From: Candidatus Poribacteria bacterium | GTDB lineage: Bacteria; Poribacteria; WGA-4E; WGA-3G | Assembly (NCBI GenBank): GCA_965200205.1 | Contig: CBDAUI010000002.1 | Span: 599,218 to 663,217 of the forward strand | Direction of reading: 5' to 3' | DNA: 64,000 nt | Shown here: positions 1 through 64,000 of the stretch, in pieces | Numbering within the stretch: the first letter of the stretch is position 1 | Layout: each line of letters begins with the position of its first letter | Notes under the pieces: generated by a model | Databases searched by the model: none | What the model saw: the letters and a program-made list of their open reading frames with translations, nothing else | What the model was told of the DNA's origin: nothing | Translations under genes and position numbers: made by a program

Positions 1-467
1 AAGAGGGGATCCCGAAAAACCTGTGCACACAATATGCCAACGGCTCCGGCTGCGAGACTATAAATTACCAAGATAGCGAATGCCGCTAACGCTGCCGTGA
101 ATTGGAGATCGGTGATAAATAGCGCAACACCAGTTGATAAAAACAGCCAACACAGCACTGGGATTTGACTCAATACAAGCTGCCGTAGCAACCATCGTCC
201 AAGAGATATACGGCTGAGTGTGAGCAAGTGTGCAGTAGAAGGCGCGACCGACGCGTTGAAAAGCGCACGAAAAAAATCGCTATGAACGGTATAGGCTGCA
301 AGGTAGGTTGCTGTTAGAAGTACAACACAAACTTGCGCCATAAAAAAGCATTCTTCCGGTGAACCGAGTTCCAAATGCCGCAATAAGCGATAGGCTACCC
401 ATAACAGAAAACTCGCAATCCCGCAAGTCAGCGACACTTTTAGGATACGGCTTTGAATGTTTATCAT
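1..467 (-). CDS. Partial (5' end only) hydrophobic membrane protein; CDS continues off the window start
   Basis: Reverse-complement frame from the ATG at 465-467 (rc) stays open to position 1. The translation is helix-rich and hydrophobic (MINIQSRILKVSLTCGIASFLLWVAY...). Not in the ORF track because it has no in-window stop. Confidence 0.45.
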   Translation of the reverse strand, partial: MINIQSRILKVSLTCGIASFLLWVAYRLLRHLELGSPEECFFMAQVCVVLLTATYLAAYTVHSDFFRALFNASVAPSTAHLLTLSRISLGRWLLRQLVLSQIPVLCWLFLSTGVALFITDLQFTAALAAFAILVIYSLAAGAVGILCAQVFRDPL

Positions 468-482
468 GTCTATCACCGATTT

Positions 483-1136
483 TTATTCGTTTTTTGTTCG
501 GTCGCGCAGCCGCAAAATCGCCTCAGCGATAGAGATAAGATTCGGATTAATGACCAACGCTTGCTTGTAAGCCTCTATTGCGTCGTCGATTTTACCGAGC
601 CTGAGATAGGCGTGTCCCATTCCCGCGAATGCCCCGAAGTGATCCGGATTTAGCGAGACCGTCTGCTTACAATCCCGAACCGCTTTACTCCATTCCTCGA
701 GCATAAAGTATGCAATCGCGCGTTGGTTATAGCCTTCAGCGAAGTTCGGAGCTGCTTCAATGACCGAAGCGAATTGTTCGACGGCTTCTTGGTATGCCTC
801 GTTCTTGAGTAAATTCTTCCCATCTTCAAGCATTGCGTCAACGGCATCGTCGCCGGAGTGGGACCAGATTGCCCAGAGCGCGTACTCAGCATTGTAGCGT
901 ATGCCGCGATCTCTGTTTTTCAGTGCCTCCACCAGCGCAGGAATCACTCTTGACGTGCCGATGAGCCGAAGTGCGAACCCCGCGGCACGTCCACTTAACG
1001 GGTCCTCGCTATGAAGATAGGCTGCCAAACCGTCTTCTGAGTAGTTATCCATCAGAAGTCGCTTCAATTTTTCATCGTCCCCTGAATTCTTGAACATCAG
1101 TTTTGCTAATTCGGAAGCTCCGTTTCTCCTATACAT
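483..1136 (-). CDS. TPR and HEAT-like (PBS lyase type) repeat protein
   Basis: 217 aa; TPR-like helical repeats (AYFMLEEWSKAVRDCKQTVSLNPDH...) followed by HEAT-like repeats (VIPALVEALKNRDRGIRYNAEYALWAI). Confidence 0.7.
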   Translation of the reverse strand: MYRRNGASELAKLMFKNSGDDEKLKRLLMDNYSEDGLAAYLHSEDPLSGRAAGFALRLIGTSRVIPALVEALKNRDRGIRYNAEYALWAIWSHSGDDAVDAMLEDGKNLLKNEAYQEAVEQFASVIEAAPNFAEGYNQRAIAYFMLEEWSKAVRDCKQTVSLNPDHFGAFAGMGHAYLRLGKIDDAIEAYKQALVINPNLISIAEAILRLRDRTKNE

Positions 1137-1326
1137 CGTCGGACCTCGCTATTTTACTGATTCCTATTGCTTACAGTAATTATAACAGGTTTCTACCACA
1201 ATAACAATCTAAAACATTGATGTCCAGTAAAAAGTTTGCAATTTGCATAAATAGCTGCTACAATTTTCTGAGTAGATCCGGAGTGTTTCGATTTAAAACA
1301 TTAGAGAGTGGAGCAGCACATAAAAC

Positions 1327-2436
1327 GTGAAAAGACGAAAGATTCTCATCCTCTGCATCGATGCCGGTAGCCACGACTACTTGGCAGCGAGCGACCTCCC
1401 AAACCTTCAGAAATTGGCGGAGTCCGGCTTTTATCGGCATGCCCATGCCGTTATCCCGTCCGTTACAAATGTCAATAATGTGAGTATCGCCACCGGAACA
1501 TTTCCTGAGACGCACGGCATCACGACGAATTACCATGTAGATCGGACAACTGGTAAAGGCGAATTTATTGAAGATGACCGTTTCCTGCTTGTACCGACGC
1601 TTTTTGAAACGGCAAAAGCGTCTAAATTCGCAGAGAAAGCCGCACTATTCGTTACAAAGGAAAAATTGCTGCGGATGTTGGCATCGGGTACCGACATCGC
1701 TGTTGCAGCCGAGGCACCACCGGATGAATACATTCAGATGGCAGGACCGGTTGAACAGATTTATTCGGCAGAGATTAATTGGTGGTTGCTCCGAGCGGTA
1801 CGAGAAACATTGCGTCGGGATGACCCCGAACTCGTCTACTGCTCGACAACGGATTGGGTGCAGCACAAATACGCACCTGATGACGAACATTCCCAACAGC
1901 ATCTCGCCACACTTGATGCAATCATCGGTGAAATCGTTGATGATAATCCGGAACGCGAAATCTATATCACGGCAGACCACGGTATGTTAGCGAAGACCAG
2001 TGCACTTGATCCGGGACGTGTGCTGACGGAATGCGGTATACTTGCCAGTTCGATCCCGATTATTAAGGATCGGTACGTCGCACACCACGGCAACTTAGGC
2101 GGGGCTGCTTATGTGTTCCTCAAGAACAGAGCGGATATATCGGAAGCAGTTCAACGGTTGCTAAACACACCGGGTATTGAAGAGGCGTATTCTGCAGAAG
2201 AGGCGGCACAGACGTTTCGACTCCACCCTGAACGGATCGGAGATATTTTCGTGTTAGCAGATGAGACGACTGTCTTCGGAGAACTGGAAACTACAGTGGA
2301 ACCGACAGATGTGCGGTCACACGGCTCACGGCACGAAAGTTATGTACCGATTATCGGGTACAACAGTCCTTGGGAGGCGACAGATTTTGAATACAATCTT
2401 GATGTCGGCAGACGCTTTTTAGAGAGTTTACGTTAG
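1327..2436 (+). CDS. Nucleotide pyrophosphatase/phosphodiesterase family protein (alkaline phosphatase superfamily)
   Basis: GTG start. N-terminal metal-site motif ILCIDAGSHDYL and HGITTNY, typical of type I phosphodiesterase/NPP; 369 aa. Confidence 0.75.
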   Translation: MKRRKILILCIDAGSHDYLAASDLPNLQKLAESGFYRHAHAVIPSVTNVNNVSIATGTFPETHGITTNYHVDRTTGKGEFIEDDRFLLVPTLFETAKASKFAEKAALFVTKEKLLRMLASGTDIAVAAEAPPDEYIQMAGPVEQIYSAEINWWLLRAVRETLRRDDPELVYCSTTDWVQHKYAPDDEHSQQHLATLDAIIGEIVDDNPEREIYITADHGMLAKTSALDPGRVLTECGILASSIPIIKDRYVAHHGNLGGAAYVFLKNRADISEAVQRLLNTPGIEEAYSAEEAAQTFRLHPERIGDIFVLADETTVFGELETTVEPTDVRSHGSRHESYVPIIGYNSPWEATDFEYNLDVGRRFLESLR

Positions 2437-2698
2437 CCAAAGCAGTGTGCTCTATAGAGACAAAGAATGTAGAGATGGCGGTTGGCCCATGACATCTCCA
2501 AATCCGAATGCCAGAAATATGGATACTGGAAAGAAATTGGTCGATCTAAGCTACAAATTGGTTGGATTAACCTAAGTTCCATAGATAAGTTGTAGAAAAC
2601 GCATCGTGTCTGTTTTCATAATTTAGGTGTTTCACAACGCGCAACGAACAGGTTGCGCTACCAATACAGAACTCACGTTATACAATAAGGAGAAAAAT

Positions 2699-3307
2699 AT
2701 GTTATCAGAAAAAGAGAAAAACGAAGGCTGGATTTCCCTTTTCGATGGTGAAACGCTCAACGGTTGGGGAGCCACTGGAAAGGATGAAGGATGGGTCATT
2801 GACGATGGCAGTATCCTATGCACCGTTCAAGGCGGCAAATACCTCTATACAGAGGCACAGTACGACAACTTTGTCCTATCACTCGATTACAAAACCGAGC
2901 CGAAGGTTAACAGTGGGATTTTCATCCGTTGGGCAGACCTGAATAACCCTGTTCAGACCGGACTCGAAATCCAGATTTTGGACACACCCGGCAAAGAACC
3001 GACGACGAACCACGACTGCGGTGCGCTTTACGATGCCTTAGGACCGACCCGGAATACTTGTAAACCCGCCGGTGAATGGAATACGATGGTCATCACATGC
3101 GACGGTAGTATCGTTGCCGTGACCCTCAACGACGAAGAAATTGTCCGAGCGGATTTGGATGAATGGGATACACCGCACCGAAACCCGGATGGCAGCAGGA
3201 ATAAGTTCGGCATCGCGCTCAAAGATTTTCCGCGAAATGGACACATCGGCATCCAAGACCACGGCGGTAAGATCTGGTGCAAAAACATTAAAGTCAAACC
3301 GCTATAG
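2699..3307 (+). CDS. DUF1080 (3-keto-disaccharide hydrolase) family protein
   Basis: WISLFDGETLNGW...NSGIFIR...GLEIQILD...GEWN...IGIQDHGGKIWCKNIKVKP matches the DUF1080 jelly-roll signature end to end. Start moved to the internal ATG at 2699, preceded by AAGGAG. Confidence 0.8.
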   Translation: MLSEKEKNEGWISLFDGETLNGWGATGKDEGWVIDDGSILCTVQGGKYLYTEAQYDNFVLSLDYKTEPKVNSGIFIRWADLNNPVQTGLEIQILDTPGKEPTTNHDCGALYDALGPTRNTCKPAGEWNTMVITCDGSIVAVTLNDEEIVRADLDEWDTPHRNPDGSRNKFGIALKDFPRNGHIGIQDHGGKIWCKNIKVKPL

Positions 3308-3453
3308 GTTTTTAGCCGTCAGCCATCAGTTTTCAGTTGGCTGATAACTGACAATGACAACCATTGAAACTGATGGCTGGTTGCTGATCGCTGACGGCTG
3401 CCAACTAAATTCTATGGACAATTCAACAAGCGTTGTGGTATACTATATACACT

Positions 3454-5259
3454 ATGTCAACGAATCTTGAAAACATACGGAATTTCTGTATTTTAGGACA
3501 CATCGACCACGGGAAAAGCACACTCAGTGACCGGTTTATTGAGCATACGAACACGCTCGCCGAGCGCGAGATGCGGGCACAGGTGCTTGACCTGATGGAC
3601 CTGGAGCGTGAACGCGGTATCACTATTAAAGCGACCGCTGTTAAACTCCACTATCCTGCTACCGACGGAAACCGTTACGAGCTTAACTTGATTGATACGC
3701 CGGGACACGTCGATTTTACCTACGAGGTCTCACGTAGCCTTGCGGCGTGCGAAGGCGCGATTTTAATTGTTGATGCCGCCCAAGGCGTTGAAGCACAAAC
3801 TTTGGCAAACGCCTATCTTGCCATCGACAACGACCTCGAAATTATCCCGGTCGTCAATAAAATAGATTTACCGACGGCGCGCCCTGATGAAGCCAGACGA
3901 CAGATAGAAGAGGTTATCGGCATCCCCGCAGACGACGCACTCCTCGTGAGTGCGAAAATGGGGATCGGTATCCCTGCTATATTGGAAGCAGTCGTCAATC
4001 GTATCCCCGCACCTACCGGTGAAACAGAAGCACCGTTGAAAGCACTTGTGCTCGATTCTGTGTACGATAACTATCGCGGTGTCATCATGTACACCCGAAT
4101 TTTCGATGGCAGCGTCAAACCGGGTGATAAGATCCAGCTCATGAAGACGAGACGTGCTTATGAGGTTGAAGAGGTCGGTATCTTCACACCAGAGATGCAC
4201 CCAGCGACGGGTTTGGACACCGGTGCAGTCGGTTATCTCATCGCAGGCATCCGGGATATAGACAATGCGAAAATTGGCGATACAATCACGCACCATAAGA
4301 AACCGACGGCTGCGCCGCTGCCCGGCTATCGTGAAATGAAACCGCTTGTGTTCAGCGGTCTGTATCCGGCAGATACGAACCAATTTCCGGCGTTGCGAGA
4401 GGCACTCGAGAAACTGCGTCTCAACGATTCCTCCTTCAATTTTGAACCCGAAACTTCTGTCGCACTCGGCTTCGGTTTTCGGTGCGGTTTTCTCGGATTG
4501 CTCCACATGGAGATCATCCATGAACGTCTTGAACGTGAATTTGGACTTGAACTCGTCCGGACAGCACCGAGTGTGATGTACCGTGTCTATTTAAAAACCG
4601 GTGAGTACATATCTGTTGATAACCCTGCACACCTCCCAGAGCCGAATAATATTGAACATATTGAGGAGCCGTATGTCAATATTGACATTATCGTGCCGCG
4701 CGAGTACATCGGCAATGCGATGGAACTTTGTCAGAAGCGGCGGGGTGTATATAAACGGATGAACCAATTGGACGCAAGTCGTGTACAATTGCTCTATGAA
4801 CTTCCGCTCAGCGAAATGTTGACTGATTTTTACCCGAAACTGAAGTCCTTGACGCGTGGATACGGATCATTGGAATACGACATTGGCGCGTATAAACCTG
4901 AAAAGTTAGTGAAACTTGATGTGCTGCTTAACGGCAATCCGGTGGACGCGCTCTCTACGATTTTACCACGCGACACAGCGGAAACACGTGGAAAGGCGTT
5001 GGTGACGAAATTAAAAGAGGTAATACCGCGTCAGATGTTTGAGGTACCGGTTCAAGCGGCGATTGGTAACAAAATTGTCGCACGTGAAACTGTACGCGCC
5101 CTCCGAAAAAATGTTACAGCGAAATGCTACGGGGGTGATGTATCGCGAAAACGGAAATTGTTAGAGAAGCAGAAAGAGGGTAAAAAGCGGCTCAAGCAGA
5201 TCGGTAGGGTTGACGTACCGCAAGAAGCGTTCACAGCGATGCTCGCAACTGATGAATAA
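3454..5259 (+). CDS. lepA: Elongation factor 4 (LepA)
   Basis: [21 protein letters not shown]-domain and ~600 aa length; conserved lepA-lepB synteny. Confidence 0.95.
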
Positions 5260-5286
5260 TACCAAATCTAAATAACAATATAATGG

Positions 5287-6072
5287 ATGTGCCCGCAAAT
5301 GAACAAAACAATACTATCTAAACAGGAAAAAATAAAAAAATGGTTGCGAGAGCAGGCACTGCCTTTTGTCGTTTTATTGATTCTCATGTTCGGTTTTGTC
5401 CGTCCTTTTGTTGTTGAGGCGTATAGAATCCCTTCTGGCTCGATGGAGGATACACTGCTTGTTGGTGACCATATTTTCGTGTGTAAGTTTATCTATGGCG
5501 TTAAAATCCCCGGCACAGAGATAAAAATCTTTGATGTCCATCAACCTGCGCGCGGCGATGTCTTCGTCTTTATTCCATCACATGACGAGCGACATTTTAT
5601 CAAGCGTATGATAGCCATTGAAGGCGATACCGTTGAGACGCGTGGTGATACGCTTTATGTAAACGGTGAACCAGTTGATGATAGCCACTACACGAAATAT
5701 ATGAAATTTAGCCACTTTAAAAGAGATTTTCCGCCATTCCGAAGTCCAGAATATATACCGGCAGGTGAGAATTTCGACGATTATACTTTAACCGCAAGTC
5801 AATTCCGACGTGAGTTTCCCGATGGTAAGTCGTTTGTTGTGCCGAAAGGGATGGTTTTTGCGATGGGTGATAATCGCGATCTGAGCAGCGATAGTCGAGC
5901 TTGGGGACCGGTATCCGTAGATGACATCAAGGGACAGGCTTTCATGATTTGGTGGTCGGTTGCGGATCGTCCCGTAAAGTTCTGGGAGGTTTGGAAATTG
6001 GTGAGCAATATACGGTTTAATCGAATCGGCAAGCTGATCCGTTCTGAACCGGAATCGTTCAAAGCAAACTAA
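5287..6072 (+). CDS. lepB: Signal peptidase I
   Basis: S26 motifs IPSGSMEDTLLVGDHIFV (Ser box) and GDNRDLSSDSRAWGPV (Lys/Asp box); N-terminal TM helix. Confidence 0.9.
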   Translation: MCPQMNKTILSKQEKIKKWLREQALPFVVLLILMFGFVRPFVVEAYRIPSGSMEDTLLVGDHIFVCKFIYGVKIPGTEIKIFDVHQPARGDVFVFIPSHDERHFIKRMIAIEGDTVETRGDTLYVNGEPVDDSHYTKYMKFSHFKRDFPPFRSPEYIPAGENFDDYTLTASQFRREFPDGKSFVVPKGMVFAMGDNRDLSSDSRAWGPVSVDDIKGQAFMIWWSVADRPVKFWEVWKLVSNIRFNRIGKLIRSEPESFKAN

Positions 6073-6118
6073 ACCGGAAGAGGAGAGCATACTTTATTCG
6101 TAAAGGCGATACAATATC

Positions 6119-6886
6119 ATGAGTGATAACGACATCCAATTATCTAAATGGCAAAAATTTCGGAAAACCGTTACATGGGAATATACACAAGTAATCGTTG
6201 TGGCACTCATTCTCGTTTTCGGGTTCATACGTCCTTTCGTCGTTGAGGCGTTCAAGATTCCCTCCGGTTCAATGGAAGACACGCTCCTTATCGGGGATAG
6301 AATTCTGGTCTGTAAATTTATCTACGGCATTAAAATCCCGGGCACAGACATCAAGGTTCTCGATTTCCATAAGCCTGCCCGTGGCGACGTTTTCGTTTTC
6401 CTGCCACCGCATGACCGAGAACGAAACTTCATCAAACGCATCGTAGCGGTCGAAGGGGATACGATTGAAACACGCGGCAATACACTCTACGTGAACGGTG
6501 AAGCCGTTGATGATGGACACTATGCAAAATATGTTGCTTTCAGCCACTTTAAGAAAGATTTTCCGCCGTTCCGTCAACCCGAGTATCTGCCGGATACTGA
6601 GGAATTCTCCGATTATACCTTAACCTCGAGTCAGTTTAGACGCAAGTTTCCTGACGGCAAGTCGTTTACAGTCCCGAAAGGTAAGGTTTTCGCGATGGGA
6701 GACAACCGCGACCAGAGTAGCGATAGCCGCTCCTGGGGACCCGTAGATGTCAGCGACATTAAGGGGCAAGCGTTTATGGTGTATTGGTCATCTAATATGC
6801 GTCCGATAAAGATATGGGAAGTCTGGAAACTGGTTGGGAATGTCCGGTTCAATCGGATTGGTAAACTCATTCACGCGCATCGTTAA
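6119..6886 (+). CDS. lepB: Signal peptidase I, tandem paralog
   Basis: Same S26 motifs (IPSGSMEDTLLIGDRILV; GDNRDQSSDSRSWGPV); ~75% aa identity to the upstream copy by eye. Confidence 0.9.
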   Translation: MSDNDIQLSKWQKFRKTVTWEYTQVIVVALILVFGFIRPFVVEAFKIPSGSMEDTLLIGDRILVCKFIYGIKIPGTDIKVLDFHKPARGDVFVFLPPHDRERNFIKRIVAVEGDTIETRGNTLYVNGEAVDDGHYAKYVAFSHFKKDFPPFRQPEYLPDTEEFSDYTLTSSQFRRKFPDGKSFTVPKGKVFAMGDNRDQSSDSRSWGPVDVSDIKGQAFMVYWSSNMRPIKIWEVWKLVGNVRFNRIGKLIHAHR

Positions 6887-6921
6887 TGCCTCTTATGCCT
6901 ACGACATGACTGGATGAATCC

Positions 6922-8862
6922 ATGCATCAAGATCAACGCCACGTTATCATCGGAACCGCAGGACATGTTGACCACGGGAAAACAGCACTCGTTGGCGCGC
7001 TCACCGGTATGGAGACAGACCGACTCAAGGAAGAACGCGAGCGCGGCATGTCTATTGAGTTGGGTTTCGCTTATTTCGATTTACCGGATAACTCACGTGC
7101 CGGTATCGTTGATGTACCCGGACACGAAAAATTCATCCGCAGTATGCTCTCCGGTGCCTACGGTATGGATATTGTTCTCTTTGTTGTCGATGCGAAGGAA
7201 GGCGTACAGGAACAGACGCTCGAACATTTGGCAATTCTGGACCTGCTCGGAATCTCGAACGGTATCCTCGTCATGACAAAATCTGACTTGGCAACCGCTG
7301 ATGAATTGGCTGAAGCCGCTGAAATGACACAAGAGATGCTCGTCGGTACAAGCCTCGAAGATATACCGACTGTCAGTGTTTCTGCAATAACCGGTGCTGG
7401 CATTGAAACGTTGAAGCAGACAATTGTTGAGCAGGTGACACTCGCAACGAAATCGGAAGAGAATGACGGTATTCCGAGATTATATGTTGATCGCGTGTTT
7501 ACTGTTCAAGGCTTCGGCGTTGTTGTAACGGGGACACTTATCGGTGGCTCCATTAATCGAGAGCAGCGGATGGTACTGCTACCGCAAGGTGATGTCGTTC
7601 GGGTTCGCGGGATACAGGTACACAATGAACCTGCGTCGGTCGCTTACGCGGGTCAGAGGACAGCCTTAAACCTCTCAGGGATGTCTGCTCAGGACATCCA
7701 GCGCGGCGATGTCCTCTGTCCTATCGACTATTCACAAGTGACCGACAACATAGACGTGTCTTTACAAGTGTTGTCTTCGTTTCCGCGAATCATTGAGCAT
7801 TGGAGCCGTTTCCGCGCGTATCTCGGTACCCGTGAGATATTTTGTCGGTTAATCCTGCTGGTGGATGAGGCGATTCTCCCCGGAGATAAAGTACAGGTAC
7901 AACTCCGTTTAGAACAACCGATTTTGACGTTTAGGGGCGACCGAATTATCATACGCGATTTCTCGGCACAACATACAGTCGGTGGCGGCGAGGTGATCAA
8001 TCCGTTTGCGCCGAAGCATAAACGATTCACGCCAGAGACCATTGCGACTTTAGCAGCGTGGGAAGAAGCCGATGACGCGCAGATCGTCAATATCGTACTG
8101 GCGAATAGCGAAACTCTCTGCGTTCCGGAATCGTTTCTCTATTACTATCTGCCGCACTCGCAAACGGATGTGAAAGCCATTTTAGACATGCTCAAGGCAG
8201 AAGGGAAAATTGTCCGTTGGGTGGAATCTGGGAGGCAACCCATCGTCTCGGATGCAGAACGGACGGAAACAGTTAAGGCACAAATGGTAGACGCGCTTAG
8301 CGCGTTTCACGAGGCGCAGCCGCTCCTTGCAGGGCAAAATGCCTCACAACTTCGCCGAAAACTAAGCCTCGATGAACAGAGTTTTGAAAGACTCGCGAAC
8401 CGACTCATTAAGGAGCACCAACTCGTTAAAGATGGGAATTTACTCCGGTTAGCCTCTCACGAAATCCAGTTCTCTCAAGAAGAGGAGACTGCGAAAGAGA
8501 AATTAGAACAACTGTTTTTGGAAGCCGGTATGAATACGCCGACGCTAAATGAACTCAGCACACTGCTGCCAGAATATACACCGAAAGTTCTTGAGTCTAC
8601 ATTTTACGCGCTTTTAAACTTGGGACGGTTTCTTAAAATAGCAGAAAACTTTTTCATCCATAAAACAAGATTTGAGGAAATCAGCGACACATTAACGACA
8701 TATCTACGTGAAAATGGGACGATAACTGTTGCGGAGTTCCGAGAAACCGCCGGGACTTCGCGGAAGTATGCCGTACCTTTTTTAGAGTACTGCGATACGC
8801 AGAATCTTACGGTGCGCGATGGGAACATCCGAAGGTTACATCCACGGCATTTGGAAACATGA
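6922..8862 (+). CDS. selB: Selenocysteine-specific elongation factor SelB
   Basis: [13 protein letters not shown]...DVPGHEKF G-domain with a SelB-type long C-terminal winged-helix extension (646 aa); tRNA-Sec lies immediately downstream. Confidence 0.9.
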
Positions 8863-8883
8863 TTTGGGAGTTTAAAAAATTAT

Positions 8884-8977
8884 GGGGGAGGATAGGGTCC
8901 GGTGGCCCTACCGGTCTTCAAAACCGGATAGTCCATACACGTGGATTGGTGGGTTCGACTCCCACCCTCTCCCGCCA
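8884..8977 (+). tRNA. selC: tRNA-Sec (selenocysteine tRNA, anticodon UCA)
   Basis: 94 nt. 8-bp acceptor stem GGGGGAGG/CCTCTCCC (one G-U). Anticodon stem CCGGT/ACCGG with loop CTTCAAA, anticodon TCA at 8918-8920. Long variable arm. 5-bp T-stem GTGGG/CCCAC with TTCGACT loop. Discriminator G plus encoded CCA. The 8/5 acceptor/T geometry is the bacterial tRNA-Sec form. Confidence 0.85.
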
Positions 8978-9093
8978 TCGGCTGAGAAATAGCCCATTTT
9001 TGAAAGGTTCGTGCCTTACCGAGATCTTCCTGACAGTTCCCGTTAGGGCGAAATTAAAAAATGCTGAAAACGCTCCCCATAGTTGATACCCCC

Positions 9094-9975
9094 ATGATTC
9101 GCACAAAAGCAGCGCAAAACCGACATCCGGCATGGATAAAGGCGCGAATTCCCGGCGGCGGTAGTTACGCTGAACTGAAGAAACTCATGCGGGATCTACA
9201 ACTTCATACCGTCTGTGAAGAGGCGCGATGCCCGAATATAGGCGAATGTTGGAACAGTCGCACCGCAACCTTCATGATATTGGGAGATGTTTGCACGCGG
9301 CGATGTATGTTTTGCGCTGTGAAAAAAGGGAATCCTGATGGAAATGTTGATACCGATGAACCGCGACGGCTCGGGGAAGCGGTCGGTTATCTAAAACTGA
9401 ACCATGTTGTGATTACGTCCGTCAACCGTGATGATCTTAGCGATGGGGGCGCGAGTGTTTTCGCTGAATGTATCGCCGAAGCGCGGAAACATCGCCCCGG
9501 ATGCACTGTAGAGGTTCTTATCCCAGACCTTGAAGGGAATTGGGATGCACTCGGCGTTATCGTGAAAGCCAGACCCGAAGTGCTGAACCACAATACTGAG
9601 ACCGTACCACGTCTCTATCGTCGTGTCCGTCCGTATGCAAATTACCAGCAGACGCTAACGCTCCTACGAATCAGTAAGCGGCTTGATACCGAGATGCTCA
9701 CAAAATCCGGGCTCATGGTCGGTTTAGGCGAAACTGTGACTGAGCTCTTGGAGACAATGCAAGACATTCGTCGTACCGATTGCGATATTCTTACGATAGG
9801 GCAATATCTCTCACCATCTCCACGGCACCTGCCGATCCAACGCTACTATACGCCTGAAGAGTTTAATGAACTCAAGGAAGCCGGTATGGAAATGGGGTTC
9901 CGACATGTAGAGTCGGGACCGCTCGTTCGGAGTTCTTACCACGCAGGCGAGCAAGCGCGAATAGGGCAGTGCTAA
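9094..9975 (+). CDS. lipA: Lipoyl synthase
   Basis: CEEARCPNIGECW auxiliary Fe-S cluster motif and radical-SAM CTRRCMFC motif; start may instead be 9061. Confidence 0.9.
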   Translation: MIRTKAAQNRHPAWIKARIPGGGSYAELKKLMRDLQLHTVCEEARCPNIGECWNSRTATFMILGDVCTRRCMFCAVKKGNPDGNVDTDEPRRLGEAVGYLKLNHVVITSVNRDDLSDGGASVFAECIAEARKHRPGCTVEVLIPDLEGNWDALGVIVKARPEVLNHNTETVPRLYRRVRPYANYQQTLTLLRISKRLDTEMLTKSGLMVGLGETVTELLETMQDIRRTDCDILTIGQYLSPSPRHLPIQRYYTPEEFNELKEAGMEMGFRHVESGPLVRSSYHAGEQARIGQC

Positions 9976-10217
9976 CAGGCGTGTCCATTTCAGTATTTAG
10001 ACACCATTTAGAACTACGATTTCTGATCGAAAATTTTCGGTATTTACATAAAACCTGATTTTTGCTAAACTACTTAGGAGTTGGATGCACTCTGTTTGCA
10101 GGCGAGGTTTCATGAAGATTAAAAAATTAATTCGGTAATTTATTGACGAAGCCGATGCAGTTGCAAACCGTACTATTAAGTGTCAATTTTAGAAATAACA
10201 ACCGTCGCAGACCCAGG

Positions 10218-10262
10218 TCTGGTAGGTTCGGTTTGCAACCGAACCGGATTCTACGCGGAAAT
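10218..10262. repeat. Dispersed ~45-bp palindromic hairpin element, copy 1
   Basis: tcYGGTAGGTTCGGTTTGCAACCGAACCGGATTCTACGCGGAAAT; 44/45 identical to 55615-55660; 9-bp stem GGTTCGGTT/AACCGAACC. Confidence 0.7.
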
Positions 10263-10329
10263 ATTGAAGACTTCAAGAGCCTCTTCAGTCGCGTCGCGAC
10301 GTTATATTTATAGCAGCTGAGGAAAGTGA

Positions 10330-11136
10330 ATGATCCGTGTAATTATTAATGGGGCATGTGGTCGTATGGGACGGCTCATCATTCAAGGTGTGACGCAACA
10401 GACGGACATGGAAATTGTTGGCGCGATTGAATACCCCGAACACCCACAAATCGGTAGTGATGCCGGTGTCGTCGCAGGTATTGGCGAGATTGGTATCGCT
10501 ATTACAGGCGCGCTTGAAGATGTACTTGAAGATGCAGATGTCATCATCGAGTTTTCAAAGCCCGAAGTAACCGTGCAGCACCTCAGACAGGTTGTTGATA
10601 CTGACAAAGCGATGATCATCGCAACAACTGGATTCAACGCTGACGAACTCACGACAGTTAAGCAACTTGCCTCTCAAATTCGCTGTGTGATGGCACCGAA
10701 CATGAGCCTCGGTGTTAACGTGATGATTCAGGCACTTGAGCTCATTGCTAAAGCCCTCGGGGATGACTACGATATTGAGGTTATAGAGGCACATCACAAT
10801 CACAAAGCAGATTCACCGAGTGGAACCGCACTCCGTCTGGCAGAGACCGTCGCTGCGGCATTAGAACGCGACTTAGATGAGGTCGGGGTTTACGGGCGCC
10901 ACGGTATTGTCGGTGCGAGACCGAAGAAACAGATCGGTATCCATGCCGTGCGCGGTGGCGATATTGCAGGCGATCATACGGTACTGTTTGCAACCGAAGG
11001 TGAACAATTAAGTGTTGTCCACCGTGCCCACAGTCCTGAAGCTTTTGCCAAGGGGGCGATCCGTGCAGCGAGATGGGTTATTGATGCCCCTAAAGGACTG
11101 CACGATGTCAGCGAAGTCCTTTTTCAGAAGTCGTAG
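10330..11136 (+). CDS. dapB: 4-hydroxy-tetrahydrodipicolinate reductase
   Basis: N-terminal GACGRMG Rossmann motif and EAHHNHKADSPSGTA catalytic motif. Confidence 0.9.
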   Translation: MIRVIINGACGRMGRLIIQGVTQQTDMEIVGAIEYPEHPQIGSDAGVVAGIGEIGIAITGALEDVLEDADVIIEFSKPEVTVQHLRQVVDTDKAMIIATTGFNADELTTVKQLASQIRCVMAPNMSLGVNVMIQALELIAKALGDDYDIEVIEAHHNHKADSPSGTALRLAETVAAALERDLDEVGVYGRHGIVGARPKKQIGIHAVRGGDIAGDHTVLFATEGEQLSVVHRAHSPEAFAKGAIRAARWVIDAPKGLHDVSEVLFQKS

Positions 11137-11166
11137 GAACTAACTATAGGTTCAAAGGAATCTCTG

Positions 11167-11976
11167 ATGATCCGTGTTGTTATTATTGGTATTTGTGGTC
11201 GTATGGGACAGTGTCTCACGCGCTGCATTACTCAACAAACCGATATGCGGCTCGTTGGTGCTATCCAATATCCATCGCATCCACGCATAGGCAGTGATGC
11301 CGGTGTCGTCGCAGGTATTGGTGACATCGGTGTAGCTATCGCAGGTGAACTTGGGGATGTGCTTGAAAACGCGGATGTCGTTATTGAGTTTTCAAAACCT
11401 AAAGCGACACTCGGATACCTCCGACAGATTGTCAATACAGATAAAGCTATCGTTATTGGCACAACTGGATTTACCGGCGATGAACTCGCAACTGTCAAAG
11501 AACTCGCCGCACAGACTCGCTGCGTGATGGCACCGAATATGAGTCTCGGTGTCAATGTGATGATTCAGGCACTCGATTTAATTGCCAAAGCCCTTGGAGA
11601 TGATTATAATATTGAAGTCATAGAAGCGCATCATAATCATAAAGCAGATTCACCAAGTGGGACAGCATTCCGATTAACAGAGACACTCACCACAGCACTC
11701 GAACGAGATTTAGACGAGGTAGGCATTTACGGTAGACACGGTATTGTCGGTGCGAGACCGAAGAAACAGATCGGCATTCATGCCGTGCGCGGTGGTGATA
11801 TTGCCGGTGATCATACGGTACTGTTTGCGGCAGAAGGTGAACAATTAAGTGTCGTCCACCGCGCGCACAGTCCCGAAGCATTCGCGAAAGGTGCGATTCG
11901 TGCCGCGAGATGGGTCGTTGATGCCCCTAAAGGATTACACGATGTCAGCGAAGTCCTTTTCCCAGAGCAGCCCTAA
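11167..11976 (+). CDS. dapB: 4-hydroxy-tetrahydrodipicolinate reductase, tandem paralog
   Basis: Same motifs; ~80% identical to the upstream copy by eye. Confidence 0.9.
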   Translation: MIRVVIIGICGRMGQCLTRCITQQTDMRLVGAIQYPSHPRIGSDAGVVAGIGDIGVAIAGELGDVLENADVVIEFSKPKATLGYLRQIVNTDKAIVIGTTGFTGDELATVKELAAQTRCVMAPNMSLGVNVMIQALDLIAKALGDDYNIEVIEAHHNHKADSPSGTAFRLTETLTTALERDLDEVGIYGRHGIVGARPKKQIGIHAVRGGDIAGDHTVLFAAEGEQLSVVHRAHSPEAFAKGAIRAARWVVDAPKGLHDVSEVLFPEQP

Positions 11977-13984
11977 TTATCTGGTGCGGGGCAGCCTTAT
12001 AGCAATTGTTGTGTCTGTCACATTCTTATTTATTACAGTCGGTTGCGAGGAAACAACGTCTAAAAAACAGACACGTTACGAGTGGAAGACTGTCATGAAA
12101 GGCGATTGGAGTTCTCACCTTTATGATGTACATTTCATCTCTGAGACACACGGTTGGGCAGTCGGTAATTCGGTTGAGGTGACACCAGGACTGGATTCTG
12201 CAGAAGGCGGAGAGAGTCTCGTCATCCACACAAAAGATGGCGGTAACACTTGGCACCGACAGAACAGCGGCGTTTTCGGTAAACCGCTGCGAAAAGTCTA
12301 TTTCCGATCAGCATTGGAAGGTTGGTCTATCGGTGAGGAAGGCGTACTCATTCACACTTCCGATGGCGGAAAAACGTGGGGGTCGATTGAAACGTCTACA
12401 AGGAATAACCTCAACGCCCTTTTTATCCGGGATGAAATAGGTTGGGTCGTCGGAGATTGGGGGACACTGCTTAAAACAACCGATGGTGGACAGACATTTA
12501 TCGAGATTGATGACGACATATTTGGTCGTAAGTCTCTGAAAAGTATATATTTTGTAAATGAAACCCACGGATGGATCGTTACCTATAACACACCGACATC
12601 AACAGCACACGAAAACGCTGGTTATATCTATCAAACGACCGATGGCGGTATTACATGGACGGAACAATTCACCACAGAAGCCGCACTCTTCAGCATTCAT
12701 TTCATTGACAATCAGACAGGCTGGGTTGTAGGAGATAAGCGAAATGTCTTTGCAACATCTGATGCGGGTGAGACATGGCAATTCATCACAGACGGAAGCA
12801 ACCAACGCCATAAAACCAGTTACGGACAACCGGAATATCTCGGCAATGAGCCGTTGCACACCTTTACACTCTATGATATTGAGTTTACGGATGACCAGAA
12901 CGGCTGGATTGTTGGCGATTTGGGGGTGATTCTCCATACGTCGTCCGGCGGGAAAGGAAAATGGAAACATCAACGCGGCGGACCGCGCTTTCACAACAGT
13001 GCGGATGCCGTCCTGCTCGGTGTTGATTTTGTCTCTAAACGGCTCGGTTGGGTCGTTGGTGAAAACGGCACGATTCTACACACCCGTAACGGCGGCGTGA
13101 CATGGGAGTCACAATCGAGTCCGAGTCATCTGTTGGTAGGTGTCTGTGCTGTTTCGCCGGAAGAGGGGTACGTCGTCGGGGATCGCGGTGCTATCCTACG
13201 AACTAAAGATGGCGGGACCCAGTGGCAGGCACAGGACAGTCGGACGACGGAGTGTTTCGGTGCCACACACTTTATATCGAAAGAAAAAGGGTGGGCAGTC
13301 GCTGAAGCCGGTGTCGTTTTGCACACCCTAAATGCTGGTGCTGTGTGGGAACGTCAGAACTCAAGAACGCAGCAAGACCTGCTCGGTCTTTTCTTTGTCG
13401 ATGAGAAAACAGGATGGTGTGTCGGAACCGGCGGTGAGATCATCCACACAAGGGACGGCGGAAAGACATGGCAACAGCAGAAAAGCGGAACAACTTGGCA
13501 TCTCTTTGATGTCCATTTTACCTCGAAGAGGGAAGGTTGGGCAGTCGGTCTCTTCGGAACGGTACTACAGACAATGGATGGTGGCGAAACATGGAAATCG
13601 TCGAAACTGAGTCGGCAACTCTTGAAGTCGGAGGCCAGTAGCGACCTCTGGCTTGACGCTGTCTACTTTGTTTCACCAAACCTCGGATGGATTGTCGGTA
13701 TTGATGGACAGATATATCACACAGATGATCGTGGAAACAGTTGGACCCGTCAAGAGAGTTATACACAAAATTTTCTTGACGACGTATTTTTTGTCTCTGA
13801 AATGGAAGGTTGGATCGTCGGAAAAGGCGGGTTAGTCCTGCATACGAAAGATGGTGGGCAAAATTGGAGACGTCAATGGACAGATACCCAAACGGATCTG
13901 AAAGCGATCTACGTGAGTCGTGCAGATAGTGGATGGATCGTTGGTCAAAATGGAACGATTCTCAAATATGAGGCTGTTCCGTAA
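11942..13984 (+). CDS. BNR/Asp-box (Ycf48-like) beta-propeller repeat lipoprotein
   Basis: ~14 repeats of the GW.VG...T.DGG.TW motif (e.g. IHTKDGGNTWHRQ, IHTSDGGKTWGSI). N-terminal lipoprotein signal LFITVGC. Start ambiguous: ATG 11942 overlaps the dapB end; GTG 11985 is the alternative. Confidence 0.7.
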   Translation: MSAKSFSQSSPNYLVRGSLIAIVVSVTFLFITVGCEETTSKKQTRYEWKTVMKGDWSSHLYDVHFISETHGWAVGNSVEVTPGLDSAEGGESLVIHTKDGGNTWHRQNSGVFGKPLRKVYFRSALEGWSIGEEGVLIHTSDGGKTWGSIETSTRNNLNALFIRDEIGWVVGDWGTLLKTTDGGQTFIEIDDDIFGRKSLKSIYFVNETHGWIVTYNTPTSTAHENAGYIYQTTDGGITWTEQFTTEAALFSIHFIDNQTGWVVGDKRNVFATSDAGETWQFITDGSNQRHKTSYGQPEYLGNEPLHTFTLYDIEFTDDQNGWIVGDLGVILHTSSGGKGKWKHQRGGPRFHNSADAVLLGVDFVSKRLGWVVGENGTILHTRNGGVTWESQSSPSHLLVGVCAVSPEEGYVVGDRGAILRTKDGGTQWQAQDSRTTECFGATHFISKEKGWAVAEAGVVLHTLNAGAVWERQNSRTQQDLLGLFFVDEKTGWCVGTGGEIIHTRDGGKTWQQQKSGTTWHLFDVHFTSKREGWAVGLFGTVLQTMDGGETWKSSKLSRQLLKSEASSDLWLDAVYFVSPNLGWIVGIDGQIYHTDDRGNSWTRQESYTQNFLDDVFFVSEMEGWIVGKGGLVLHTKDGGQNWRRQWTDTQTDLKAIYVSRADSGWIVGQNGTILKYEAVP

Positions 13985-13996
13985 ACATCCTATACC

Positions 13997-14755
13997 ATGA
14001 GGAAAAGGGAAATGACAGACGAACAAAAATACCTATTTGACTTACAAGGTTTCATCGTGTTAGAGGGAGTTATCCCGCAGTCAGTGATTGCTGCGTGTAG
14101 TGCTGTGTTAGATCAATATGAGAATATGCCGCCTGAAGATTATCCGCCTCCACTGTGCCTCGGTACACAGCGAACGGAGAAGGAACTCTATATCTCCAAT
14201 ATTCTGGAGGCAGACAGGGTCTTTAACGCGCTTATTGACATTCCAGAGGTACTGGACGTAATTCAAGGCGTAACCGGCGGTCCCTACCGGCTCAATCACA
14301 CCTATACGATTTATAGGTGGGGCGGCGGCTATACCGGACTGCACATGCATGGAACACCCATTATCCCGAAATGCCAATACCACTGCAAAAACGGAGAGAT
14401 GGTTTCAACCTTAACGAAGGCAGTTTTTCCGATGCTGGATTGCGACGTGGAAGATGGTTGTTTCGCTGCTATACCGGGGGCACACAAAAGTAATTTTCCC
14501 AAACCTTGGGGAAACCACCCTGATGAGAACCCTGTGTTAAGCCCGATTCCAGCGAAAGCAGGGGATGCCATTATCTTTACGGAGGCACTCACACACGGGT
14601 CTGTCATCAATGTTTCTGGCAAACCGCGTCGGACGCTTTATTACTGTTACAGTATCGGTTATATGCCGGATTGGGGTGGTCAAGGTTTGCATTTCAGCCC
14701 GAACGTCATGGCAAGCCTCACTGAAGTTCAGCAGTCAATCCTTCATCTTAAATAG
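13997..14755 (+). CDS. Phytanoyl-CoA dioxygenase (PhyH) family Fe(II)/2OG oxygenase
   Basis: N-terminal YLFDLQGFIVLEGVI and overall PhyH-like layout; assigned from motifs only. Confidence 0.6.
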   Translation: MRKREMTDEQKYLFDLQGFIVLEGVIPQSVIAACSAVLDQYENMPPEDYPPPLCLGTQRTEKELYISNILEADRVFNALIDIPEVLDVIQGVTGGPYRLNHTYTIYRWGGGYTGLHMHGTPIIPKCQYHCKNGEMVSTLTKAVFPMLDCDVEDGCFAAIPGAHKSNFPKPWGNHPDENPVLSPIPAKAGDAIIFTEALTHGSVINVSGKPRRTLYYCYSIGYMPDWGGQGLHFSPNVMASLTEVQQSILHLK

Positions 14756-14805
14756 TTGTCAGTACGATTTTTTCTCCGAAAAAAATCTTTCAGTTGTCAG
14801 TTACC
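14748..14805. repeat. ~55-bp repeat element at a gene 3' end, copy A
   Basis: TTAAATAGTTGTCAGTACGATTTTTTCTCCGAAAAAAATCTTTCAGTT; contains the AT hairpin GATTTTTTC/GAAAAAAATC; supplies the TAG stop of the PhyH-like gene. Confidence 0.7.
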
Positions 14806-14988
14806 CTGTTGTGGTTTTAGGGTATGTTGTGGAATCCAAAAGAAAACTAACAATCACAAGATGTTAACCGAATACTGATAACCGACAACCGATAACTATT
14901 AAAATTGATAACTGAAAGCGTAGCGTACTGATAACTAATAACTATTCCCTCTAACAACTGAGAACTACTAAAAAGGTAAATTTAAAAT

Positions 14989-16164
14989 ATGATTTCATTT
15001 TCGGAACGGTTACAAAAACTTCCACCCTATCTCTTTGTAGATTTGCGTCAAAGGATGCAGGCAGCGAAAGCGCGAGGCGTTGATGTCATTAGCCTCGGCA
15101 TCGGCGATCCCGATTTCCCGACACCGGATCCAGTCGTTGGGGCACTCGTGCAGGCGATCCAGAATCCTGAAGATCCAAACCGGCATCGCTATGGATGCGA
15201 CATCCCTGTTGAGGATTTCCCGCAAGCAGTGCTCGACTTTTATCAACGGCGTTACGGCGTTACGCTTGCCGAAGATCAAGTCGCTACGACGCTCGGTAGC
15301 AAGGATGCGATCGTTAAATTGGCACTCGGCATCCTCAATCCTGGGGATATCGGCATTGCAGCAAGTCCGGGGTACCCGACATATAACATCGGACACGTTT
15401 TTGCGAGTGCGACGACGTACTACGCACCGATTCTGCGAGAAAACGATTTTTATGTTGACTTTGATGCGATTCCTGATGAAATCAAACGTCTTGCCAAAGT
15501 CCTCTGGATCAATTATCCGAACAACCCGACGACGGCGACTGCTGATCTTGATTTTTTCGAGCGTGCTGTGGAATTTGGAAGGCAGAATGACATCCTGATT
15601 GCGCACGACAACGCTTATAGTGAAAATACGTACGATGGCTACCATTCTCCGAGCATCTTGCAGGTCGATGGTGCTGCTGAGGTTGCTGTCGAATTCTTCT
15701 CATTGAGTAAAGCGTTTAATATGACCGGATGGCGATTAGGGTTTGTCGTTGGGCATCCGGCTGCCGTGAGTGCCGTCAAGACGGTTAAAGACAACATTGA
15801 TAACGGTTCACTCCGCGCACTTCAGTTTGCCGGGGCGCAGGCACTGTCGATGGCAGAGGAGATCACACCCGCAATAAATGCTGTTTACGAAAAACGGCGG
15901 GATGTTGTTGTAGATGCTTTGGCAGAGAGCGGATGGGAGATAGAAAAACCGAAGGCGACAATATATGTGTGGGCACCAGTCCCACCGCGTTTCGACGGTT
16001 CGAGTCGCGCTTTTGCAACAGCACTCCTTGAAGAAGTCGGCGTTGTCGTGACACCCGGACTCGGATACGGGCAGTGGAGCGAAGGGTACTACCGAATCTC
16101 ACTCACTTATCCTGATGAAGTCATCAGTGAAGCGATTTCACGTCTCCGTGATTTTGCACATTAA
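14989..16164 (+). CDS. PLP-dependent class I/II aminotransferase, probably LL-diaminopimelate aminotransferase (DapL type)
   Basis: N-terminal LPPYLF...ISLGIGDPDFPTP resembles DapL; 391 aa; sits in a dapB-containing neighbourhood. Confidence 0.7.
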   Translation: MISFSERLQKLPPYLFVDLRQRMQAAKARGVDVISLGIGDPDFPTPDPVVGALVQAIQNPEDPNRHRYGCDIPVEDFPQAVLDFYQRRYGVTLAEDQVATTLGSKDAIVKLALGILNPGDIGIAASPGYPTYNIGHVFASATTYYAPILRENDFYVDFDAIPDEIKRLAKVLWINYPNNPTTATADLDFFERAVEFGRQNDILIAHDNAYSENTYDGYHSPSILQVDGAAEVAVEFFSLSKAFNMTGWRLGFVVGHPAAVSAVKTVKDNIDNGSLRALQFAGAQALSMAEEITPAINAVYEKRRDVVVDALAESGWEIEKPKATIYVWAPVPPRFDGSSRAFATALLEEVGVVVTPGLGYGQWSEGYYRISLTYPDEVISEAISRLRDFAH

Positions 16165-16217
16165 ATAGTTGTCAGTCGTCAGTACGATTTTTTCCGCGAA
16201 AAAATCTTTCAGTTTGC
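16161..16217. repeat. ~55-bp repeat element at a gene 3' end, copy B
   Basis: TTAAATAGTTGTCAGTCGTCAGTACGATTTTTTCCGCGAAAAAATCTTTCAGTT; ~90% identical to copy A with a 7-bp internal duplication (CGTCAGT); supplies the TAA stop of the aminotransferase. Confidence 0.7.
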
Positions 16218-16323
16218 CTCGCAGTGAGAGTTAAAAAGTGTCCAGTGGTTTCCAGTTAAAAGTTAACAGGAAAAGAGAGTTCTGGTAACTGGACACTGAT
16301 AACTGTTAACTAATCCTCTCTGG

Positions 16324-19300
16324 TTGATAATGCTTATGATATTACAAACTAACTTCCGTTTAGAAAGTTTCAGACATCTACAAACGCGGGCTAAAAACCT
16401 GCTTCTATTAGTGGTTAGTATCGTCTTTGGTGCGGTTCTCGTTTGTGGTGGTGTAAGGGCTGATCAGGTTCAGACGTATACCGTTGCTGATGGCTTGGTG
16501 GGTCCTATTGTCCCTGTTATTTTCCAAGACAGTCGGGGCGCGCTTTGGTTCGGTTCCGATCGCGGTGGCGTAAGCCGGTTTTACGACAACACTTTTAAAT
16601 CGTATGTCGGATCCTTGAACACTTATGAGGATGTTGAAGCAGGTGCACTGCTCGGACAGACGCGGCAAATCGTTGAGGATAAATGGGGACACATCTGGTT
16701 TCTCACACGTGTTCCGTCAGAAAAATCGGGTAGAGTTAGCCGGTTTGACGGTAAGTCGGTCAGTTATGTCGGCACCGGGAACTCCATTATCACAGATCAA
16801 CACGGTGATATATGGGTCGGTGAAAATCATGTGCTAACGCAGTACGTGACACCGGGGGTCGAAAGATTACCGCAGCCTCAACCTCATGAAATCATAGGTG
16901 AAGATCTAATCAAATCGACAACTTTGACGATAAATGTCGTTTTTGAAAGTGAAGATGGAACGCTCTGGCTCGGCGGGAGTGAAGGTGAAGCGGCAATAAA
17001 TGGTGTCATCCTAAGTTTTCGTGGGAACCGTTGGAGACGTGTGGTACCTGATGAAGGTAACGGGAGCGACGAGGCTGAAACGGAGGTCGGCACGCCGCGT
17101 ATTCATCCAAACGCCGGTTTTACACGACACGATGTGTCCAGCCTTAATGTGGTTAGCCCGGTCGAGGCGATCGCTGAAGATTCTATCGGCAATCTTTGGT
17201 TCGGCGGCGATAATCTCCTTCTCCGCTTTGATGGTATAGATTTTCAACAGATTCTTCCTACATGGTCTTACACCGGACGCAAATCTTCAGATGAAACGCC
17301 ATTGAGAAGACCGGCTTCAATTAAGATTGATGCAAAAGGAGATGTGTGGTTTAGCGATGAGCGACCCGCAAGACGGTGGGACGGCTCTAACCTCCGTACA
17401 CCCAGAGATGTACACGGGTTTCTTGAAATTGAAGATAAATGGAACAACCTATGGTTCATCAGCGAAGGCCGTGGTGTCCGTCAATATAATTCCGACTTTG
17501 AGCTCCTTTTAGATAACGCGAATAGTAGACTCGAAAACGATGAAATCCGAACAATATTTGAAGCCGTTGACGGTAAATTGTGGTTCGGACACAACAACGG
17601 TGTAACAATCCTTGATCCGACACCTGCAGTGATTACACATGCGAAACTGGGGACCAGTCGGGTCCGCACGATGTATGAGGACAGTCGCGGTTACCTCTGG
17701 TTCAGCGTTCCAGGTGCTGTCGCGCGTTATGATGCCAAGATAGATGAGATCACAACAGCATCATTCAGGCTAAGTGATGAGCGAAATGAGGCTGGGACTG
17801 AACCAAATATGAACCGGCGCTCTCAGGCTGAAATCGTGAAAATATTTGAAGTCGGCAGGGATGTCTGGTTTATTAATGAACCGGTATCCCGGAGCACTTC
17901 AACGCGATATACATTCTTCCGCTACGCAAATGGGAGCTACGGGCCCCAAATCTCTATTTCTGTCCGCACAAAAATCGGTCCTGGCGGTGACAGGTCAGAT
18001 AGCGACCCGAGTGTACTTCTTAGCGGAGGCGAATATGTTTGGATGGCTTTTGGCGGACATCTTTTCAAAGCAGACACCATGGGGCTTTTGTGGATCACAG
18101 ATAGAAGTACACAAAGAATCCTATTTCAAAAATCCTCTGAAATAGATAGTGCGACCCCTACGCTTCAGATAGACCCAGGACCCGTTCCGATAACAGATTT
18201 ATATAGAGATTCAGCGGATAGGTTATGGGTGCATTTCGCCAACGGGAGCGTAAAACGCTATCCCAAGGATATCAATCTTGCGTCGCCTACAATGAGTTCT
18301 ATCCCGCCGGACCTGCTGCGGCTCAAAGCAACTCACCTTGTAAAATCGACACCGGAAGATAAATGGTATTTCAACGCAATGACAGGAAAGTTGATACGCT
18401 GGAGCGACATCGAATCTGGCAAACCAATTATCCTTGATGGTGAATCAAGTGCCGCACCACTCGCAGTCTGGCAAGAACCTGCCAGTCAGATCGATAGAAT
18501 CACTTTCGTCTTTTCTGATGCGCTTAGGACCTACCACGGTAAAATGCTAAGAACTGTTGATCCTATCGGTCCAATCGATACTGTAAACGCTTCTCTGATT
18601 ACGAGAGATGGCGTTCTCTGGTTAGCGACATCCCACGGTGCCGTCCGATACGATGGAGAAAGACTCAGGACATATACGAGGAAGGAAGATGGTTTTCTTG
18701 TGGATAATGTCCGCGATGTTGTAGAAGACAGTCGCGGAAATATATGGTTCGCGACAAGAGGTGGCGGTGCCGTCCGATATGATGGTGAAACTTTCCACAG
18801 TCGAACGACGAAAAACGGGTGGGCACACAATAACATCTCAAAAATCCTTGAATCTTCTGAGAAAGACATCTGGTTTGCGACTGAAGGCGGTGTTACACAG
18901 TATACACCCGCGCGGGGCGGGTTACCAGAGTGCAGAATAATCAGCTTGGAGGCGGATAAGTCTTACAGCGATTTCTCGTCGAGTTTAGTTTTACCGACGC
19001 GCGGTGCTAAAACTTTCAATGTTCGCGGACTCAGCTCACTTCGAGAAGGTCTTTCTTATCAATTTAAATTGATTGGGTTGGACACACCAACCTGGATGAA
19101 CGTCTCCGCGGAGGACTTCGCGAATCTTCCTGTCGTCTCCACCGCGCGAGCAGACGAATGGACCCCATTTGCCGGATCCATTGCGACGGAGCAACAGAGC
19201 CTCAATAATATCGGTGTTACGCAGGAGATCCAGAACCAAAACGGTATTTTGCGGATTCGATACGCCGGGCTTAAGGCAGGACATTATACTTTCCTCATCA

Positions 19301-20247
19301 AGGCGTTCCGCAAAGGTTGGCACTACACGGCACCGCCTGCAATTGTGGATTTTAATATCCCGCCGCCGATCTGGACACGTTGGCGAACGTACTTACCGAC
19401 CTTCATCTTCATAACTGTTGTATTTGCACTGGTGGGTCGTTTGATACTCAACCGGCGACACACACTCCAGTTGCGGAATGAGATGCGAGAGAAAGAAGAA
19501 GCCGAAATGCAGCGTATCCGCGCGGAGTTAAGCGAAGCACAGAATATTCAAATGGGTCTATTGCCGCCAGAGGCACCGGACATGAAAGGGTTTGAAGTCG
19601 CTGGCATGTCGGTTCCTGCAACACAGGTCGGTGGTGATTTCTACGATTACCTAACTGTAGAGAACGGGCAGACCGCAATCGCGGTGGCGGACGCTGCGGG
19701 GAAAGGCTTACGCGGTGCGATGAACGCCGTGCTGACAAACGGGATGTTGTATGAAGTCTCGCGCTACAAATCCGAAGCTGCGGTTATTCTGAGTGATCTC
19801 AACGCCGGGTTAGCACCGCGGATGTACGGTCCCAGTTTCATCGCACTTAACTTAGCTATCCTCGATGAAACGAATAAACGGATCAACTACGCGAACGGTG
19901 GACAACCGTATCCTATTCTCAAACGCGGCGAGGAGGTCATTGAGATTGAAAACAGTGATCTGCCACTCGGTAGTATGAAAAGGGTGGTCTATGAGTCCAG
20001 TACGATTGAGTTAAGCGATGGCGATACATTAATCTTCCATACCGATGGCCTTATCGAGGCACTCAACGCAGAGGGAGAGATGTATGGGACGGAGCGTTTT
20101 AAGCAATCGGTCTCTCAGATGTCTGATGATTTCAGTGCCGAAGATATTATCCAGCACATTGTGGACGACGTTCATGAATTTGTCGGTGACGCTGAGCAGT
20201 ATGACGATCTTACGATTGTTGTTATCAGGCTACGTTCCGATGTATAG
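16324..20247 (+). CDS. Sensor protein: periplasmic two-component-regulator propeller/Y_Y_Y domains, TM helix, coiled coil, PP2C/SpoIIE serine phosphatase domain
   Basis: N-terminal TM; repeated GxLWFG(S/T) propeller motifs; Y_Y_Y-like YQFKLIG segment; TM helix at PTFIFITVVFALVG; C-terminal SpoIIE motifs GDFYDY, VADAAGKG, HTDGLIEA, YDDLTIVVIRL. Confidence 0.8.
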   Translation: MIMLMILQTNFRLESFRHLQTRAKNLLLLVVSIVFGAVLVCGGVRADQVQTYTVADGLVGPIVPVIFQDSRGALWFGSDRGGVSRFYDNTFKSYVGSLNTYEDVEAGALLGQTRQIVEDKWGHIWFLTRVPSEKSGRVSRFDGKSVSYVGTGNSIITDQHGDIWVGENHVLTQYVTPGVERLPQPQPHEIIGEDLIKSTTLTINVVFESEDGTLWLGGSEGEAAINGVILSFRGNRWRRVVPDEGNGSDEAETEVGTPRIHPNAGFTRHDVSSLNVVSPVEAIAEDSIGNLWFGGDNLLLRFDGIDFQQILPTWSYTGRKSSDETPLRRPASIKIDAKGDVWFSDERPARRWDGSNLRTPRDVHGFLEIEDKWNNLWFISEGRGVRQYNSDFELLLDNANSRLENDEIRTIFEAVDGKLWFGHNNGVTILDPTPAVITHAKLGTSRVRTMYEDSRGYLWFSVPGAVARYDAKIDEITTASFRLSDERNEAGTEPNMNRRSQAEIVKIFEVGRDVWFINEPVSRSTSTRYTFFRYANGSYGPQISISVRTKIGPGGDRSDSDPSVLLSGGEYVWMAFGGHLFKADTMGLLWITDRSTQRILFQKSSEIDSATPTLQIDPGPVPITDLYRDSADRLWVHFANGSVKRYPKDINLASPTMSSIPPDLLRLKATHLVKSTPEDKWYFNAMTGKLIRWSDIESGKPIILDGESSAAPLAVWQEPASQIDRITFVFSDALRTYHGKMLRTVDPIGPIDTVNASLITRDGVLWLATSHGAVRYDGERLRTYTRKEDGFLVDNVRDVVEDSRGNIWFATRGGGAVRYDGETFHSRTTKNGWAHNNISKILESSEKDIWFATEGGVTQYTPARGGLPECRIISLEADKSYSDFSSSLVLPTRGAKTFNVRGLSSLREGLSYQFKLIGLDTPTWMNVSAEDFANLPVVSTARADEWTPFAGSIATEQQSLNNIGVTQEIQNQNGILRIRYAGLKAGHYTFLIKAFRKGWHYTAPPAIVDFNIPPPIWTRWRTYLPTFIFITVVFALVGRLILNRRHTLQLRNEMREKEEAEMQRIRAELSEAQNIQMGLLPPEAPDMKGFEVAGMSVPATQVGGDFYDYLTVENGQTAIAVADAAGKGLRGAMNAVLTNGMLYEVSRYKSEAAVILSDLNAGLAPRMYGPSFIALNLAILDETNKRINYANGGQPYPILKRGEEVIEIENSDLPLGSMKRVVYESSTIELSDGDTLIFHTDGLIEALNAEGEMYGTERFKQSVSQMSDDFSAEDIIQHIVDDVHEFVGDAEQYDDLTIVVIRLRSDV

Positions 20248-20256
20248 GCTCGGTTC

Positions 20257-22176
20257 CTACGCGTTTCGAAAATCAATAACCGTTTGCCTATATTCTTCAG
20301 GGAGACCGATATCGAACCGTCGCCCCTTAACAACATAGCCTGAGAAACCTTCTACCTTCCGCAATTCGTCCAGGCAAGAGGTGAGTTGAAATTCGCCTCG
20401 CTCGCGCAGATTATGGGAGATGTTCTGCTCAAGGAACTCGAAAATCTGCGGTTGAATGACATAAATACCGAATACTGTCAAGAACTGATCTATGTCCATG
20501 CCATCTACGTGTAAATGCTCCATTGCGTACTCTGGGTCCGGTTTTTCATAGAATTCTGTTACCGAAAGTAGTGAATCTTCTTCTTTCCATGCACCCGTGA
20601 CACAACCGAAGTTGGATAACTGTTCAATCGGTGTCACTTTAAGCCCGACAACACTGTGACCTACCTGTTCATAAGCCTCTACAACCTGGCGGGCACAGCA
20701 CGACTCTTCATCTGAACCGTAAAGATGATCTCCGAGCATCAGCAGAAAAGGTTCATTGCCGACCCACGCCTTCGCACAATAAACAGCATGTCCGAACCCC
20801 TCTTGCACATCTTGTGTGACGAATGTCACCTTGTTCCCTAACGCCAGTATATAGTCGCAATATGTTTTATTTTCTTTGCTAAGTTTATTGTAATGCTCAA
20901 TTTGGGGCGGTGTCTTGAAAAACGATTCAAAGAGTTCCGTATCGCTGCTCTGAATGATGAGGCATACTTCTTCAATGCCAGCGTCAATCGCTTCCTCAAC
21001 AATCGCCATGATTGCCGGTTTCGCGCGTCCGGATTTATCAACGACGGGGAAGAGTTCTTTCTTCATCGCTTTTGAGGCGGGGAATAGCCGAGTGCCGAAC
21101 CCAGCTGCCGGAATAACTGCCTTGCGGACATGTCTGCTCGCCTCAATGACGAGTTTCAGGCACGACATCTGCAAATCCTGCTCGATAATCTCTATAACCC
21201 GCTGCTGGCTCTCTTCGTCTTTCACAATGAATTGTGCCGACCCGTCTCCTTGTGATCCGACACCTTTGCCCCCCCAGATATAGGGTTGAATCGGTTGGTA
21301 GTTGAGGACTTGATGAAGCACCGGTGCTGTCAGTTGCGATGGGCAAGCAGGTATGAGGTGTTTGTCGAACTCCGTCTGCGCACGGGTCATTAAATTACCG
21401 ACTGCTTCCGCATTCCCGTCTCGGAGTGCTTGGTGTGCCTCTTGTGTGATTTGCGCGCTCAGCGGACCGAGGTAGTGTTGGACGTTCTTCTCTAATTCGC
21501 TCTCTGCGAATGGATAGCAGTGATTTAATTGATTCAATATCAGGAGTGTATCTTTACCAGCACCGAGGTCAACGATGACAAAGTACATGTTTTCTGGCAC
21601 ACTGAGTTCTGTAACATCGACACGATCGCCATCAAATGTCATGAGGATAGGACGTTGGTACGCACAGCCTTGGTCCATCCGTCCACAGCGTGAAGGCGTT
21701 GTTATCTCGCCGCGGTAGGCATATTCCATCTCTCCGCGCGTTGTCATTTTAAGATCATAAGTGCGGTTGAAAGCGCGTGCGACCAAGACACTGATCGCAG
21801 CACTTGAAGATAGACCTTTTTTTACAGGGAGATCCGTAAGATAATTATCTATTTCGAGTCCTTGTACCTGGTAGTTCGTTAGGATCTGATATGCGACGCC
21901 GGCGGCATAACTAAAAAATCCACCCTTCTCAGCTTCGGTAAGAAGCGCGTCCCCTTCCATAGGTAGGCTGTAGGGACCGTGACGGGTACCATCGCTGAGG
22001 GTTGTTTTCAGAATTAGACGCGTCGGATGCGGTTTAACCTCGGCGTAAACGCCTTGGTTCGTACTCGCTATTAAGGTATAACCTTTTTCAAGTTCTGAGT
22101 TATTCAACCGGTACCTTGCTGCCCAATCGCTATGTTCTCCGAACAGACAAATTCTTCCCGGTACAAAAAGTTTCAT
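20257..22176 (-). CDS. Bifunctional GHMP-family sugar kinase / UTP-sugar-1-phosphate uridylyltransferase (GalU-like) fusion
   Basis: N-terminal GHMP kinase (MKLFVPGRICLFGEHSDW; PVKKGLSSSAAISVL ATP-binding motif). C-terminal nucleotidyltransferase (KAVIPAAGFGTRLFPASKAMKKELFPVVD matches the GalU N-terminal motif). Start set at the ATG preceded by GGAGGAG. Confidence 0.8.
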   Translation of the reverse strand: MKLFVPGRICLFGEHSDWAARYRLNNSELEKGYTLIASTNQGVYAEVKPHPTRLILKTTLSDGTRHGPYSLPMEGDALLTEAEKGGFFSYAAGVAYQILTNYQVQGLEIDNYLTDLPVKKGLSSSAAISVLVARAFNRTYDLKMTTRGEMEYAYRGEITTPSRCGRMDQGCAYQRPILMTFDGDRVDVTELSVPENMYFVIVDLGAGKDTLLILNQLNHCYPFAESELEKNVQHYLGPLSAQITQEAHQALRDGNAEAVGNLMTRAQTEFDKHLIPACPSQLTAPVLHQVLNYQPIQPYIWGGKGVGSQGDGSAQFIVKDEESQQRVIEIIEQDLQMSCLKLVIEASRHVRKAVIPAAGFGTRLFPASKAMKKELFPVVDKSGRAKPAIMAIVEEAIDAGIEEVCLIIQSSDTELFESFFKTPPQIEHYNKLSKENKTYCDYILALGNKVTFVTQDVQEGFGHAVYCAKAWVGNEPFLLMLGDHLYGSDEESCCARQVVEAYEQVGHSVVGLKVTPIEQLSNFGCVTGAWKEEDSLLSVTEFYEKPDPEYAMEHLHVDGMDIDQFLTVFGIYVIQPQIFEFLEQNISHNLRERGEFQLTSCLDELRKVEGFSGYVVKGRRFDIGLPEEYRQTVIDFRNA

Positions 22177-22324
22177 AGAGACTCCTCTGGAGGAAGTTAC
22201 CAATAACCAGTAGCCAGTAACCAGTTAAGAGACGTTGGATTCACCGAATACCTCCTTTACTGGTAACTTTGATCAACAACTCGTTTGTAGATACTTTTGC
22301 TAAGGCGCGAGTTGTTGGTCAAAA

Positions 22325-24709
22325 CTATTCTTGCAGTTGTGCCCACTGACACCGCTGCTGCCATTCTTCTGCTTTTAGTAGGGTTCCGAGTGGTAACGCT
22401 TCATTTTTTGCAATCACAGAGAATGCGTTTATCGCAGTCTCGTAATCTTGCTGATGATATGCATTAATGCCTATTAATCTTCGTCCTTCTAAGGCAAGGT
22501 CCTTGTATTGTTGTTTCGTCAGCGGCAGTGGCGATGCTGTCTCATCGGAAACGGCTAATTTTTCTAATTGCGTCACTGCGCCATGAAGATATTGATTGCT
22601 GAGCTGCCACGCTTCTTCTCTATGCAGCAGTTCGCCGGCTAAGAGGGCTGCTAACCATGTCCCCTGTTCTGCTTGAAGGCATATTGATAAGGCAGCCATC
22701 TTCTCTGCTGCGTCTTTAGGCTCAACGAGGACTGAACGGAACAACTCACGAACAGATATTTCCGCTTGATGTGTCGCGTTCGCTTGCCCCTGGGTGCTGC
22801 CTTGGTAAGAGAGTGCTGCGATCCGTTTGGTGCGTCTACGCGCCATCGTTCCGTATTCAGTTTTAATAGAAGCGTAAGTGTAGATTGCTTTTTTGTGTTC
22901 ATTCCTTAACCAGTGAATATCGCCTTTCAACAGTATCGCTTCCGGACTGAATAGTGGGTCTTTTTTGCTTGCGATACGGTCTGCTAAGGATAACGCCGTG
23001 TCATAATCCTGCATCCGATACAGACTGTACATTAAGCCGCGTAGTGTGCTTAAGTTATCGGGTTCATCCGATAGCATTGTCTTAAAGGTTTCCACGGCAG
23101 TGAGAAAGTCTTTCCGATAAAAAGCCTGCCATGCGGTATTTCTTAACACCGCCATTTCATGGGCACAGACCCGTTCAAAAACACTACGTTGTTTTAGGCG
23201 GTAATTCGCGTAGGCTACATCCTCGTCTCGGAGCCGGACACTGTCCAAAAAAGTGAGCCATTCCTGTTCAAGTGAAGACAAATCCTTTGCATAGTGACGC
23301 AGAAAATTACCGGTAGGAAAGACGCTTTTAAATTTTTCTATGCCGTAGGTGTCAACAAGGAACCGGACGAAGGAGCCCGCCAACAAATAACTCCGAGAAC
23401 CGGCATGTCCCCAGAACCCGATACCCATAATGGCTGACAATGGCGGTGCGATCTCCATCTGGCGCATCGCTTTTGCCCACTGGTGTGCTGTAAGCTTGCC
23501 TTCATCCCAGTCCGCCGCAACTGCGATCCCTTCGTGGATTCCTATCTTCAGACTGACCTTCAGTGGGGACCACGGAACAGTAAAGACGTGTGCCAATTCG
23601 TGCTTGAGAACGGGATGCGGAAAACCTTGCGCGTGAATGTGGAACCCGTGTCCGAATGGATCTTCCACAGACGTGTCGCCTGCACCGGTTAACTTCTTTT
23701 TTTGATCGGTCGATGCATAGATATACGCTCGGACTTTTTGCGAGAGCTTTCCACCTTCGGGCATGAGATAGTCGACTAATTGCGCATACTGAAATTCGCA
23801 ATCCTCGGCAATCCGATCAATCTGCGTTTGGAGTTCGCGGGCATAAAAGATTTCAAAATGTGCGGTTTCACGAAAGCCCCCGAGTGCTTCGGCAATATCA
23901 TTGCGGGTCGGACGAATTCCCAATGCTCCGGCATAGAATTGGAAACCGGTGAGGCAGACAATTAGCAGGTATAAACCTACATGTTTCGCCAATGGATTCA
24001 GGAGTTTGCGCCACCTTAATTGCGGCATCAATTCGGTGTCTCGACTGATTTCACACATACTGACAGTCAGTCCCAAAAATAGGGCTGCCCACAGTAGTGT
24101 TTCAGCACGAGCGATGAGCAGTGTGCTTGTTATCGGAATGACGAAATCGTAAATCGGTCCAGGAAAATATCCAAATGTCGCGTGATACGCAAACACCGGC
24201 GGATGAAATACCAGATTGATGACCATTGGCACACAAGAGACCACGAGAAATCCGAGATACGCCAAGTATGCCAACCATCGTCTCTTAATCCAGAACCCGA
24301 AGAATACGCCTGCTGCCGTCGCGTATAGGCAGCTAATTAACGGTAATAGAAAAAAAAAGAGAAATCCTTCCGCAAAGTTGCAATTTTTAACACGAAGCGC
24401 GTTCAGCAGGATAATACCGAGCGGTAACACAAGTAGACTCAAGTTAAAGGTCAATGCACTCCAGAAGCACCGGCTGATGATTTGTCCCGATGAACCGGAT
24501 AGCACTTCGGGGTGCCGTTTCATCTGACGGACGACAGTGAGCGTTATATGTGCCCCAACCAAAGAGATGCTGAGTGCTAACACCGCGCAAAACTCAAAAG
24601 CGAGGATGTTAAACAGCGGCAAGTTAGCGAGTATGAGTCCCAACACACCGAATGTGGTAAACCATAGCCAATATGAAAATGTCTTGTGTATTGTCGGTTG
24701 TATGCGCAT
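22325..24709 (-). CDS. Polytopic membrane protein with gluzincin-like HExxH...E motif and C-terminal TPR repeats
   Basis: ~8 N-terminal TM helices; HELAHVF...GIHEGIAV, a HExxH with Glu ~27 residues downstream; C-terminal TPR-like helical repeats. Confidence 0.55.
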   Translation of the reverse strand: MRIQPTIHKTFSYWLWFTTFGVLGLILANLPLFNILAFEFCAVLALSISLVGAHITLTVVRQMKRHPEVLSGSSGQIISRCFWSALTFNLSLLVLPLGIILLNALRVKNCNFAEGFLFFFLLPLISCLYATAAGVFFGFWIKRRWLAYLAYLGFLVVSCVPMVINLVFHPPVFAYHATFGYFPGPIYDFVIPITSTLLIARAETLLWAALFLGLTVSMCEISRDTELMPQLRWRKLLNPLAKHVGLYLLIVCLTGFQFYAGALGIRPTRNDIAEALGGFRETAHFEIFYARELQTQIDRIAEDCEFQYAQLVDYLMPEGGKLSQKVRAYIYASTDQKKKLTGAGDTSVEDPFGHGFHIHAQGFPHPVLKHELAHVFTVPWSPLKVSLKIGIHEGIAVAADWDEGKLTAHQWAKAMRQMEIAPPLSAIMGIGFWGHAGSRSYLLAGSFVRFLVDTYGIEKFKSVFPTGNFLRHYAKDLSSLEQEWLTFLDSVRLRDEDVAYANYRLKQRSVFERVCAHEMAVLRNTAWQAFYRKDFLTAVETFKTMLSDEPDNLSTLRGLMYSLYRMQDYDTALSLADRIASKKDPLFSPEAILLKGDIHWLRNEHKKAIYTYASIKTEYGTMARRRTKRIAALSYQGSTQGQANATHQAEISVRELFRSVLVEPKDAAEKMAALSICLQAEQGTWLAALLAGELLHREEAWQLSNQYLHGAVTQLEKLAVSDETASPLPLTKQQYKDLALEGRRLIGINAYHQQDYETAINAFSVIAKNEALPLGTLLKAEEWQQRCQWAQLQE

Positions 24710-24884
24710 CTTTTGGATATCGAAAGTTGTATTTATTCTCTATTCTATTCAGATATCCGCTTTGTGTCAAGCAGAATTAAGCAGGCATTAAGGGCATTTA
24801 GTTTTCCACTGTAGGAGCGAGCTGTGCTCGCGATTTTCCAGCCAAAATGATTTACCGGATGTAACATAACTTTGAATAAAAGCA

Positions 24885-24914
24885 TTGACAAAAACCTGAT
24901 ATACAATGTATAAT
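24885..24914 (+). promoter_or_regulatory. Consensus sigma70-type promoter (TTGACA - 18 nt - TATAAT)
   Basis: Perfect -35 and -10 hexamers with an 18-nt spacer, in a 560-bp divergent intergenic region ~360 nt upstream of the WD40 gene. Confidence 0.5.
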
Positions 24915-25274
24915 TAACGTAAGTTTGATAAATACTTAAGACAGACGCATTTCCTCTTAAAGTCCCCCTGATAAGGGGGATTTAGGGGGTTGTATTTCTA
25001 AAAATTGCCGCTTTTTTCACGGAATATATTGCTTTTTGCCCAATTTGCGTCTGCCTCGGAAACCTCTAATGTTTTTTCAAACTGGCGTTATAATTAAAAC
25101 CGTTGATTTCGCGAATCATTAAAATTTTCGCGTCCTTTCTTTGTCAATTACCGTATGATTATCCCCCTTTAAGTGATCTTTCTACCTTAACGACTTTCAA
25201 CACGACACACGCGAATTTTGCCTTGAGGGCACCTAAATTTCAAAAGCCTTCCGACAATAACAGGAGACATTTTT

Positions 25275-27281
25275 ATGGAAAACAGGCGCACCGCTATCCC
25301 CGCGCTCAGATCACCTGACAACACAGATGTAACAACTTGGGAACTTCCCGATGGTGCGATTGCACGATTAGGTAGGGGAATCATAGCGGATTTGGCACTT
25401 TCGCCAAGTGGCGAATCCCTTGTAGCTGCAACGACTATGGGGTGCTGGCTCTATGAACTCCCTACCATGCAACCCATCGCATTGTGGGAAACCGAACGGG
25501 GCCTGGTTTCTACTGTCGCCTTTTCTCCCAATGGACAATGGATTGCCACCAGCAACTGGGACGGTATCATTAGGGTATGGGAAGCAGAGACGCAACAGTG
25601 CACTGCCAAAATACAAGGATGGTCCCTTCATATACAAGGATGGCACCTTCGTACCTCCCAACTTGCCTTCTCACCGGATAGCCAATACCTTGCTGCATCC
25701 GGCAAAGGTTACGGTGACGTTTATGTATGGAATACAACGACCGGCATGCACGTCGCAAGTTTCAGAGTCGCAGGGACTCCGAAAAAAGGCGAACGGCTAC
25801 CCGCCCGTTTTCCGCTCTGCTTTTCACCAGACGGGCAGTATCTCGCTTATGTTTCTGGTCGGATCACTCTCGCTGTCCGCCATATAGAGACGAAGGAACA
25901 CATCGCGCTCCTGAACCATTTCTCTCGAAAACACATACACGGTCTTGCTTTTTCACCGTGCGGACGGTTTCTCGCTGTTGGTGGTCAAAATACGTCTACC
26001 CATCGTCAGAACACTGAGCTGCAGGTATGGAATATTGATAAAGAGACCCTTGAAATGAAGGATTCGGGCTATGGTGGCGATAGGTTGATACCTGCCTACT
26101 CGTCTGATGGAACCTTTCGGGTTGCCGACGTGTATAAGGACAAAGTGGTACTGTGGGACGCATTCCGGCGAGAGAAACTTGATACTTTTGAATACGGAAG
26201 AAGTGCCAAAAAGACTTTTAGGTTTTCATCTGATGGGCAGCAATTCGCAATCGCCACGGAACGTGAGGTGCGCGTATGGCGCGCGGATGCACCGCTCACA
26301 TTAGTGTCTGATCTGAGGCATACGCGCATGGTTCGGACACTGTTCTTTATGCAAAATAGCAAGACATTGGTGATCGGATACAACGGCGAAAGCGGAATCG
26401 TGTTCTGGGACATTGTTCAGAAGCGAGCGCGGCAAACATTTAGTACTTATGCTGGACAGTGCGCTTTATCCCCGTGTGAAGAGATGTTGGCTACCACCGT
26501 TGGAGAAAACAACGAAACGATTGAAGTCTTGAATGTTACTTCGGGTACCGCGATTGCAACACTCACCAAACATCAAAGTTATGTAACTGCGCTTGCGTTC
26601 TCGCCTAACGGTGAACACCTTGTTAGCGGGGATGCCGAGGGAAACTTGTCCGTGTGGACTGTTGAGTCTTGGCAAGAATCGCGCGAACTCATCGGACATA
26701 CCAATGGGATTACAGCAGTGGCATTTCATCCGAATGGTTCGCAAGTTGTCACGGCATCCCGCGATCACACAGCGCGCGTCTGGGATATTGAGAGTGGAGA
26801 ACAGTTCGGATCGCCTTCTGTGGAGTTCACATTAGCGGATGCTTCCCTTTATAAAGGGGATTCACGGGAAATCCAGCGCCGTTTGAAACGAAGAGCAAAG
26901 GTGCTGGGGATCCGTACTGTCACGTTTTCACCTTGCGGTAATCTCATCGCGGGTAGATTATGGGGTGAGATCCGTTTGTGGGATGCAGCAACTTTGGAAC
27001 CGTGTATGGGGATAATTCTCCCTGAGAGTTGCTCCCGTGTCGGTGTCGTGGTATTTTCGCCATGTGGTCAATATCTCGCCTCCGGTTCTTGGTGGAACGA
27101 AACGGACAAAGTCTCCATCCGCGTATGGGAGGTTGCCACTGGGGAAAACGTTCATACCATCTGGAGTCATCCGACAGATATTCAGGATCTCGCTTTTTCA
27201 CCAGACGGTTCGCTCTTAGCGAGTGGGAGTTTTGACGGTACCGTTCTACTCTGGGATATGAAACCGTTTATAGATGTCTAA
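25275..27281 (+). CDS. WD40 repeat protein (likely two beta-propellers)
   Basis: ~14 WD40 repeats, e.g. GHTNGITAVAFHPNGSQVVTASRDHTARVWD and SVAFSPNGQWIATSNWDGIIRVWE. Confidence 0.85.
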   Translation: MENRRTAIPALRSPDNTDVTTWELPDGAIARLGRGIIADLALSPSGESLVAATTMGCWLYELPTMQPIALWETERGLVSTVAFSPNGQWIATSNWDGIIRVWEAETQQCTAKIQGWSLHIQGWHLRTSQLAFSPDSQYLAASGKGYGDVYVWNTTTGMHVASFRVAGTPKKGERLPARFPLCFSPDGQYLAYVSGRITLAVRHIETKEHIALLNHFSRKHIHGLAFSPCGRFLAVGGQNTSTHRQNTELQVWNIDKETLEMKDSGYGGDRLIPAYSSDGTFRVADVYKDKVVLWDAFRREKLDTFEYGRSAKKTFRFSSDGQQFAIATEREVRVWRADAPLTLVSDLRHTRMVRTLFFMQNSKTLVIGYNGESGIVFWDIVQKRARQTFSTYAGQCALSPCEEMLATTVGENNETIEVLNVTSGTAIATLTKHQSYVTALAFSPNGEHLVSGDAEGNLSVWTVESWQESRELIGHTNGITAVAFHPNGSQVVTASRDHTARVWDIESGEQFGSPSVEFTLADASLYKGDSREIQRRLKRRAKVLGIRTVTFSPCGNLIAGRLWGEIRLWDAATLEPCMGIILPESCSRVGVVVFSPCGQYLASGSWWNETDKVSIRVWEVATGENVHTIWSHPTDIQDLAFSPDGSLLASGSFDGTVLLWDMKPFIDV

Positions 27282-27482
27282 AACTGCCTACCCCGATTTA
27301 TTGGTCGTAGATACCTATGAAACTCTATGCAGAATTTTCTTGCAGTTTAAGGTAAAATGTGTTAAAATACGATGTGATAAGTTTCACACGGCGGTGCAAA
27401 GTTGTGCGAAACAATATTGACACAACGCGTAAAACACTACAGCGAGGTTGCGCTTTTGGAATACGCAACAGGAGGAACTGAA

Positions 27483-28325
27483 ATGGCAAATGGAATTTCA
27501 CGATTTTTTAAGTCGATATGGTATACGTTAACAGGCCGCGCCCATGAGGCAGCGGATCGAATGATGGAAAACCCCGAAGCCGTTAGAGGGGCTTACGAAG
27601 ACATCATCAGCGATAAGAAAGGGAATATTCAGCGCTATAAACAGGCGATCGGCCAGCTTATCGCACTCGTGGAACGCAAGAAATCCACGGTAAAGAACCT
27701 TACCGACGAAGTCGAAAAGTTGGAAGAATTGAAATCTGGGGCAATCGCTAAGGCACAGCAGACCGCTGCGGACCTGCAAGCACAAGGAATGGCACCCGAA
27801 GAAGTCAAACAGCATGCTGAATATGTACGCTGCGTTACGGCTTACCAAGAATTCAATACCAATCTGGAAGACAAAACCAGACAAATTTCCGAGTTGGAAA
27901 ATGATATTCAAGAGGCGCAAGCCGGTATTGACAACCATAAAATCCAGATTACCAGTCTACATCGCGATTTAGAACAGATTAAGGATGAACAGTCTGAAGC
28001 GGTTGCTGATCTGATTACTGCGCGAGAGCAAGAGGAGATCGCCGATATGCTTTCGGGGATTAGTATGGATGGGACCTCTGCTGAACTGACCCGGATGCGC
28101 GAAATCCGCGAAAAGGCGAAAGGACGTTCAGTCGTCGCACAGGAATTGGCTGGTACCGATTCACGCTCCGAAGAGGAGGAATTCCTCGCCGCTGCGCGGT
28201 CGTCTTCAACCTCTGACGAATTTGACGCTCTGATTTTCGGGGCACAGCAGACAGATACACAGACCGGAACAGAAACAGAGTCCGCTAAGAAGGCAGAGGA
28301 TTCCGATTCTGAACTGCCGCTCTAA
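27483..28325 (+). CDS. PspA/IM30/Vipp1-family (bacterial ESCRT-III-like) coiled-coil protein
   Basis: Collinear with PspA/Vipp1: amphipathic N-terminus, MENPEAV (cf. AEDPEKM), ALVERKK (cf. ALERKK), long coiled coil, SAELTRMREIREKA (cf. SAMSAFERMEEKV), acidic tail. AGGAGG RBS before the ATG. Confidence 0.7.
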   Translation: MANGISRFFKSIWYTLTGRAHEAADRMMENPEAVRGAYEDIISDKKGNIQRYKQAIGQLIALVERKKSTVKNLTDEVEKLEELKSGAIAKAQQTAADLQAQGMAPEEVKQHAEYVRCVTAYQEFNTNLEDKTRQISELENDIQEAQAGIDNHKIQITSLHRDLEQIKDEQSEAVADLITAREQEEIADMLSGISMDGTSAELTRMREIREKAKGRSVVAQELAGTDSRSEEEEFLAAARSSSTSDEFDALIFGAQQTDTQTGTETESAKKAEDSDSELPL

Positions 28326-28437
28326 CGTGCCACTTACAAGTGTCTCGCAGCGACGCGAGTTTGCTATCTAAAACTGAAGGGGGCGATAACTCATACCTGT
28401 TAAAAGCCCGACCTACGCCTTCCGCTCAGAAGCCGGA

Positions 28438-30261
28438 ATGCTCATTAACTCTGGGACATCTCGGAGTCTCGTCCTGTCTGGAAATATCCACGATCTCTTT
28501 TTTTTTAAAGAAGAAGATAGTACGGATTATATTCCACTCGTCCCCTTTTTAACACACAGTTGGGATATACCTGGATTCATCCTGATCGTTTATGAACTCA
28601 ACGGGCCCATACGTTTCGCGCAGGAGTCGGACCGCGAAAAGGTGAAACATGCCTTCAACCGATGGCGAGGGACAGCCGAATCTGACACTGATATAGATGC
28701 CCCACCCAGCACCTCGCGCCGCCGCGAGTCTATCGTTGGATCACTTGACACCGCTATAGAACCCTCTAATGTCTCTTTCTCACAGTACATGACGGATGCG
28801 ATCGGCAGCCCGACGCTTGCGCTCGAACTCCTCCGCCAGTTTTGTCTACTTTCGCGTAGCACAAACAGAGATGGCGAAAAATTTCTCTCTGAAAAACTGA
28901 TTATCCTCATAGAAGCAGCCGATATGCTGCTGCCAGAAGGCGAAATACGCGGTTTGTCACTTCAGGATAGGCATCGGGTCAGTATCGTTCAAGACTGGAT
29001 TTCCGATTCCAATTTCATGAACGGTAACGATACTGTCATCTTCGTTACAGAATCTGCCAGTCTTCTAAACTCTCGGATTATTAGGTTGCCACAGGTTGTC
29101 AACGTTGAAATCCCGGCACCGGGGATGTCGGAGCGTCAGCACTTCATTTCGTGGTTTAATAACACGCCGCAATTGATCGCGAAACCGTTAAACCTATGGG
29201 GTACACAAGCGCAACTCGCAATGCTGACAGCCGGATTATCCATACAGGCACTCCGCCAAATGCTGCTCTACGCCTGTTATTCCGGTGAGAAACTTCAACC
29301 CGAAGATGTTATTGAGAAGGTTTCTGAATTCATCCAGACCCAGTTGGGTGAAGATGTTGTCGAGTTTAAAAAGCCTGCACACAGCCTAAAAGACATCGTC
29401 GGTAACCGAAAGTTAGTGGATTTCCTAAAAACGCAGTTGATTCCGCGTATCACCTCAACGGGTCCCGACGCGATTCCGGGAATGAGCGTCTGCGGTCCCA
29501 TCGGCAGCGGAAAAACCTTTATTTTTGAGGGACTCGCCGGTCAACTCGATATCCCGGTCCTCGTCCTCAAGAACATCCGGAGTATGTGGTTCGGACAGAC
29601 AGATGTCATCTTTGAACGACTCCGACGGTTACTGATGGCACTGGTGAAGGTGTTAATCTTTGTTGACGAAGCGGATACGCAATTTGGAGGTGTCGGGAGG
29701 GAGGCACACAGCACAGAACGGCGTTTGACGGGAAAAATACAGGCGATGATGTCGGACCCGCAGCTGCGTGGCAATATCACATGGCTTCTGATGACTGCCC
29801 GAATCTATAACCTCTCACCTGATTTACGACGCGAAGGCAGAGTCGGGGATATGGTGGTTCCGGTATTGGATCCGCGCGGTGAAGACCGTGAGGATTTCCT
29901 ACGCTGGACGATTGCGAAGGTCTCCTCCAGTCCGTTTTCTGAGGAAGATATTCAACGACTCCTGAAAGTAACCGAGGACTATTCTGCCGCGAGTTTCGCC
30001 TCGCTACGTTCCGACCTTGAAGCCGCCAGTCTTATCAAAGCGAGCTCAGAAACAACCGGTGAGCTTACAATCGATGAAATCATCGCTGTCGCCGAAGATC
30101 GGATCCTACCGAATATCGGACCCATAAGACAGTATCAAACCTTGCAAGCACTCCTCAATTGCACACGAAAATCTTTACTCCCCGTGGACTATTCCCCAGA
30201 AATCCGTGAATCGTGGGCGAAACAGATTGCCCAACTCGAAGCATTGGGTGTTAGGGGATAG
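28438..30261 (+). CDS. Classical-clade AAA ATPase with ~330-aa uncharacterized N-terminal region
   Basis: Walker A GPIGSGKTF; Walker B LIFVDEAD; sensor-1/second region of homology LLMTARIYNLSPDLRREGRVGD (cf. ATNRPD.LDPALLRPGRFD). Confidence 0.75.
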   Translation: MLINSGTSRSLVLSGNIHDLFFFKEEDSTDYIPLVPFLTHSWDIPGFILIVYELNGPIRFAQESDREKVKHAFNRWRGTAESDTDIDAPPSTSRRRESIVGSLDTAIEPSNVSFSQYMTDAIGSPTLALELLRQFCLLSRSTNRDGEKFLSEKLIILIEAADMLLPEGEIRGLSLQDRHRVSIVQDWISDSNFMNGNDTVIFVTESASLLNSRIIRLPQVVNVEIPAPGMSERQHFISWFNNTPQLIAKPLNLWGTQAQLAMLTAGLSIQALRQMLLYACYSGEKLQPEDVIEKVSEFIQTQLGEDVVEFKKPAHSLKDIVGNRKLVDFLKTQLIPRITSTGPDAIPGMSVCGPIGSGKTFIFEGLAGQLDIPVLVLKNIRSMWFGQTDVIFERLRRLLMALVKVLIFVDEADTQFGGVGREAHSTERRLTGKIQAMMSDPQLRGNITWLLMTARIYNLSPDLRREGRVGDMVVPVLDPRGEDREDFLRWTIAKVSSSPFSEEDIQRLLKVTEDYSAASFASLRSDLEAASLIKASSETTGELTIDEIIAVAEDRILPNIGPIRQYQTLQALLNCTRKSLLPVDYSPEIRESWAKQIAQLEALGVRG

Positions 30262-30367
30262 TAAGAAAAATGCTGCATTAGTACGCGACGCAATTTTGTG
30301 CTATAATGGTAATGTGTAACGAACACAGTGTGGTGTTTTATAACAACATTTCAGAAGGAGAAGTACC

Positions 30368-30661
30368 ATGTCATATTCTGATGCTACCTCTGAAACCATC
30401 GCCGCCCGCGGCGAAGAAATCTATCAGCAGTACCGCGAAGAACTCGAAGCTCAACACAAAGGTCAGTTTTTTGTAGTTGACATTGAAACGGAAAACTATG
30501 AAATCGCCGATGAGGATTTGGAAGCGACAAAACGTCTGCTTGCTAAGAATCCCAAGGCTATGACTTACGGGGTGCGAATCGGATACCCGGCCACCCACGG
30601 TATCGGCTTCAGCTTCGTAGAATGGAATGTGGAATACTATAATGATAACAGGGAAAATTAG
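30368..30661 (+). CDS. Small conserved hypothetical protein (copy A of a duplicated pair)
   Basis: 97 aa; ~65% identical to the 31022-31288 product (shared SETIAARGEEIYQ...FVVDIETENYEIADEDLEAT); preceded by a TGnTATAAT extended -10 at 30298-30306. Confidence 0.6.
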   Translation: MSYSDATSETIAARGEEIYQQYREELEAQHKGQFFVVDIETENYEIADEDLEATKRLLAKNPKAMTYGVRIGYPATHGIGFSFVEWNVEYYNDNREN

Positions 30662-31010
30662 AGACGAACGTGTAGCTATCATTGAAGTGGAAGTGATCGG
30701 CTTAAATCAACGCGCGAAAATTGAGGCAACTCTTGATACCGGATTTACGGGCTATCTGACACTACCAGAGTTTTTAGTTGACTACTTAAGGCTTCCATAG
30801 ATTGGTACTCGGCACACAATTATTGCTCATGGAAGAGCAGTAATCCTTGACCTGTATCTTGCCAAAGTGATTTGGCACGGCAAAGAACGCGATATAGAAG
30901 TTCTGCAAACAGACAAGCAACCGTTAATCGGTATGTCGTTGCTTCGCGGAAGTCGTGTAACACTTGATGTTGTGCCAGATGGCGACGTAACGATTGCTCC
31001 GCTGCGATAG
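30642..31010 (+). pseudogene. Retropepsin-like (clan AA) aspartic protease gene with an in-frame TAG at 30798-30800
   Basis: MITGKIRDERVAIIEVEVIGLNQRAKIEATLDTGFTGYLTLP carries the catalytic D-T-G. The same frame continues after the TAG with ...VILDLYLAKVIWHGKERDIEVLQTDKQPLIGMSLLRGSRVTLDV, a retropepsin C-terminal-like segment. The ATG overlaps the 3' end of the upstream small gene. Confidence 0.55.
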
Positions 31011-31021
31011 GGAGAATCACT

Positions 31022-31288
31022 ATGCTATATTCTGATGAGACCTCCGAAGCCATCGCTGCCCGCGGTGAAGAAATCTATCAGTCCTTGAAGGATGAGCTTG
31101 AATCTCAATACAAAGGCAAAATTTTTGTAGTTGACATTGAAACAGGGAACTATGAAATTGATGATGAGGATTTAGAAGCTACAGCCTGTCTCTTTGCGAA
31201 GAATCCCGACGCTGTTACTTATGGTTTACGCATTGGCTTCGTACCTATCTATAAACTCGGTTTTAGATCTTACGGTTGGAAACCTTAA
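31022..31288 (+). CDS. Small conserved hypothetical protein (copy B)
   Basis: 88 aa paralog of the 30368-30661 product. Confidence 0.6.
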   Translation: MLYSDETSEAIAARGEEIYQSLKDELESQYKGKIFVVDIETGNYEIDDEDLEATACLFAKNPDAVTYGLRIGFVPIYKLGFRSYGWKP

Positions 31289-31373
31289 CCGTGGTTTTCC
31301 ATTATCAATAAAAGCGAAAGGTGTTTCAGTAAAATCTCAAAACAGATCCATATTCAAACAACTTTCAATCACA

Positions 31374-32920
31374 ATGTGGCATATCGCAACTTTTGCTTTT
31401 CTTCTATTCTGCATAACAACCGTAGTTCCCGCCCAAACTGTTGAGCAAATTGCTGAAAAAGCATTAGCGGCTACGGTCTACTTGGAGATGAAGGACAGCA
31501 CCGGCAAAACCATCGGATTTGGTAGTGGTTTCTTCGTGACGGAAAATCTGATCGCTACGAACTATCACGTCATAGAAGGTGCAGCAACTGGTACTGCACG
31601 ATTAGTGCAAAACACTCGAAATACGCCCAAGCTTAACCCTGAGTTGAATAAAGCCCACATTAATTTCATTAATAAATACGAGACATACACTATCGAAGGG
31701 TCTACTGCTACTGACGAAACAAACGATCTTGTACTCTTAGAGGTATCGACACGTATCAAGGATCCAGATTTATTGAAAATTTATAGGCAACTATTCCCTA
31801 TCCAACCTCTGTCTATTGGTAACAGCGCCGAAGTCAAAACTGGGACACTGGTATACGTTGTGGGAAATCCAAAAGGCTTAGAAGGTACATTCTCAAGTGG
31901 CATTATCAGCAGTCGTCGCAGGAGGCTCACTGAGGAACGCCTACAGATGACAGCTCCAGTTTCCCCGGGGAGCAGCGGTGGGCCTGTCCTAAATAATAAA
32001 GGTGAAGTAATTGGAATCGCCTTTATGACTATTGAAGGCGGACAGAATCTTAATTTTGCGATTCCCTCAAACTACCTTAAAACACTACTCCTTCAATCTG
32101 GAACAGTAAAACCCCTGTCAGAGAACGAACAATCCATCTCCGCGGAGACGTATTTCCTACGAGGCGAGGCGATGAGGGAGATGGAACTATATGAGGAAGC
32201 AATTGCAGCTTATGACCAAGCAATACGTCTAAAACCAGATTATGTTGAAGCATATAACGAACGGGGCGTTGCCAAAATTATGCTAGGACAATATTTCGCC
32301 GCTATTGCTGATTTTGACCAGGCAATACAACTCAAACCCGATTATGCAGATGCATATACACATCGTGGAACTGTGAAGACAATTCTAGACCAAAATTCTG
32401 CCGCGATTGCCGATTATGATAGGGCAATTCAAATAACACCTGATGATGCCTTTGTGTACCATTTTCGTGGTATGGCAAAAGAAACTTTGAAACAATATTT
32501 TGCTGCTATCTCCGATTTTGACAAGGCCATAAAACTAAAACCTGACTTTGCCGAAGCATATCACAAGCGGGGGAGATAAAGATCGTTCTCGGTCAACCTC
32601 GTGCTGCCATCTCTGATTTCAACAAAGCCATAGAATTAAAACCTGATGATGCTGAAATATACTATAGTCGGGGATCCGTGAAAGGATTTCTGAAGCAATA
32701 CTTTGGTGCCATCTCTGACTTTGACAAGGCTATAGAATTAAAACCTGATTTTGCCAAAGTATACGTCAGTAGAGGCATTTCAAAGCACAAACTGGGACAA
32801 ACTTGGGAGGCAAAACGGGATATCCAAATAGGGTTGAAAATTGCTGAACGGACAGGTGATACAGATACCAAGGATCTTGCCGAGCTTACACTTCGTTTTC
32901 TTGAAACCAGTGGAAGATGA
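31374..32920 (+). CDS. Secreted trypsin-like (S1) serine protease with C-terminal TPR repeats; frameshifted at a G5 homopolymer near 32569-32573
   Basis: Signal peptide MWHIATFAFLLFCITTVVPAQT. S1 domain (GFGSGFFVTENLIATNYHV; TAPVSPGSSGGPVLN with the catalytic Ser). 34-aa TPR repeats continue seamlessly across the frame change (…AEAYHKRG | EIKIVLGQPRAAISDFNKAIELKPDD…). Confidence 0.7.
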
Positions 32921-33195
32921 AAACTAAATGTTATGTTTGCTATGCAACGCGAACTTGACTGTATGCCGTCAGACGAACGCTACGCAAGGTTTGAACAGCG
33001 TCAAAAAGAGATGGAAGTACTATCGCTTTTGAGGATAATCAGGGTAATACGGACGAACATATCGATGAACTTCATGGGATTTGGGGTGATATTTATCAGA
33101 CCGTTGGTCTCCAACAAGGACTAAGTACCGAGGCTCTAAGATTTGGTGCAACACTCATATCACCTACTCCACTCAGTAAGCCCCTTGGCGAGGAA

Positions 33196-34029
33196 ATGGC
33201 TGTTACAAATTTCACCGAACAAGTTGGGGCAAACACGTCCGAAGCTCTTAAGGTTTCAAAGTGGCTGCTAAAAGTTACAAAAGCAGTCGATAAGTTTCTG
33301 GGAGATATGCGGGGTTCCAGAGAAGCCGTAACCGAAATTGCCCATGCGCGGTTGCTGGCGGTAGCAATTATCTTATCAGATTTTTGTTTGAATGATAAGA
33401 CAAAGCTTCTTAATGAATGGGAGAAAACAACGTTCAGGATTTTCGGACTCCTTGATAAGGATGCTCGCACAGGGGTTGGAAATTATGTGAGATTGGCTCG
33501 CGATATCTGGAAGAATCCTGAGTTAAGTGCCGATGACATTTTAGATAAGATACAGGAAATTGGAACGTTGTATCACATTGACGATTTACTCAATCAACCG
33601 GAAGGCACGAATTGGTACGAAGGTTGGGAGACAGAACTTCGATATTTGTTGTTCCGTTACGAGGAGCATCTGGCTAAACAGCTGGGACAAAAGTTTGATA
33701 ACGAGCAGTGGCGGCGTATGTGGGAAGATTCACCTTCACGCTCTGTTGAACACATTTTTCCACAGTCGAAAGGTAGCCAGGAGCCCTTAAGAGATAGTCA
33801 AGAAGGTATTTACGTTCATAGACTTGGAAACCTTTTGCTCTTACCACCAGGCCTCAATTCAAAGCTGGGGAATAAGGATCCGGAAGATAAGGCACCTTGC
33901 TATAGGCAGACCGGACTTTTCAGTGCTGCCGATGTCGCGCGAACGATTGATGAGTATGGTTGGGGAGCAGATCAGATTAAAGAACGAGAGCAGCGGATGA
34001 TAACATGGATTCGCGAGAAATGGGGATAG
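33196..34029 (+). CDS. DUF1524 (GmrSD C-terminal, His-Me finger/HNH-like nuclease) domain protein
   Basis: SVEHIFPQSKG...VHRLGNLLLLPPGLNSKLGNK matches the DUF1524 signature; no DUF262 N-terminal domain present. Confidence 0.6.
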   Translation: MAVTNFTEQVGANTSEALKVSKWLLKVTKAVDKFLGDMRGSREAVTEIAHARLLAVAIILSDFCLNDKTKLLNEWEKTTFRIFGLLDKDARTGVGNYVRLARDIWKNPELSADDILDKIQEIGTLYHIDDLLNQPEGTNWYEGWETELRYLLFRYEEHLAKQLGQKFDNEQWRRMWEDSPSRSVEHIFPQSKGSQEPLRDSQEGIYVHRLGNLLLLPPGLNSKLGNKDPEDKAPCYRQTGLFSAADVARTIDEYGWGADQIKEREQRMITWIREKWG

Positions 34030-34260
34030 GGAGGGATTACATCTCGTTCATGAACCTCCTATAAATTTTCGCGGATATGACGGGTCAGTTCTGTGCAAGA
34101 TAGAGCAACCGATTTCCCAATGCCGAAGCACGCCCTCCGGGGTCTAATCTCAACTGCCCAGATGCCGAGTTCTCGCGTAAAGTAAAATCTATGAATACAA
34201 GATTAATTAGCACAAGTCGTAAACATCGGAGGTGCTGAACAATAGCACTTTAAGGGGAGT

Positions 34261-36084
34261 TTGTTAATGGCACATCACCACAACCCAGCATCCGTGGATG
34301 CCTACTTCCGACAAGGCAATTCGCTCTACGAGATGGAGCTCTACGAGGAAGCTATTGATGCCTATACCAGCGCAATCCGGTCTAATCCGGATACTATTAC
34401 CGTCTTCTACAACCGAGGCCTCGCCAAGGCGAAACTCGGACGATATGCCGACGCTATAAAAGACTTTGACATCGCCATACGCCGGAAACCCGATTTTGCT
34501 GAAGCCTACTACAGTCGCGGAAACGCTAACGCCAACCTTAAACAACACCGCCAAGCCGTCACTGAATACGATAAGGCAATACGATACAAACCCAATTACG
34601 TCGAAGCTTACATGGACCGGGGTGCTGCGAAACTTTTCCTCGGTCAGCATGCTGAGGCCCTAAAAGACTATGACTTCGTTATACAACACAGCCCCAATGA
34701 AGTCATAGCATACTATAATCGCGGATTGATCAAAGCTGAACTCGGACAATACGCAGCCGCTATCGCGGATTTTGATGAAGCCATACAACGCAATCCGAAT
34801 GACACTGAGGTTTACATCGACCGGGGAACTGCGAAGTTTAACTGCCATCAATATGCCCTAGCTGTCCAAGACTATGACAAAGCGATACAACGCAATCCGG
34901 ATAGAGCTGATACGTACTACAAGCGCGGAGTTGCAAAGAGTAGACTCGGTCAACACGCAGCGGCTCTTGAAGACTATGACAAAGCGATACAACTCAAGCC
35001 CGACTATGCTGAAGCCTATGATAGCCGAGGCGTGACAAAAGCCGCCCTTGGCGAGTATACTGAAGCTATCAAAGATTATGACGTGGCGATACGATGCCAA
35101 CCCCACTCTGCCGAAACCTATAACAATCGAGGGGTCGCGAAACAGGAACTCGGTCAATACGCAGCGGCTCTTGAAGACTATGACAAAGCGATACAACTCA
35201 AGCCTGATTATATCAAAGCTTATAACAATCGGGGGGTCGCGAAACGGGAACTCGGTGAATATGCCGCTGCTGTCGCTGATTATGACATCGCCATCCGATG
35301 TGACCCCGATTATGCGGAAGCCTATTGTAATCGTGCGGCTGCGAAGACGAAACTCGGTCACCACGATGCCGCTATTGCAGATTTAGACACAGCAATACAT
35401 CTCAATCCGAATAATGCTGCCCCGTATTACAATCGCGGGGCTGTGAAGGTCACCCAGGGCGAACCCGTAGCCGCTATCGCGGATTTTGATGAAGCCATAC
35501 AACGCAATCCTGACCTTATCGAGGCCTATTACAATCGCGGATTTGCTAAGGGGAATCTTTGTCAATATACCGAGGCAATACAAGACTTTGACATCGTGAT
35601 ACAGCGGAAACCTGAGGATGCACAAACCTATCTCATGCGCGGGAGTCTAAAGTCGGCCCTCGGTCAATATGCCGAGGCTATACAGAACTTTGACACTGCC
35701 CTACAATACAACCCTGATGATGTCAAAATTTACGTCGCTCGCGGTACTGCAAGGGCTGCCTGTGGTCAATATACTGAAGCCGTAGAAGACTTTGACATCG
35801 CACTTCAGTATAACCTCGAAATTGACTTTGTTTACCTCTACCGCGGACATGCCAAAGCAAAACTCGGCCAATACCCGGACGCTATACAGGACTTTGACAC
35901 GGCGGCACGTCTCAATCCGAATGACCCCCAACTCCCTCTCCTAAAGGCAGGAGCGAAATTAGAATTAGAGAGAGCTCAGGAGGCGAAACAGGATCTTCGC
36001 ACGGCTTTGAGACTCGCGAAAAAGAAAGGCGATGCGGACCTGATAACCCACATTGAGAAAACATTGTGTAGCCTCAAAGAGTAA
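34261..36084 (+). CDS. TPR repeat protein (~16 regular 34-aa repeats)
   Basis: Near-periodic AEAYYNRG.AK..LG.Y..AI.DYD.AI...P repeats; 102-bp periodicity is also visible at DNA level (e.g. near-identical segments at 34945-35004 and 35147-35206). Confidence 0.85.
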   Translation: MLMAHHHNPASVDAYFRQGNSLYEMELYEEAIDAYTSAIRSNPDTITVFYNRGLAKAKLGRYADAIKDFDIAIRRKPDFAEAYYSRGNANANLKQHRQAVTEYDKAIRYKPNYVEAYMDRGAAKLFLGQHAEALKDYDFVIQHSPNEVIAYYNRGLIKAELGQYAAAIADFDEAIQRNPNDTEVYIDRGTAKFNCHQYALAVQDYDKAIQRNPDRADTYYKRGVAKSRLGQHAAALEDYDKAIQLKPDYAEAYDSRGVTKAALGEYTEAIKDYDVAIRCQPHSAETYNNRGVAKQELGQYAAALEDYDKAIQLKPDYIKAYNNRGVAKRELGEYAAAVADYDIAIRCDPDYAEAYCNRAAAKTKLGHHDAAIADLDTAIHLNPNNAAPYYNRGAVKVTQGEPVAAIADFDEAIQRNPDLIEAYYNRGFAKGNLCQYTEAIQDFDIVIQRKPEDAQTYLMRGSLKSALGQYAEAIQNFDTALQYNPDDVKIYVARGTARAACGQYTEAVEDFDIALQYNLEIDFVYLYRGHAKAKLGQYPDAIQDFDTAARLNPNDPQLPLLKAGAKLELERAQEAKQDLRTALRLAKKKGDADLITHIEKTLCSLKE

Positions 36085-36119
36085 AAATCGGTAAGCGTGG
36101 AACCTATGAGAACCTCGCG

Positions 36120-37268
36120 TCAACTGAGGTTAATAATCTCTCCAGTTGCTGCAGAGCGATACCCCGCGCAGATGATTTCGACGGAATGCACAGCAAATTC
36201 GGCGTTCATCTCGCTCTCTATGCCGTTCTCAATACAATCCACAAACGCACTGAACTCTCGTGGCCCATCGTCTCCGCTGCCGACATCTATCCACTGCTGT
36301 TTCGGGCGCATACCGCTCTCCGCTTGTGTACTACTCCACATCCCCATCGGATCGAGCGGATGCGGGGTCGGCGGTTCAAACGCCGGTTCAGCAGCAAACA
36401 CTTCCAGACGGTTCGCTGAAGCATCAAACGTCAAGCTCCCTTCGGTGCCGATGAGGTGTACCTTCCGAACACCGCCTTGTGCGTGACTCTGCCAACCGTA
36501 GCGTCCGCTGGTAATTGTCGCTGTCGTACCATCTTCTAACGTCAGCACCAATGCACCGAAATCTTCGAGATCACAGTCGAGATGCTCTTTGAAGAAATAG
36601 TTCGCTGTTCCACCAAACACGCGCTGCACCCGTTTCTGTGTCAGCCAATTCACCATAGACACCGCATAGACCCCGACATCGAACATCTCAGGCTTCGCTT
36701 CAACGAAACTATAGCGCTCCAGTGTAGGTTTTTGGATTCTTTTCTCTCCAACGGGTGCGGTGCCGGGATGTCCCTTGGAGAAAAGCACATCGCAATGGAT
36801 CGCTTGAAGTTCACCGATACGTCCACTGGTCAATGCGCGCTGAACCGTGCGTGCCCACGTACTATGGATATTACTGAACATCTGGGTTCGCACGCCGCTT
36901 TTTGAGACCGCTTCAACAATCCTGTTCGCATCGTCAGGGTTGAGTGCCATCGGTTTATCGAGATAGACGTGTTTTCCCGCTTCCGCACATTTTGCACCGA
37001 CACGTCCACGACGTTCCACCTCCGTGCAGAGGCTGACGATATGAACATCCTCACGTGCCAAAGCGTCGTCGAGATCACGGATGAAAGGTAGATTTAACGA
37101 TTCTGCGAGCGAACGTGCCAGTGCCACCCGTTCTGGTGGTGCATCGAGTTCATCGGCAAACGCGATCAATCGGCAGCGTTCGTCTTGTTCAAAAAGCGAG
37201 GCGTAATTCTCCTGATGTGTGCGGTATCCGCCGAGCAGAAGCACACCGTATTTTCCGTTTTGCCGCAT
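36120..37268 (-). CDS. Gfo/Idh/MocA family NAD(P)-dependent oxidoreductase
   Basis: N-terminal Rossmann fold (YGVLLLGGYRTHQENY...) and family-typical C-terminal domain. Confidence 0.85.
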   Translation of the reverse strand: MRQNGKYGVLLLGGYRTHQENYASLFEQDERCRLIAFADELDAPPERVALARSLAESLNLPFIRDLDDALAREDVHIVSLCTEVERRGRVGAKCAEAGKHVYLDKPMALNPDDANRIVEAVSKSGVRTQMFSNIHSTWARTVQRALTSGRIGELQAIHCDVLFSKGHPGTAPVGEKRIQKPTLERYSFVEAKPEMFDVGVYAVSMVNWLTQKRVQRVFGGTANYFFKEHLDCDLEDFGALVLTLEDGTTATITSGRYGWQSHAQGGVRKVHLIGTEGSLTFDASANRLEVFAAEPAFEPPTPHPLDPMGMWSSTQAESGMRPKQQWIDVGSGDDGPREFSAFVDCIENGIESEMNAEFAVHSVEIICAGYRSAATGEIINLS

Positions 37269-37270
37269 GT

Positions 37271-37714
37271 TTAAACCTCCAACACAACAGGTTGACCGCT
37301 TTCAAGCGATTGCGCGATAGCTGCTGTCAATTCGCCAGTCCCGTCTAATTCGGGTAGAATCGCGTTCTGATGGTGTCTACCGATTGGCGTTTCGTGGTAG
37401 ATGACACCTCTGTTCCCGACCAACATAATGTCAATTGCTGTTTCAATATCTGCTCTGTCAACGCTCAAGAGTGCCATCTGTCCTGCGACATAGTGAACCA
37501 TCACCGTCATCTGTGTGCTGTCTGCGTGTCCTTGCGCGTAAACACGCTCCGGTGACGAGGGAATCCATTCATTTGTAAGTGCCGTCACCACTCCGATTGA
37601 CGATAGCAAATCCGCACTGTCGTCCGTTACATGTAGAACACAGCGCAGGAACACTGGACTCCCAATCCGACCTTTCTCAAGCATGGATTGAACCGACTGT
37701 TTTAGTAGTTCCAT
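37271..37714 (-). CDS. Hypothetical protein
   Basis: ORF immediately upstream of the Gfo/Idh/MocA gene; start set at MELLKQS, preceded by GGAAGAGGAAAA; no recognizable motifs. Confidence 0.4.
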   Translation of the reverse strand: MELLKQSVQSMLEKGRIGSPVFLRCVLHVTDDSADLLSSIGVVTALTNEWIPSSPERVYAQGHADSTQMTVMVHYVAGQMALLSVDRADIETAIDIMLVGNRGVIYHETPIGRHHQNAILPELDGTGELTAAIAQSLESGQPVVLEV

Positions 37715-37908
37715 TTTTCCTCTTCCTATAGAATCAATTTCGTTATCATCATACTTCGGTGAATAAAAAAGAGTTGACATATCGACTCGTCTTGTGCTAT
37801 AGTTCTAAAAAATCTTATCTAATCCACAGGTGTGCCAGAAGCCGAATTTTGAACATCGTTCAAAATTCGCCCAGATAGCCAATAGTTTAAAAAAATTGGA
37901 GGAAAACT

Positions 37909-38274
37909 ATGCCATTGAAAACCCTTGAACAACTGCTTAGCGAAGCGAGAGCGAACGTTGGACAGATAGCTCCTGATGAACTCACAGAGGCTACAGAGAC
38001 AATTATCCTCTTGGATGTTCGGGATGAACCGGACTACGACGAAGAACATCTACCGAATGCCGTTTCACTACCGCGCGGCTACATTGAACTTGATATCGAC
38101 GAGGTTGCACCTGATGCGGACACACACATCGTTACCTATTGCGGTGGCGGTACCCGTGCGACACTTTCCGCTCACACCCTGAAAAATATGGGTTATGAAA
38201 ACGTTTCGGTCCTAACCGGCGGTTTCCGAGGGTGGAAAGCCGAAGGATTACCCACCGAAAAATCTGACGCATAA
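37909..38274 (+). CDS. Single-domain rhodanese-like sulfurtransferase
   Basis: Active-site loop YCGGGTRA with the catalytic Cys; 121 aa. Confidence 0.85.
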   Translation: MPLKTLEQLLSEARANVGQIAPDELTEATETIILLDVRDEPDYDEEHLPNAVSLPRGYIELDIDEVAPDADTHIVTYCGGGTRATLSAHTLKNMGYENVSVLTGGFRGWKAEGLPTEKSDA

Positions 38275-38388
38275 GTAACAACATTAGATTAGCACGGATG
38301 GCAGACCTTGTCAATATCTTAACGGCAGTCGGGACGATTTCGGTTTCTACGACGAAACCGTTCCAACACGGATCCCAACGGAGAAAAC

Positions 38389-39417
38389 ATGCGCAACAGA
38401 TATATCCTCTTAATACTTATATTTTTTGCATTTTTTATTACTGATGGCATTGGACAGAAGAAACAGTTAAACGTCTTCACATGGGCGGGTTACGTCAGCG
38501 ATGACATCCGTGAGGGGTTTGAAAAGGAGTTCGGGGTTACCGTCCTCGTTGATACCTTTGCAAGCAACGAAGATCTCCTCACGAAGTTGATGGCAGGCGC
38601 GACAGGGTACGACATCATCATGCCGTCTGACTACATGGTATCAATTTTAATCAAGCAGAACCTGTTAGAAGATCTGGATCGCGACAACATCCCGAATTTC
38701 GAGAATATCAGTCCGCTGTTCCTCGGTAAATACTTTGATCCTGAAAACCGATATTCTATTCCGTATACGTTCGGGACAGCAGGTATCGCTTATGACTCGG
38801 CTGTTATTTCACCAGCACCGGATAGTTGGGCAGTGCTATGGGACGAACAATACAAGAACCGGTTCAGTATGTTAGACGACCAGCGCGAGACGGTTGGTGC
38901 TGCACTTAAATTGCTCGGATACAGCCTCAATAGTACCGATCCGGAGGAGATCAGGGCGGCGAAAGAGAAACTCATTGAGCAGAAACCGCTTGTGAAACAG
39001 TATAAGAGTGAAGCGGAAGAACTTCTCATCGCAGGTGATGTCGTTATGGCGCACTGCTGGAGTGGCGATGCGTTCCGTGCGACGGAGACACGTCCGACGA
39101 TTCGGTACGTTATTCCGAAGGAAGGGTCGAGCCAGTTTATTGATGCTGTCTGTATACCGAAATCCGCACCGCATAAGGCACTCGCGGAGCAGTTCATTAA
39201 CTACCTTCTCCGTCCCGAAGTCAACGCCAAGATTACCGCCTTCACGAAATACGGCACTTGTGTACCGACAGCGAAAGCGTTCTTACCTGAAAACCTACGG
39301 GAACATAAATTTATCTATCCGCCGCAAGAGGTGTTGGAGTCCCTTGAATGGTTGAGAGATCCAGGAGATTTTACGAGGCACTACGATCGCGCGTGGGAGG
39401 AAGTCAAGGCGAAATAG
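38389..39417 (+). CDS. ABC transporter periplasmic substrate-binding protein, spermidine/putrescine (PotD/PotF-like) family
   Basis: Signal peptide; LNVFTWAGYVSDDIREGFEKEFGV...YDIIMPSDYMV typical of PotD-like SBPs. Confidence 0.8.
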   Translation: MRNRYILLILIFFAFFITDGIGQKKQLNVFTWAGYVSDDIREGFEKEFGVTVLVDTFASNEDLLTKLMAGATGYDIIMPSDYMVSILIKQNLLEDLDRDNIPNFENISPLFLGKYFDPENRYSIPYTFGTAGIAYDSAVISPAPDSWAVLWDEQYKNRFSMLDDQRETVGAALKLLGYSLNSTDPEEIRAAKEKLIEQKPLVKQYKSEAEELLIAGDVVMAHCWSGDAFRATETRPTIRYVIPKEGSSQFIDAVCIPKSAPHKALAEQFINYLLRPEVNAKITAFTKYGTCVPTAKAFLPENLREHKFIYPPQEVLESLEWLRDPGDFTRHYDRAWEEVKAK

Positions 39418-39469
39418 TTATTCTTATCCAGCGTTGATATACGCGCAATAGTGCTATAGAAAAAACCGA

Positions 39470-40525
39470 CTACCAATCCTCATCAAAAAACGGCGTGCTC
39501 GGATAACTGTAGATGTTGCCTTCATAGTTGCGAAGTTGGATTTCGTCATCGTCGAAAGCGACGATGGGGTCGGGGATCAACGCGATCTTGCCACCGCCAC
39601 CGGGTGCATCAACGACGTAGTGCGGCACACCGAGTCCGGATATATGGCCACGCAACGCCGAAACGATTTCTAAACCGGTCTTCACTGCTGTCCGGAAATG
39701 ATCGGTTCCGACCACGAGATCCGCTTGATAGATATAGTACGGCTTGACACGGATCCGTAGTAATCCCTTCATCAGTTCTACCATGACATCAGGATCATCG
39801 TTCACGCCTTTGAGAAGTACCGCCTGGTTCCCGAGCGGTATTCCGGCATCAGCGAGCATGCCGCACGCTTTTTCCGTCTCAGGCGTGATCTCGCGCGGGT
39901 GGTTGAAATGCGTATTGATGTAAAATGGGTGATACTGCTTCAAGATAGCGCACAACTCAGGCGTAATACGTTGCGGGAGTGTCACGGGGACACGCGAACC
40001 GATTCGGATGATCTCCAAGTGTTCAATGGCTCGTAAGCCACCGACAATCATATCAAGCTTTTTATCTGTCAGCATGAGCGGATCGCCGCCGGAGATAATA
40101 ACATCACGGATTTCCGGGTGTGCTTGAATATAGGCGAGTCCTCTTTCAACATTGTCCTCAGAGATTGAGTGCGGGTCACCGACTTTCCGTTTGCGAGTGC
40201 AAAAACGGCAGTAGATGGGACACATGTAGTTGACATAAAAGAGGGCGCGGTCTGGGTAGCGATGTGTGACGTTCGGTACCTCGCTATCGTCCTCCTCGTG
40301 AAGTGGGTCCTCTACACCGGAGCTAACCAATTCCTTCGGATCTGGAACGACCTGCTTCCAGATCGGATCGCCGGGTTCCTCTATGAGACTGAGATAATAC
40401 GGGTTGATACGGATCGGAAATTCTTTGTGGATGCGCCGCATCTCTTCGAGGTCAACATCGAATGCGGCAGCGAGTTTTTCGGGGGTATTGACAGTGTCTC
40501 TGACAAGACGTTTCCATTCTTCCAT
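39470..40525 (-). CDS. KamA-family radical SAM protein (lysine 2,3-aminomutase / EpmB-like)
   Basis: CPIYCRFCTRKR cluster motif and overall KamA-family collinearity; 351 aa. Confidence 0.85.
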   Translation of the reverse strand: MEEWKRLVRDTVNTPEKLAAAFDVDLEEMRRIHKEFPIRINPYYLSLIEEPGDPIWKQVVPDPKELVSSGVEDPLHEEDDSEVPNVTHRYPDRALFYVNYMCPIYCRFCTRKRKVGDPHSISEDNVERGLAYIQAHPEIRDVIISGGDPLMLTDKKLDMIVGGLRAIEHLEIIRIGSRVPVTLPQRITPELCAILKQYHPFYINTHFNHPREITPETEKACGMLADAGIPLGNQAVLLKGVNDDPDVMVELMKGLLRIRVKPYYIYQADLVVGTDHFRTAVKTGLEIVSALRGHISGLGVPHYVVDAPGGGGKIALIPDPIVAFDDDEIQLRNYEGNIYSYPSTPFFDEDW

Positions 40526-40550
40526 CTATTATGACCCTCCTTTTTAAATA

Positions 40551-41114
40551 TTATTCTGACGGCGTGTAGTTCTTAATCGTCACTTTTGTCATAACATCAC
40601 GTTCGCGGAGTGCTTCTACAACATCCATCCCTTCAATGACTTTGCCGAATGTGGTATAGCTGCCGTTCAGGTGTCCAACACTTCTTGGATCCGAGGTAAG
40701 ACAGATGTAAAACTGGCTTCCAGCTGAGTTTGGGTTCTGTGTTCGTGCCATAGCAACAACCCCTTTTTCATGCGGAGGCATCTTCTCACGGAGCGTGGGG
40801 TCTTGAAATTCACCTGGGATTGTCCATCCAGGGCCACCTCTGCCGGTCCCTTTCGGGTCCCCGCCTTGGATGACAAAACCGGGAACATAGCGATGGAAAG
40901 CCACACTATCGTAAAATCCAGCCTCTATTAACTTCGCAAAATTTGCGACTGTCGCAGGGGCAGCTTCAGGGTAAAGTTCTATAATAATGTTGCCTTTTTG
41001 GGTTTCTATCGTTACATTAGGCAATTGTTCACTGTTGCATGAAACAATTGTTACTAAAAACGCACCTAATAAGCTTAATTGCATAATTTGCGTGTGAAAA
41101 CAGGGAAGTTTCAC
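40551..41114 (-). CDS. Cyclophilin-type peptidyl-prolyl cis-trans isomerase, secreted/lipoprotein
   Basis: HRYVPGFVIQGGDP and SQFYICL cyclophilin signatures; N-terminal signal peptide ending VSC. Confidence 0.9.
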   Translation of the reverse strand: MKLPCFHTQIMQLSLLGAFLVTIVSCNSEQLPNVTIETQKGNIIIELYPEAAPATVANFAKLIEAGFYDSVAFHRYVPGFVIQGGDPKGTGRGGPGWTIPGEFQDPTLREKMPPHEKGVVAMARTQNPNSAGSQFYICLTSDPRSVGHLNGSYTTFGKVIEGMDVVEALRERDVMTKVTIKNYTPSE

Positions 41115-41768
41115 GAGTTCCTTTTTTGTGTTTCTATGCGCGACTGTTTACGCAGAATTCGTTAGATTATAAGTAGCGTCCTGTCTTGTTATGTCAGAAG
41201 GCTTCTACATACAAGCGTTTTTTCACGGGTGTCAGTACAGTATTATACACCGATTTGTCGGTGAAGTCAAACAAATTCGGAAGAGAGGGTATCGGCTTTT
41301 AGTTTTCAGCCGTTGGTAACTGAAAACTGAACCTAACCTTGACATACCGGTTTTAGACATGGTATCCTAATAATTAGGGGGTGGTTGCAGTGCGGAACGT
41401 CTCGATGGAGAATCAGAAGACGCGTGAACTGATGGCAATGTTAACGTGTCGTCCGTGCTAATGGAACATTGCGGATAGACCCATCTATCCCTTCTAACGA
41501 AACGGGACACCGCCATCGGTCAGAAGACAAATTTGCTAAGCAGATGGAACATATCATACTTTCTGTGTCGCAGAGCCGGAACACTCTCACCCTATATCTC
41601 AAAAACCAGCGTTATATCTTTCGAGACCGTCCGGTCTTGTTGTCTGGTGCGAACCAAACTATACTTGTACGGACACAGGTACAATCCGTACAACTGTTCT
41701 TGAAGATTCGGACACTGATAAACTAAAAAAGAAAAATAGAATTTGAACTTAAGATTAGGAGAAAAAAA

Positions 41769-43097
41769 ATGAAACGACTTACCGCTTTACCATGGAGGTC
41801 TAACCTTACATTAGATAGAACCCTGATGGCCTGGTTACTTCTCATTCCCCTCGCTTTTGTGGGTTGTGGTGGTCAACTTGGAAAGATTGAACCGCCTGTC
41901 GTTGACACGGCGATCGCGGAAGCGGAAGCAGCCATCGCAGCGGCGCAAGATGTTGATGCAGCATCACTTGCCCCGGAAGCGTTTCAAACCGCTAACGCGA
42001 ATCTTGAAGCCGCGAGGGAGGCATTGACAGAAAAGAGAGGCGTTGACGCACTTCGCCTCGCGCATCAAGCGAGTGCCGACGCTAAAATCGCACATCGGCA
42101 CGCCATCAATGTCGCCAAAAGTTCGGAGCTCAACGCAGCGATACTTCAGAAGGAATTAAGTGCGAAAGAACTTCACCAAAGACTCAAGGCAGTAGAAGAG
42201 AGGGTCTCACAAAAGGAATCTGAGGTTCAAGAAGCTCAACGTGCGTCTGAACAGTTACGAGAGCGAATTCAAGAACTTCAGATACAAAATAGCGAGTTAG
42301 GCGATACGAGGAAAGCCTTCGGAAAACAGATAAGTGATCTCTCGAAGACCTTAGAAGATACGCAAATGCGTGCACGCCGTGCAGAAGAAGAAATCCGTAA
42401 CTACGGTACCGAACTTTCTAAACTTCGTCGCAAATTGGAAGTCGCTGACAAGATCGCAAAAGAAGAGGGATATCAGAAGCGGGCAGCGGTTGCTGAGGCG
42501 GAATCTCTCAGAAAACAGATGCGCGAACAGGCAGAGATTTATACACAGAAACTCGCACAGGCGAATAAGCAAGATGTCGCAGCGAAACATGCTGAATTTA
42601 CCGCGAAGCAAGCAGAAAAGTCGAGGGCATACGTAGCCAGCCAACCCGCCCTTTCGCCCCCGAAAACCGGACGAACATCGCTCTCTACGCAACAGATTGC
42701 AGCCGGCAAAGCTGCGCTTAATAGTTGGAGTGATACATGGCAGAGCGGAAACTTAAATACGCATCTCGCCTATTACGCTCCGAATATTGTTGCCGATAAA
42801 GTCGTGATTCTTGAAAGCAAGGAGAATCGGAGTAAAATAGACAGACAGCAACTGGAATCGGATCTTCGCCAGATGCGCGCGCACACGTGGACGAAAGCGA
42901 AATTTGACACCGAAGTCGAAAGCGAAAGTGTCATCGGTGTCCTGCAACTGAGTCGATTGGTACATCCCGCGGCTGATGAGAACGATACCGCCCTCTATGA
43001 TGTCTGGATTCGCGAAATCTGGATGCATCAAGTCGGGAGCAGTTGGAAGGTCCACCACGAAATCTGGAAGATTTTTGAGAGGGTGCCCAACCTATAA
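41769..43097 (+). CDS. Coiled-coil lipoprotein with C-terminal NTF2-like/SnoaL-like domain
   Basis: Lipoprotein signal LAFVGCGG; ~250 aa of charged coiled coil; C-terminal alpha+beta domain resembling the repeats of the next gene. Confidence 0.55.
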   Translation: MKRLTALPWRSNLTLDRTLMAWLLLIPLAFVGCGGQLGKIEPPVVDTAIAEAEAAIAAAQDVDAASLAPEAFQTANANLEAAREALTEKRGVDALRLAHQASADAKIAHRHAINVAKSSELNAAILQKELSAKELHQRLKAVEERVSQKESEVQEAQRASEQLRERIQELQIQNSELGDTRKAFGKQISDLSKTLEDTQMRARRAEEEIRNYGTELSKLRRKLEVADKIAKEEGYQKRAAVAEAESLRKQMREQAEIYTQKLAQANKQDVAAKHAEFTAKQAEKSRAYVASQPALSPPKTGRTSLSTQQIAAGKAALNSWSDTWQSGNLNTHLAYYAPNIVADKVVILESKENRSKIDRQQLESDLRQMRAHTWTKAKFDTEVESESVIGVLQLSRLVHPAADENDTALYDVWIREIWMHQVGSSWKVHHEIWKIFERVPNL

Positions 43098-43153
43098 GGA
43101 CTTATACAAACGCCTGCTGGTGAGATTTTCCGATCTCACCGATGGATAGGGAT

Positions 43154-43264
43154 TCACTAAAAAACGTGAGTCCTATCAACTATGCGCAACACTGCAGGTG
43201 GGGTTTGTAACCCCACCTACTATAAAGATTCATCAAAAAACGTGAGTCCTATCAACTATGCGCG
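43154..43264. repeat. Two 34-bp direct repeats flanking a perfect hairpin
   Basis: TCAYYAAAAAACGTGAGTCCTATCAACTATGCGC at 43154-43187 and 43230-43264 (33/34 identical) around the hairpin GGTGGGGTTTGTAACCCCACC (43197-43217). Confidence 0.7.
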
Positions 43265-43275
43265 GAGGTTATATT

Positions 43276-44691
43276 GTGAACGACGCACAAAATTGGCAGA
43301 AAAACACTCCTAAGAAATTGACGATACCCCGGAACCTGATATGGGGCGGTGCTATCGCGGCAATCGTTATCGCGTTTGTTGTATTCTTACTCATTTTCAT
43401 GAGTTCGAGTGAAAGACCTACCGCTTTTTTAGCGAAGTGGAAGAGTGCGCTTGAATCCAGCGATCTTAAACGGTATGACGCACTTTGGGTAAAAAGCGAA
43501 CGCTTGCGTCCCGATAGAGGTTATCCGAATACAGCGAAACTCCTAAGAGATAATATCCGCCTTGAGGTCAACCTTGAAGGCGGTAGCCCACCTTATCAAA
43601 TTCCTCGATATCCGAACCGTTATCGGATTGAGGGGATACCTGTGACGGTTCATCTGCCCGATGGTCCCCAACAGCAGTTACGAAACCTTGTGATTGAGAA
43701 GAAAGGGATCGTCCAACAGCGGTGGAAAATCGCACAAGACGAGATCGTCGGTGAAGATTATATTGCTACGGTTTCTCCTGATACGATGATCCAACAGGAG
43801 AGTCGTCCCAACCCGTCTAACAGTCCTGTCGCCCCACTTGTTCTCGCTTGGCAGAGCGCGTTGGAAAGGCAGGATTCGACAGCATACACGAACCTCTGGG
43901 ATAAATCTGCCCGAAAGAAGCGGACATCGAGCTTTCGGCGTGCCCTCGGATTGATGTCACAAGCACATATCATTGACCTACAAGATGCAACTTACAGCCC
44001 AGTACCCACGCGGCGCAACCGTCATATCGTTGACGGCATTCGTGTAACGCTGCAGAATAACGGCGACATTATTGAAACGCATAACCGCACACTCACAATT
44101 GAGAAGAAAGGATTTTTCAGACGGCAATGGAAACTTATTAACGATCAAGTTGGTGAAATATCGGGCGCTATCGTACTTGAACAGACACAACAACCGTCCG
44201 GTGTGAACACGGTGTCTGGCGATGAATCTGGCGGCAGCTTTGACGGGAATGCCCCGCTTGATACGCAACTCAAAGCGAGACAAATCTTGGGGAAATGGCA
44301 GGCAGCTTGGGAAGGGAAGGATCTAAATACCTATATGTCCATCTATTCTGACGAAGCCTTGATTACCCGCGTCACTGTCCGTGGCGGTGTAGAGACACCC
44401 GTCTACCTGAACAAAAAGCAGCTTCGTGCCAGTATGAAAAGGTTGAACAGTATGTATAGCGACATCCAGGTTGACATCTCTAATTTACAAATCAATGGGG
44501 ATCGCGCGGTCGCCGATGTCACGTTCTTACAAAAGTTTACCGGCACACCCGCCAGCGGCACGCGTCCCGCTTATTCAGATTATGGGACGAAAAGACTGAA
44601 TATGATGATAGACCCGACCGATGGACACTGGCGGATCTATGCGGAGACATGGAGCCGTTATGAAGATGTCCCCGAGTATCCGAAGATGTAG
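43276..44691 (+). CDS. Membrane-anchored protein with three NTF2-like/SnoaL-like repeats
   Basis: N-terminal TM (IAAIVIAFVVFLLIF); three repeats of ~130 aa sharing W..A....D...Y..LW...........LTIEKKG..QQRWKI..D. Start set at GTG 43276 (GGAGG RBS) because the ATG at 43258 lies inside the direct repeat. Confidence 0.5.
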   Translation: MNDAQNWQKNTPKKLTIPRNLIWGGAIAAIVIAFVVFLLIFMSSSERPTAFLAKWKSALESSDLKRYDALWVKSERLRPDRGYPNTAKLLRDNIRLEVNLEGGSPPYQIPRYPNRYRIEGIPVTVHLPDGPQQQLRNLVIEKKGIVQQRWKIAQDEIVGEDYIATVSPDTMIQQESRPNPSNSPVAPLVLAWQSALERQDSTAYTNLWDKSARKKRTSSFRRALGLMSQAHIIDLQDATYSPVPTRRNRHIVDGIRVTLQNNGDIIETHNRTLTIEKKGFFRRQWKLINDQVGEISGAIVLEQTQQPSGVNTVSGDESGGSFDGNAPLDTQLKARQILGKWQAAWEGKDLNTYMSIYSDEALITRVTVRGGVETPVYLNKKQLRASMKRLNSMYSDIQVDISNLQINGDRAVADVTFLQKFTGTPASGTRPAYSDYGTKRLNMMIDPTDGHWRIYAETWSRYEDVPEYPKM

Positions 44692-44814
44692 GAGAATGGT
44701 TATCAGTTACCAGTTATCAGGCATCAGTTAAAGAGACCGCTGATGCAATCCAGATCCCCTTAACTGATAACTGTTTTCACTGCGAAGCATGATAATTGAT
44801 GACGCTTAGGAAAT

Positions 44815-45231
44815 ATGCGTACCGAGTACCGAACCAGACGTAAAATCGAATTTGCAGATACCGATATGGCAGGAATCGTCCATTTCACACGATTTTTTGT
44901 CTTTATGGAGACCGCGGAACACGAATTCCTACGCAGTTTAGGCACAAGTGTCGCGACCGAATGGAACGGTCATAAAATCGGTTGGCCCAGGCTCTCGGTT
45001 TCTTGTCAGTATTTAAGTCCGCTCCGATTTGAAGATGAGGTGGACATCCATCTCTGGGTCTCAAGGAAAGGGACGAAATCGCTCACATACCAATTCCACT
45101 TTACACTTCAGGGAGCAGATATCGCACGCGGCGAGGTCACAACGGTCTGTTGTATAACGAACCCAGGTGAGAAACTACGTGCGATTCCGATCCCTGATTT
45201 TATTGCAGATCAGATATGCTGCCCACCCTAA
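44815..45231 (+). CDS. Acyl-CoA thioesterase, hotdog fold (4HBT/YbgC-like)
   Basis: IEFADTDMAGIVHFTRFFVFMETAEHEFL is the family-typical N-terminal signature. Confidence 0.8.
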   Translation: MRTEYRTRRKIEFADTDMAGIVHFTRFFVFMETAEHEFLRSLGTSVATEWNGHKIGWPRLSVSCQYLSPLRFEDEVDIHLWVSRKGTKSLTYQFHFTLQGADIARGEVTTVCCITNPGEKLRAIPIPDFIADQICCPP

Positions 45232-45248
45232 ATTAGGCTACAAAAAAC

Positions 45249-45938
45249 ATGCAACAACCGCGCGCTGCGACATCTTCGCTAAAAATATCTCACTTATTCA
45301 AAGACTTCGGAGCCGTCAAGGTCCTGCAGAACATTTCGTTGAGTCTCACCGGTGGCACATCCACCGTTATCACGGGTCCCTCCGGTTCCGGTAAGAGTAC
45401 ACTCTTACACATCATCGGCACATTAGAAGAACCCTCGAATGGAATTGTGGAAATTAACAATATAAATCCATTTGCGCTCTCTGAACCTGAACTGGCACAG
45501 TACCGCAATTCCGTGATCGGATTTGTGTTTCAAGAACACCACCTGCTTCCGCAATATTCCGTGCTTGAGAATGTCCTGATTCCGACGCTCGCTTTCAAAC
45601 AGGGATCCGATGCGACCGAGCGCGCCGCTCAGCTCCTAAAACGGGTTGGACTCACGGATCGTCAATCCCATCGACCTGCCGAACTTTCAGGGGGCGAACG
45701 GCAACGCGTCGCGATTGCGCGTGCGCTTATCAATCAACCGGACATCCTCCTCTGTGATGAACCGACAGGCAACCTGGACACCGCTACGACCGATACCGTC
45801 GCCAATTTGCTTTTTGAGCTGCATCGTGCTGAGAAAACTATATTGATTGTGGTGACACATAACCTCGCACTCACTTCCCGCTTTGACCGACATCTGCAAT
45901 TGGTGGATGGCACTTGCACCGTCGAAAGAGATACTTAA
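45249..45938 (+). CDS. ABC transporter ATP-binding protein (LolD/MacB/FtsE type)
   Basis: Walker A GPSGSGKST, signature LSGGERQRVAIARAL, Walker B ILLCDEPT. Confidence 0.9.
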   Translation: MQQPRAATSSLKISHLFKDFGAVKVLQNISLSLTGGTSTVITGPSGSGKSTLLHIIGTLEEPSNGIVEINNINPFALSEPELAQYRNSVIGFVFQEHHLLPQYSVLENVLIPTLAFKQGSDATERAAQLLKRVGLTDRQSHRPAELSGGERQRVAIARALINQPDILLCDEPTGNLDTATTDTVANLLFELHRAEKTILIVVTHNLALTSRFDRHLQLVDGTCTVERDT

Positions 45939-45965
45939 CACCCGCAACAGACGCGAAGAAAGATT

Positions 45966-48900
45966 ATGCCCAGATTCTCTTGGAACTCACTTAAACACTT
46001 TTGGCAGATACATGTTATTGTCGCGCTTTGCACTGCCGTAGCGACGGGTGTTCTCGCCGGTGCTTTGGTCGTTGGCGATTCTGTCCGTGGCAGCCTGCTA
46101 AATCTCACCGCGGAACGACTCGGTACAATCCAGCATGCACTCCTCGCCGATCATTTTTTTCAACCAGATTTGCTGAACCGTGAGAACAAAGTGCCCACCA
46201 TTTTGTTGAACGGCACCATTGTTGTCCCGCAAACGCAAGCGCGGGCATCGAAAGTGAATATTCTCGGCGTAACGGATAATTTCTTTACATTCTGGGAAAG
46301 AGAAGCACCGAACCTCAACAAACCCGAAGGACAGCCTTTCAACGCAATCGTCATCAACACAGCACTCCAGAATGAATTGAACGTCCAAGTCGGCGACACG
46401 CTTCTCGTGAACATGTCCCAAACAACCGACATCCACCCAGAATTCCTGCTTGGTGAACGCGACGCAGCCAAGGCTATCCAGAGCCTCCGATTGGTTATCA
46501 GCGATATAATTCCGACCGAAAATTTTGGGAGGTTCAGTCTGCAAGCGAATCAGAGCCTTCCGTTCAACGCCTTCATATCACTCTCCGTTTTACAGAATGC
46601 GCTCGGACAAGATGAAAAAGTGAACGTTGTCTTTACAGCAGACGCGGACGCGCTCTCGGCGGACGATCTTACGCTAACGTTAGCCGCGCTCGACCTGAAT
46701 ATTAAAACAGATGAGAACCATCTCGACATTCAGAGCGATCAGTACCTTCTCAAACCGATACTCTCCGAAACTGCGCGAACGGTTGCATCCGAAAACCGTA
46801 TCCCCGCACTCCCGACGCTCACCTATCTCGCGAATACGATTACTGCAAACGATAAAACGATACCCTATTCTACGATTGTTGCACTCCCGACAGATGGCGG
46901 TGAAGTTGCAGAACTTCTGAATGTGCACACGACGGATGCCCAACGACTTGCATATCAAGAAGCACAAAAGCAGCGGTTACGGATGGATGAAAACGCAACG
47001 GATGCGTTAGTCTACCGTGGTGGTGAAATGTTCCTTAACACTTGGGCTGCAGCAGATCTCGGTGTCAAAATTGGCGATAAAATTACAATTACCTATTACA
47101 GCGTCACTCCTGAGGAAGCATACGTGACTGAAATCGGACTATTCCGACTGAAAGGGATTCTACCGATCGAGGGTATCACAGCAGATAGGGACCTTATACC
47201 CGAATTTCCGGGGATTCACGATACCAACGATATGTCCGAGTGGGAATCGCCTTTCCCGATCGATTACACGGTAATACGTGCGGAAGACGAAGCGTATTGG
47301 GATGAGTACAGAGCGACACCGAAAGCATTTATTCCGTTGGAAATCGGCAAACGGCTCTGGCAAAATCGGTTCGGAGATCTGACCACGATTCGACTCGGCA
47401 CTGCCCCCGACAGCGATATCCAAGCGACACGGACGCTTTTTGAGACCGAATTCCTGAAAAGGATTCAGCCGGAACAGGTCGGTTTTCAGTTTCTATCGCC
47501 GCAAGCGGATGGCGTTCAAGCCTCCAGCGGTGCTACGGATTTCGGGATGCTGTTTGGCAGCCTCAGCGGTTTTATCATTATCGCTGTTGCTGTGTTGATT
47601 GCCATGCTTTTCCGTGTCGGTGTCGAGCAGCGATCGCGGGAGATCGGTCTGCTACAGGCTGTGGGTTATCCGCTTGCCAAGATTCGTCGCCGTTTCCTTT
47701 ATGAGGGCGCGACTGTCGCTGGCATCGGTAGTCTGTTAGGGTGTCTGTTCGCTGTCGGCTACGCGCAACTCATGATATTCGGCTTGCAAACATGGTGGCT
47801 GCCTGCTATCGGTACGCCGTTTATGGAACTCCACGTCAACCTGTCAAGTCTAATCACCGGCGTTCTCATCGCGTTGGCTGTCGTGATGGTCTCTATTCGT
47901 TTCATCGTCCAAGAATTAGGACAGATACCTACGACTGCGCTCCTCGCAGGTGAAACCGATTTTGTTGAGATAACCCTCAAACGTCAAACCAAAAAAGCGA
48001 AATCAACTACCTTGTGGTCCATTACCAAAAACGTGACTGCTGCGATTATAGCTGTTCTATTTGCGGTCTTTGTTATCTTTGATGAATGGCTTTCTGACAC
48101 CTTTGGTATCTGGGTAGAAGAACCGATGATTGATTTCTTAGTACTTACGTTGAGTATTATTGGTGTCGGATGGGCTGCTTTTGATCGATGGTTAAAATCG
48201 CAGCGGATTCCAAAGCGGTTGAATCGGATACGGTTTGCCCTTAAAAACGCTGCGCGGCAGCCGGGGCGGAGTAAAACTTGTGTTACAACAATCAGTTTGG
48301 CGTGTTGTATCATCGTCGCAGTCGGTGCGAATCGACACGATGCACCGCCTGAGACGGAGTACGCCTTTGTTGCTGAATCCGCGCTGCCGCTGCACCACAG
48401 CCTAAACACATCCGATGGCAGATTTGAACTCGGTTTTTCCGACAAGGATTCTGAACTTCTGGATGCCTCGGAGATATTTCCGTTTCGGGTGCTACCGGGT
48501 GAAGATGTCAGTTGCCTGAACCTCTACCAACCGCAGAAACCGAAAATTTTGGGCGCACCAGATGCCGTGTTAGATAAACCCCCTTGGCGTCGATTAAGAC
48601 TGGTGCAACCTCAAGAGGGTAGAGCACCCGCTATCGGCGATGAGAACTCGCTCCGTTGGATTCTACACCACAATCCCGAAGACGATTTTATCGTTCAAGA
48701 TGAGTTCGGAAAACCGATCAGCCTTGCGCTTGAAACAGTTTCGGACAGTCTCTTCCAGAGTCAATTGATTATCTCGGAATCCAATTTTACCAAATACTTT
48801 CCGAGCCAAAGTGGGTATCAGTTTTTCCTCATCAAAACACCATCCGACCTACGAGAAGAGGCGGCACAAGTGCTTGAGAAGACATTGGTTGACTACGGTT

Positions 48901-49331
48901 TCGATCTCACATCGGCATCCGATCGGTTGGCAAGCTATCGGGCAGTCGAGAATACCTATATCTCTACTTTCCAGAGTCTCGGCGGTTTAGGTGTACTCCT
49001 CGGCACGTTCGGGTTGGCATTGGTATTGTTTAGAAATATTATCGAACGTCGTGGTGAGTTAGCGACCTTACGCGCTTTCGGTTTCCGAAGGCAGCTGCTC
49101 TCGCGGATGCTGTTCCTCGAAAGTTGTTTTCTACTCGCTGTCGGTATGCTTATCGGAATTGTTGCCGGACTTGTGGCGATTCTCGGTTCTCAAGGACACC
49201 TCCCCTCTTTTCCGTGGCTATCTCTCACAATTACCTTGCTTTTGATCTTCGGTTTTGGTATAATTGCAAATGCAGTTGCAGTTGCAGTTGCACTCCGAAG
49301 TCCACTCTTAACAACGCTCAAATCTGAATAA
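45966..49331 (+). CDS. ABC transporter permease, FtsX/MacB-like with two permease domains
   Basis: 1121 aa; two blocks of four TM helices each preceded by a large extracytoplasmic domain; ATPase gene immediately upstream. Confidence 0.85.
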   Translation: MPRFSWNSLKHFWQIHVIVALCTAVATGVLAGALVVGDSVRGSLLNLTAERLGTIQHALLADHFFQPDLLNRENKVPTILLNGTIVVPQTQARASKVNILGVTDNFFTFWEREAPNLNKPEGQPFNAIVINTALQNELNVQVGDTLLVNMSQTTDIHPEFLLGERDAAKAIQSLRLVISDIIPTENFGRFSLQANQSLPFNAFISLSVLQNALGQDEKVNVVFTADADALSADDLTLTLAALDLNIKTDENHLDIQSDQYLLKPILSETARTVASENRIPALPTLTYLANTITANDKTIPYSTIVALPTDGGEVAELLNVHTTDAQRLAYQEAQKQRLRMDENATDALVYRGGEMFLNTWAAADLGVKIGDKITITYYSVTPEEAYVTEIGLFRLKGILPIEGITADRDLIPEFPGIHDTNDMSEWESPFPIDYTVIRAEDEAYWDEYRATPKAFIPLEIGKRLWQNRFGDLTTIRLGTAPDSDIQATRTLFETEFLKRIQPEQVGFQFLSPQADGVQASSGATDFGMLFGSLSGFIIIAVAVLIAMLFRVGVEQRSREIGLLQAVGYPLAKIRRRFLYEGATVAGIGSLLGCLFAVGYAQLMIFGLQTWWLPAIGTPFMELHVNLSSLITGVLIALAVVMVSIRFIVQELGQIPTTALLAGETDFVEITLKRQTKKAKSTTLWSITKNVTAAIIAVLFAVFVIFDEWLSDTFGIWVEEPMIDFLVLTLSIIGVGWAAFDRWLKSQRIPKRLNRIRFALKNAARQPGRSKTCVTTISLACCIIVAVGANRHDAPPETEYAFVAESALPLHHSLNTSDGRFELGFSDKDSELLDASEIFPFRVLPGEDVSCLNLYQPQKPKILGAPDAVLDKPPWRRLRLVQPQEGRAPAIGDENSLRWILHHNPEDDFIVQDEFGKPISLALETVSDSLFQSQLIISESNFTKYFPSQSGYQFFLIKTPSDLREEAAQVLEKTLVDYGFDLTSASDRLASYRAVENTYISTFQSLGGLGVLLGTFGLALVLFRNIIERRGELATLRAFGFRRQLLSRMLFLESCFLLAVGMLIGIVAGLVAILGSQGHLPSFPWLSLTITLLLIFGFGIIANAVAVAVALRSPLLTTLKSE

Positions 49332-49351
49332 AATAGGGTTTAGGCTACCTT

Positions 49352-49993
49352 GTGCTAAATTGGCGTAAATCCCGAATAGGAAAATACCCGATGCGTCTTG
49401 CTAATTTCAAAACGATACGTTCCATTGTCTACGCGACCTTGGTCGCTATCTGTGTGCTGGTGTTGAATGGTTGTTCCAGTGATTCCGAACCAGATACATC
49501 AGGTGCCGTCAATTACGCGGAACAGGGATGGCGTTTCTACGCGTCGGGTGACTATGCACAGGCACTCCTAAGTTTTGAGCGTGCGGTCAACTTTGACGAG
49601 ACACTCGCAGACGCACACAACGGGATCGGATGGAGCCATCTCAGTCTTTCGTTGAATGCGCCGTTAGCACAAGAAGCGTTTCAGAACGCCATTCAACTTG
49701 ACAACGCGAACGCCGATGCGTGGGTCGGATTGGCGACTGTACTCTACTTACGGAACAAGGAGACCAACGATTTCGTAGCTGCGATCCGTGCGATTGACAA
49801 CGCACTGCAAGGCGATGCGGAATACCTCTATCGGCACGATTATCAATCCAAAGCCGATCTCTATGCGTTGAAGGCAGCGTGTTACTATTATCTCGGTGAA
49901 CACCAACCCGCAACTGCGGAGATAGATAAGGCACTTCAAATTGATACAGCGAATAAAACTGCTATTGCGCTACAAAGCCTATTGAAAAAATAG
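49352..49993 (+). CDS. TPR repeat lipoprotein
   Basis: Lipoprotein signal VLNGCSSD followed by TPR-like repeats. Confidence 0.6.
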   Translation: MLNWRKSRIGKYPMRLANFKTIRSIVYATLVAICVLVLNGCSSDSEPDTSGAVNYAEQGWRFYASGDYAQALLSFERAVNFDETLADAHNGIGWSHLSLSLNAPLAQEAFQNAIQLDNANADAWVGLATVLYLRNKETNDFVAAIRAIDNALQGDAEYLYRHDYQSKADLYALKAACYYYLGEHQPATAEIDKALQIDTANKTAIALQSLLKK

Positions 49994-50038
49994 AGGAAGA
50001 TAGCAGATTGAAAACTAATAGCTACTAACGGAGGAAAT

Positions 50039-50932
50039 ATGTCTCAAAACGTTATTACATCTACAGAATTAACCAACTTAACACCGCTCCATCGCGGTAA
50101 AGTCCGGGATCTCTATGACCTCGGCGATGAACTCCTAATTATATCCACGGATCGTATATCCGCCTTTGATGTCGTCTTACCGAACGGTATTCCGGACAAG
50201 GGGAGCGTCTTAACCGGTCTGTCCAAATTCTGGTTCAAATACACCGAATCCATTGCTGACAATCACGTCATTGCGACTGAAATTGAAGACTATCCGGATG
50301 TCCTGCAGCCGGACGCTGAGCTCTTAAAAGGACGCTCCATGCTTGTCCAAAAAGCCGATCGGGTTGACGTTGAATGCGTTGTACGCGGGTACCTCGCCGG
50401 TTCCGGTTGGTCCTCCTACCAGAAGACAGGTGAAATCTGTGGACAGAAACTCCCGGCAGGACTGCGCGAATCCGAACGGCTTCCAGAACTCCTGTTCACA
50501 CCGACAACAAAGGCAGAGCAAGGCGAACACGATGAACCGATCTCTATTGAAGAGATGCGTCATCAGGTGGGTAGCGAGTTGACAGATCAGCTGATTGAAG
50601 CCAGTTTTGCACTCTTCAGAGCTGCGAGCGAACACGCCGAAAGTGCCGGTATTATCCTCTGTGATACGAAGTTTGAGTTCGGACAGCGTGATGGCAAGTT
50701 GATTGTCATTGATGAAGTCTTCACACCGGACTCCTCTCGGTTCTGGCCCGCTGATCTCTATGAACCGGGTAAGCCACAACAGAGTTTTGATAAGCAGTTC
50801 GTTCGCGACTACCTCACTGAGATCGGTTGGAACAAACAGCCGCCTGCACCTGAATTACCGGAAGACGTGATCTCAAAAACGAGCGAGAAATACCGCGAGG
50901 CGTACCGTCTCATTGTCGGCGAAGACTTGTAA
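50039..50932 (+). CDS. purC: Phosphoribosylaminoimidazole-succinocarboxamide (SAICAR) synthase
   Basis: HRGKVRDLY...LIISTDRISAFD SAICAR synthetase motifs; 297 aa. Confidence 0.9.
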   Translation: MSQNVITSTELTNLTPLHRGKVRDLYDLGDELLIISTDRISAFDVVLPNGIPDKGSVLTGLSKFWFKYTESIADNHVIATEIEDYPDVLQPDAELLKGRSMLVQKADRVDVECVVRGYLAGSGWSSYQKTGEICGQKLPAGLRESERLPELLFTPTTKAEQGEHDEPISIEEMRHQVGSELTDQLIEASFALFRAASEHAESAGIILCDTKFEFGQRDGKLIVIDEVFTPDSSRFWPADLYEPGKPQQSFDKQFVRDYLTEIGWNKQPPAPELPEDVISKTSEKYREAYRLIVGEDL

Positions 50933-50950
50933 CATCAGGAAAAATGAAAT

Positions 50951-52138
50951 ATGCCAGGTCCACTCAACGGAATAAAGGTCTTAGATTTGACACGTGTCCT
51001 TGCGGGTCCGTATGCGACGATGCTTCTTGGTGATCTCGGCGCGGACGTGATTAAAATTGAGCAGCCCGGGACAGGCGACGAATCTCGCAACTTCGGTCCC
51101 TTCAAAAACGGGTTCAGCCTCTACTTCATGAGCGTGAACCGTGGAAAACGGAGTGTGACGCTCAACCTTAAATCCGAAGATGGACAAGCCGTATTCAAGC
51201 AGCTGTTGGCGCATACCGATGTTCTCGTAGAGAACTTTCGACCCGGAACGATGAAGAAACTCGGGTTGGACTACGATACACTGAAAGCATCCCATCCGTC
51301 GCTTATCTATGCAGCGTGTTCCGGTTTCGGACAGACCGGTCCCTACGCAAAACACGGCGCGTATGATATGATTATCCAAGGCATGGGCGGTATCATCAGT
51401 ATCACGGGTGAACCCGACGGACCGCCGGTGCGTGTCGGGACATCTATTAGCGACATCACCGCTGCGCTCTTCACGACAATCGGTATCCTCTCAGCACTAC
51501 ACCACCGCAACCGGACCGGGAGAGGTCAGCTCGTTGATGTTGCGATGTTAGATAGTCTCGTCGCTGTTTTGGAGAACGCTGTTGTCCGTTATTTCGCAAC
51601 AGGTGAACCGCCGAAGCCGCTTGGCGCAAGACATCCCGCGATTACACCTTTTGAAGCCTTCGCGTCCGAAGATGGACACGTTATCATCGCACTCGGCAAC
51701 GATACACTCTGGGCAAAATTCTGTGAACATGTCAATCGGGCAGACCTCATCTCGGACAAACGCTTTCAGACAAATGCCGATCGGACGGAAAATCACAGTG
51801 AATTGTTTCCGATCCTCTCGGAAATTATGTCTCAACGCACGACGGATGACTGGATGGATGCGCTCGGAAAAATCGGTGTGCCGTGTGGTCCGATCAACGC
51901 GATGGACAAAGTCGTCAATCATCCACAGATACAAGCGCGTGAGATGATTTCTCGCATCACACACCAAATCACTGGCGAAGTGGAAGTGCCGGGAGTGCCG
52001 ATAAAACTCTCAGAAACACCCGGAGACGTGGACACACCCGCACCCAGTCTCGGTGAACACACAACCGAAATCCTAACCGATGTCCTGAAAATGTCGCCAG
52101 ACGAAGTAGAAAAATTAAAACAGGACGGGGTTGTGTAA
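50951..52138 (+). CDS. CoA-transferase family III (CaiB/BaiF) protein
   Basis: LNGIKVLDLTRVLAGPYATMLLGDLGADVIKIE N-terminal signature; 395 aa. Confidence 0.85.
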   Translation: MPGPLNGIKVLDLTRVLAGPYATMLLGDLGADVIKIEQPGTGDESRNFGPFKNGFSLYFMSVNRGKRSVTLNLKSEDGQAVFKQLLAHTDVLVENFRPGTMKKLGLDYDTLKASHPSLIYAACSGFGQTGPYAKHGAYDMIIQGMGGIISITGEPDGPPVRVGTSISDITAALFTTIGILSALHHRNRTGRGQLVDVAMLDSLVAVLENAVVRYFATGEPPKPLGARHPAITPFEAFASEDGHVIIALGNDTLWAKFCEHVNRADLISDKRFQTNADRTENHSELFPILSEIMSQRTTDDWMDALGKIGVPCGPINAMDKVVNHPQIQAREMISRITHQITGEVEVPGVPIKLSETPGDVDTPAPSLGEHTTEILTDVLKMSPDEVEKLKQDGVV

Positions 52139-52248
52139 ATATCGTCAAACCGTTTATCTTTATCGATAGAAAAACTTTTGACAATGGAATACCGACTGCT
52201 GACTGCTGATAGCCGACGGCTAATAGCTATCCGAAAAAAGGAGCTCGT

Positions 52249-54507
52249 ATGTCAAGTAAAACTTCACAAGCACTACACGGAACGAACCCGTTGACGTTTG
52301 AAGGTGACCTCGCAGCAGAGATGGTCGAGGGACTTGATGGTTATGTTACTGATGCTGTGGCGAGTTCCGTTGAAAAACGCGAGGCGTTGTGGCATCGCGA
52401 CTATAGTTCTCACGAGGCGTATACTGAATCTGTCGAACCTAACCGAGAACGGTTCAAAAAACAGATCGGGTGTATTGATGAGCGGCTGCCGATTCAAGAA
52501 CTCCACTACATCGCTACGACAAGCGACCCCGCGCAGATCGTAGAAGATGAGCATTATACCGTATCCCGCGTCCGATGGCAGGTCTTTGATGATGAGGTTG
52601 GGGGTGAAGGACTCCTCTTAGAACCGAGGCACAACGTCCCGATTACTGCGCAAATCGTTGCGCTCCCTGATGCCGATTGCACACCAGAGGCGATTGCAGG
52701 CGTAACAGACGAATTGCCACCGAATACCCAGTTTGCGAGACGTTTGGCAAAGGCGGGGTGCCGTGTTGTCGTTCCGCTCCTCATTAACCGGGATGACACC
52801 TATTCCGGGAACCCGACCCTCGAAGCGATGACCAACCAACCGCACCGAGAATTTATCTATCGGATGGCGTACCAACTCGGCAGGCATATTATCGGATATG
52901 AAGTTCAGAAGGTTTTATCAGTCGTCGATTGGATGTCTCTTACCGAATTACCCATCGGTGTCATCGGCTACGGTGAAGGCGGACTGATCGCTTTCTACAG
53001 TGCTGCTGTTGATACACGTATTCAGGCGACTGCTGTCAGTGGGTATTTCCAATCTCGGCAATCGGTATGGCGAGAACCGATTTACCGGAATGTGTGGGGG
53101 TTGCTACACGAATTCGGTGATGCCGAAATCGCGAGCCTCATCGCGCCGCGTCCATTGATTATTGAGGCGAGTCGTGGACCTGAAATCGCTGGACCGCCGA
53201 CACCACAACCGGGACGCGGCGGTGCCGCGCCGGGGCAACTCGTGTCCCCACCGATTGATTCCGTCGAATCAGAATTTAACCGTGCCATCGATTTTTATCA
53301 ACGCCTCAGCAGTGAAGATGCTTTACGACTTGTCTCTACTGAAGACGGGGCACCGGGTTCCCAGGAGACACTCACGACTTTACTCGCTGGACTCGGTATC
53401 GAAAAGGCACACATTGATGGATACCTATCTTCTGTCCCTGCTGTTGGTAATTTCGATGCCGAGGCGCGGCAGGAACGGCAGTTTACGCAACTCGTTAATC
53501 TGACGCAACGCTTTTTGCGGGAAGCAGCATCACGACGGAAACAGTTCTTCTGGGATAAAACCGACACGAGTTCGCTAACACGTTGGCAAGAGACGGCTGC
53601 AGATGCCAAAATCTATTTCTCTGACGAAGTTATCGGCAGATGTCCATCCCCGGATGTTCCTACCAATCCGAGAACCCGATTGATCTATGACGAACCGCTT
53701 TGGAAAGGCTACGAGGTCGTCCTTGATGTCTGGAAAGACGTTTTCGCTTACGGTATTCTCCTGCTTCCCAGCGATCTCCAACCCGGCGAACAGCGTCCGG
53801 TTGTCGTCTGTCAGCACGGTTTAGAGGGGAGACCGCAAGACACTGCCGATCCGGGGATAGAATCCGTCTATTACGCTTACGCAGCGCAGTTGGCAGATAG
53901 AGGGTTTATCACTTATGCACCGCAGAACCCATATATCGGTCAAGATGCCTTCCGCGTCATCCAACGTAAAGCGAACCCGATAAAATGGTCGCTCTTTTCA
54001 TTGATTGTTCGTCAACATGAACGGACACTCGACTGGTTAGCAGCGCAGCCGTTTGTCGATGCCGATCGAATCGGGTTTTACGGGTTATCTTATGGTGGTA
54101 AGACAGCGATGCGCGTTCCGGCACTGCTTGATCGCTACGCTTGCTCAATCTGTTCCGCTGATTTCAACGAATGGATCGTCAAAAACGCAACTGTTGACGC
54201 ACGCTATAGTTATATGTTCACGGGTGAATATGAGATGCCGGAGTTCGATCTGGGGAACACGTTTAACTACGGTGAGATGGCAGGATTAATCGCGCCGCGT
54301 CCATTTATGGTTGAACGCGGGCACGACGACGGTGTCGCCCCGGATGAATGGGTCGCACATGAATACGCCGTCGTCCGGAGACTCTACGTTCGGTTAGGAA
54401 TCGCTGATAGAACGGAGATAGAGTTCTTCGATGGTGGACACCAAATCAATTCCGACAGCACCTTTAAGTTCTTACACCGCCACCTAAACTGGCCCGAACC
54501 CTCGTAA
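52249..54507 (+). CDS. Large alpha/beta-hydrolase-fold protein (putative esterase/peptidase)
   Basis: Nucleophile-elbow motif FYGLSYGGKTAM in the C-terminal half and a GYGEGG-containing region in the N-terminal half; 752 aa; specificity unknown. Confidence 0.5.
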   Translation: MSSKTSQALHGTNPLTFEGDLAAEMVEGLDGYVTDAVASSVEKREALWHRDYSSHEAYTESVEPNRERFKKQIGCIDERLPIQELHYIATTSDPAQIVEDEHYTVSRVRWQVFDDEVGGEGLLLEPRHNVPITAQIVALPDADCTPEAIAGVTDELPPNTQFARRLAKAGCRVVVPLLINRDDTYSGNPTLEAMTNQPHREFIYRMAYQLGRHIIGYEVQKVLSVVDWMSLTELPIGVIGYGEGGLIAFYSAAVDTRIQATAVSGYFQSRQSVWREPIYRNVWGLLHEFGDAEIASLIAPRPLIIEASRGPEIAGPPTPQPGRGGAAPGQLVSPPIDSVESEFNRAIDFYQRLSSEDALRLVSTEDGAPGSQETLTTLLAGLGIEKAHIDGYLSSVPAVGNFDAEARQERQFTQLVNLTQRFLREAASRRKQFFWDKTDTSSLTRWQETAADAKIYFSDEVIGRCPSPDVPTNPRTRLIYDEPLWKGYEVVLDVWKDVFAYGILLLPSDLQPGEQRPVVVCQHGLEGRPQDTADPGIESVYYAYAAQLADRGFITYAPQNPYIGQDAFRVIQRKANPIKWSLFSLIVRQHERTLDWLAAQPFVDADRIGFYGLSYGGKTAMRVPALLDRYACSICSADFNEWIVKNATVDARYSYMFTGEYEMPEFDLGNTFNYGEMAGLIAPRPFMVERGHDDGVAPDEWVAHEYAVVRRLYVRLGIADRTEIEFFDGGHQINSDSTFKFLHRHLNWPEPS

Positions 54508-54544
54508 CCGGATGCCTACTGACAACTGAAAACTACTAAAAAAT

Positions 54545-55597
54545 ATGCTTTATTCAATTATTGTAAGCGCGGGCTTAGAAAATATGGCGCGCGAGGAACT
54601 ATCAGAACGCTTCGGGAACACCGGACATCTGAAGAACATCGAACGCAAACCGCAGCGCCTCATTTTTCAATACACGGGGAACCCGCGTGAATTACTATCT
54701 CTCCGAACAGCCGAACACCTCTTCCTCATCCTGAAGCAGCTGCCGAAAATGACACGTTCACGCAGTTCATTGGCAGTGCTGAGTGGTTCACTCACACGCT
54801 TCAATTTCAGAGAGATGTCCGAATGCTGTCGGCAGGTCGGTATCAATCTCCGAAAGCGGATGCCGTTCCGTGTGACGAGCCGACTCTCAGGGAAACGGAA
54901 CTTCCGACGCATAGACCTACAACGTGTTATTGAACAGGCACTGTTAGCGCGTGGGTGGTATCTAACTTCTGGACGCTCAGCGTTGGATGTCTGGGCAGAA
55001 GTACACGGAGACGACGGCTATATCAGCGTCAAACTCTCTGGGAACGATATGGCACAGCGTCCGTACAAACAGGCACATATCCCGGCATCCCTGAAACCGA
55101 CGGTGGCGTACAGCATGGCGCGCCTCTCACGTCCACACCCGACCGATGTCTTCTTAGATGCGATGTGTGGTGCCGGCACTATCCTCTTAGAGCGTGCCCT
55201 GATGGGGCGTTATGATTACTTAATCGGCGGCGATGTCTCCACAGACGCGTTGGATGCGACCCTCGCGAACTTCGGTAGGAAACATCAACCGCGCCAATTT
55301 TTTCATTGGGACGCACGCAAATTGCCGCTGCAGCGAAGGACAGTCGATAAGATCGTCTCTAATCTTCCGTTTGGTGAGACTATCGGAAATCTGCCGCAAC
55401 TGACGAATCTATACCGCTACACGCTGAGGGAATATGCCCGCGTCCTGAAACCGAGAGGGCGGATGGTACTCTTGACTTCACAGCGTACGACCCTCGACGA
55501 CGAATTGGAACGGTTACACTTTCTTGATGTCCGTCAAAGGTTGACGGTAGATGTCCGCGGAAAAAAGGCGTGGATATACGTCATCCGCTTCGCCTAA
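54545..55597 (+). CDS. THUMP-domain class I SAM-dependent RNA methyltransferase (RlmL/Trm14-like)
   Basis: N-terminal THUMP-like region; SAM-binding motif DAMCGAGTILLE; motif IV NLPFGE. Confidence 0.75.
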   Translation: MLYSIIVSAGLENMAREELSERFGNTGHLKNIERKPQRLIFQYTGNPRELLSLRTAEHLFLILKQLPKMTRSRSSLAVLSGSLTRFNFREMSECCRQVGINLRKRMPFRVTSRLSGKRNFRRIDLQRVIEQALLARGWYLTSGRSALDVWAEVHGDDGYISVKLSGNDMAQRPYKQAHIPASLKPTVAYSMARLSRPHPTDVFLDAMCGAGTILLERALMGRYDYLIGGDVSTDALDATLANFGRKHQPRQFFHWDARKLPLQRRTVDKIVSNLPFGETIGNLPQLTNLYRYTLREYARVLKPRGRMVLLTSQRTTLDDELERLHFLDVRQRLTVDVRGKKAWIYVIRFA

Positions 55598-55614
55598 AAC
55601 GTTTCCTAAACCCA

Positions 55615-55660
55615 ATCCGGTAGGTTCGGTTTGCAACCGAACCGGATTCTACGCGGAAAT
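55615..55660. repeat. Dispersed ~45-bp palindromic hairpin element, copy 2
   Basis: 44/45 identical to 10218-10262; overlaps the last 4 codons and the stop of the Gfo/Idh/MocA gene at 55649-56740. Confidence 0.7.
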
Positions 55661-56740
55661 CTCCGGCACTCTCACCGCGACCTCTTTACCCGCTGCGTGC
55701 GAACGGAAGATACCGTCCATAATTACGTTTGTGAGCAGGACACCCTCTGGCGGTATCGGGGACGGTCCATTCGCTTTCACGCCTTCTCGGAACGCGATCA
55801 TCTGTGCCGCCCAATTATCAGATGCCGGGAATCCTGAGAACTGGATGGTCGTCATCCCTTCCGGTGGATTCGGTTCCGCTGTTAATCCCTCCGATTCGAC
55901 AAACGTCTTGAGTTCACCGTTGTATGCATCGGCATAAATAACCGGTCCACCCAACGAGAAACCGGCTTTCGTCCCCAGATGGAAGTTACCGCCGAGTGAG
56001 TCCTGATGCACTGCCCAAGAGATTTTGAAGACCATCACGCCACCATTCTCAAACCGTATCCACGCCGCACCGAATTCCTCGACATCCATGATCCCCTTAA
56101 ATCTCGGATCCTGCTGTGAGATGTAATCCTGAGTGATCGCGGAGACCCGTACCGGTTTCGGATACCCCATCGCATACAGCGACGCGTGCATGTTATAGAC
56201 ACCGATATCGACGGTTGCACCGGCACCTGCGGTCTTCTTGTAGATGAATGTATGTCCGGGATTCCCGCGGCGTCTGCAGCCTGCGGATTCGGAGTAGTAG
56301 ATATCACCGAATATTCCCGCGTCATACGCCTTCCTTATGAATTGGAGTCTCGGATCAAACGTGGGATTCAGACCGATTTGTAAGATTTTGCCTGATGCCT
56401 TTGCTGCCCGCACCATTGCGGTTGCATCAGACAGCGTTGCTGCCATCGGTTTTTCGCAGAGGACGTGTTTACCAGCTTTCAACGCTGCCACTGTCGGTCG
56501 TCGATGTCCCTGATTGTAAGTGCAGACACTCACCGCATCGAGTCCGTCCATTTCGAGCATTTTGTTGTAACTCGAAAAAGCGTTCTTTCTCGGAACACCC
56601 CACTCATCAGCGGCTCGGTTCGCTTTACTTTTAATGATGTCGCAGACCGCAACAATCTCGAAACCACCGACTTTCTCATAGGTACTCCGGTGTGCTCGTG
56701 AAATACCACCTGTACCAATAATACCAACTCGGACTGTCAT
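55649..56740 (-). CDS. Gfo/Idh/MocA family oxidoreductase
   Basis: MTVRVGIIGTGGISRAH Rossmann N-terminus; ~85% identical to the adjacent paralog. Confidence 0.85.
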   Translation of the reverse strand: MTVRVGIIGTGGISRAHRSTYEKVGGFEIVAVCDIIKSKANRAADEWGVPRKNAFSSYNKMLEMDGLDAVSVCTYNQGHRRPTVAALKAGKHVLCEKPMAATLSDATAMVRAAKASGKILQIGLNPTFDPRLQFIRKAYDAGIFGDIYYSESAGCRRRGNPGHTFIYKKTAGAGATVDIGVYNMHASLYAMGYPKPVRVSAITQDYISQQDPRFKGIMDVEEFGAAWIRFENGGVMVFKISWAVHQDSLGGNFHLGTKAGFSLGGPVIYADAYNGELKTFVESEGLTAEPNPPEGMTTIQFSGFPASDNWAAQMIAFREGVKANGPSPIPPEGVLLTNVIMDGIFRSHAAGKEVAVRVPEISA

Positions 56741-56779
56741 AATGTTTTCTCCTCATAACTGATTACTGATTGCCGATTT

Positions 56780-57865
56780 CTATATCTCCGGCACGTTCAC
56801 CGCGACCTCTTTACCGGCTGCGTGGGAGCGGAAAATACCGTCCATTATCACATTGGTAAGCAGGACACCCTCCGGCAGTAGCAGGGGCGGTGCATCCGCT
56901 TTGACGGATTCTCGGAACGCTGTCATCTGTGCCTCCCAGACGTTCACCTCTGGGAACCCTGAGAACTTAATCGTCGTCATACCCTCCGGTGGGTTCGCCT
57001 CCGCTGTGAGTCCCTCAGATGTGACGAGTCTCTTCAGCTCATCTGTATACGCATCGGCGTAAATAACCGGTCCATTCAGAGAGATACCCATCTCTTTACC
57101 GAGACAGAAACTGGTACCCAGCGAGTCCTGATGCACTGCCCAGGAGATTTTGAATACCATCACACCACCATTCTCAAACCGTACCCATGCGACACCGAAC
57201 TCTTCAACATCCATGATCCCCTTAAATCTCGGATCCTGTTGTGAGATGTAATCTTGAGTGATAGCGGAGACCCGAACCGGCTTAGGATACCCCATTGCAT
57301 ATAGCGAATTGTGCATGTTGTAGACCCCGATGTCTACGATCGCACCCGCACCTGCAGTCTTTTTATAGATGAACGTCCGTCCGGGGTTCCCGCGGCGTCT
57401 GCAGCCGACAGATTCGGAGTAGTAGATGTCACCGAGCAGTCCTTCATCAATCATTTTTTTAGCGAATTGCAGCTTCGGATCAAAGGCGCTTTTGACACCG
57501 ATTTGCAAGATTTTACCCGACGCTTTCGCAGCGCGTACCATTGCCGTCGCGTCAGGCAGCGTCGCCGCCATCGGTTTCTCACAAAAGACGTGTTTACCGG
57601 CGTTCAACGCTGCCACCGTCGGACGGCGATGCCCTTGGTTATAAGTACAAACGCTGACCGTATCGATCTCATCCATCTCAAGCATCTTATTGTAGCTTGT
57701 GAAGACGTGTTTCCGTGGGACACCCCATCGATCAGCAGCCTCGTTTGCCTTACTCTTGATGATGTCGCAGACCGCGACGATCTCAAAACCGCCCACAGCC
57801 GTATAGGATCTATGGTGTGCGCGTGAAATACCGCCTGTACCCACAATACCGACTCGAATCGTCAT
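56780..57865 (-). CDS. Gfo/Idh/MocA family oxidoreductase, tandem paralog
   Basis: MTIRVGIVGTGGISRAH; collinear with the 55649-56740 product. Confidence 0.85.
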   Translation of the reverse strand: MTIRVGIVGTGGISRAHHRSYTAVGGFEIVAVCDIIKSKANEAADRWGVPRKHVFTSYNKMLEMDEIDTVSVCTYNQGHRRPTVAALNAGKHVFCEKPMAATLPDATAMVRAAKASGKILQIGVKSAFDPKLQFAKKMIDEGLLGDIYYSESVGCRRRGNPGRTFIYKKTAGAGAIVDIGVYNMHNSLYAMGYPKPVRVSAITQDYISQQDPRFKGIMDVEEFGVAWVRFENGGVMVFKISWAVHQDSLGTSFCLGKEMGISLNGPVIYADAYTDELKRLVTSEGLTAEANPPEGMTTIKFSGFPEVNVWEAQMTAFRESVKADAPPLLLPEGVLLTNVIMDGIFRSHAAGKEVAVNVPEI

Positions 57866-58161
57866 ACGCGTCCCTCCTCGTAAGAAAAATGGAATTGCCC
57901 TAAAAGTTTAGACGAAATCGGTTTGCAATGCAAGGGAATTAATTTTTTTAAATTTCCTTGACTGCTTATGTTCTATTATATCATAATATTGTTAGGATTT
58001 ACGCGATAATGTTTGACATAGTTTCCTGATACTCGGAATATGGTGTGTGAGGAGGCATGTAAAATTAGAGATTGGGGCAGTGGGGCAATATCTCAAGGAC
58101 ACACGAGCAACAAAACCTATCACTCACGTGTTTATAAAATTACCGGTTTATCTGAGGAGGA

Positions 58162-58647
58162 TTGATCATGTTTAGAAAATATGGTTTTACAATATTAATG
58201 GTTTTGATGGTGTTATCAGGGTGCAGTAAAGGTGCTATTGATACGACACCTCTACAAAAAACTGCAGATATGACCCCTCTACAGAAAGCTGAACTTGACT
58301 TCCGCGCCTATATCGACGCTTTAAGAACAGCAAAAGAGCAGGGGCAACTGGATAATTTGGACGCACGTGATAGAATGCAGACGAAATATCTCGGAATTTC
58401 TAATGAACTGCTAAACACATTGAGCGGAATTTATCGGCATGAATATAGAGAGAAGTTTGGACAGGATACCATTGGTATGCAAGTTGGTCATCGACCTATC
58501 CTTATTGCATACCTCTGTCTTCAATATACTTATCCTGAAAGAACAGAATGGGAACTCAGAGAAATTTATCGTGAGTCTGTTAAACGTGGAGAGGTCAAAG
58601 CAATCAGAGCAAACAGAGATGAAAATTGGAGATGGAACCCCGAATAA
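58162..58647 (+). CDS. Hypothetical lipoprotein
   Basis: Signal peptide with lipobox VLSGCSKG; otherwise no recognizable motifs. Confidence 0.45.
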   Translation: MIMFRKYGFTILMVLMVLSGCSKGAIDTTPLQKTADMTPLQKAELDFRAYIDALRTAKEQGQLDNLDARDRMQTKYLGISNELLNTLSGIYRHEYREKFGQDTIGMQVGHRPILIAYLCLQYTYPERTEWELREIYRESVKRGEVKAIRANRDENWRWNPE

Positions 58648-58802
58648 TATTAAAAACGGATTGAAAAAACTTTGATTCCCGATATACCAGTTGTAGGCGC
58701 GATCCCGTAATAGTACACCGAAATCCGTATCGCCTTTTTACCACTGATTTTTGTTGTCGGTAAGGGCCCTTCCGTAAACAAAATAACATCAGACTTTGTA
58801 AA

Positions 58803-59756
58803 TTATTTTTTTAGCACTTCCTCACGATGCCATGCCAATGCTTCTTGAGCTGGATAAAGTTCACTGTGATCAGGCAATAATATCGACTTACCTCGCAAGG
58901 TAGTCAGCAGCCATTCTGTGGGTCCACGCTCCAACATAAAATCCGAAACAATCACTTTATAAGTTCTATCCACGGAAATTAAGCCGCTATCAAAAGACCA
59001 GTGATGTAGTCGGCAAAGAGAAATTCCATTCCTGACATCATTATTATGTGACTTATTAAACGGGATGATGTGGGCAGCCTCAGTTGCACTTGCTCCATCC
59101 AATGTCAGAACGTGTAATTGACAAACCACGCAGGTGTAATCGTAAATCCTCATGATTGCTTTACGAAACCCTTGAGTACGAACTTCATTTTCTCTTTCAT
59201 CTGATACTGCTGGATGTTCGGATGTAAATACGTAATCAACTTGTTGAATCAGCTGCTGGCTGTAACTGTTAACCTGTTGTTCTTCAGTTATGAGATTTTC
59301 AATCTCCTGCTTAAAATCCGAGAAATAGGTATCAATAAGTGTTGCGCGGAGGACTTCTCGGTCAGAGGCATTCGTGAATAAAACGAAGAGATCGTCATCA
59401 AAACCAGCGTGCGCGATAACTTCTCGGAGACGAGAAACTGTTTTAATTTGGGTGATAACGCTTAGTGCTGTTTCATATCCTGCGTTTGCATGAAGATGCC
59501 AAAATCCCTCGCTCTTTAAGTGGAAAAATGGTAAGGCAAGATTAGGTCTGCGGTCAGTCACTATTGACCAATATTTCATAAAAATCTCAAACAGATCCGG
59601 AGAAGGTGAGATTTTATTCTCGCGAATTTGTCCTTGCTCAATCAGTTCAATGATTGCTAACAAGAGAGCAGGCTTATTAGGCGCTGCCCCACGCGCCCTG
59701 TCTATTCGCAGGCGTTTCATCTTTTCGACATATTTTTGAAGGATATTGTTGGACAT
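58803..59756 (-). CDS. HNH_2-type endonuclease with uncharacterized N-terminal domain
   Basis: C-terminal HNH motif CVVCQL...AAHIIPF...NGISLCRLHHWSFD. Confidence 0.65.
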   Translation of the reverse strand: MSNNILQKYVEKMKRLRIDRARGAAPNKPALLLAIIELIEQGQIRENKISPSPDLFEIFMKYWSIVTDRRPNLALPFFHLKSEGFWHLHANAGYETALSVITQIKTVSRLREVIAHAGFDDDLFVLFTNASDREVLRATLIDTYFSDFKQEIENLITEEQQVNSYSQQLIQQVDYVFTSEHPAVSDERENEVRTQGFRKAIMRIYDYTCVVCQLHVLTLDGASATEAAHIIPFNKSHNNDVRNGISLCRLHHWSFDSGLISVDRTYKVIVSDFMLERGPTEWLLTTLRGKSILLPDHSELYPAQEALAWHREEVLKK

Positions 59757-60033
59757 CTTTTTCTTAATATGCTTAGATAGCGTTTGATGTAAAGGGTCTT
59801 CAAAGGTTAACTGTTATCTCACAAGATAATTATATCATATCTCTGAAAAGAAAAGTCAATTTTTTGCTATAACAATTTTGAAGTATCTACAACCTTGAAA
59901 ATCCTAATTTTGACAACTGAAAACTGATAACCGACAGCCGTTACATTTTTCTTGACAATTTCTATTTAACTGTGTTAGGATAAACCTAATGGTGAAGGAT
60001 CAACTTGAACCCTCAAATTAGGAGGCACAGAAA

Positions 60034-60831
60034 ATGCAAAGGTTATTTTGTTTCGCATCAATCTTGATGCTAATTTTCGTGGGCTACGTCCATGCGCAGG
60101 ATGTCGCCGTTGTCTATGATTCGGCTATTGAAAACGGCGGTGGTTTGGCTGTACCGAACCCGTCGCAGTTGGCTGAAATGATGGTCGAGGAGCTGGAGGC
60201 GAAAAAACTAACTGCCGAAATTGTGGACGCTGACGAGTTAGTGGAATATATGAACGCGAATCCGAAGGGGATCTATATCATCACGCAGGGGAATACACCC
60301 GGCACAATCTTTAAGAAAGATGGCAAGAAAGACCTTGTCTATACATGGCTAAGAGAAGGTGGCATCGGCGGATTCATCGGCGATTACCCGTTCTACTATT
60401 ATTGGGATAAAGGCGCACGTGTTACCGCTGCCGGTGCCGGACAGCAAAGTGTGTTTGGTGTCACAGTCACAAATGGCACGGTTTCGCAAGTCAGTCCGAC
60501 GGATCTCGGTAAGGAGTACATACCTTCGCTCAAAAAATGGTCTTCAAATCGCGCGTCAGGTCTCGCCGTTTTGAAGGCGAACGATTTTGAGTATGAAAGT
60601 TATGCCGACGATGGCTCAAACGCGGACCCCATTGCTTATCGAACAGATGATATGGAGGGATGGTTCATCAACTTCCATACCTCATGTTGCGGAACAGCGA
60701 TACCACCAAACCCTCAGATCGCTACGGAATACGCCGAACTCATTTCAAACCGTTTTGCGACATCGCAAGCGGTGGATCCGAGTGGTAAAGTGAGCGTTGT
60801 CTGGGGCAAGATCAAAAAATCTCTACAGTAG
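60034..60831 (+). CDS. Hypothetical secreted protein
   Basis: Signal peptide MQRLFCFASILMLIFVGYVHAQD; TAGGAGG RBS; no known motifs. Confidence 0.45.
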   Translation: MQRLFCFASILMLIFVGYVHAQDVAVVYDSAIENGGGLAVPNPSQLAEMMVEELEAKKLTAEIVDADELVEYMNANPKGIYIITQGNTPGTIFKKDGKKDLVYTWLREGGIGGFIGDYPFYYYWDKGARVTAAGAGQQSVFGVTVTNGTVSQVSPTDLGKEYIPSLKKWSSNRASGLAVLKANDFEYESYADDGSNADPIAYRTDDMEGWFINFHTSCCGTAIPPNPQIATEYAELISNRFATSQAVDPSGKVSVVWGKIKKSLQ

Positions 60832-61006
60832 CACTTTGTTATTGGAACTGTTTTGAACTGGTAGCCTCAATACGCGTATTGAGGCTACAATCAATTTGTA
60901 CTATTGGAAAATGCGTGCCATAGACTGAATGAAGATTAATTTATTAATTCGGTAATTTCTTTGGCGGTCCGGTTCGGTTTCAAACCGAACCTACAAGGAG
61001 ACTCCA

Positions 61007-61810
61007 GTGAAACGTTGCGTCATCTTATATTTCATGATAGGCTTGAGTATTAGCCTCATCGCATGTCGCAGTGATGAGGCATCAGAAGATTCTGCGCGTG
61101 AACAGACACCACTGGCGGCACTCGACACTCCGATTGACGTTGAAGATATGGTCTTGATTCCTGCAGGAGAGGTTAGACTTGGTACGGATAGCAAGACCGA
61201 TTTAACGTTCGGGACGGAAGCCGACACGCGGACGGTTTTTGTCGCGGCGTTCTATATCGATAAATATGAGGTTACAAATAAGCAGTACGCAAAATTCCTC
61301 GTGGAAACCGGGCATCGAAAGCCGAAGTTCTGGGCGGATCTGAGGTTCAACGCGCCAGATCAGCCGGTTGTTGGTGTCAATTGGGAAGACGCTGAAACCT
61401 ACGCAACATGGGCTGGTAAAAGACTACCTACAGCAAGCGAATGGGAGAAGGCAGCGCGCGGTACGGACGGTAGACACTACCCGTGGGGAAATGATTACGA
61501 TGCGGCACGTGGCAATTTCGACGATGGCGGCAGCATGGACGGCAGCACCGACGGCTACGCGATGACCGCAGCACCGGTCGGACATTTTATAGACGGTCTG
61601 AGTCCTTACGGACTACACGATATGGCAGGAAATGTTTGGGAATGGGTAGCAGAACACTCGGAAACGACGGATAAAAAAATATACGCAATCCGAGGCGGAT
61701 CGTGGACGAATGGGGCAGGAGATACACGCACCACAGTCGCTTATATCTACCCAGCACAATGCAGCGACCACAGCAGTTCCGTTGGATTCCGCTGTGCAAA
61801 GAACCCTTAA
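61007..61810 (+). CDS. FGE-sulfatase (SUMF1/formylglycine-generating enzyme) family lipoprotein
   Basis: Lipobox LIACRSD; FGE-domain motifs (VTNKQYAKFL...PVVGVNWEDAETYATWAGKRLPT.SEWEKAARG...GNVWEW...RGGSW...RCA). Confidence 0.8.
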   Translation: MKRCVILYFMIGLSISLIACRSDEASEDSAREQTPLAALDTPIDVEDMVLIPAGEVRLGTDSKTDLTFGTEADTRTVFVAAFYIDKYEVTNKQYAKFLVETGHRKPKFWADLRFNAPDQPVVGVNWEDAETYATWAGKRLPTASEWEKAARGTDGRHYPWGNDYDAARGNFDDGGSMDGSTDGYAMTAAPVGHFIDGLSPYGLHDMAGNVWEWVAEHSETTDKKIYAIRGGSWTNGAGDTRTTVAYIYPAQCSDHSSSVGFRCAKNP

Positions 61811-61888
61811 TGCAACTATGTCAAACATACCATAGTAAAACAAAAAAATAATGCAACACTTTAGCAAACAACATATCCCCTCAATGCA

Positions 61889-61915
61889 GGCGGGGTTTGG
61901 AACCCCGCCTTTTAT
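61889..61915 (+). terminator. Putative intrinsic terminator: hairpin GGCGGGGTTTGGAACCCCGCC followed by TTTTAT
   Basis: Perfect 9-bp GC-rich stem and T-run, 80 nt after the FGE gene stop; same hairpin family as 43197-43217. Confidence 0.5.
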
Positions 61916-61967
61916 AGATGTCTCGTTAATTGTAGGTTTTACTATAAAATACATCATCTGTTACGTA

Positions 61968-62834
61968 ATGCTATTAACGGTGAGCCTACTCGGTTGTGGC
62001 AGCGACGAACAGATGCTGGTCGAAGAAGAAGAAGAAAATATTCAAATCGACGAAGTGCCGGTCGTAGAAGTTGCCCCCGAACCGACACCGGTAGTGGTGC
62101 AAGTCCCGGAAGGCATGGTATACGTCCCTGCGGGTGCGTTCATTATGGGCAGTGATCCTGATGTCGATCCGATGACGGATGCGCTCGATGAACTTCCGCA
62201 GCATAAGGTATTCTTAGATGCCTATTTTATTGATAAATATGAAGTCTCCAACGCCGATTACACCAAATTTGTTGAAGCCACGGGACACCGAAACTCAATC
62301 TTTTGGGACAATCCAAAGTTTAATCATCCGGATCAACCGGTCGTAGGTGTGACGTGGGGTGATGCCACCGCTTATGCCGAATGGGTCGGAAAACGTCTGC
62401 CGACTGAAGCGGAGTGGGAAAAGGCGGCGCGTGGCACCGATGGACGTATCTGGCCCTGGGGAAACGAATTTGATCCGACGAAATGTAACTTCGATGATGA
62501 AGGAAAGTTCGATGGACACCTTGACGGCTTCGCTATGGCGGCACCTGTGAAGAGTTTCGAGCAAGGCGAGAGTCCTTACGGTGCGCTCAACATGGTGGGA
62601 AATGTCGCAGAGTGGGTCGCCGATTGGTTCGATGCCGAGTACTACTTCGTCAGTCCTGCGGAGAACCCGAAAGGACCGCCGACGAGCGGCATGGGAAAAA
62701 AATCGTGGCGCGGTGCGAGTTGGTTCGCCGGTTCCGAACAGATGCGGTGCGCGTTTCGCGAGTACGACGACATCGTGGCGAGTGGACAGATACTCGGATT
62801 CCGATGCGCGATGGATGCACCGGAGATGGAGTAA
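61968..62834 (+). CDS. FGE-sulfatase family lipoprotein, tandem paralog
   Basis: Lipobox LLGCGSD; same FGE motifs as the upstream copy. Start set at the internal ATG 61968, after the terminator hairpin. Confidence 0.8.
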   Translation: MLLTVSLLGCGSDEQMLVEEEEENIQIDEVPVVEVAPEPTPVVVQVPEGMVYVPAGAFIMGSDPDVDPMTDALDELPQHKVFLDAYFIDKYEVSNADYTKFVEATGHRNSIFWDNPKFNHPDQPVVGVTWGDATAYAEWVGKRLPTEAEWEKAARGTDGRIWPWGNEFDPTKCNFDDEGKFDGHLDGFAMAAPVKSFEQGESPYGALNMVGNVAEWVADWFDAEYYFVSPAENPKGPPTSGMGKKSWRGASWFAGSEQMRCAFREYDDIVASGQILGFRCAMDAPEME

Positions 62835-62838
62835 AACC

Positions 62839-64000
62839 GTGCGTCTTCTAATCCTCTCTATAATACCCAGTTTCATGTTGTTTCTCTACGGGTGCGGCGA
62901 AGAGAAAGCACCAGAAATGGTAGCGGTGCCGGAGCAAGCGGATGATATATTCACAGATCGCGAATGGAGTGTAATTCAACGGCTATCGCCACTGCCTGAA
63001 ACACCGCCACCGAATCCGACCAACCGTGTCGCCGATAATCCAGAAGCTGCGCAGTTAGGACATAAATTTTTCTTTGATACACGCTTCTCAAAGGATGGAA
63101 CGGTCGCTTGTGCAACGTGCCACTCACCGTTTCACGGGTTCGCAGATGTTGAAGCGACCTCATTAGGTGCCGGTAGAGGTACGAGAAACGCACCGACGCT
63201 GCTCAATGTCGCCTATAACGAATGGCAGTTTTGGGACGGTCGATCAGATACGCTCTGGTCGCAAGCGTTGGTCGCACTCGAAGGTGAGGTTGAACAGGCG
63301 GGAACGCGACTCCAATATGCGCATCTCGTCCATCGACACTATGCAGCGGTGTATGAAACGGTATTCGGGGAACTCCCGGACCTTGCAGATACAACACGCT
63401 TCCCTGCTGATGGTAAACCGGGGGATTCAGCGTTTGACAGTATGGACGAGGCTGACCAGCACGCCGTTAACATCGTCTTCGCAAATATCGGTAAGGCGAT
63501 TGAGGCGTATGAACGGCTTTTACTAAGTCGGAACGCACCGTTTGACCGATTCGTCGCAGGCGATACGGAAGCAATATCACCTGAAGCAAAACGCGGATTG
63601 AAAACGTTCATCGGTAAAGGCGTCTGTATCCTCTGCCACGATACGCCAACTTTTACAGATAATGAGTTCCATAACTTAGGGGTTCCGCAAGGCATGTTGC
63701 CGGAAGACACCGGACGTTACGCGGGAATCTCGCTGCTCCTGTCAGACCCCTTTAACGGTGGTGGTGTCTATAGCGACGATACCGCCGTTGCGACACGGAT
63801 TCTAAATTTTTTGGAACCGATACCGCGACATCAAGGTGAGTTCAAAACACCGACGCTCCGTAATGTAGCACTAACGGCACCCTATTTTCACACCGGCGAA
63901 TTTCCGACACTCGAATCCGTGATTGAATTTAATAACGTCGGTGGTACAGGTGGCAATTTCGTCGGTCAACGCGAGCGGACACTCGAACCGCTTCGACTCA
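62839..64000 (+). CDS. Di-heme cytochrome c peroxidase (CCP/MauG family) lipoprotein, 3'-partial
   Basis: GTG start; lipoprotein signal ...FLYGC. Two heme motifs, CATCHSPFHGFAD and CILCHDTPTFTDNEFHNLG, plus YFHTGEF. Runs off the window end, so it is not in the ORF track. Confidence 0.85.
   Translation, partial: MRLLILSIIPSFMLFLYGCGEEKAPEMVAVPEQADDIFTDREWSVIQRLSPLPETPPPNPTNRVADNPEAAQLGHKFFFDTRFSKDGTVACATCHSPFHGFADVEATSLGAGRGTRNAPTLLNVAYNEWQFWDGRSDTLWSQALVALEGEVEQAGTRLQYAHLVHRHYAAVYETVFGELPDLADTTRFPADGKPGDSAFDSMDEADQHAVNIVFANIGKAIEAYERLLLSRNAPFDRFVAGDTEAISPEAKRGLKTFIGKGVCILCHDTPTFTDNEFHNLGVPQGMLPEDTGRYAGISLLLSDPFNGGGVYSDDTAVATRILNFLEPIPRHQGEFKTPTLRNVALTAPYFHTGEFPTLESVIEFNNVGGTGGNFVGQRERTLEPLRL

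Follow-up and report, generated by a model that had tools for sequence, protein, structure and literature searches.

An Intact selB and tRNA-Sec Pair Conserved Across Poribacteria, with a Probable Role in Selenocysteine Decoding

Does a gene resembling selB, followed at once by a tRNA with a UCA anticodon, amount to a working selenocysteine (Sec)-decoding pair, and does it mark its carrier as a user of selenoproteins? The question is raised by a stretch of 64,000 nucleotides (64 kb, referred to here as the window) from a Candidatus Poribacteria genome, for which an original prediction, made from the sequence alone, had proposed both. The two genes are intact, adjacent and conserved throughout the phylum under purifying selection, and together they very probably form a functional, canonical bacterial Sec-decoding pair. 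The adjacency itself is a textbook arrangement that is already known, since NCBI names near-identical proteins SelB, and it is one that standard annotation catches.

The first member of the pair, selB (6922..8862, plus strand), encodes a protein of 646 amino acids and ends in a TGA stop codon. Against TIGR00475, the selB model, the protein scores 365 bits (cutoff 242.25) and covers profile positions 1-579 of 581, while the EF-Tu, IF2 and EF-1alpha models fall far below their own cutoffs, the best EF-Tu model reaching 129 of the required 449 bits and the IF-2 model 59.8 of 424. Pfam resolves the protein into GTP_EFTU (PF00009, 124.5 bits), which marks the GTPase domain at residues 6-171 (6937..7434, plus strand) and includes the TKSD motif, followed by GTP_EFTU_D2 (PF03144), Beta-barrel_SelB (PF25461) and two winged helices. 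These are SelB-wing_2 at residues 457-510 (8290..8451, plus strand; PF09106, 38.7 bits against a cutoff of 22.3) and the C-terminal SelB-wing_3 at residues 594-639 (8701..8838, plus strand; PF09107, 67.5 bits). The GTP-binding motifs, TKSD included, align with those of SelB from E. coli and Aquifex aeolicus, and the C-terminal winged helix aligns with the C-termini of both proteins. By TIGR00475, Pfam and the alignment with E. coli SelB, the protein therefore groups with the Sec-specific elongation factors and not with IF2 or EF-Tu. In characterised SelB proteins, SelB-wing_3 is the SECIS-binding domain, and the C-terminal winged helix of the poribacterial protein is predicted to bind SECIS in the same manner.

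The second member, the tRNA-Sec gene (selC), occupies 8884..8977 on the plus strand and is 94 nt long. ARAGORN reports it as tRNA-SeC with the anticodon tca (TCA at 8918..8920, plus strand, reading UGA), the sole tRNA of the window, and the Rfam tRNA-Sec model RF01852, whose gathering score is 47, matches the gene over model positions 1-91 of 91 with 76.4 bits (E 6.4e-14), likewise the sole Rfam match across the 64 kb. The unconstrained minimum free energy (MFE) fold is the bacterial 8/5 cloverleaf (-46.7 kcal/mol, z = -2.95), in which an acceptor stem of 8 bp and a T-stem of 5 bp make up a 13-bp helix; canonical tRNAs, in contrast to bacterial tRNA-Sec, have a 7/5 arrangement. The same fold contains a variable arm of 20 nt (8 bp with a 4-nt loop), a D-stem of 7 bp, scored as the canonical 6 bp (columns 11-16 with 21-26), a D-loop of 4 nt (CGGU) and an anticodon loop of 7 nt (CUUCAAA). 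At the 3' end (8966-8977, ...CTCTCCC-G-CCA), both G73 and CCA are encoded. A blastn search of this tRNA against annotated E. coli genomes returned no match, the query being too short and too divergent. The predicted 94-nt tRNA with a UCA anticodon, 8-bp acceptor stem, 5-bp T-stem and long variable arm is thus borne out by ARAGORN, Rfam and the MFE fold, and two independent methods assign the locus to Sec at a score well above threshold, leaving no sign of a pseudo-tRNA or another isotype.

A UCA anticodon would also suit a different reader of UGA, such as an opal suppressor, an allo-tRNA-like molecule or the tRNA of a code with reassigned UGA, and TGA is indeed scarce as a stop codon in the window, ending 2 of 40 genes (40-42 counted). 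Such an identity is nevertheless highly improbable. The 13-bp 8/5 helix, the long D-stem with its 4-nt loop, the long variable arm and G73 all speak against it, as do the score of the tRNA-Sec covariance model, 29 bits above its threshold, and the physical linkage to selB in 49 genomes. Reassignment of UGA is further contradicted by the continued use of TGA as a stop, with selB orthologues terminating in TAA, TAG or TGA at equal length, and by Pfam and NCBIfam alignments of the window's genes that are full-length without any TGA read-through.

The Sec-decoding pair lies within a co-directional block on the plus strand. The block begins with lepA (EF4; 3433..5259, TIGR01393, 981.9 bits), followed by two tandem copies of lepB (signal peptidase I) at 5287..6072 (TIGR02227, 146.5 bits) and 6119..6886 (TIGR02227, 155.3 bits), and then by selB. 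Between the selB stop codon (8860-8862) and the 5' end of the tRNA lies an A/T-rich spacer, or leader, of 21 nt (8863..8883, plus strand), the distance originally predicted, and lipA (lipoyl synthase; 9061..9975, NF004019, 422.5 bits, and TIGR00510, 377.5 bits) starts 83 nt past tRNA-Sec. Two open reading frames drawn over the tRNA, 8859-9086 (+) and 8918-9133 (-), match no Pfam family. Across 46 related loci the equivalent frames range from 22 to 149 amino acids in length, which shows that neither is conserved as a reading frame, and the earlier view of them as artefacts was correct.

The locus was compared with its counterparts in 51 GTDB species representatives of Poribacteria that carry selB. 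The order lepA, lepB (one or two copies), selB, tRNA-Sec, lipA is maintained in these representatives, with lepA syntenic wherever the locus is long enough to show it, lipA 3' of tRNA-Sec in all relatives, and tRNA-Sec directly 3' of selB in 49 of the 51 loci. The lepA-lepB-selB-lipA block that had been called conserved is accordingly present in 51/51 poribacterial loci, and its conservation is to be read as a property seen within Poribacteria only. Within it, selB is uninterrupted in 49 genomes, at 644-651 amino acids, and its dN/dS against 39 orthologues is about 0.05 (median 0.046; 0.05-0.07 where dS is unsaturated). Synonymous sites of selB are saturated across the relatives, yet tRNA-Sec remains 97% identical. 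Among the 11 distinct poribacterial variants of the tRNA, all 352 of 352 stem pair cells are standard, including 13 of 13 acceptor and T pairs, and each of the six variable stem pairs (6/6) remains paired, one of them through a compensatory AU<->UA exchange in the variable arm. Across the phylum, selB is under purifying selection and tRNA-Sec is strongly constrained.

This pattern bears directly on whether the two genes might be leftovers on the way to loss in a lineage that no longer makes selenoproteins. Such a relic would fit a window in which no selenoprotein gene, selA or selD was found and in which TGA is seldom used, even as a stop. It is very unlikely, however, given that selB is intact in 49 genomes at so low a dN/dS, that substitutions in the stems of the 97% conserved tRNA all preserve pairing beside saturated synonymous sites, and that records of SelA and SelD exist for related genomes, as do reports of Sec-containing hydrogenases for the phylum.

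Transfer RNA genes are known integration sites for mobile elements, and selC marks pathogenicity islands in enterobacteria. In one relative (L028, OZ246979.1), a group II intron of 2334 nt lies within the tRNA-Sec gene; a literature search on group II introns in tRNA-Sec found nothing specific. That mobile intron, together with the record of tRNA genes, selC included, as integration sites, could suggest that an integrated element borders the poribacterial tRNA-Sec in the way that the enterobacterial islands border selC. There is scarcely any chance of this, since the 3' end of the tRNA has no second copy anywhere in the window at up to 3 mismatches, no integrase gene is present downstream of the tRNA, and the downstream lipA, dapB and Ycf48-like genes are of housekeeping type and syntenic in all relatives.

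How the functional pair is transcribed can be approached through its spacing. In about 20 genomes, the window included, 13-21 nt separate selB from the tRNA, and this spacing hints that tRNA-Sec may be co-transcribed with selB and then cut from the transcript. About 15 relatives, on the other hand, have gaps of 100-414 nt, and a gap of up to 414 nt leaves room for a separate tRNA promoter. A leader resembling TTTGATAGTTTAAAAAATTAT lies upstream of tRNA-Sec in many relatives, also where the gap is longer, so that the A/T-rich leader is conserved whatever the gap length. It is therefore conceivable, though doubtful, that the two functional genes are transcribed independently, the tRNA from its own promoter, with adjacency reflecting linkage and not an operon. 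Several observations count against this arrangement: with a gap of 13-21 nt, any promoter would have to extend into the coding sequence of selB; the conserved leader stops at tRNA +1 and so cannot supply the -10 element of a transcript that starts before the mature 5' end; and a consensus scan, limited to promoters of the sigma-70 type, which itself leaves some room for a tRNA promoter, found no promoter-like match on the plus strand after 8210, about 650 nt upstream of tRNA-Sec, nor in or near the spacer. A hairpin at 8980-8994 with a T-run was considered as a terminator of the selB-tRNA unit. It reaches only -3.9 kcal/mol and has an equivalent in 0 of 46 relatives, and terminator-like matches around tRNA-Sec are no commoner than in shuffled sequences; the terminator reading was dropped.

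Stop-codon usage was also surveyed beyond the window. Across the 51 poribacterial loci, TGA accounts for 17% of stops and TAG is commoner than TGA, while the TGA trinucleotide is not depleted; a literature search on poribacterial stop-codon usage found nothing specific. A broader proposal would join these threads into one: that tRNA-Sec is hard-wired into a lepA-lepB-selB-tRNA-Sec-lipA housekeeping transcription unit and matured from a polycistronic mRNA, that stops have shifted away from UGA, perhaps because sponge symbionts adapted to heavy recoding of UGA as Sec, and that Sec decoding in one relative needs the splicing of a group II intron from the tRNA. Taken jointly, these claims are unlikely to hold.

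If the poribacterial pair works as its domains and fold predict, the biochemical steps would follow the canonical route. The tRNA-Sec at 8884-8977 would presumably be serylated by SerRS, for which the G73 discriminator is an identity element, and SelA would convert the serine to yield Sec-tRNA-Sec with selenophosphate supplied by SelD, selA and selD being presumably encoded outside the window. The EF-Tu-like domains I-III of SelB would bind GTP and Sec-tRNA-Sec, while the C-terminal winged helices would bind a SECIS hairpin just 3' of an in-frame UGA, allowing SelB to bring Sec-tRNA-Sec to the ribosome and UGA to be decoded as Sec. Recognition of SECIS elements varies from species to species.

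The remaining parts of this machinery were sought in the window. Among ORFs of at least 150 amino acids and the scanned gap ORFs of the 64 kb, selA, selD and selenoprotein families gave no match, and strict and permissive TGA read-through scans of the same 64 kb found no credible TGA-interrupted frame. Likewise, the scans yielded no gene in which a SECIS hairpin follows an in-frame UGA, a result that applies to the window and not to the rest of the genome. The 20 strict TGA-split candidates, and the 10 that a permissive scan of gene gaps gave, proved to be antisense or overlapping noise or normal TGA stops, except that the candidate at 62353-64002 is a normal di-haem peroxidase gene that has a start and a signal peptide of its own. 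The original statement that selA, selD and in-frame-TGA genes are missing from the window therefore holds under both profile searches and read-through scans.

With no selenoprotein gene, SECIS, selA or selD in the 64 kb, Sec use by the source genome cannot be read directly from the window, and the claim of a selenoprotein-using organism goes further than the window alone can carry. The indirect support is nonetheless strong, because selB is under purifying selection and tRNA-Sec is constrained across the phylum, because poribacterial genomes, WGA-3G among them, have SelA and SelD on record, and because the phylum is reported to have Sec-containing hydrogenases. Specifically, COG tables list SelA, SelB and SelD in Ca. 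Poribacteria WGA-3G, bin44 and bin70 (PMC5649159, Table S4), where COG1921 counts of 2-4 in poribacterial genomes may include SelA-like paralogues. WGA-3G is one of the compared loci (L001), and its SelB is 95% identical to that of the window. Additionally, a 2026 survey places Poribacteria among the phyla with Sec-containing group 4 [NiFeSe] hydrogenases (PMC13582414). The poribacterial pair agrees with the published enrichment of Sec machinery among sponge symbionts (PMC5649159).

For practical purposes, the source can be treated as a Sec-capable poribacterium (a sponge symbiont). Annotators should expect in-frame UGA in its formate-dehydrogenase, hydrogenase or redox genes and should drop the two spurious ORFs over tRNA-Sec. 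The intron in L028 and the low use of TGA are more unusual than the pair itself, and they may interest researchers of mobile introns and of stop-codon evolution.

Comparison with known systems places the poribacterial pair within the bacterial type. E. coli SelB shares the domain plan of a GTPase, domain 2, a beta-barrel and C-terminal winged helices, and it is the best solved relative (5LZB; E 3.6e-72, query 9-639 against chain 2-605), the alignment reaching residue 605 of 614; entries 5LZB-5LZD are structures of E. coli SelB on the ribosome. Domains I-III also align with A. aeolicus SelB (4ZU9, E 4e-70), as does its C-terminal winged helix, whereas its middle winged-helix region has no alignment to the poribacterial protein in the structure-sequence search. 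The archaeal SelB 4AC9 aligns through domains I-III (E 1e-44), with its best stretch confined to query 2-288, so that the bacterial C-terminal extension of the poribacterial protein has no aligned counterpart there. NCBI proteins 86-98% identical to the window's SelB carry the name 'selenocysteine-specific translation elongation factor [Candidatus Poribacteria bacterium]', the database matches include one, P0001, at 100% identity, and nothing material sets the public poribacterial proteins apart from the window's SelB. E. coli selC, for its part, shares the 8/5 architecture, UCA anticodon and G73-CCA end of the poribacterial tRNA. In E. coli, selB lies within the selAB operon and selC elsewhere on the chromosome, whereas the poribacterial selC sits directly 3' of selB with selA not nearby. 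Clusters of selB-selC or selA-selB-selC occur in other Sec users, such as clostridia and Desulfobacterota, where tRNA-Sec is likewise known to lie immediately 3' of selB on the same strand; the poribacterial pair differs from them in its position between lepA-lepB and lipA, and not beside selA, selD or selenoprotein genes.

The product of selB (6922-8862, + strand; 646 aa) belongs to the selenocysteine-specific elongation factors. The NCBIfam equivalog for selB, TIGR00475, matches it with 365 bits against a cutoff of 242.25, spanning profile positions 1-579 of 581, and the models for EF-Tu, EF-1alpha, IF-2 and LepA all fall far under their own cutoffs. Pfam resolves GTP_EFTU, GTP_EFTU_D2, the SelB beta-barrel and two SelB-specific winged-helix families. 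The closest solved relative is E. coli SelB (5LZB; E 3.6e-72, 9-639 versus 2-605), the other best ones being Aquifex SelB (4ZU9) and archaeal SelB, and EF-Tu chains trail the SelB structures by about 35 orders of magnitude. The alignment retains the G1, G3 and G4 motifs and the D-R pair of the aminoacyl pocket, and also contains the C-terminal helix RKxAxxxLEYxD...GN. Given the equivalog, the SelB-specific domains and the solved relatives, the alternative of a protein grouping with IF2 or EF-Tu is not borne out, and the SelB identity in the original prediction holds.

The tRNA was likewise found exactly where it had been predicted, 21 nt behind the selB stop codon (8860-8862). ARAGORN calls a tRNA-SeC with anticodon tca at 8884-8977 (+ strand; anticodon 8918-8920), its sole tRNA call within the 64-kb window, and a scan of 4227 Rfam families at gathering thresholds returned a single match across the window, tRNA-Sec RF01852 at 8884-8973 (E 6.4e-14; 76.4 bits, where the gathering score is 47). 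In an unconstrained fold the 94 nt take up a cloverleaf whose acceptor stem has 8 bp and whose T-stem has 5 bp, the variable stem being 8 bp long and closed by a 4-nt loop, at -46.7 kcal/mol, an energy equalled by 1 of 200 shuffles. The 3' end reads ...CTCTCCC-G-CCA, so that G73 and CCA are encoded in the genome, and lipA (9061-9975) starts 83 nt further on.

In a survey of one genome per GTDB species, 51 loci encode SelB at 77-96% identity to that of the window, all titled Candidatus or uncultured Poribacteria; the scan also gave one weak, irrelevant actinomycete match. The protein database holds many more homologues than these loci, and the named ones carry the NCBI name 'selenocysteine-specific translation elongation factor [Candidatus Poribacteria bacterium]'. 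In 49 of these 51 loci ARAGORN places a tRNA-SeC directly behind selB; in the other two, the contig ends inside selB (L043) or the tRNA-Sec gene is split (L028, a Poribacteria MAG chromosome). The selB-tRNA gap varies from 13 to 414 nt and measures 13-21 nt in about 20 genomes. Upstream of selB lie genes for a PhnA-like hydrolase and a 3-keto-disaccharide hydrolase-family protein, lepA (3433-5259) and two tandem lepB; beyond the tRNA come lipA, a tandem pair of dapB genes and a gene for a Ycf48-like repeat protein, all on the + strand. The order lepA, lepB (1-2), selB, lipA, dapB (1-2), Ycf48-like is common to every locus that is long enough, which bears out the predicted conserved block within Poribacteria. 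The tandem duplicates occupy 5287-6886 (lepB) and 10330-11976 (dapB); since relatives have 1 or 2 copies of each by tblastn scoring, the duplications look old and not kept everywhere. The 711-aa Ycf48-like or glycosyl-hydrolase-like repeat ORF (11849-13984), as listed, has a GTG start and a 128-nt overlap with the end of the second dapB, and its real start probably lies further downstream.

Both genes are strongly conserved. selB is unbroken, at 644-651 aa, in 49 comparable genomes, with a median Nei-Gojobori dN/dS against the window of 0.046 (range 0.028-0.073); most comparisons are saturated at synonymous sites, and in close ones, where dS is unsaturated at 0.35-0.63, the ratio is 0.05-0.07. 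Despite that saturation in selB, the tRNA-Sec occurs as only 15 sequence versions, of which 11 are full-length and distinct, and its mean column identity is 97%. With the D-stem, 7 bp in the minimum-energy fold, entered as the canonical 6 bp and 4-nt loop, all 352 pair cells of the 8/5 structure are standard (100%), against just 46-61% in structures shifted by 1-3 columns. Six pairs vary, five of them on one side (G-C to G-U, or U-G to U-A), and pair 47:64 of the variable arm shows a compensatory A-U<->U-A exchange, with the minority version in the window. Sequences this similar leave little covariation, and the main tRNA-Sec signal is conservation.

The split gene of L028 (OZ246979.1), at 11959-14386 of that sequence, is interrupted after ...GGTTCGACTCCCA by 2334 nt (12040-14373) in the 3' strand of the T-stem, and ARAGORN does not call it. 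The insertion is a group II intron: it begins with GTGCG, contains a 564-aa ORF (12546-14240) with RVT_N, RVT_1, GIIM and HNH domains, and ends in a group II domain V/VI match (RF00029, 69.9 bits against a gathering score of 40) that stops exactly one base ahead of CCCTCTCCCGCCA. The joined flanks give back the consensus tRNA-Sec. The intron is found in this locus alone (1 of 51), where selB has an omega of about 0.125 against its nearest relatives and purifying selection persists. For bacterial tRNA genes a 2026 survey records only six group II introns, and neither a T-stem nor tRNA-Sec figures among their sites, so the insertion looks unreported.

From membership in two well-characterised families, the biochemical Sec cycle would be expected here: SerRS, SelA and SelD would act first, after which SelB-GTP-Sec-tRNA would bind a SECIS hairpin 3' of UGA. 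Co-transcription of selB and the tRNA is suggested by the short spacer, near which no promoter-like matches were found. A candidate terminator at hairpin 8980-8994 was withdrawn, being weak and conserved in none of 46 relatives, in several of which no more than about 17-40 nt separate the tRNA from the lipA start; with no conserved terminator and so short a distance, the lepA-to-lipA array may be transcribed as a single unit and the tRNA cut out of it. A roughly 21-nt A/T-rich leader (TTTGATAGTTTAAAAAATTAT-like; 8863-8883 and equivalents) abuts the tRNA in many relatives, even where the gap reaches 100-400 nt, and the extra sequence is therefore inserted between the selB stop and the leader. 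The leader might provide RNase P context or another signal for processing.

TGA still serves as a stop codon, since selB orthologues of equal length end in TAA, TAG or TGA and window genes, read with table 11, match their families over the full length. Among 40-42 window genes, 22-25 end in TAA, 15-16 in TAG and two in TGA (selB and 36120-37268); the 671 long ORFs of the 51 loci pool to 359 TAA, 198 TAG (30%) and 114 TGA (17%). A preference for TAG over TGA is unusual at 48.5% GC. As a trinucleotide, TGA is not depleted (observed/expected 1.11) and TAG is (0.52). With a small sample of orthologous loci, rare TGA stop usage is only a lead.

As predicted, the window holds no selA, selD or in-frame-TGA gene. 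Across all its ORFs of at least 150 aa and several ORFs in intergenic gaps, annotation yielded neither SelA nor SelD nor any known selenoprotein family, the families present including TPR, WD40, GFO/IDH/MocA, FGE-sulfatase, SpoIIE-phosphatase and ABC/FtsX proteins; a strict scan for single-TGA-interrupted frames and a permissive scan for TGA-as-sense frames in gene gaps gave no credible candidate in the window. One TGA-split frame, running off the right end, was rejected: it encodes a di-haem cytochrome c peroxidase that carries a Met and a lipoprotein signal of its own. The two ORFs overlapping the tRNA, called artefacts in the original prediction, have no family match and are judged so because their equivalents in relatives range from 22 to 149 aa.

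Several other features lie elsewhere in the window. A single-domain rhodanese (121 aa, 37909-38274) has the Cys form of the active site, YCGGGTRA; in other bacteria, some members of the family contain Sec. At 30368-31288 there is a pair of small paralogous ORFs, each about 90-97 aa long (MSYSDATSETIAARGEEIYQ... and MLYSDETSEAIAARGEEIYQ...); the first, the copy scanned, has no Pfam family and is adjoined by short ORFs with a DTGF motif. Candidate defence-type nucleases, a GmrSD_C-domain protein and an HNH_2 endonuclease (33196-34029 and 58803-59756), fit the reported richness of sponge symbionts in defence genes. At 61007-64000, two adjoining FGE-sulfatase (formylglycine-generating-enzyme-like) genes precede the lipoprotein di-haem cytochrome c peroxidase/MauG-family gene, which continues past the window end.

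The original finding is correct and its interpretation supported. Sec use by the phylum has been reported before. Slaby et al. (2017; PMC5649159) found SelA and SelB enriched in sponge symbionts, and the counts in their Table S4 for Ca. Poribacteria WGA-3G, bin44 and bin70 are respectively 2, 4 and 2 for COG1921 (SelA), 1, 1 and 1 for COG3276 (SelB) and 1, 2 and 1 for COG0709 (SelD); L001, a locus with 95% SelB identity to the window, comes from the WGA-3G genome. In a 2026 survey, Sec-containing group 4 [NiFeSe] hydrogenases are recorded from nine phyla, of which Poribacteria is one (PMC13582414). The pairing of selB with tRNA-Sec is a canonical, already-annotated Sec-decoding module, and already known.

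Follow-up and report, generated by a model that had tools for sequence, protein, structure and literature searches.

Intergenic hairpins of Candidatus Poribacteria as probable GTAG-type REPs of a REP/RAYT system

Known REP systems and the Poribacterial hairpin

REPs and RAYTs were considered here as defined in PMC2817692, PMC3733652 and PMC8266576, which also describe their mechanism. A REP is in these terms an extragenic palindrome of 20-40 nt with a GT(A/G)G head at one end, typically in more than 100 copies per genome. Hairpins dispersed over a 64-kb stretch of Candidatus Poribacteria DNA (the whole analysed stretch, hereafter the window) are very probably GTAG-type REPs of a Poribacterial REP/RAYT system ('REPtron'). 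The repeat is of a known kind, found in sponge symbionts for which it was not described in the literature searched. Its real unit is a 24-nt REP composed of a GTAG head and a perfect nine-bp stem (GGTTCGGTT/AACCGAACC) closed by a three-nt loop.

The group 3 REPtron of Stenotrophomonas maltophilia, REPSm with TnpA_REP (SMAG; PMC8266576, PMC2817692), likewise displays GTAG abutting a perfect palindrome with a three-nt loop, one strongly conserved loop position, compensatory stem variants and a RAYT gene bracketed by inverted REPs. REPSm is 23 nt long with an eight-bp stem, against 24 nt and nine bp in the Poribacterial REP. The latter also differs by its AT-richer stem, by the additional conservation of about ten nt on each side (CCCAGGCCCG and GGATYYTAC), and by its host, a candidate phylum of sponge symbionts instead of Gammaproteobacteria. 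In the GTAG REP super-family of Di Nocera et al. 2013 (PMC3733652), more than 90 % of members carry GTAG, stems are 6-13 bp and loops 2-3 nt long, head-head and head-tail dimers and groups occur, and a REP-derived TAG can serve as stop codon of a flanking ORF. The Poribacterial REP fits this description, except that the TAG encountered here belongs to the tail-side flank (GGATTCTAC, other strand) and not to the GTAG head; neither Poribacteria nor this stem sequence is mentioned in the text of that paper.

As in the REP/BIME system of E. coli with RayT (YafM), REPs form extragenic mosaics with other conserved short motifs and the RAYT gene is itself embedded in such mosaics. In E. coli the REPs are longer and imperfectly palindromic, with a bulge that is essential, unlike those considered here, and the Poribacterial linkers GTCAATTTTAG, ATGAAGATTAA-n6-TTAATTCGGTAATT and N5-GTA-N5'-ATGTTTATAGCA have no sequence counterpart in E. 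coli. Pseudomonas REPINs measure about 70-110 nt in total, by which standard the Poribacterial spacer is longer. In relatives of the window, inverted REP pairs with a fixed 85-nt spacer form one long hairpin, like the REPINs of P. fluorescens (Bertels & Rainey 2011, PMC3116915). The copies in the window do not follow this pattern, each being either single or part of a tandem pair of which one member is degenerate, and inverted doublets were absent.

Copies in the window

An exact 42-mer, GGTAGGTTCGGTTTGCAACCGAACCGGATTCTACGCGGAAAT, occurred twice in the window (10221-10262 and 55619-55660), where no such pair was expected (100 shuffles). The original prediction, made from the window alone, had described a 45-bp hairpin element in three copies. 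The repeat is real; the two 45-mers differ at one base, and 17-21 nt of their length lie outside the REP and match the RAYT-proximal flank found in relatives. The first 45-mer was placed correctly (10218-10262) and the second starts at 55616 instead of 55615, ending at 55660.

REP copy 1 (10222-10245, forward strand) displayed its GTAG head at 10222-10225 and its nine-bp stem and three-nt loop at 10225-10245; its hairpin, GGTTCGGTT-TGC-AACCGAACC, is perfectly paired and identical to REPs flanking RAYT genes in two related loci (L097 and L027, see below). Copy 2 (55620-55643, forward strand) comprised GTAG and hairpin and occupied the 51-bp gap between convergent genes for a THUMP methyltransferase and a Gfo/Idh/MocA protein (Gfo1). 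Copy 3 (60971-60994, minus strand) was inverted, with GTAG at 60991-60994 on the minus strand and the loop TGA in GTAG orientation. It had been predicted as a related hairpin at 60966-60988; the hairpin is indeed present, at 60971-60991 (60969-60991 with the leading CC), and belongs to the same core as the other copies, an inverted 27-mer (60968-60994) with a single loop mismatch to copies 1 and 2, of which none was expected by chance. The GTG start (61007) of an FGE/SUMF1-like gene follows copy 3 at a distance of 16 nt, and the AAGGAG ribosome-binding site of that gene follows at three nt.

All three predicted copies were thus recovered, and two had been missed: a degenerate fourth copy at 10154-10174 and a GTAG-tagged variant (GGTGGGGTTTGTAACCCCACC-TAC) at 43197-43220 (minus strand) with the compensatory stem GGTGGGGTT-TGT-AACCCCACC-TAC. 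A 29-bp direct repeat surrounds the variant (43160-43188 and 43236-43264); its length exceeds that of a target duplication, and it has the appearance of a local tandem duplication. Three canonical, one degenerate and one variant copy were therefore counted in 64 kb, and by extrapolation from these three to five copies a genome would reach the number usual for REPs. All REP cores were intergenic, and only the flank of copy 2 overlapped coding sequence (12 nt). A match with three mismatches at 10980-11000 was attributed to chance, as it falls within conserved coding sequence of dapB. A possible remnant around 57915-57950 (TTGCAAACCGA), upstream of the paralogue Gfo2, was dropped after an uninformative comparison with locus L037; this 88 %-identical relative has 43 nt in common with the window, and beyond them synteny is lost next to a complete REP composite of L037.

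Copy 1 belongs to a 170-nt BIME-like mosaic (type-A composite, 10152-10321, forward strand) that ends nine nt before the dapB ATG (10330). In succession it comprises the degenerate REP, a linker ATTAAGTGTCAATTTTAG..., CCCAGGTCTG-GTAG-REP, the RAYT-proximal flank GGATTCTACGCGGAAAT..., a small hairpin GTCGC-GTC-GCGAC (10288-10300) and ATATTTATAGCA. Besides the window, 18 Poribacteria loci have this composite in conserved form. It gave an nhmmer E-value of 1e-52 over 10152-10321 with a profile of 19 composites (those of the 18 loci and the window copy itself), so that the score is partly a self-match; independently, blastn gave 85-87 % identity to copies in two related loci (L040 and L028). Regular combinations of REPs with extra-REP motifs, which define BIMEs, were thus encountered. 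At copy 2, similarity to the family extended over 55608-55662 (forward strand, nhmmer E = 1.1e-16) and to the consensus stopped at ...GGAAAT, inside the 3' end of Gfo1. Copies 2 and 3 are solo copies truncated from larger composites, and the only complete mosaic of the window is the one upstream of dapB.

A flank shared by two hairpins had also been predicted. Its 15-mer core, TTAATTCGGTAATTT, was correctly placed at 60944-60958 and lies at 10127-10141 instead of 10128-10142; the flank actually shared is 30 nt long, ATGAAGATTAA-n6-TTAATTCGGTAATT (10112-10141 and 60929-60958, both on the forward strand), the second copy being separated by 12 nt from the tail of REP copy 3. Within the window the 15-mer alone was only marginally non-random, with at least two matches in two of 100 shuffles. 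Related loci amounting to 815 kb contained 43 matches to it, and 19 lay at most 120 nt from a REP. This flank is a separate dispersed module, which adjoins at least four different hairpin classes. Its position beside the tail of copy 3 recurred in L109, where the module separates the RAYT stop from the right-hand REP, and in two other loci (L098 and L024). The motif GATTAA-n4-TTA would resemble an IHF site, with two mismatches. A micro-ORF in the module (ATG AAG ATT ... CGG TAA) was rejected, its reading frame not being conserved across copies. A promoter in the flank of copy 1 (TTGAAG-17-TAGAAT, minus strand) was also rejected, since orientation and distance of the composite 3' module were inconsistent: relative to downstream starts, 25 were co-oriented and 13 opposite, at distances of 42-1181 nt.

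Copy 2 lies 26 nt after the stop codon of the THUMP gene (54545-55597, forward strand) and five nt after that of Gfo1 (55649-56740, minus strand), so that on the Gfo mRNA strand the hairpin begins five nt past the stop. The 3' end of Gfo1 reads ...GTG CCG GAG ATT TCC GCG TAG, with the stop codon at 55649-55651 and stop, Ala and Ser codons (55649-55657) inside the flank of copy 2. The predicted overlap with Gfo1 is real, covering three codons (Ile, Ser and Ala) and the stop instead of four codons. The endings VPEI and VPEISA were confirmed on both paralogues, the tandem Gfo2 (56780-57865) terminating in ...GTG CCG GAG ATA TAG. In five related THUMP/Gfo spacers (L100, L107, L101, L102 and L106) the REP was absent and Gfo ended in VPEI or VPEF; the Ser-Ala-stop of the window therefore derives from the REP flank, copy 2 having apparently replaced the original stop codon and added Ser-Ala-TAG. 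These REP-free loci lie in genomes only 57-78 % identical at the protein level, and their sites differ from that of the window without defining a clean junction of excision or insertion. An origin of the two endings by tandem duplication was rejected: the regions upstream of the paralogues have only a ribosome-binding site in common, and the orthologues settle the polarity. The REP would thus explain the two-residue C-terminal extension of one Gfo paralogue.

The repeat family in related genomes

The core GGTTCGGTTNNNAACCGAACC was scanned in one genome per species, in blocks of eight kb. Among the matches listed, it was present in at least 96 blocks of 26 assemblies, 23 of them labelled Ca. 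Poribacteria and three unlabelled MAGs; outside these assemblies, the matches listed included two chance matches, both untagged. Chromosome OZ244889.1 harbored the core in at least 13 blocks. The repeat is therefore distributed phylum-wide and not confined to the window.

The consensus of the unit was 5'-(CCCAGGCCCG)GTAG-GTTCGGTT-TKY-AACCGAACC-(GGATYYTAC)-3'. Of 136 copies, 124 (91 %) had GTAG on one side only, and conservation was strand-asymmetric across the family. In a set of 118 copies, 108 could be oriented by GTAG, and the loop of 105 of these 108 started with T in that orientation. Three stem positions varied, with full pairing in 179 of 203 hairpins through seven compensatory combinations, including TTC/GAA, TGC/GCA, CGA/TCG and CGG/CCG, so that structure is conserved beyond the window. 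The copies were clearly extragenic: 116 of 120 lay outside ORFs of at least 100 aa, though such ORFs made up 81 % of the DNA. Rfam searches at gathering score gave no match besides tRNA-Sec in the 64-kb window and tRNAs only in 18 REP-rich loci, and no match at E <= 1 was obtained for 10050-10340.

Doublets were common in related genomes, in tandem at a spacing of about 49 nt or inverted at 85 nt. The relatives contained 12 head-head pairs, six of them with a spacer of exactly 85 nt, and one such inverted doublet (L058), on which folding was checked, was predicted to form a long hairpin of -51 kcal/mol (z = -7.8).

The hairpins might instead be primarily RNA elements selected by the host, such as 3'-end stabilisers, Rho-independent-like terminators or modulators of translation near stop codons, with incidental spread; we consider this possible but doubtful. 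In E. coli, REPs located at most about 15 nt from a stop codon reportedly reduce translation, which would speak in its favour. So would the position of copy 2, just past the stops of two convergent genes, and the occurrence of a different GC-rich hairpin at the same spot of the THUMP/Gfo spacer in L101 and L102. The location of REPs mostly downstream of ORFs, to which they often supply stop codons (Di Nocera et al., PMC3733652), also fits. Against it, the REP hairpin lacks a T/U run and thus does not correspond to an intrinsic terminator; a terminator scan of 9900-10400 called only the small hairpin at 10288-10300 and not the REP. Copies 1 and 3 lie upstream of genes, the latter very close to a start codon. 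When orientation and position were checked across the family, orientation relative to transcription was weakly biased (40:22, p = 0.03) and no preference for an upstream stop codon was found (38:29). Stem mismatches were hybrids of two variants and not strand-specific G-U pairs, and conservation extended beyond structure to sequence, including the unpaired GTAG and a loop base, which fits recognition by a protein. A role in host RNA is nevertheless compatible with the REP/RAYT explanation as a secondary one. At copy 2, a 3'-end function (protection of mRNA, or termination between the convergent genes) is plausible because relatives have other hairpins in the same spacer.

It is rather unlikely that the hairpin, besides being a REP, also belongs to a phylum-wide set of interchangeable intergenic modules recruited by Poribacteria as a host system. 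Such a set would include the 30-nt ATGAAGATTAA-n6-TTAATTCGGTAATT box and the covarying N5-GTA-N5' hairpin followed by ATGTTTATAGCA, and its members might serve as binding sites of nucleoid proteins or as 3'/5' RNA processing signals. If so, at least four co-diversifying RAYT/REP pairs of a single candidate phylum would offer a panel for studying how RAYTs read hairpins.

RAYT genes and the origin of the hairpins

Under the preferred REP/RAYT explanation a cognate enzyme is expected, and it was encountered in relatives; the 64-kb window itself contained no RAYT gene. In two Poribacteria genomes, a gene of 158 aa located by phmmer with E. coli RayT (L097 on OZ244889.1 and L027 on PYJC01000174.1) was flanked by inverted copies of this exact REP, with GTAG pointing outward. 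Both proteins matched Pfam Y1_Tnp (E = 3.5e-17) and the NCBIfam RAYT equivalog (123 bits, cutoff 80). Identity of the Poribacterial RAYTs to E. coli RayT was about 24-27 %, the HUH motif (H-x-H) and the catalytic tyrosine (Y..Y.NPV) being invariant in the alignment. Homologues of 73 % and 64 % identity were flanked by a REP variant, GGTGCGGTT, encountered in L109 and L111, and those of 48-53 % identity by other GTAG REPs; all of them passed the RAYT model. Distinct RAYT classes with distinct REPs occur in L010, L112 and L113. In these pairs, RAYT and REP diverge together.

By analogy with the characterised systems of E. coli, Stenotrophomonas and Marinomonas, the REP would fold as single-stranded DNA into its nine-bp hairpin. 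The RAYT, an HUH/Y1 tyrosine nuclease probably present in single copy, would bind the folded top strand, read the GTAG head and the loop, cleave nearby and rejoin strands, by which REPs and REP doublets would spread across intergenic DNA. Only some 40 % of copies have the CT dinucleotide 3' of the hairpin (in GGATTCTAC), which leaves the cleavage site uncertain. The REP/BIME-like family of the original prediction was borne out by the GTAG head, the short palindrome, the extragenic location, the doublets and mosaics and the RAYT between inverted REPs; its mobility, as well as catalysis by RAYT on this REP and any role in the host, we infer.

The flanked protein belongs to the Y1_Tnp fold family, and its best solved relatives are IS200-like transposases; moreover, the RAYT homologue of L110 is directly preceded by a TnpB-like gene (OrfB_IS605). 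The hairpins could accordingly be ends or relics of ordinary IS200/IS605 elements with multicopy TnpA and possibly TnpB, instead of substrates of a domesticated RAYT. This is improbable: all seven proteins passed the RAYT model NF047646 (106-139 bits, cutoff 80) and remained under the cutoff of 55 of the IS200 model NF033573 (31-54.5 bits), each 90 %-identity cluster of homologues was seen on only one to four contigs, the GTAG head is typical of RAYT substrates, and the 24-nt hairpins far outnumber the gene and are not full IS copies.

The short, dispersed and intergenic hairpins could also have originated as MITEs of a DDE-type insertion sequence, which carry terminal inverted repeats and target site duplications, and in some composites inverted AATTCGGTAATT / AATTACCGAA arms form the boundaries (L098). 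Such an origin is very improbable, the conserved unit being a single hairpin with a one-sided tag and not paired termini, and the sole protein found bracketed by the repeat being an HUH/Y1 enzyme; copies 1 to 3 displayed no visible target site duplication at their borders. Least credible are palindromic operators of a regulon including dapB and the FGE-like gene, which would suit the perfect 9-3-9 inverted repeat and two of the three copies, upstream of genes, but neither the copy between two gene ends, the hundreds of sites beside unrelated genes (26 assemblies among the matches listed), the doublets and asymmetric GTAG head, nor the REPs on both sides of a transposase-like gene.

To our knowledge, almost all work on REP/RAYT systems has concerned Proteobacteria. 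The Poribacterial system does not overturn current understanding and extends the known range of domesticated transposases. It provides a simple rule for annotating hundreds of intergenic hairpins and small 'transposase' genes in Poribacteria MAGs, explains highly similar regions upstream of unrelated genes, and calls for caution in assembly and binning, the repeat being common to several species. A comparative set for the rules of recognition could be drawn from the several RAYT classes and their respective GTAG REPs.

The REP family and its modules

The prediction of a mobile REP/BIME-like family made from the sequence was supported; unit size, orientation and coordinates needed correcting. 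Copies were not confined to the window: a scan for GGTTCGGTTNNNAACCGAACC over one genome per species (596 Gb) matched at least 98 blocks. Among the matches listed, at least 96 blocks belonged to 26 assemblies, of which 23 carried the label Candidatus Poribacteria and three were unlabelled MAGs. The remaining two matches, in Oscillospiraceae and Trueperaceae, had no flanking tag and agree with chance, which should give a handful of matches to 18 fixed bases in 596 Gb. Rfam gave no family match. Full-text literature searches returned no paper tying Poribacteria to REPs, to their cognate REP-associated tyrosine transposases (RAYTs) or to REPINs, and the survey of Di Nocera et al. (PMC3733652) mentioned neither this phylum nor this stem.

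Oriented copies were conserved well past the hairpin, with the consensus CCCAGGCCCG-GTAG-GTTCGGTT-TKY-AACCGAACC-GGATYYTAC. Of 136 copies, 124 had GTA-G on one side and not on the other; of the 108 that were oriented, 105 had T as the first loop base. Such a one-sided unpaired tag and strand-specific loop base would be expected if a protein recognised the hairpin on one strand; a transcription-factor operator was disfavoured. The three free stem positions were fully paired in 179 of 203 hairpins of pattern GGnnnGGTT...AACCnnnCC, through seven different compensatory combinations (GGTGCGGTT/AACCGCACC being the second commonest).

Position statistics relative to genes also favoured the predicted family: of 120 REPs, 116 fell outside ORFs of 100 aa or more (binomial p about 1e-76), although such ORFs, from a crude ORF caller, accounted for 81% of the sequence of these loci. 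REP pairs were either tandem (head-tail), mostly about 49 nt apart, or inverted with GTAG outward, six of the latter with an exact 85-nt spacer. One inverted doublet, folded as single-stranded DNA, formed a long hairpin with the REPs mutually paired (-51.2 kcal/mol, z = -7.8).

A recurrent type-A composite had the structure (variant REP) ATAAGTGTCAATTTTAG-A-rich-AACCGCCTCGGACCCAGGCCCG-GTAG-REP-GGATTCTACGCGGAAACCTTGAAGACTTCAAAAACCTCTTCA-(N5 GTA N5')-GnnATGTTTATAGCA. In its small downstream hairpin the loop was always GTA (51 perfect instances), and the stem covaried, with eight or more versions (GTCCC, GTCGC, GTTCC, GCCCC, ATCCC, ACCCT, GTCCT and GCCCT). Followed by ATGTTTATAGCA, it was found at window 10288-10300 and in many related loci outside the window (L-numbers; e.g. 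L028, L040, L046), often twice in tandem and without a clear preference for either orientation with respect to genes. Near copy 1 it was the sole terminator-like call. For the REP itself, a terminator-only hairpin was disfavoured.

Copies in the window

The exact 42-mer GGTAGGTTCGGTTTGCAACCGAACCGGATTCTACGCGGAAAT was present at 10221-10262 and 55619-55660, with none expected in 100 shuffles, and the 45-mers at 10218-10262 and 55616-55660 showed a single-base difference. The predicted sequences were all found, to within one to three bases of the coordinates first given. The hairpin core was a perfect 9-3-9 palindrome, and GGTTCGGTT occurred seven times in the window versus 0.55 expected. The third hairpin, initially described as related, turned out to be the same 27-mer, GTAGGTTCGGTTTGNAACCGAACCGGA, inverted with one loop change (60971-60991). 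A relaxed search added a degenerate copy (10154-10174) and a GTAG-tagged stem variant, GGTGGGGTTTGTAACCCCACC-TAC (43197-43220). A 29-bp direct repeat, AAAAAACGTGAGTCCTATCAACTATGCGC, bracketed this variant (43160-43264) just upstream of an ORF starting at 43258, and looks like a local tandem duplication including the variant REP.

Copy 1 had lipA (9061-9975) on one side and, on the other, the first gene (10330-11136) of a tandem dapB pair. Copy 2 occupied the 51 bp that separate a THUMP-domain methyltransferase gene (54545-55597, plus strand) from the convergent Gfo/Idh/MocA gene Gfo1 (55649-56740, minus strand). Copy 3 preceded an FGE/SUMF1-like gene (61007-61810), 16 nt upstream of its GTG start. 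A type-A profile built from 19 sequences including copy 1 matched 10152-10321 (E = 1e-52, partly a self-match), 55608-55662 (E = 1e-16) and, on the minus strand, 60968-60997 (E = 2.5e-7). Independently of the profile, blastn gave 85-87% identity between 10152-10321 and the L040 and L028 copies. By these extents, copy 1 is a whole composite, ending 9 nt before the dapB ATG, and copies 2 and 3 are truncated ones.

The predicted shared flank, the 15-mer TTAATTCGGTAATTT, was present twice (10127-10141 and 60944-60958) but as part of a 30-nt module, ATGAAGATTAA-n6-TTAATTCGGTAATT. Across 815 kb of Poribacteria loci its 15-mer core was matched 43 times, and in 19 cases a REP lay no more than 120 nt away; the module adjoined other hairpin classes as well (GCGAGGTTAGGAAACCTCGC..., GGAACGTGCGATGAATCGCAC..., CTGTAGGAGCGAGC...).

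Elsewhere in the window, selB (6922-8862) was immediately followed by tRNA-Sec (8884-8977, Rfam 76 bits) ahead of the lipA start at 9061. Tandem paralogue pairs were unusually many (10330-11976, 55649-57865, 61007-62834, 5380-6718 and 30357-31236; DNA identity 71-85%), comprising dapB, Gfo, FGE/SUMF1-like and two further pairs. At 32195-35925, repeats of 102 nt (34 aa) formed long arrays of the kind usual in genes for TPR-repeat proteins. Intergenic heptamer-like runs (AACTGAT / AACCGAC / CAGTTAT) lay at 3315-3339, 14866-14894, 16287-16315, 44702-44730 and 59901-59943, with similar runs (GGCAGTCAGCAGTCAGTAG, aactggcaactggcaactggca) in spacers of L100 and L038.

The Gfo site

Overlap of copy 2 with the Gfo1 end, stop included, was real; it involves three codons (Ile-Ser-Ala) rather than the predicted four, because the minus-strand 3' end reads GTG CCG GAG ATT TCC GCG TAG and that of the tandem paralogue GTG CCG GAG ATA TAG. 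Orthologous sites came from metagenomes searched with the THUMP protein as query. Five related loci kept the convergent Gfo neighbour (identity 78% for L100 and L107, 57-59% for L101, L102 and L106), and this REP was absent from the spacer in all five. Gfo ends there were VPEI-TAA, VPEI-TAG, VPEF-TAA and VPEF-TAA, so that VPE(I/F)-stop is the ancestral end. The Ser-Ala-TAG of Gfo1 comes from the tail-side flank of the REP (GGATTCTACGCGGA on the opposite strand). That REPs abut or overlap ORFs, often supplying a TAG stop, was already noted by Di Nocera et al. (PMC3733652).

Spacers of L101 and L102 contained a different hairpin, GGCGAGG...CCTCGCC, about 10-35 nt past the THUMP stop codon, and those of L100 and L107 a CCCCCTGATAAGGGGG element; in several lineages, then, hairpins are attracted to or retained at this site. 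The L101/L102 stem matched the REP class GTAGGCGAGGATTGTATCCTCGCC beside a RAYT homologue in L110, so different REP classes may use this common site in different lineages. The L100/L107 filler also occurred in the window as a second dispersed hairpin repeat (24935-24995, ...GACGCATTTCCTCTTAAAGTCCCCCTGATAAGGGGGATTTAGGGGG, stem CCCCCT/AGGGGG, loop GATA), and in L053, L008 (89% identity, 173 nt) and L067.

The partner RAYT and probable REP mobility

E. coli RayT (from NC_000913), searched against all ORFs of 98 loci, gave three matches. In L097 (chromosome OZ244889.1) and L027 (PYJC01000174.1), a 158-aa gene was bracketed by exactly this REP, inverted with GTAG outward. Some 35 nt separated the left REP from the start codon. 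The inner flank of this REP, GGATTTTACACGAAAACCTT, equalled the sequence 3' of the REP in copies 1 and 2 of the window, and these two copies resemble the RAYT unit at its left, 5' end. In copy 3, the order of module, 12 nt and REP tail was that of L109, where two tandem 30-nt modules separated the RAYT stop codon from the right-hand REP.

The protein matched Pfam Y1_Tnp (E = 3.5e-17) and scored 123 bits (cutoff 80) on the NCBI curated 'REP-associated tyrosine transposase' equivalog; H-x-H and Y..Y.NPV motifs were invariant in the alignment with E. coli RayT. Its nearest solved structures were IS200-like transposases, and the IS200 model stayed below its own cutoff. Both an ordinary IS200 element and a DDE-derived MITE were disfavoured.

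A database search yielded 73 homologues, each on one to four contigs and some named 'transposase [Candidatus Poribacteria bacterium]'; all those examined exceeded the RAYT model cutoff. In the five contexts examined, inverted GGTGCGGTT-type REPs flanked homologues 73% and 64% identical, different GTAG REPs (GTAGGAGGGGCTTCCCAGCCCC; GTAGGAGGGAACTCCGATTCCC) flanked those at 48-53%, and one at 68% adjoined GTAGGCGAGGATTGTATCCTCGCC. Enzyme and hairpin thus diverge in step, a pattern described by Nunvar et al. (PMC2817692); the unit is named a REPtron by Corneloup et al. (PMC8266576). Beside the 68% homologue (L110 1-1465), a TnpB-like gene (OrfB_IS605 / Cas12f-like TNB domain) was directly upstream and co-oriented. 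Further RAYT classes in Poribacteria-type MAGs (L010 4750-5650; L112; L113) were each embedded in tandem arrays of their own GTAG REP (CTGTAGGAGCGATTTCCRAATCGCGAT; CGTAGGAGGGGCTTCCCAGCCCCGAC; CTGTAGGAGGGAACTCCGATTCCCGA).

In other systems, TnpA_REP binds single-stranded REP and not its complement, requires GTAG and, for short REPs, a loop base, cuts at CT (or CA) 5' or 3' of the hairpin via a 5'-phosphotyrosine, and can transfer strands (PMC8266576). The poribacterial RAYT would act likewise on GTAG-GTTCGGTT-TKY-AACCGAACC; the CT in GGATTCTAC, whose C was kept in only about 40% of copies, is a candidate for cleavage on the 3' side. We infer REP mobility from comparisons between fairly distant relatives. 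Through RAYT action, REPs would spread singly and as doublets, along with adjoining flank segments, and partial transfer or later deletion would account for truncated copies like 2 and 3. For copy 2, a secondary function in the host, as a hairpin at the 3' end, is plausible.

Follow-up and report, generated by a model that had tools for sequence, protein, structure and literature searches.

Tandem heptamer arrays with nested palindromes have been known from cyanobacteria since 1990-2008 and from giant sulfur bacteria since 2015. To our knowledge, neither the origin nor the function of heptamer arrays has been established in any lineage. The cyanobacterial STRR heptamers, and the small dispersed repeats (SDRs) nested in them, are the subject of work by Mazel in 1990 and by Elhai et al. 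in 2008 (Genome Res 18:1484). According to the latter, the SDRs of Nostoc are said to be imperfect palindromes of 21-27 nt that occur in high copy, embedded in tandem heptamers in a fixed context. They reportedly differ between orthologous sites, with neither a transposase nor an obvious target duplication. The palindromes of the REP, BIME and REPIN type are generally credited with an effect on mRNA stability, and not with ending transcription. Among the MITEs of bacteria, the Correia elements and Chunjie of Geobacter are found in operons.

Direct repeats of the heptamer TAACTGA were described by MacGregor (2015) in marine Beggiatoaceae, some Cyanobacteria and Bacteroidetes (PMC4679880). In 'Maribeggiatoa', TAACTGA is almost the only heptamer repeated, in 169 direct sets versus 1 inverted set, and most sets lie just upstream of start codons, often with no SD seen (PMC4679880). 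The repeats were proposed to be sites for a binding protein that acts on translation; Poribacteria are not mentioned in that study (PMC4679880). For REPs, a GTAG/CGTC tag is given as the mark of most members (PMC3733652).

The repeat analyzed here, from Candidatus Poribacteria, belongs to this known general kind and comes closest to the TAACTGA/STRR heptamer arrays, the Nostoc SDRs and the REP/BIME mosaics. A literature search for a description of such repeats in Poribacteria did not find one.

Composite hairpins between neighboring genes

The window (the whole stretch of 64,000 nt that was analyzed) carries the repeat in two adjacent spacers. Spacer 1 separates a PhyH-family gene (ORF at 13997-14755, + strand; Pfam PF05721; TAG stop at 14753-14755) from a class I/II aminotransferase gene (ORF at 14989-16164, + strand; TAA stop at 16162-16164), which is followed by spacer 2. 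A sequence-only reading had described a ~55-bp repeat in two copies, and both are present as claimed, at 14748-14805 and 16161-16217 on the + strand. Comparison of the copies with each other returned an identical block (16/16) at 14748/16161 and a 31-nt block of 90% identity at 14754/16174. The offsets of the two blocks are 7 nt apart because copy 2 has one additional heptamer, CGTCAGT. Note that these blocks describe the copies better than a MAFFT alignment, which settled in a poor register. A 24-nt core, ACGATTTTTTCNNCGAAAAAATC, has only two sites in the window (0.01 expected from shuffles), and the 16-mer TTAAATAGTTGTCAGT has two exact and four near matches, versus 0.43 expected.

The AT-rich hairpin claimed for the repeat was also found, with a 9-bp stem, a 3-nt loop and a folding energy of about -5 to -6 kcal/mol as RNA or DNA. 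Isolated pieces of 57-58 nt did not exceed shuffles in stability (z -0.2 to -0.6). Spacer 1 as a whole forms a long hairpin of -58 kcal/mol (z -4.5), and spacer 2 one of -44 kcal/mol (z -2.1). Thus, the first reading had seen half of a larger structure: the 55-mer is not the unit, but one arm of a composite hairpin of 145-185 nt.

Composite hairpin 1 spans 14753-14937; it and all its parts are on the + strand. Its RNAfold helices comprise an outer stem (14753-14766 paired with 14924-14937) and a second stem (14787-14802 paired with 14903-14918), with a variable loop region at 14803-14902. The terminal units TAGTTGTCAGT of the CAGT arm (14753-14763) form the left terminus of the element. They are followed by a hairpin cassette (ACGATTTTTTCTCCGAAAAAAATC, 14764-14787; T6/A7, loop TCC) and by the heptamers TTTCAGT TGTCAGT (14788-14801), the first of which is the constant 3' flank of the cassette. 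Within the ACTG arm (14903-14937, from the RNAfold helices), ACTGAAAGCGTAGCGTACTG (14911-14930) is the reverse complement of the cassette minus both 7-nt A/T runs, a 'minimal' form. Further forward units, AACTGAG AACTACT AAAAA (14956-14976), lead into the ribosome-binding region of the aminotransferase gene, which starts at 14989.

Composite hairpin 2 (16164-16307, + strand throughout) has an outer stem of 16164-16176 paired with 16295-16307, plus 16178-16180 paired with 16292-16294, and contains an inner hairpin at 16237-16290. The heptamers TGTCAGT CGTCAGT stand before its cassette (ACGATTTTTTCCGCGAAAAAATC, 16184-16206; T6/A6, loop CGC), and TTTCAGT (16207-16213) comes after it. Next is a second recurrent module, 'module B' (TTGCCTCGCAGTGAGAG, 16214-16230), which many Poribacteria copies of the repeat contain, in either arm. 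The ACTG arm, CTGGTAACTGGACACTGATAACTGTTAACTA, lies at 16282-16312.

As claimed, the shared string overlaps two stop codons in different registers, covering the TAG at 14753-14755 and the TAA at 16162-16164. That the element provides the stop fits the PhyH gene, whose TAG is also the first unit (TAGTT) of composite hairpin 1: in its orthologues, the stop is TAG only with a TAGTT array, and TGA or TAA at the same codon without one. For the aminotransferase gene this part of the claim failed. Orthologues whose spacer is empty (loci L109-L113 and L116 of our set) have the TAA as well; it is therefore native rather than supplied by the element, which lies directly after it. The first 5 nt of the 'repeat' (TTAAA / TTAA+A) belong to the native coding and stop sequence, as element-free orthologues retain them; the element proper starts at (A)TAGTT.

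Related structures occur elsewhere in the window. A heptamer hairpin without cassette lies at 3308-3407 (…CCGTCAGCCATCAGTTTTCAGTT…AACTGATGGCTG…GCTGACGGCTG), another at 44692-44778 (GGTTATCAGTTACCAGTTATCAGGCATCAGTT…AACTGATAACTG) and an array without cassette at 22204-22260 (TAACCAGTAGCCAGTAACCAGTT…TTTACTGGTAAC), none with an assigned strand. The last has a recurrent module, TTTTGACCAACAACTCGCGCC…(reverse complement), on its 3' side at 22286-22324. A forward array, ACTGACAACTGAAAACTACTAAAAAAT (54518-54540, + strand), adjoins the start codon at 54545.

The general form of the element is 5'-(T)nATAGTT(NNNCAGT)n – variable loop – (ACTGNNN)m AACTAT(A)n-3'. Two TAACTGA-type heptamer arrays, inverted relative to each other and of fixed polarity, make up each copy, which folds into a long hairpin. 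The hairpin fills the spacer, mostly one between co-directional genes, from the stop codon until shortly before the ribosome-binding site of the following gene. The terminal (T)nATAGTT motif recurs beside stop codons and start codons alike. In the window, 12 of 12 strict period-7 CAGT arrays are intergenic (~2 expected by chance; intergenic DNA is 15% of the window). The 681 kb of Poribacteria loci contain 331 strict arrays of 2 to 15 units, with ACTGAAA (21%), ACTGACA (19%), ACTGATA (16%) and ACTGTTA (14%) as units. CAGT and ACTG words co-occur within one spacer (odds ratio 8.3, p = 5e-17), and the CAGT arm precedes the ACTG arm in 88 of 93 spacers, and in 29 of 33 cassette-free spacers.

Measured over 57 co-directional spacers, the hairpin has its 5' foot a median of 1 nt after the stop (IQR -2 to 5) and its 3' foot a median of 11 nt before the start (IQR 5-22). 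Note that genes in the related loci were called with a crude longest-ORF caller. The array overlaps or immediately follows the stop in 21 of 38 stop-side contexts, and the same TAG serves as stop in 12 of 38 other stop-side contexts. Spacers bearing the core are co-directional in 71 cases, convergent in 6 and divergent in 2, versus 152, 28 and 25 for repeat-free spacers; divergent spacers are thus depleted (2/79 with core versus 25/205 without repeats, p = 0.012). Spacers with the element fold at about -0.28 kcal/mol per nt, compared to -0.22 in other spacers. The sense strand folded better in 49 spacers and the antisense strand in 33 (p about 0.08-0.1), with equal G-U counts, and a smaller spacer set gave 34:21 in the same MFE comparison. 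This comparison neither shows nor excludes a role at the RNA level, and no RNA-level signal is claimed from it.

The sequence-only reading had staked itself on the existence of other copies, and the core was found at at least 85 loci from at least 24 Candidatus Poribacteria species-representative genomes, as well as in one unclassified MAG. The repeat is real and lineage-wide in sponge-associated Poribacteria, where it fills gaps between genes. The proposed assignment to the REP/MITE sort was upheld in that the repeat is lineage-specific, dispersed and palindromic and adjoins gene ends. In three genomes, the element lies between rpsM and rpsK. No cyanobacterial genome was among the matches listed in the core scan. 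One IMG/VR contig carries a typical element, which is not evidence of a viral vector.

Compared to the TAACTGA repeats, the Poribacteria arrays use the same unit family (ACTGATA is TAACTGA in another frame) and likewise form intergenic tandem sets of 7-nt units in at least 2 copies. Sets of 2-6 units, 7-nt step changes and a patchy phyletic distribution are also shared. Forward arrays stop a few nt before starts, and some arrays overlap stop codons. In contrast to the direct arrays of a single repeated unit, the Poribacteria arrays have four units and paired inverted arms of fixed polarity, with a spacer-wide hairpin and nested cassettes.

A nested cassette with conserved pairing

The cassette measures 23-24 nt and lies within the CAGT arm in the form CAGT / ACG-stem-C(TNC)G-stem'-C / TTTCAGT. 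Its flanks are constant, while the stem sequence varies and pairing is kept. Between CAGTACG and CTTTCAGT, at least 8 different stems occur, nearly all of them perfect palindromes; the variants include T6/A6, T5/A5, G-T4-5/A4-5-C and GTTG/CAAC, among others. The stems have 5-9 Watson-Crick pairs, compared to about 0.5 in shuffles. Changes affect both sides of the stem, with A…T replaced by G…C in 7 copies and T6/A6 by T5/A5 or T4/A4. Note that the near-invariant T6/A6 core is partly a matter of ascertainment, since the scan required that core. CAGT precedes 90 of 128 copies, and TTTCAGT follows 92 of 128.

The cassette loop reads C-TNC-G, and the opposite strand C-GNA-G, a loop type that gives very stable DNA mini-hairpins. 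The Poribacteria copies among the matches listed have a uniform orientation, with flanks …NTCAGT-core-TCTTTCAGT… and all on the CAGT strand. Relative to the flanking genes, the cassette is sense in 32 and antisense in 25 spacers. A right-arm counterpart, ACTGAAAG-CGNAG-CGTACTG, stands opposite the cassette.

Like the SDRs as they are reportedly described, the cassette is a dispersed palindrome (9-bp stem, 3-nt loop) nested in heptamers in a fixed orientation and context. The comparison is with their description, and the phylum is a different one. Covarying stems in constant flanks and a scaffold running from stop to start are not known to be features of SDRs.

An identical 24-mer, ACGATTTTTTCT(G/A)CGAAAAAATCT, also occurs in rumen Neisseriaceae, within a multi-hairpin repeat of a quite different kind. 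There, the slot GGATTGCCACG…CTCGCAATG is otherwise occupied by hairpins with different stems.

Variability at orthologous loci

The repeat DNA evolves much faster than the flanking genes. At orthologous PhyH–aminotransferase–SpoIIE loci of 83–98% identity, the spacers are empty, filled, re-arranged or cassette-free; this DNA is therefore hypervariable, with insertions and deletions. At 95-98% identity of the flanking proteins, genomes differ in how many heptamers and which internal modules they have, in the presence of the cassette, in stem length and even in the cassette-bearing arm, and some have an empty spacer. Spacer 2 is empty in L109/110 (98% identity), in L111 and L116 (95%) and in L112/113/118, and contains a differently arranged element in L114/115 (97%). 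The cassette of spacer 1 has T6/A7 in the window, T8/A6 in L109 and T5/A5 in L111. L114 has no cassette in its left arm but two in its right arm, both in reverse complement. In L116/117 the spacer contains just arrays, and in L112/118 nothing of the element is present.

Comparison of filled with empty versions of spacer 2 showed no target duplication, and about 14 nt are replaced by the element. The 'empty' sites resemble decayed right arms (…AAAGCACTGATCCATTAAC…) and may be remnants. In spacer 1, the arrays of the window, L109 and L111 include the cassette and those of L116 and L117 lack it; heptamer variation blurs the junctions.

Origin, possible roles and significance

We consider it probable that each of the two copies is the stop-proximal arm of a separate mosaic palindromic repeat, and that these repeats are selfish or near-neutral, evolve by slippage and copy-in, and are co-transcribed with their neighbors; the mechanism of propagation and the role in RNA are what we infer. 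Array length would be gained and lost through 7-nt replication slippage. Cassettes and modules would come and go through copy-in without visible target duplication, for which template switching, gene conversion among the many arrays or a hairpin-specific enzyme are candidates. No mobilizing enzyme and no clean filled-versus-empty junction were found in the examined loci. Insertions would survive solely where they fall after a stop codon and before the ribosome-binding site that follows; such confinement would explain why the element abuts or overlaps stops and why its terminal TAG sometimes is the stop. Once co-transcribed with the flanking genes, as is presumed here, the element may affect the mRNA as a large intercistronic stem-loop, by protecting 3' ends, by processing or by coupling the two cistrons. 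Alternatively, the fixed polarity, defined termini and kept pairing could reflect a selected function.

It is unlikely that the element is a non-autonomous transposon (MITE) or a REPIN, with an enzyme encoded elsewhere moving whole hairpins or the cassette. Such an enzyme might be an IS630/Tc1-like transposase, with TA as its target. Another candidate would be a Y1 HUH enzyme (RAYT or IS200/IS605 type) that recognizes the small hairpin in ssDNA. The termini are indeed defined and inverted, (T)nATAGTT…AACTAT(A)n, regardless of the neighbors. The arm polarity (88/93), the presence or absence at orthologous sites and the C-GNA-G loop on one strand of the cassette also fit, and constant flanks around a structure-conserved hairpin are as expected for a site recognized by shape. 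However, the copies are non-uniform: arm length, modules and loops vary at nearly every site, unlike in a MITE burst, and the sole filled/empty comparison is without target duplication. Of the features of operon MITEs, the element has terminal inverted repeats, a hairpin-forming transcript, insertion between cistrons without disruption and ends that can give a stop, but differs in its variable length and content and in showing no target duplication. We know of no autonomous element related to it.

With the REP/BIME/REPIN elements of Proteobacteria the repeat shares short extragenic imperfect palindromes in high copy, arranged in mosaics between operon genes and after stops, and often in inverted doublets; as in REPINs, inverted unit pairs make a larger hairpin. 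In contrast to REPs, the cassette lacks the GTAG/CGTC tag at its 5' end, the flanks being CAGTACG (5') and CTTTCAGT (3') in nearly all copies. Its stem is A/T-rich rather than G/C-rich, and the scaffold is a heptamer array. Moreover, the copies at two-copy loci have the same orientation and are not inverted around a gene.

That the element is a cis-regulatory site, at which an RNA- or DNA-binding protein acts on translation, also seems unlikely; we know of no such protein. In a variant of this explanation, the hairpin draws a stop and the next start together, and the stop-to-start scaffold could couple the translation of neighboring cistrons as a shunt-like bridge. The hairpin feet, a median of 1 nt from the stop and 11 nt from the start, would suit such a role, as would the fixed polarity, the presence of elements in essential operons (rpsM-rpsK) and the forward ACTGNNN units, which come within a few nt of start codons like those of 'Maribeggiatoa'. 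However, at 95-98% identity orthologues lack the element or have very different versions of it, which argues against a required regulatory role. There is neither a significant sense-strand folding bias nor a G-U bias, and some copies lie between convergent genes, with no start codon downstream.

We think it quite unlikely that the cassette (ACG-stem-C·TNC·G-stem'-C) is itself an ultra-small mobile unit, copied into repeat scaffolds by a hairpin-specific single-strand DNA enzyme. The identical 24-mer in the Neisseriaceae repeat, and the other hairpins in its slot there, prompt this reading; if it is true, the unit would extend beyond one phylum.

The sequence-only reading had also offered a lineage-specific terminator module, a reading that the data do not support. 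A hairpin that stops RNA polymerase past the upstream gene, as terminator or attenuator, is very unlikely. Like Rho-independent terminators, the element is a stem-loop right after a stop codon, always adjoining at least one gene 3' end, with divergent spacers depleted and a very stable fold (per-nt energies as above; z -4.5 for spacer 1). In contrast to them, it has no U-tract: a tail with at least 5 T among its first 8 nt was absent from all 57 hairpins, and the tails are 45% A. The termini, T-rich at the 5' and A-rich at the 3' side, are the opposite of a bidirectional terminator, and the small hairpin stem consists of A/T and is not G+C-rich. The element occurs in both orientations, with an excess between co-directional genes and some deficit between convergent ones. 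It is also located between rpsM and rpsK, genes that bacteria in general co-transcribe. A consensus terminator scan called neither copy.

No Rfam RNA family was matched by the element: the gathering mode returned only tRNA-Sec at its gathering score for the whole window, and the E-value mode only sub-threshold noise for 14700-16350 and nothing meaningful for one Neisseriaceae locus. A sigma-70 promoter (TTGTCA, 17-19 nt, AAAAAT) was rejected as a poor match by eye, with a negative scan and half of the copies antisense to genes, and the consensus sequences of integron attC, IHF, Fis and DnaA-box sites do not fit.

For genome analysis, the position of TAG stops and start sites at array ends means that gene calling is affected. 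The elements likely break short-read assemblies, and they should not be annotated as terminators. The Poribacteria, an uncultured phylum of sponge symbionts, are a fourth unrelated lineage with heptamer arrays. Their version is unusually orderly, with inverted arrays of fixed polarity running from the stop to the ribosome-binding site and a covarying stem in constant flanks. With several closed Poribacteria chromosomes and many related MAGs at hand, slippage, cassette turnover, strand bias and any partner enzyme become measurable.

The repeat and the predicted composite hairpin

Both repeats lie on the forward strand, copy 1 at 14748-14805 and copy 2 at 16161-16217, at the ends of a PhyH-family gene (13997..14755, TAG stop at 14753-14755) and a class I/II aminotransferase gene (14989..16164, TAA stop at 16162-16164). 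The next gene encodes a Reg_prop/SpoIIE phosphatase (16324..20247). The two copies and the ORF ends described in the sequence-only reading were confirmed in the sequence. A repeat search of the window identified a block common to both copies (16/16 identical, 14748/16161) and a second shared block of 31 nt at 90% identity (14754/16174). The block offsets are 7 nt apart because copy 2 has one additional heptamer, CGTCAGT. The core ACGATTTTTTCNNCGAAAAAATC was found at these two sites only in the 64-kb window, with 0.01 expected from shuffles. The AT-rich hairpin that had been noted in the copies was also recovered, with a 9-bp stem, a 3-nt loop and about -5 to -6 kcal/mol by RNA or DNA folding.

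Folded in isolation, the 57-58-nt copies were not more stable than shuffles (z -0.2 to -0.6). Folding of the entire gaps yielded long hairpins, of -58 kcal/mol (z -4.5) between the PhyH and aminotransferase genes (spacer 1) and of -44 kcal/mol (z -2.1) between the aminotransferase and SpoIIE genes (spacer 2). By these predictions, the 55-mer is half of a larger structure. In spacer 1, 14753-14766 is predicted to pair with 14924-14937 as the outer stem and 14787-14802 with 14903-14918 as a further stem, with a small hairpin (14768-14784) as a side branch of the left arm. The corresponding predicted helices of spacer 2 are 16164-16176 with 16295-16307 and 16178-16180 with 16292-16294, with a small hairpin at 16186-16206. 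Both arms are composed of 7-nt units: the left arm repeats NNNCAGT (TTGTCAG, TTTTCAG and others), the right arm ACTGNNN (ACTGATA, ACTGACA and others). Inspection of all window spacers revealed similar arrays in ~10 of them. Strict period-7 CAGT arrays were intergenic in 12/12 cases (~2 expected by chance, intergenic sequence being 15% of the window).

The window also holds a tRNA-Sec gene at 8884-8973 (+) (Rfam RF01852, 76 bits), which implies selenocysteine use by the organism. At 10225-10245, 55623-55643 and 60971-60991 lies another dispersed palindrome, GGTTCGGTTT(G/C)(C/A)AACCGAACC, preceded in two cases (~10120-10150 and 60935-60960) by an AT-rich stretch common to both, …ATTAATTCGGTAATTT…; similar …CCCAGGCCCGGTA… ends adjoin heptamer arrays in two retrieved loci (L022, L047). 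At 43150-43257, in the spacer before a gene at 43258, a stretch of ~25-30 nt, (C)AAAAAACGTGAGTCCTATCAACT, is duplicated ~72 nt apart, with the GC hairpin GGTGGGGTTTGTAACCCCACC between the duplicates. The long 'spacer' at 30262-31193 contains two small reading frames that resemble each other, ATG(T/C)(C/T)ATATTCTGATG…GAAGAAATCTATCAG…, at ~30368 and ~31021, apparently small genes in tandem missed by the 150-aa ORF filter.

Lineage-wide spread with fixed polarity and termini

Scanning one genome per species with the core ACGATTTTTTCNNCGAAAAAA returned at least 108 matches, with at least ~85 loci in at least 24 Poribacteria species genomes and one unclassified MAG, all with the same flanks. The repeat is therefore not confined to the two copies; confinement to them was what the sequence-only reading had named as counting against it. 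Among the matches listed, every Poribacteria copy had the same orientation and setting, commonly …(A/T)TAGTT NTCAGTT NTCAGT - ACGATTTTTTCT(G/A/C)CGAAAAAATC - TTTCAGTT NTCAGTT AAGAG…. The other matches listed were of two kinds, lone matches in unrelated DNA and a separate repeat family of rumen Neisseriaceae.

Architecture was analyzed in 87-88 Poribacteria loci (about 680 kb) chosen for containing the exact core, with genes predicted by a simple longest-ORF caller. The full spacer reads gene end - (T)nATAGTT(NNNCAGT)n - [cassette] - TTTCAGT(NNNCAGT)n - TTAAGAG…loop…CTCTTRTAA - (ACTGNNN)m AACTAT(A)n - gene. CAGT words and ACTG words tended to share a spacer (odds ratio 8.3, p = 5e-17), and the CAGT arm came first in 88/93 spacers, including 29/33 of the cassette-free subset. 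Thus, arm polarity is fixed and is not a requirement of hairpin formation alone. For the long hairpins predicted in 57 co-directional spacers, the median position of the 5' foot was 1 nt past the stop codon (IQR -2 to 5) and that of the 3' foot 11 nt ahead of the start codon (IQR 5-22). Core-bearing spacers were co-directional in 71 cases, convergent in 6 and divergent in 2, compared to 152/28/25 for repeat-free spacers, a depletion of divergent spacers (p = 0.012). Small extra modules recur in either arm, for example TTGCCTCGCAGTGAGAG (in copy 2 of the window, 16214-16230) and TTAAGAGACTTTGGAACTATCGAAAACCTC. An element of the usual form was also seen at 200-560 (-) of L119, the contig IMGVR_UViG_3300009936_000003; one of its arms holds two cassettes, an A-T6 and a G-T5 variant. 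IMG/VR files this contig as viral, and it may represent a prophage of Poribacteria or a piece of host DNA.

The array units are mixed (ACTGAAA 21%, ACTGACA 19%, ACTGATA 16%, ACTGTTA 14%), and ACTGATA is TAACTGA in another reading frame. Most TAACTGA arrays immediately precede start codons, some overlap stop codons, and arrays are also found inside Beggiatoaceae ribosomal protein operons; in forward orientation they carry stop codons in all three frames, and their changes come in 7-nt steps (MacGregor 2015, PMC4679880). Their function is unknown, translational regulation having been proposed, and Poribacteria are unmentioned in that study (MacGregor 2015, PMC4679880). Among the papers searched, no account of heptamer repeats in Poribacteria was found. 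The Poribacteria heptamers are of the same type. They differ, however, in their mixture of units, in forming inverted pairs of fixed polarity that give a stop-to-start hairpin, and in carrying a nested cassette. Elhai and colleagues reportedly described in 2008 small dispersed repeats (SDR) nested in heptamer repeats of Nostoc; the Poribacteria cassette resembles such repeats in size and placement.

A covarying cassette stem and variation at orthologous sites

The cassette is a small hairpin of 23-24 nt within the CAGT arm. All sequence between CAGTACG and CTTTCAGT was extracted from all loci. The inserts included a minimal CTGCG or CTACG (in the window at 14911-14930, on the opposite arm, as ACTGAAAG-CGTAG-CGTACTG), GTTG-CTGCG-CAAC, GTTTT-CTGCG-AAAAC, GTTTTT-CTTCCG-AAAAAC, ATTTTT-CTGCG-AAAAAT, the common form ATTTTTT-CTNCG-AAAAAAT, and GAAC…GTTC and GAATC…GATTC. 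Nearly all were perfect palindromes; counted from the outside in, they formed 5-9 Watson-Crick pairs, versus ~0.5 in shuffles. Among 128 generalised-core copies, the closing pair was A…T in ~110, compared with 7 copies closed by G…C, 5 by A…C and none by G…T, and the T- and A-run lengths covaried (T6/A6, T5/A5, T4/A4). The palindromic series and the paired changes therefore indicate constant flanks and a stem that is free in sequence but keeps its pairing. In the loop, C-TNC-G, the middle base alone varies (G 55, A 22, C ~20); the opposite strand reads C-GNA-G, the type of loop known from DNA mini-hairpins of high stability. Every cassette occupies the CAGT strand; relative to the flanking genes, 32 spacers have it in sense and 25 in antisense orientation.

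Rumen Neisseriaceae MAGs (L015, L020, L024, L029, L062, L081, L094) carry a different, multi-hairpin repeat of ~120 nt, sometimes in tandem, with a DUS-like inverted repeat, TTCAGGCAGCCTGAA, at its end. It holds the 24-mer ACGATTTTTTCT(G/A)CGAAAAAATCT within constant flanks, GGATTGCCACG…CTCGCAATGACAC. Other copies have in this slot ATTTGAAC-GAAA-GTTCAAAT, CCTGAC-TGC-GTCAGG or CCGTGA-TTTC-ATCACGG, which differ in their stems. No Rfam match to this repeat was found.

Orthologues of the aminotransferase (82-98% identity; named sources all Candidatus Poribacteria) lie in loci that keep the gene order BNR - PhyH - aminotransferase - SpoIIE, and at these sites the element is hypervariable. Spacer 2 measures 159 nt in the window, where it holds the element and cassette, and is empty at 86 nt in L109/L110 (98% aminotransferase identity), 92-94 nt in L111 and L116 (95%), 44 nt in L112/113 (88%) and 48 nt in L118 (83%). 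L114/L115 (97%) contain a different element in the same place with the same opening, ATAGTTGTCAGTT, and a reverse-complement cassette variant in its right arm. The 'empty' sites hold an apparent decayed right arm. In spacer 1, the cassette at the same position is T6/A7 in the window, T8/A6 in L109 and T5/A5 in L111; L116 and L117 have arrays and no cassette, and L114 has a left arm without cassette and a right arm with two in reverse complement. At other loci, differences within the orthologous sets L026/L044/L097/L099 are whole heptamers. In the Poribacteria MAG L101, the stretch from the cassette A-run to the next start codon, present in the orthologous spacer of a second such MAG, L033, is gone and the A-run is fused straight to the start (…CGAAAAAATATGAATTTC), consistent with deletion between short AAAAT repeats.

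Stop codons, rival readings and a probable mechanism

The sequence-only reading held that the element provides the stop codon of both genes. This is correct for PhyH: its protein end, …LHLK, is identical in all orthologous loci compared, and the window, L109-L111 and L114-L116 all stop with TAG and continue with TTNTCAGT, whereas those without the TAGTT array stop with TGA (L112/113) or TAA (L117, L118). The element's terminal TAG thus doubles as the PhyH stop. The aminotransferase TAA exists in empty sites and is therefore not supplied by the element. In 38 distinct stop-side contexts (TAA 18, TAG 16, TGA 4), TAG was the array's TAGTT in 12, and the stop was directly followed by (A)TAGT in 9 more. 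The terminal motif (TTTTATAGTT…) also adjoins start codons of opposite-strand genes; TAG is therefore a feature of the element end, not a product of selection for a stop.

We consider it fairly probable that the arrays would lengthen and shorten through 7-nt slippage; that template switching, gene conversion or a putative enzyme specific for hairpins would copy modules in; that copies would survive only where they lie after a stop codon and before the next ribosome-binding site; and that the element would be co-transcribed, acting as an intercistronic stem-loop. The remaining probability is divided among MITE/REPIN, regulatory-site and terminator readings. REP/BIME mosaics and REPINs resemble the element in their way of working, but it lacks their GTAG/CGTC tag. 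A MITE is disfavoured because the copies are not uniform and no target duplication was visible at spacer 2 between filled and empty sites, where ~14 nt are replaced. Selection on the transcribed strand was not clearly evident (sense strand more stable in 49/82 spacers, p about 0.08-0.1; G-U pairs equal). An Rfam scan gave no family match to the element. The proposed terminator module was not borne out: at least 5 T within 8 nt after the hairpin occurred in 0/57 hairpins (tails 45% A), the element's flanks are T-rich 5' and A-rich 3', a consensus terminator scan called neither window copy, and in L064, L011 and L096 the element and cassette lie between the genes for ribosomal S13 (rpsM) and S11 (rpsK) (Pfam), which are generally co-transcribed in bacteria.

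In the Neisseriaceae repeat, the slot that holds the identical 24-mer is occupied in other copies by different hairpins, the same logic as that of the Poribacteria cassette. A less probable reading is that the cassette itself is an ultra-small mobile hairpin common to several phyla.
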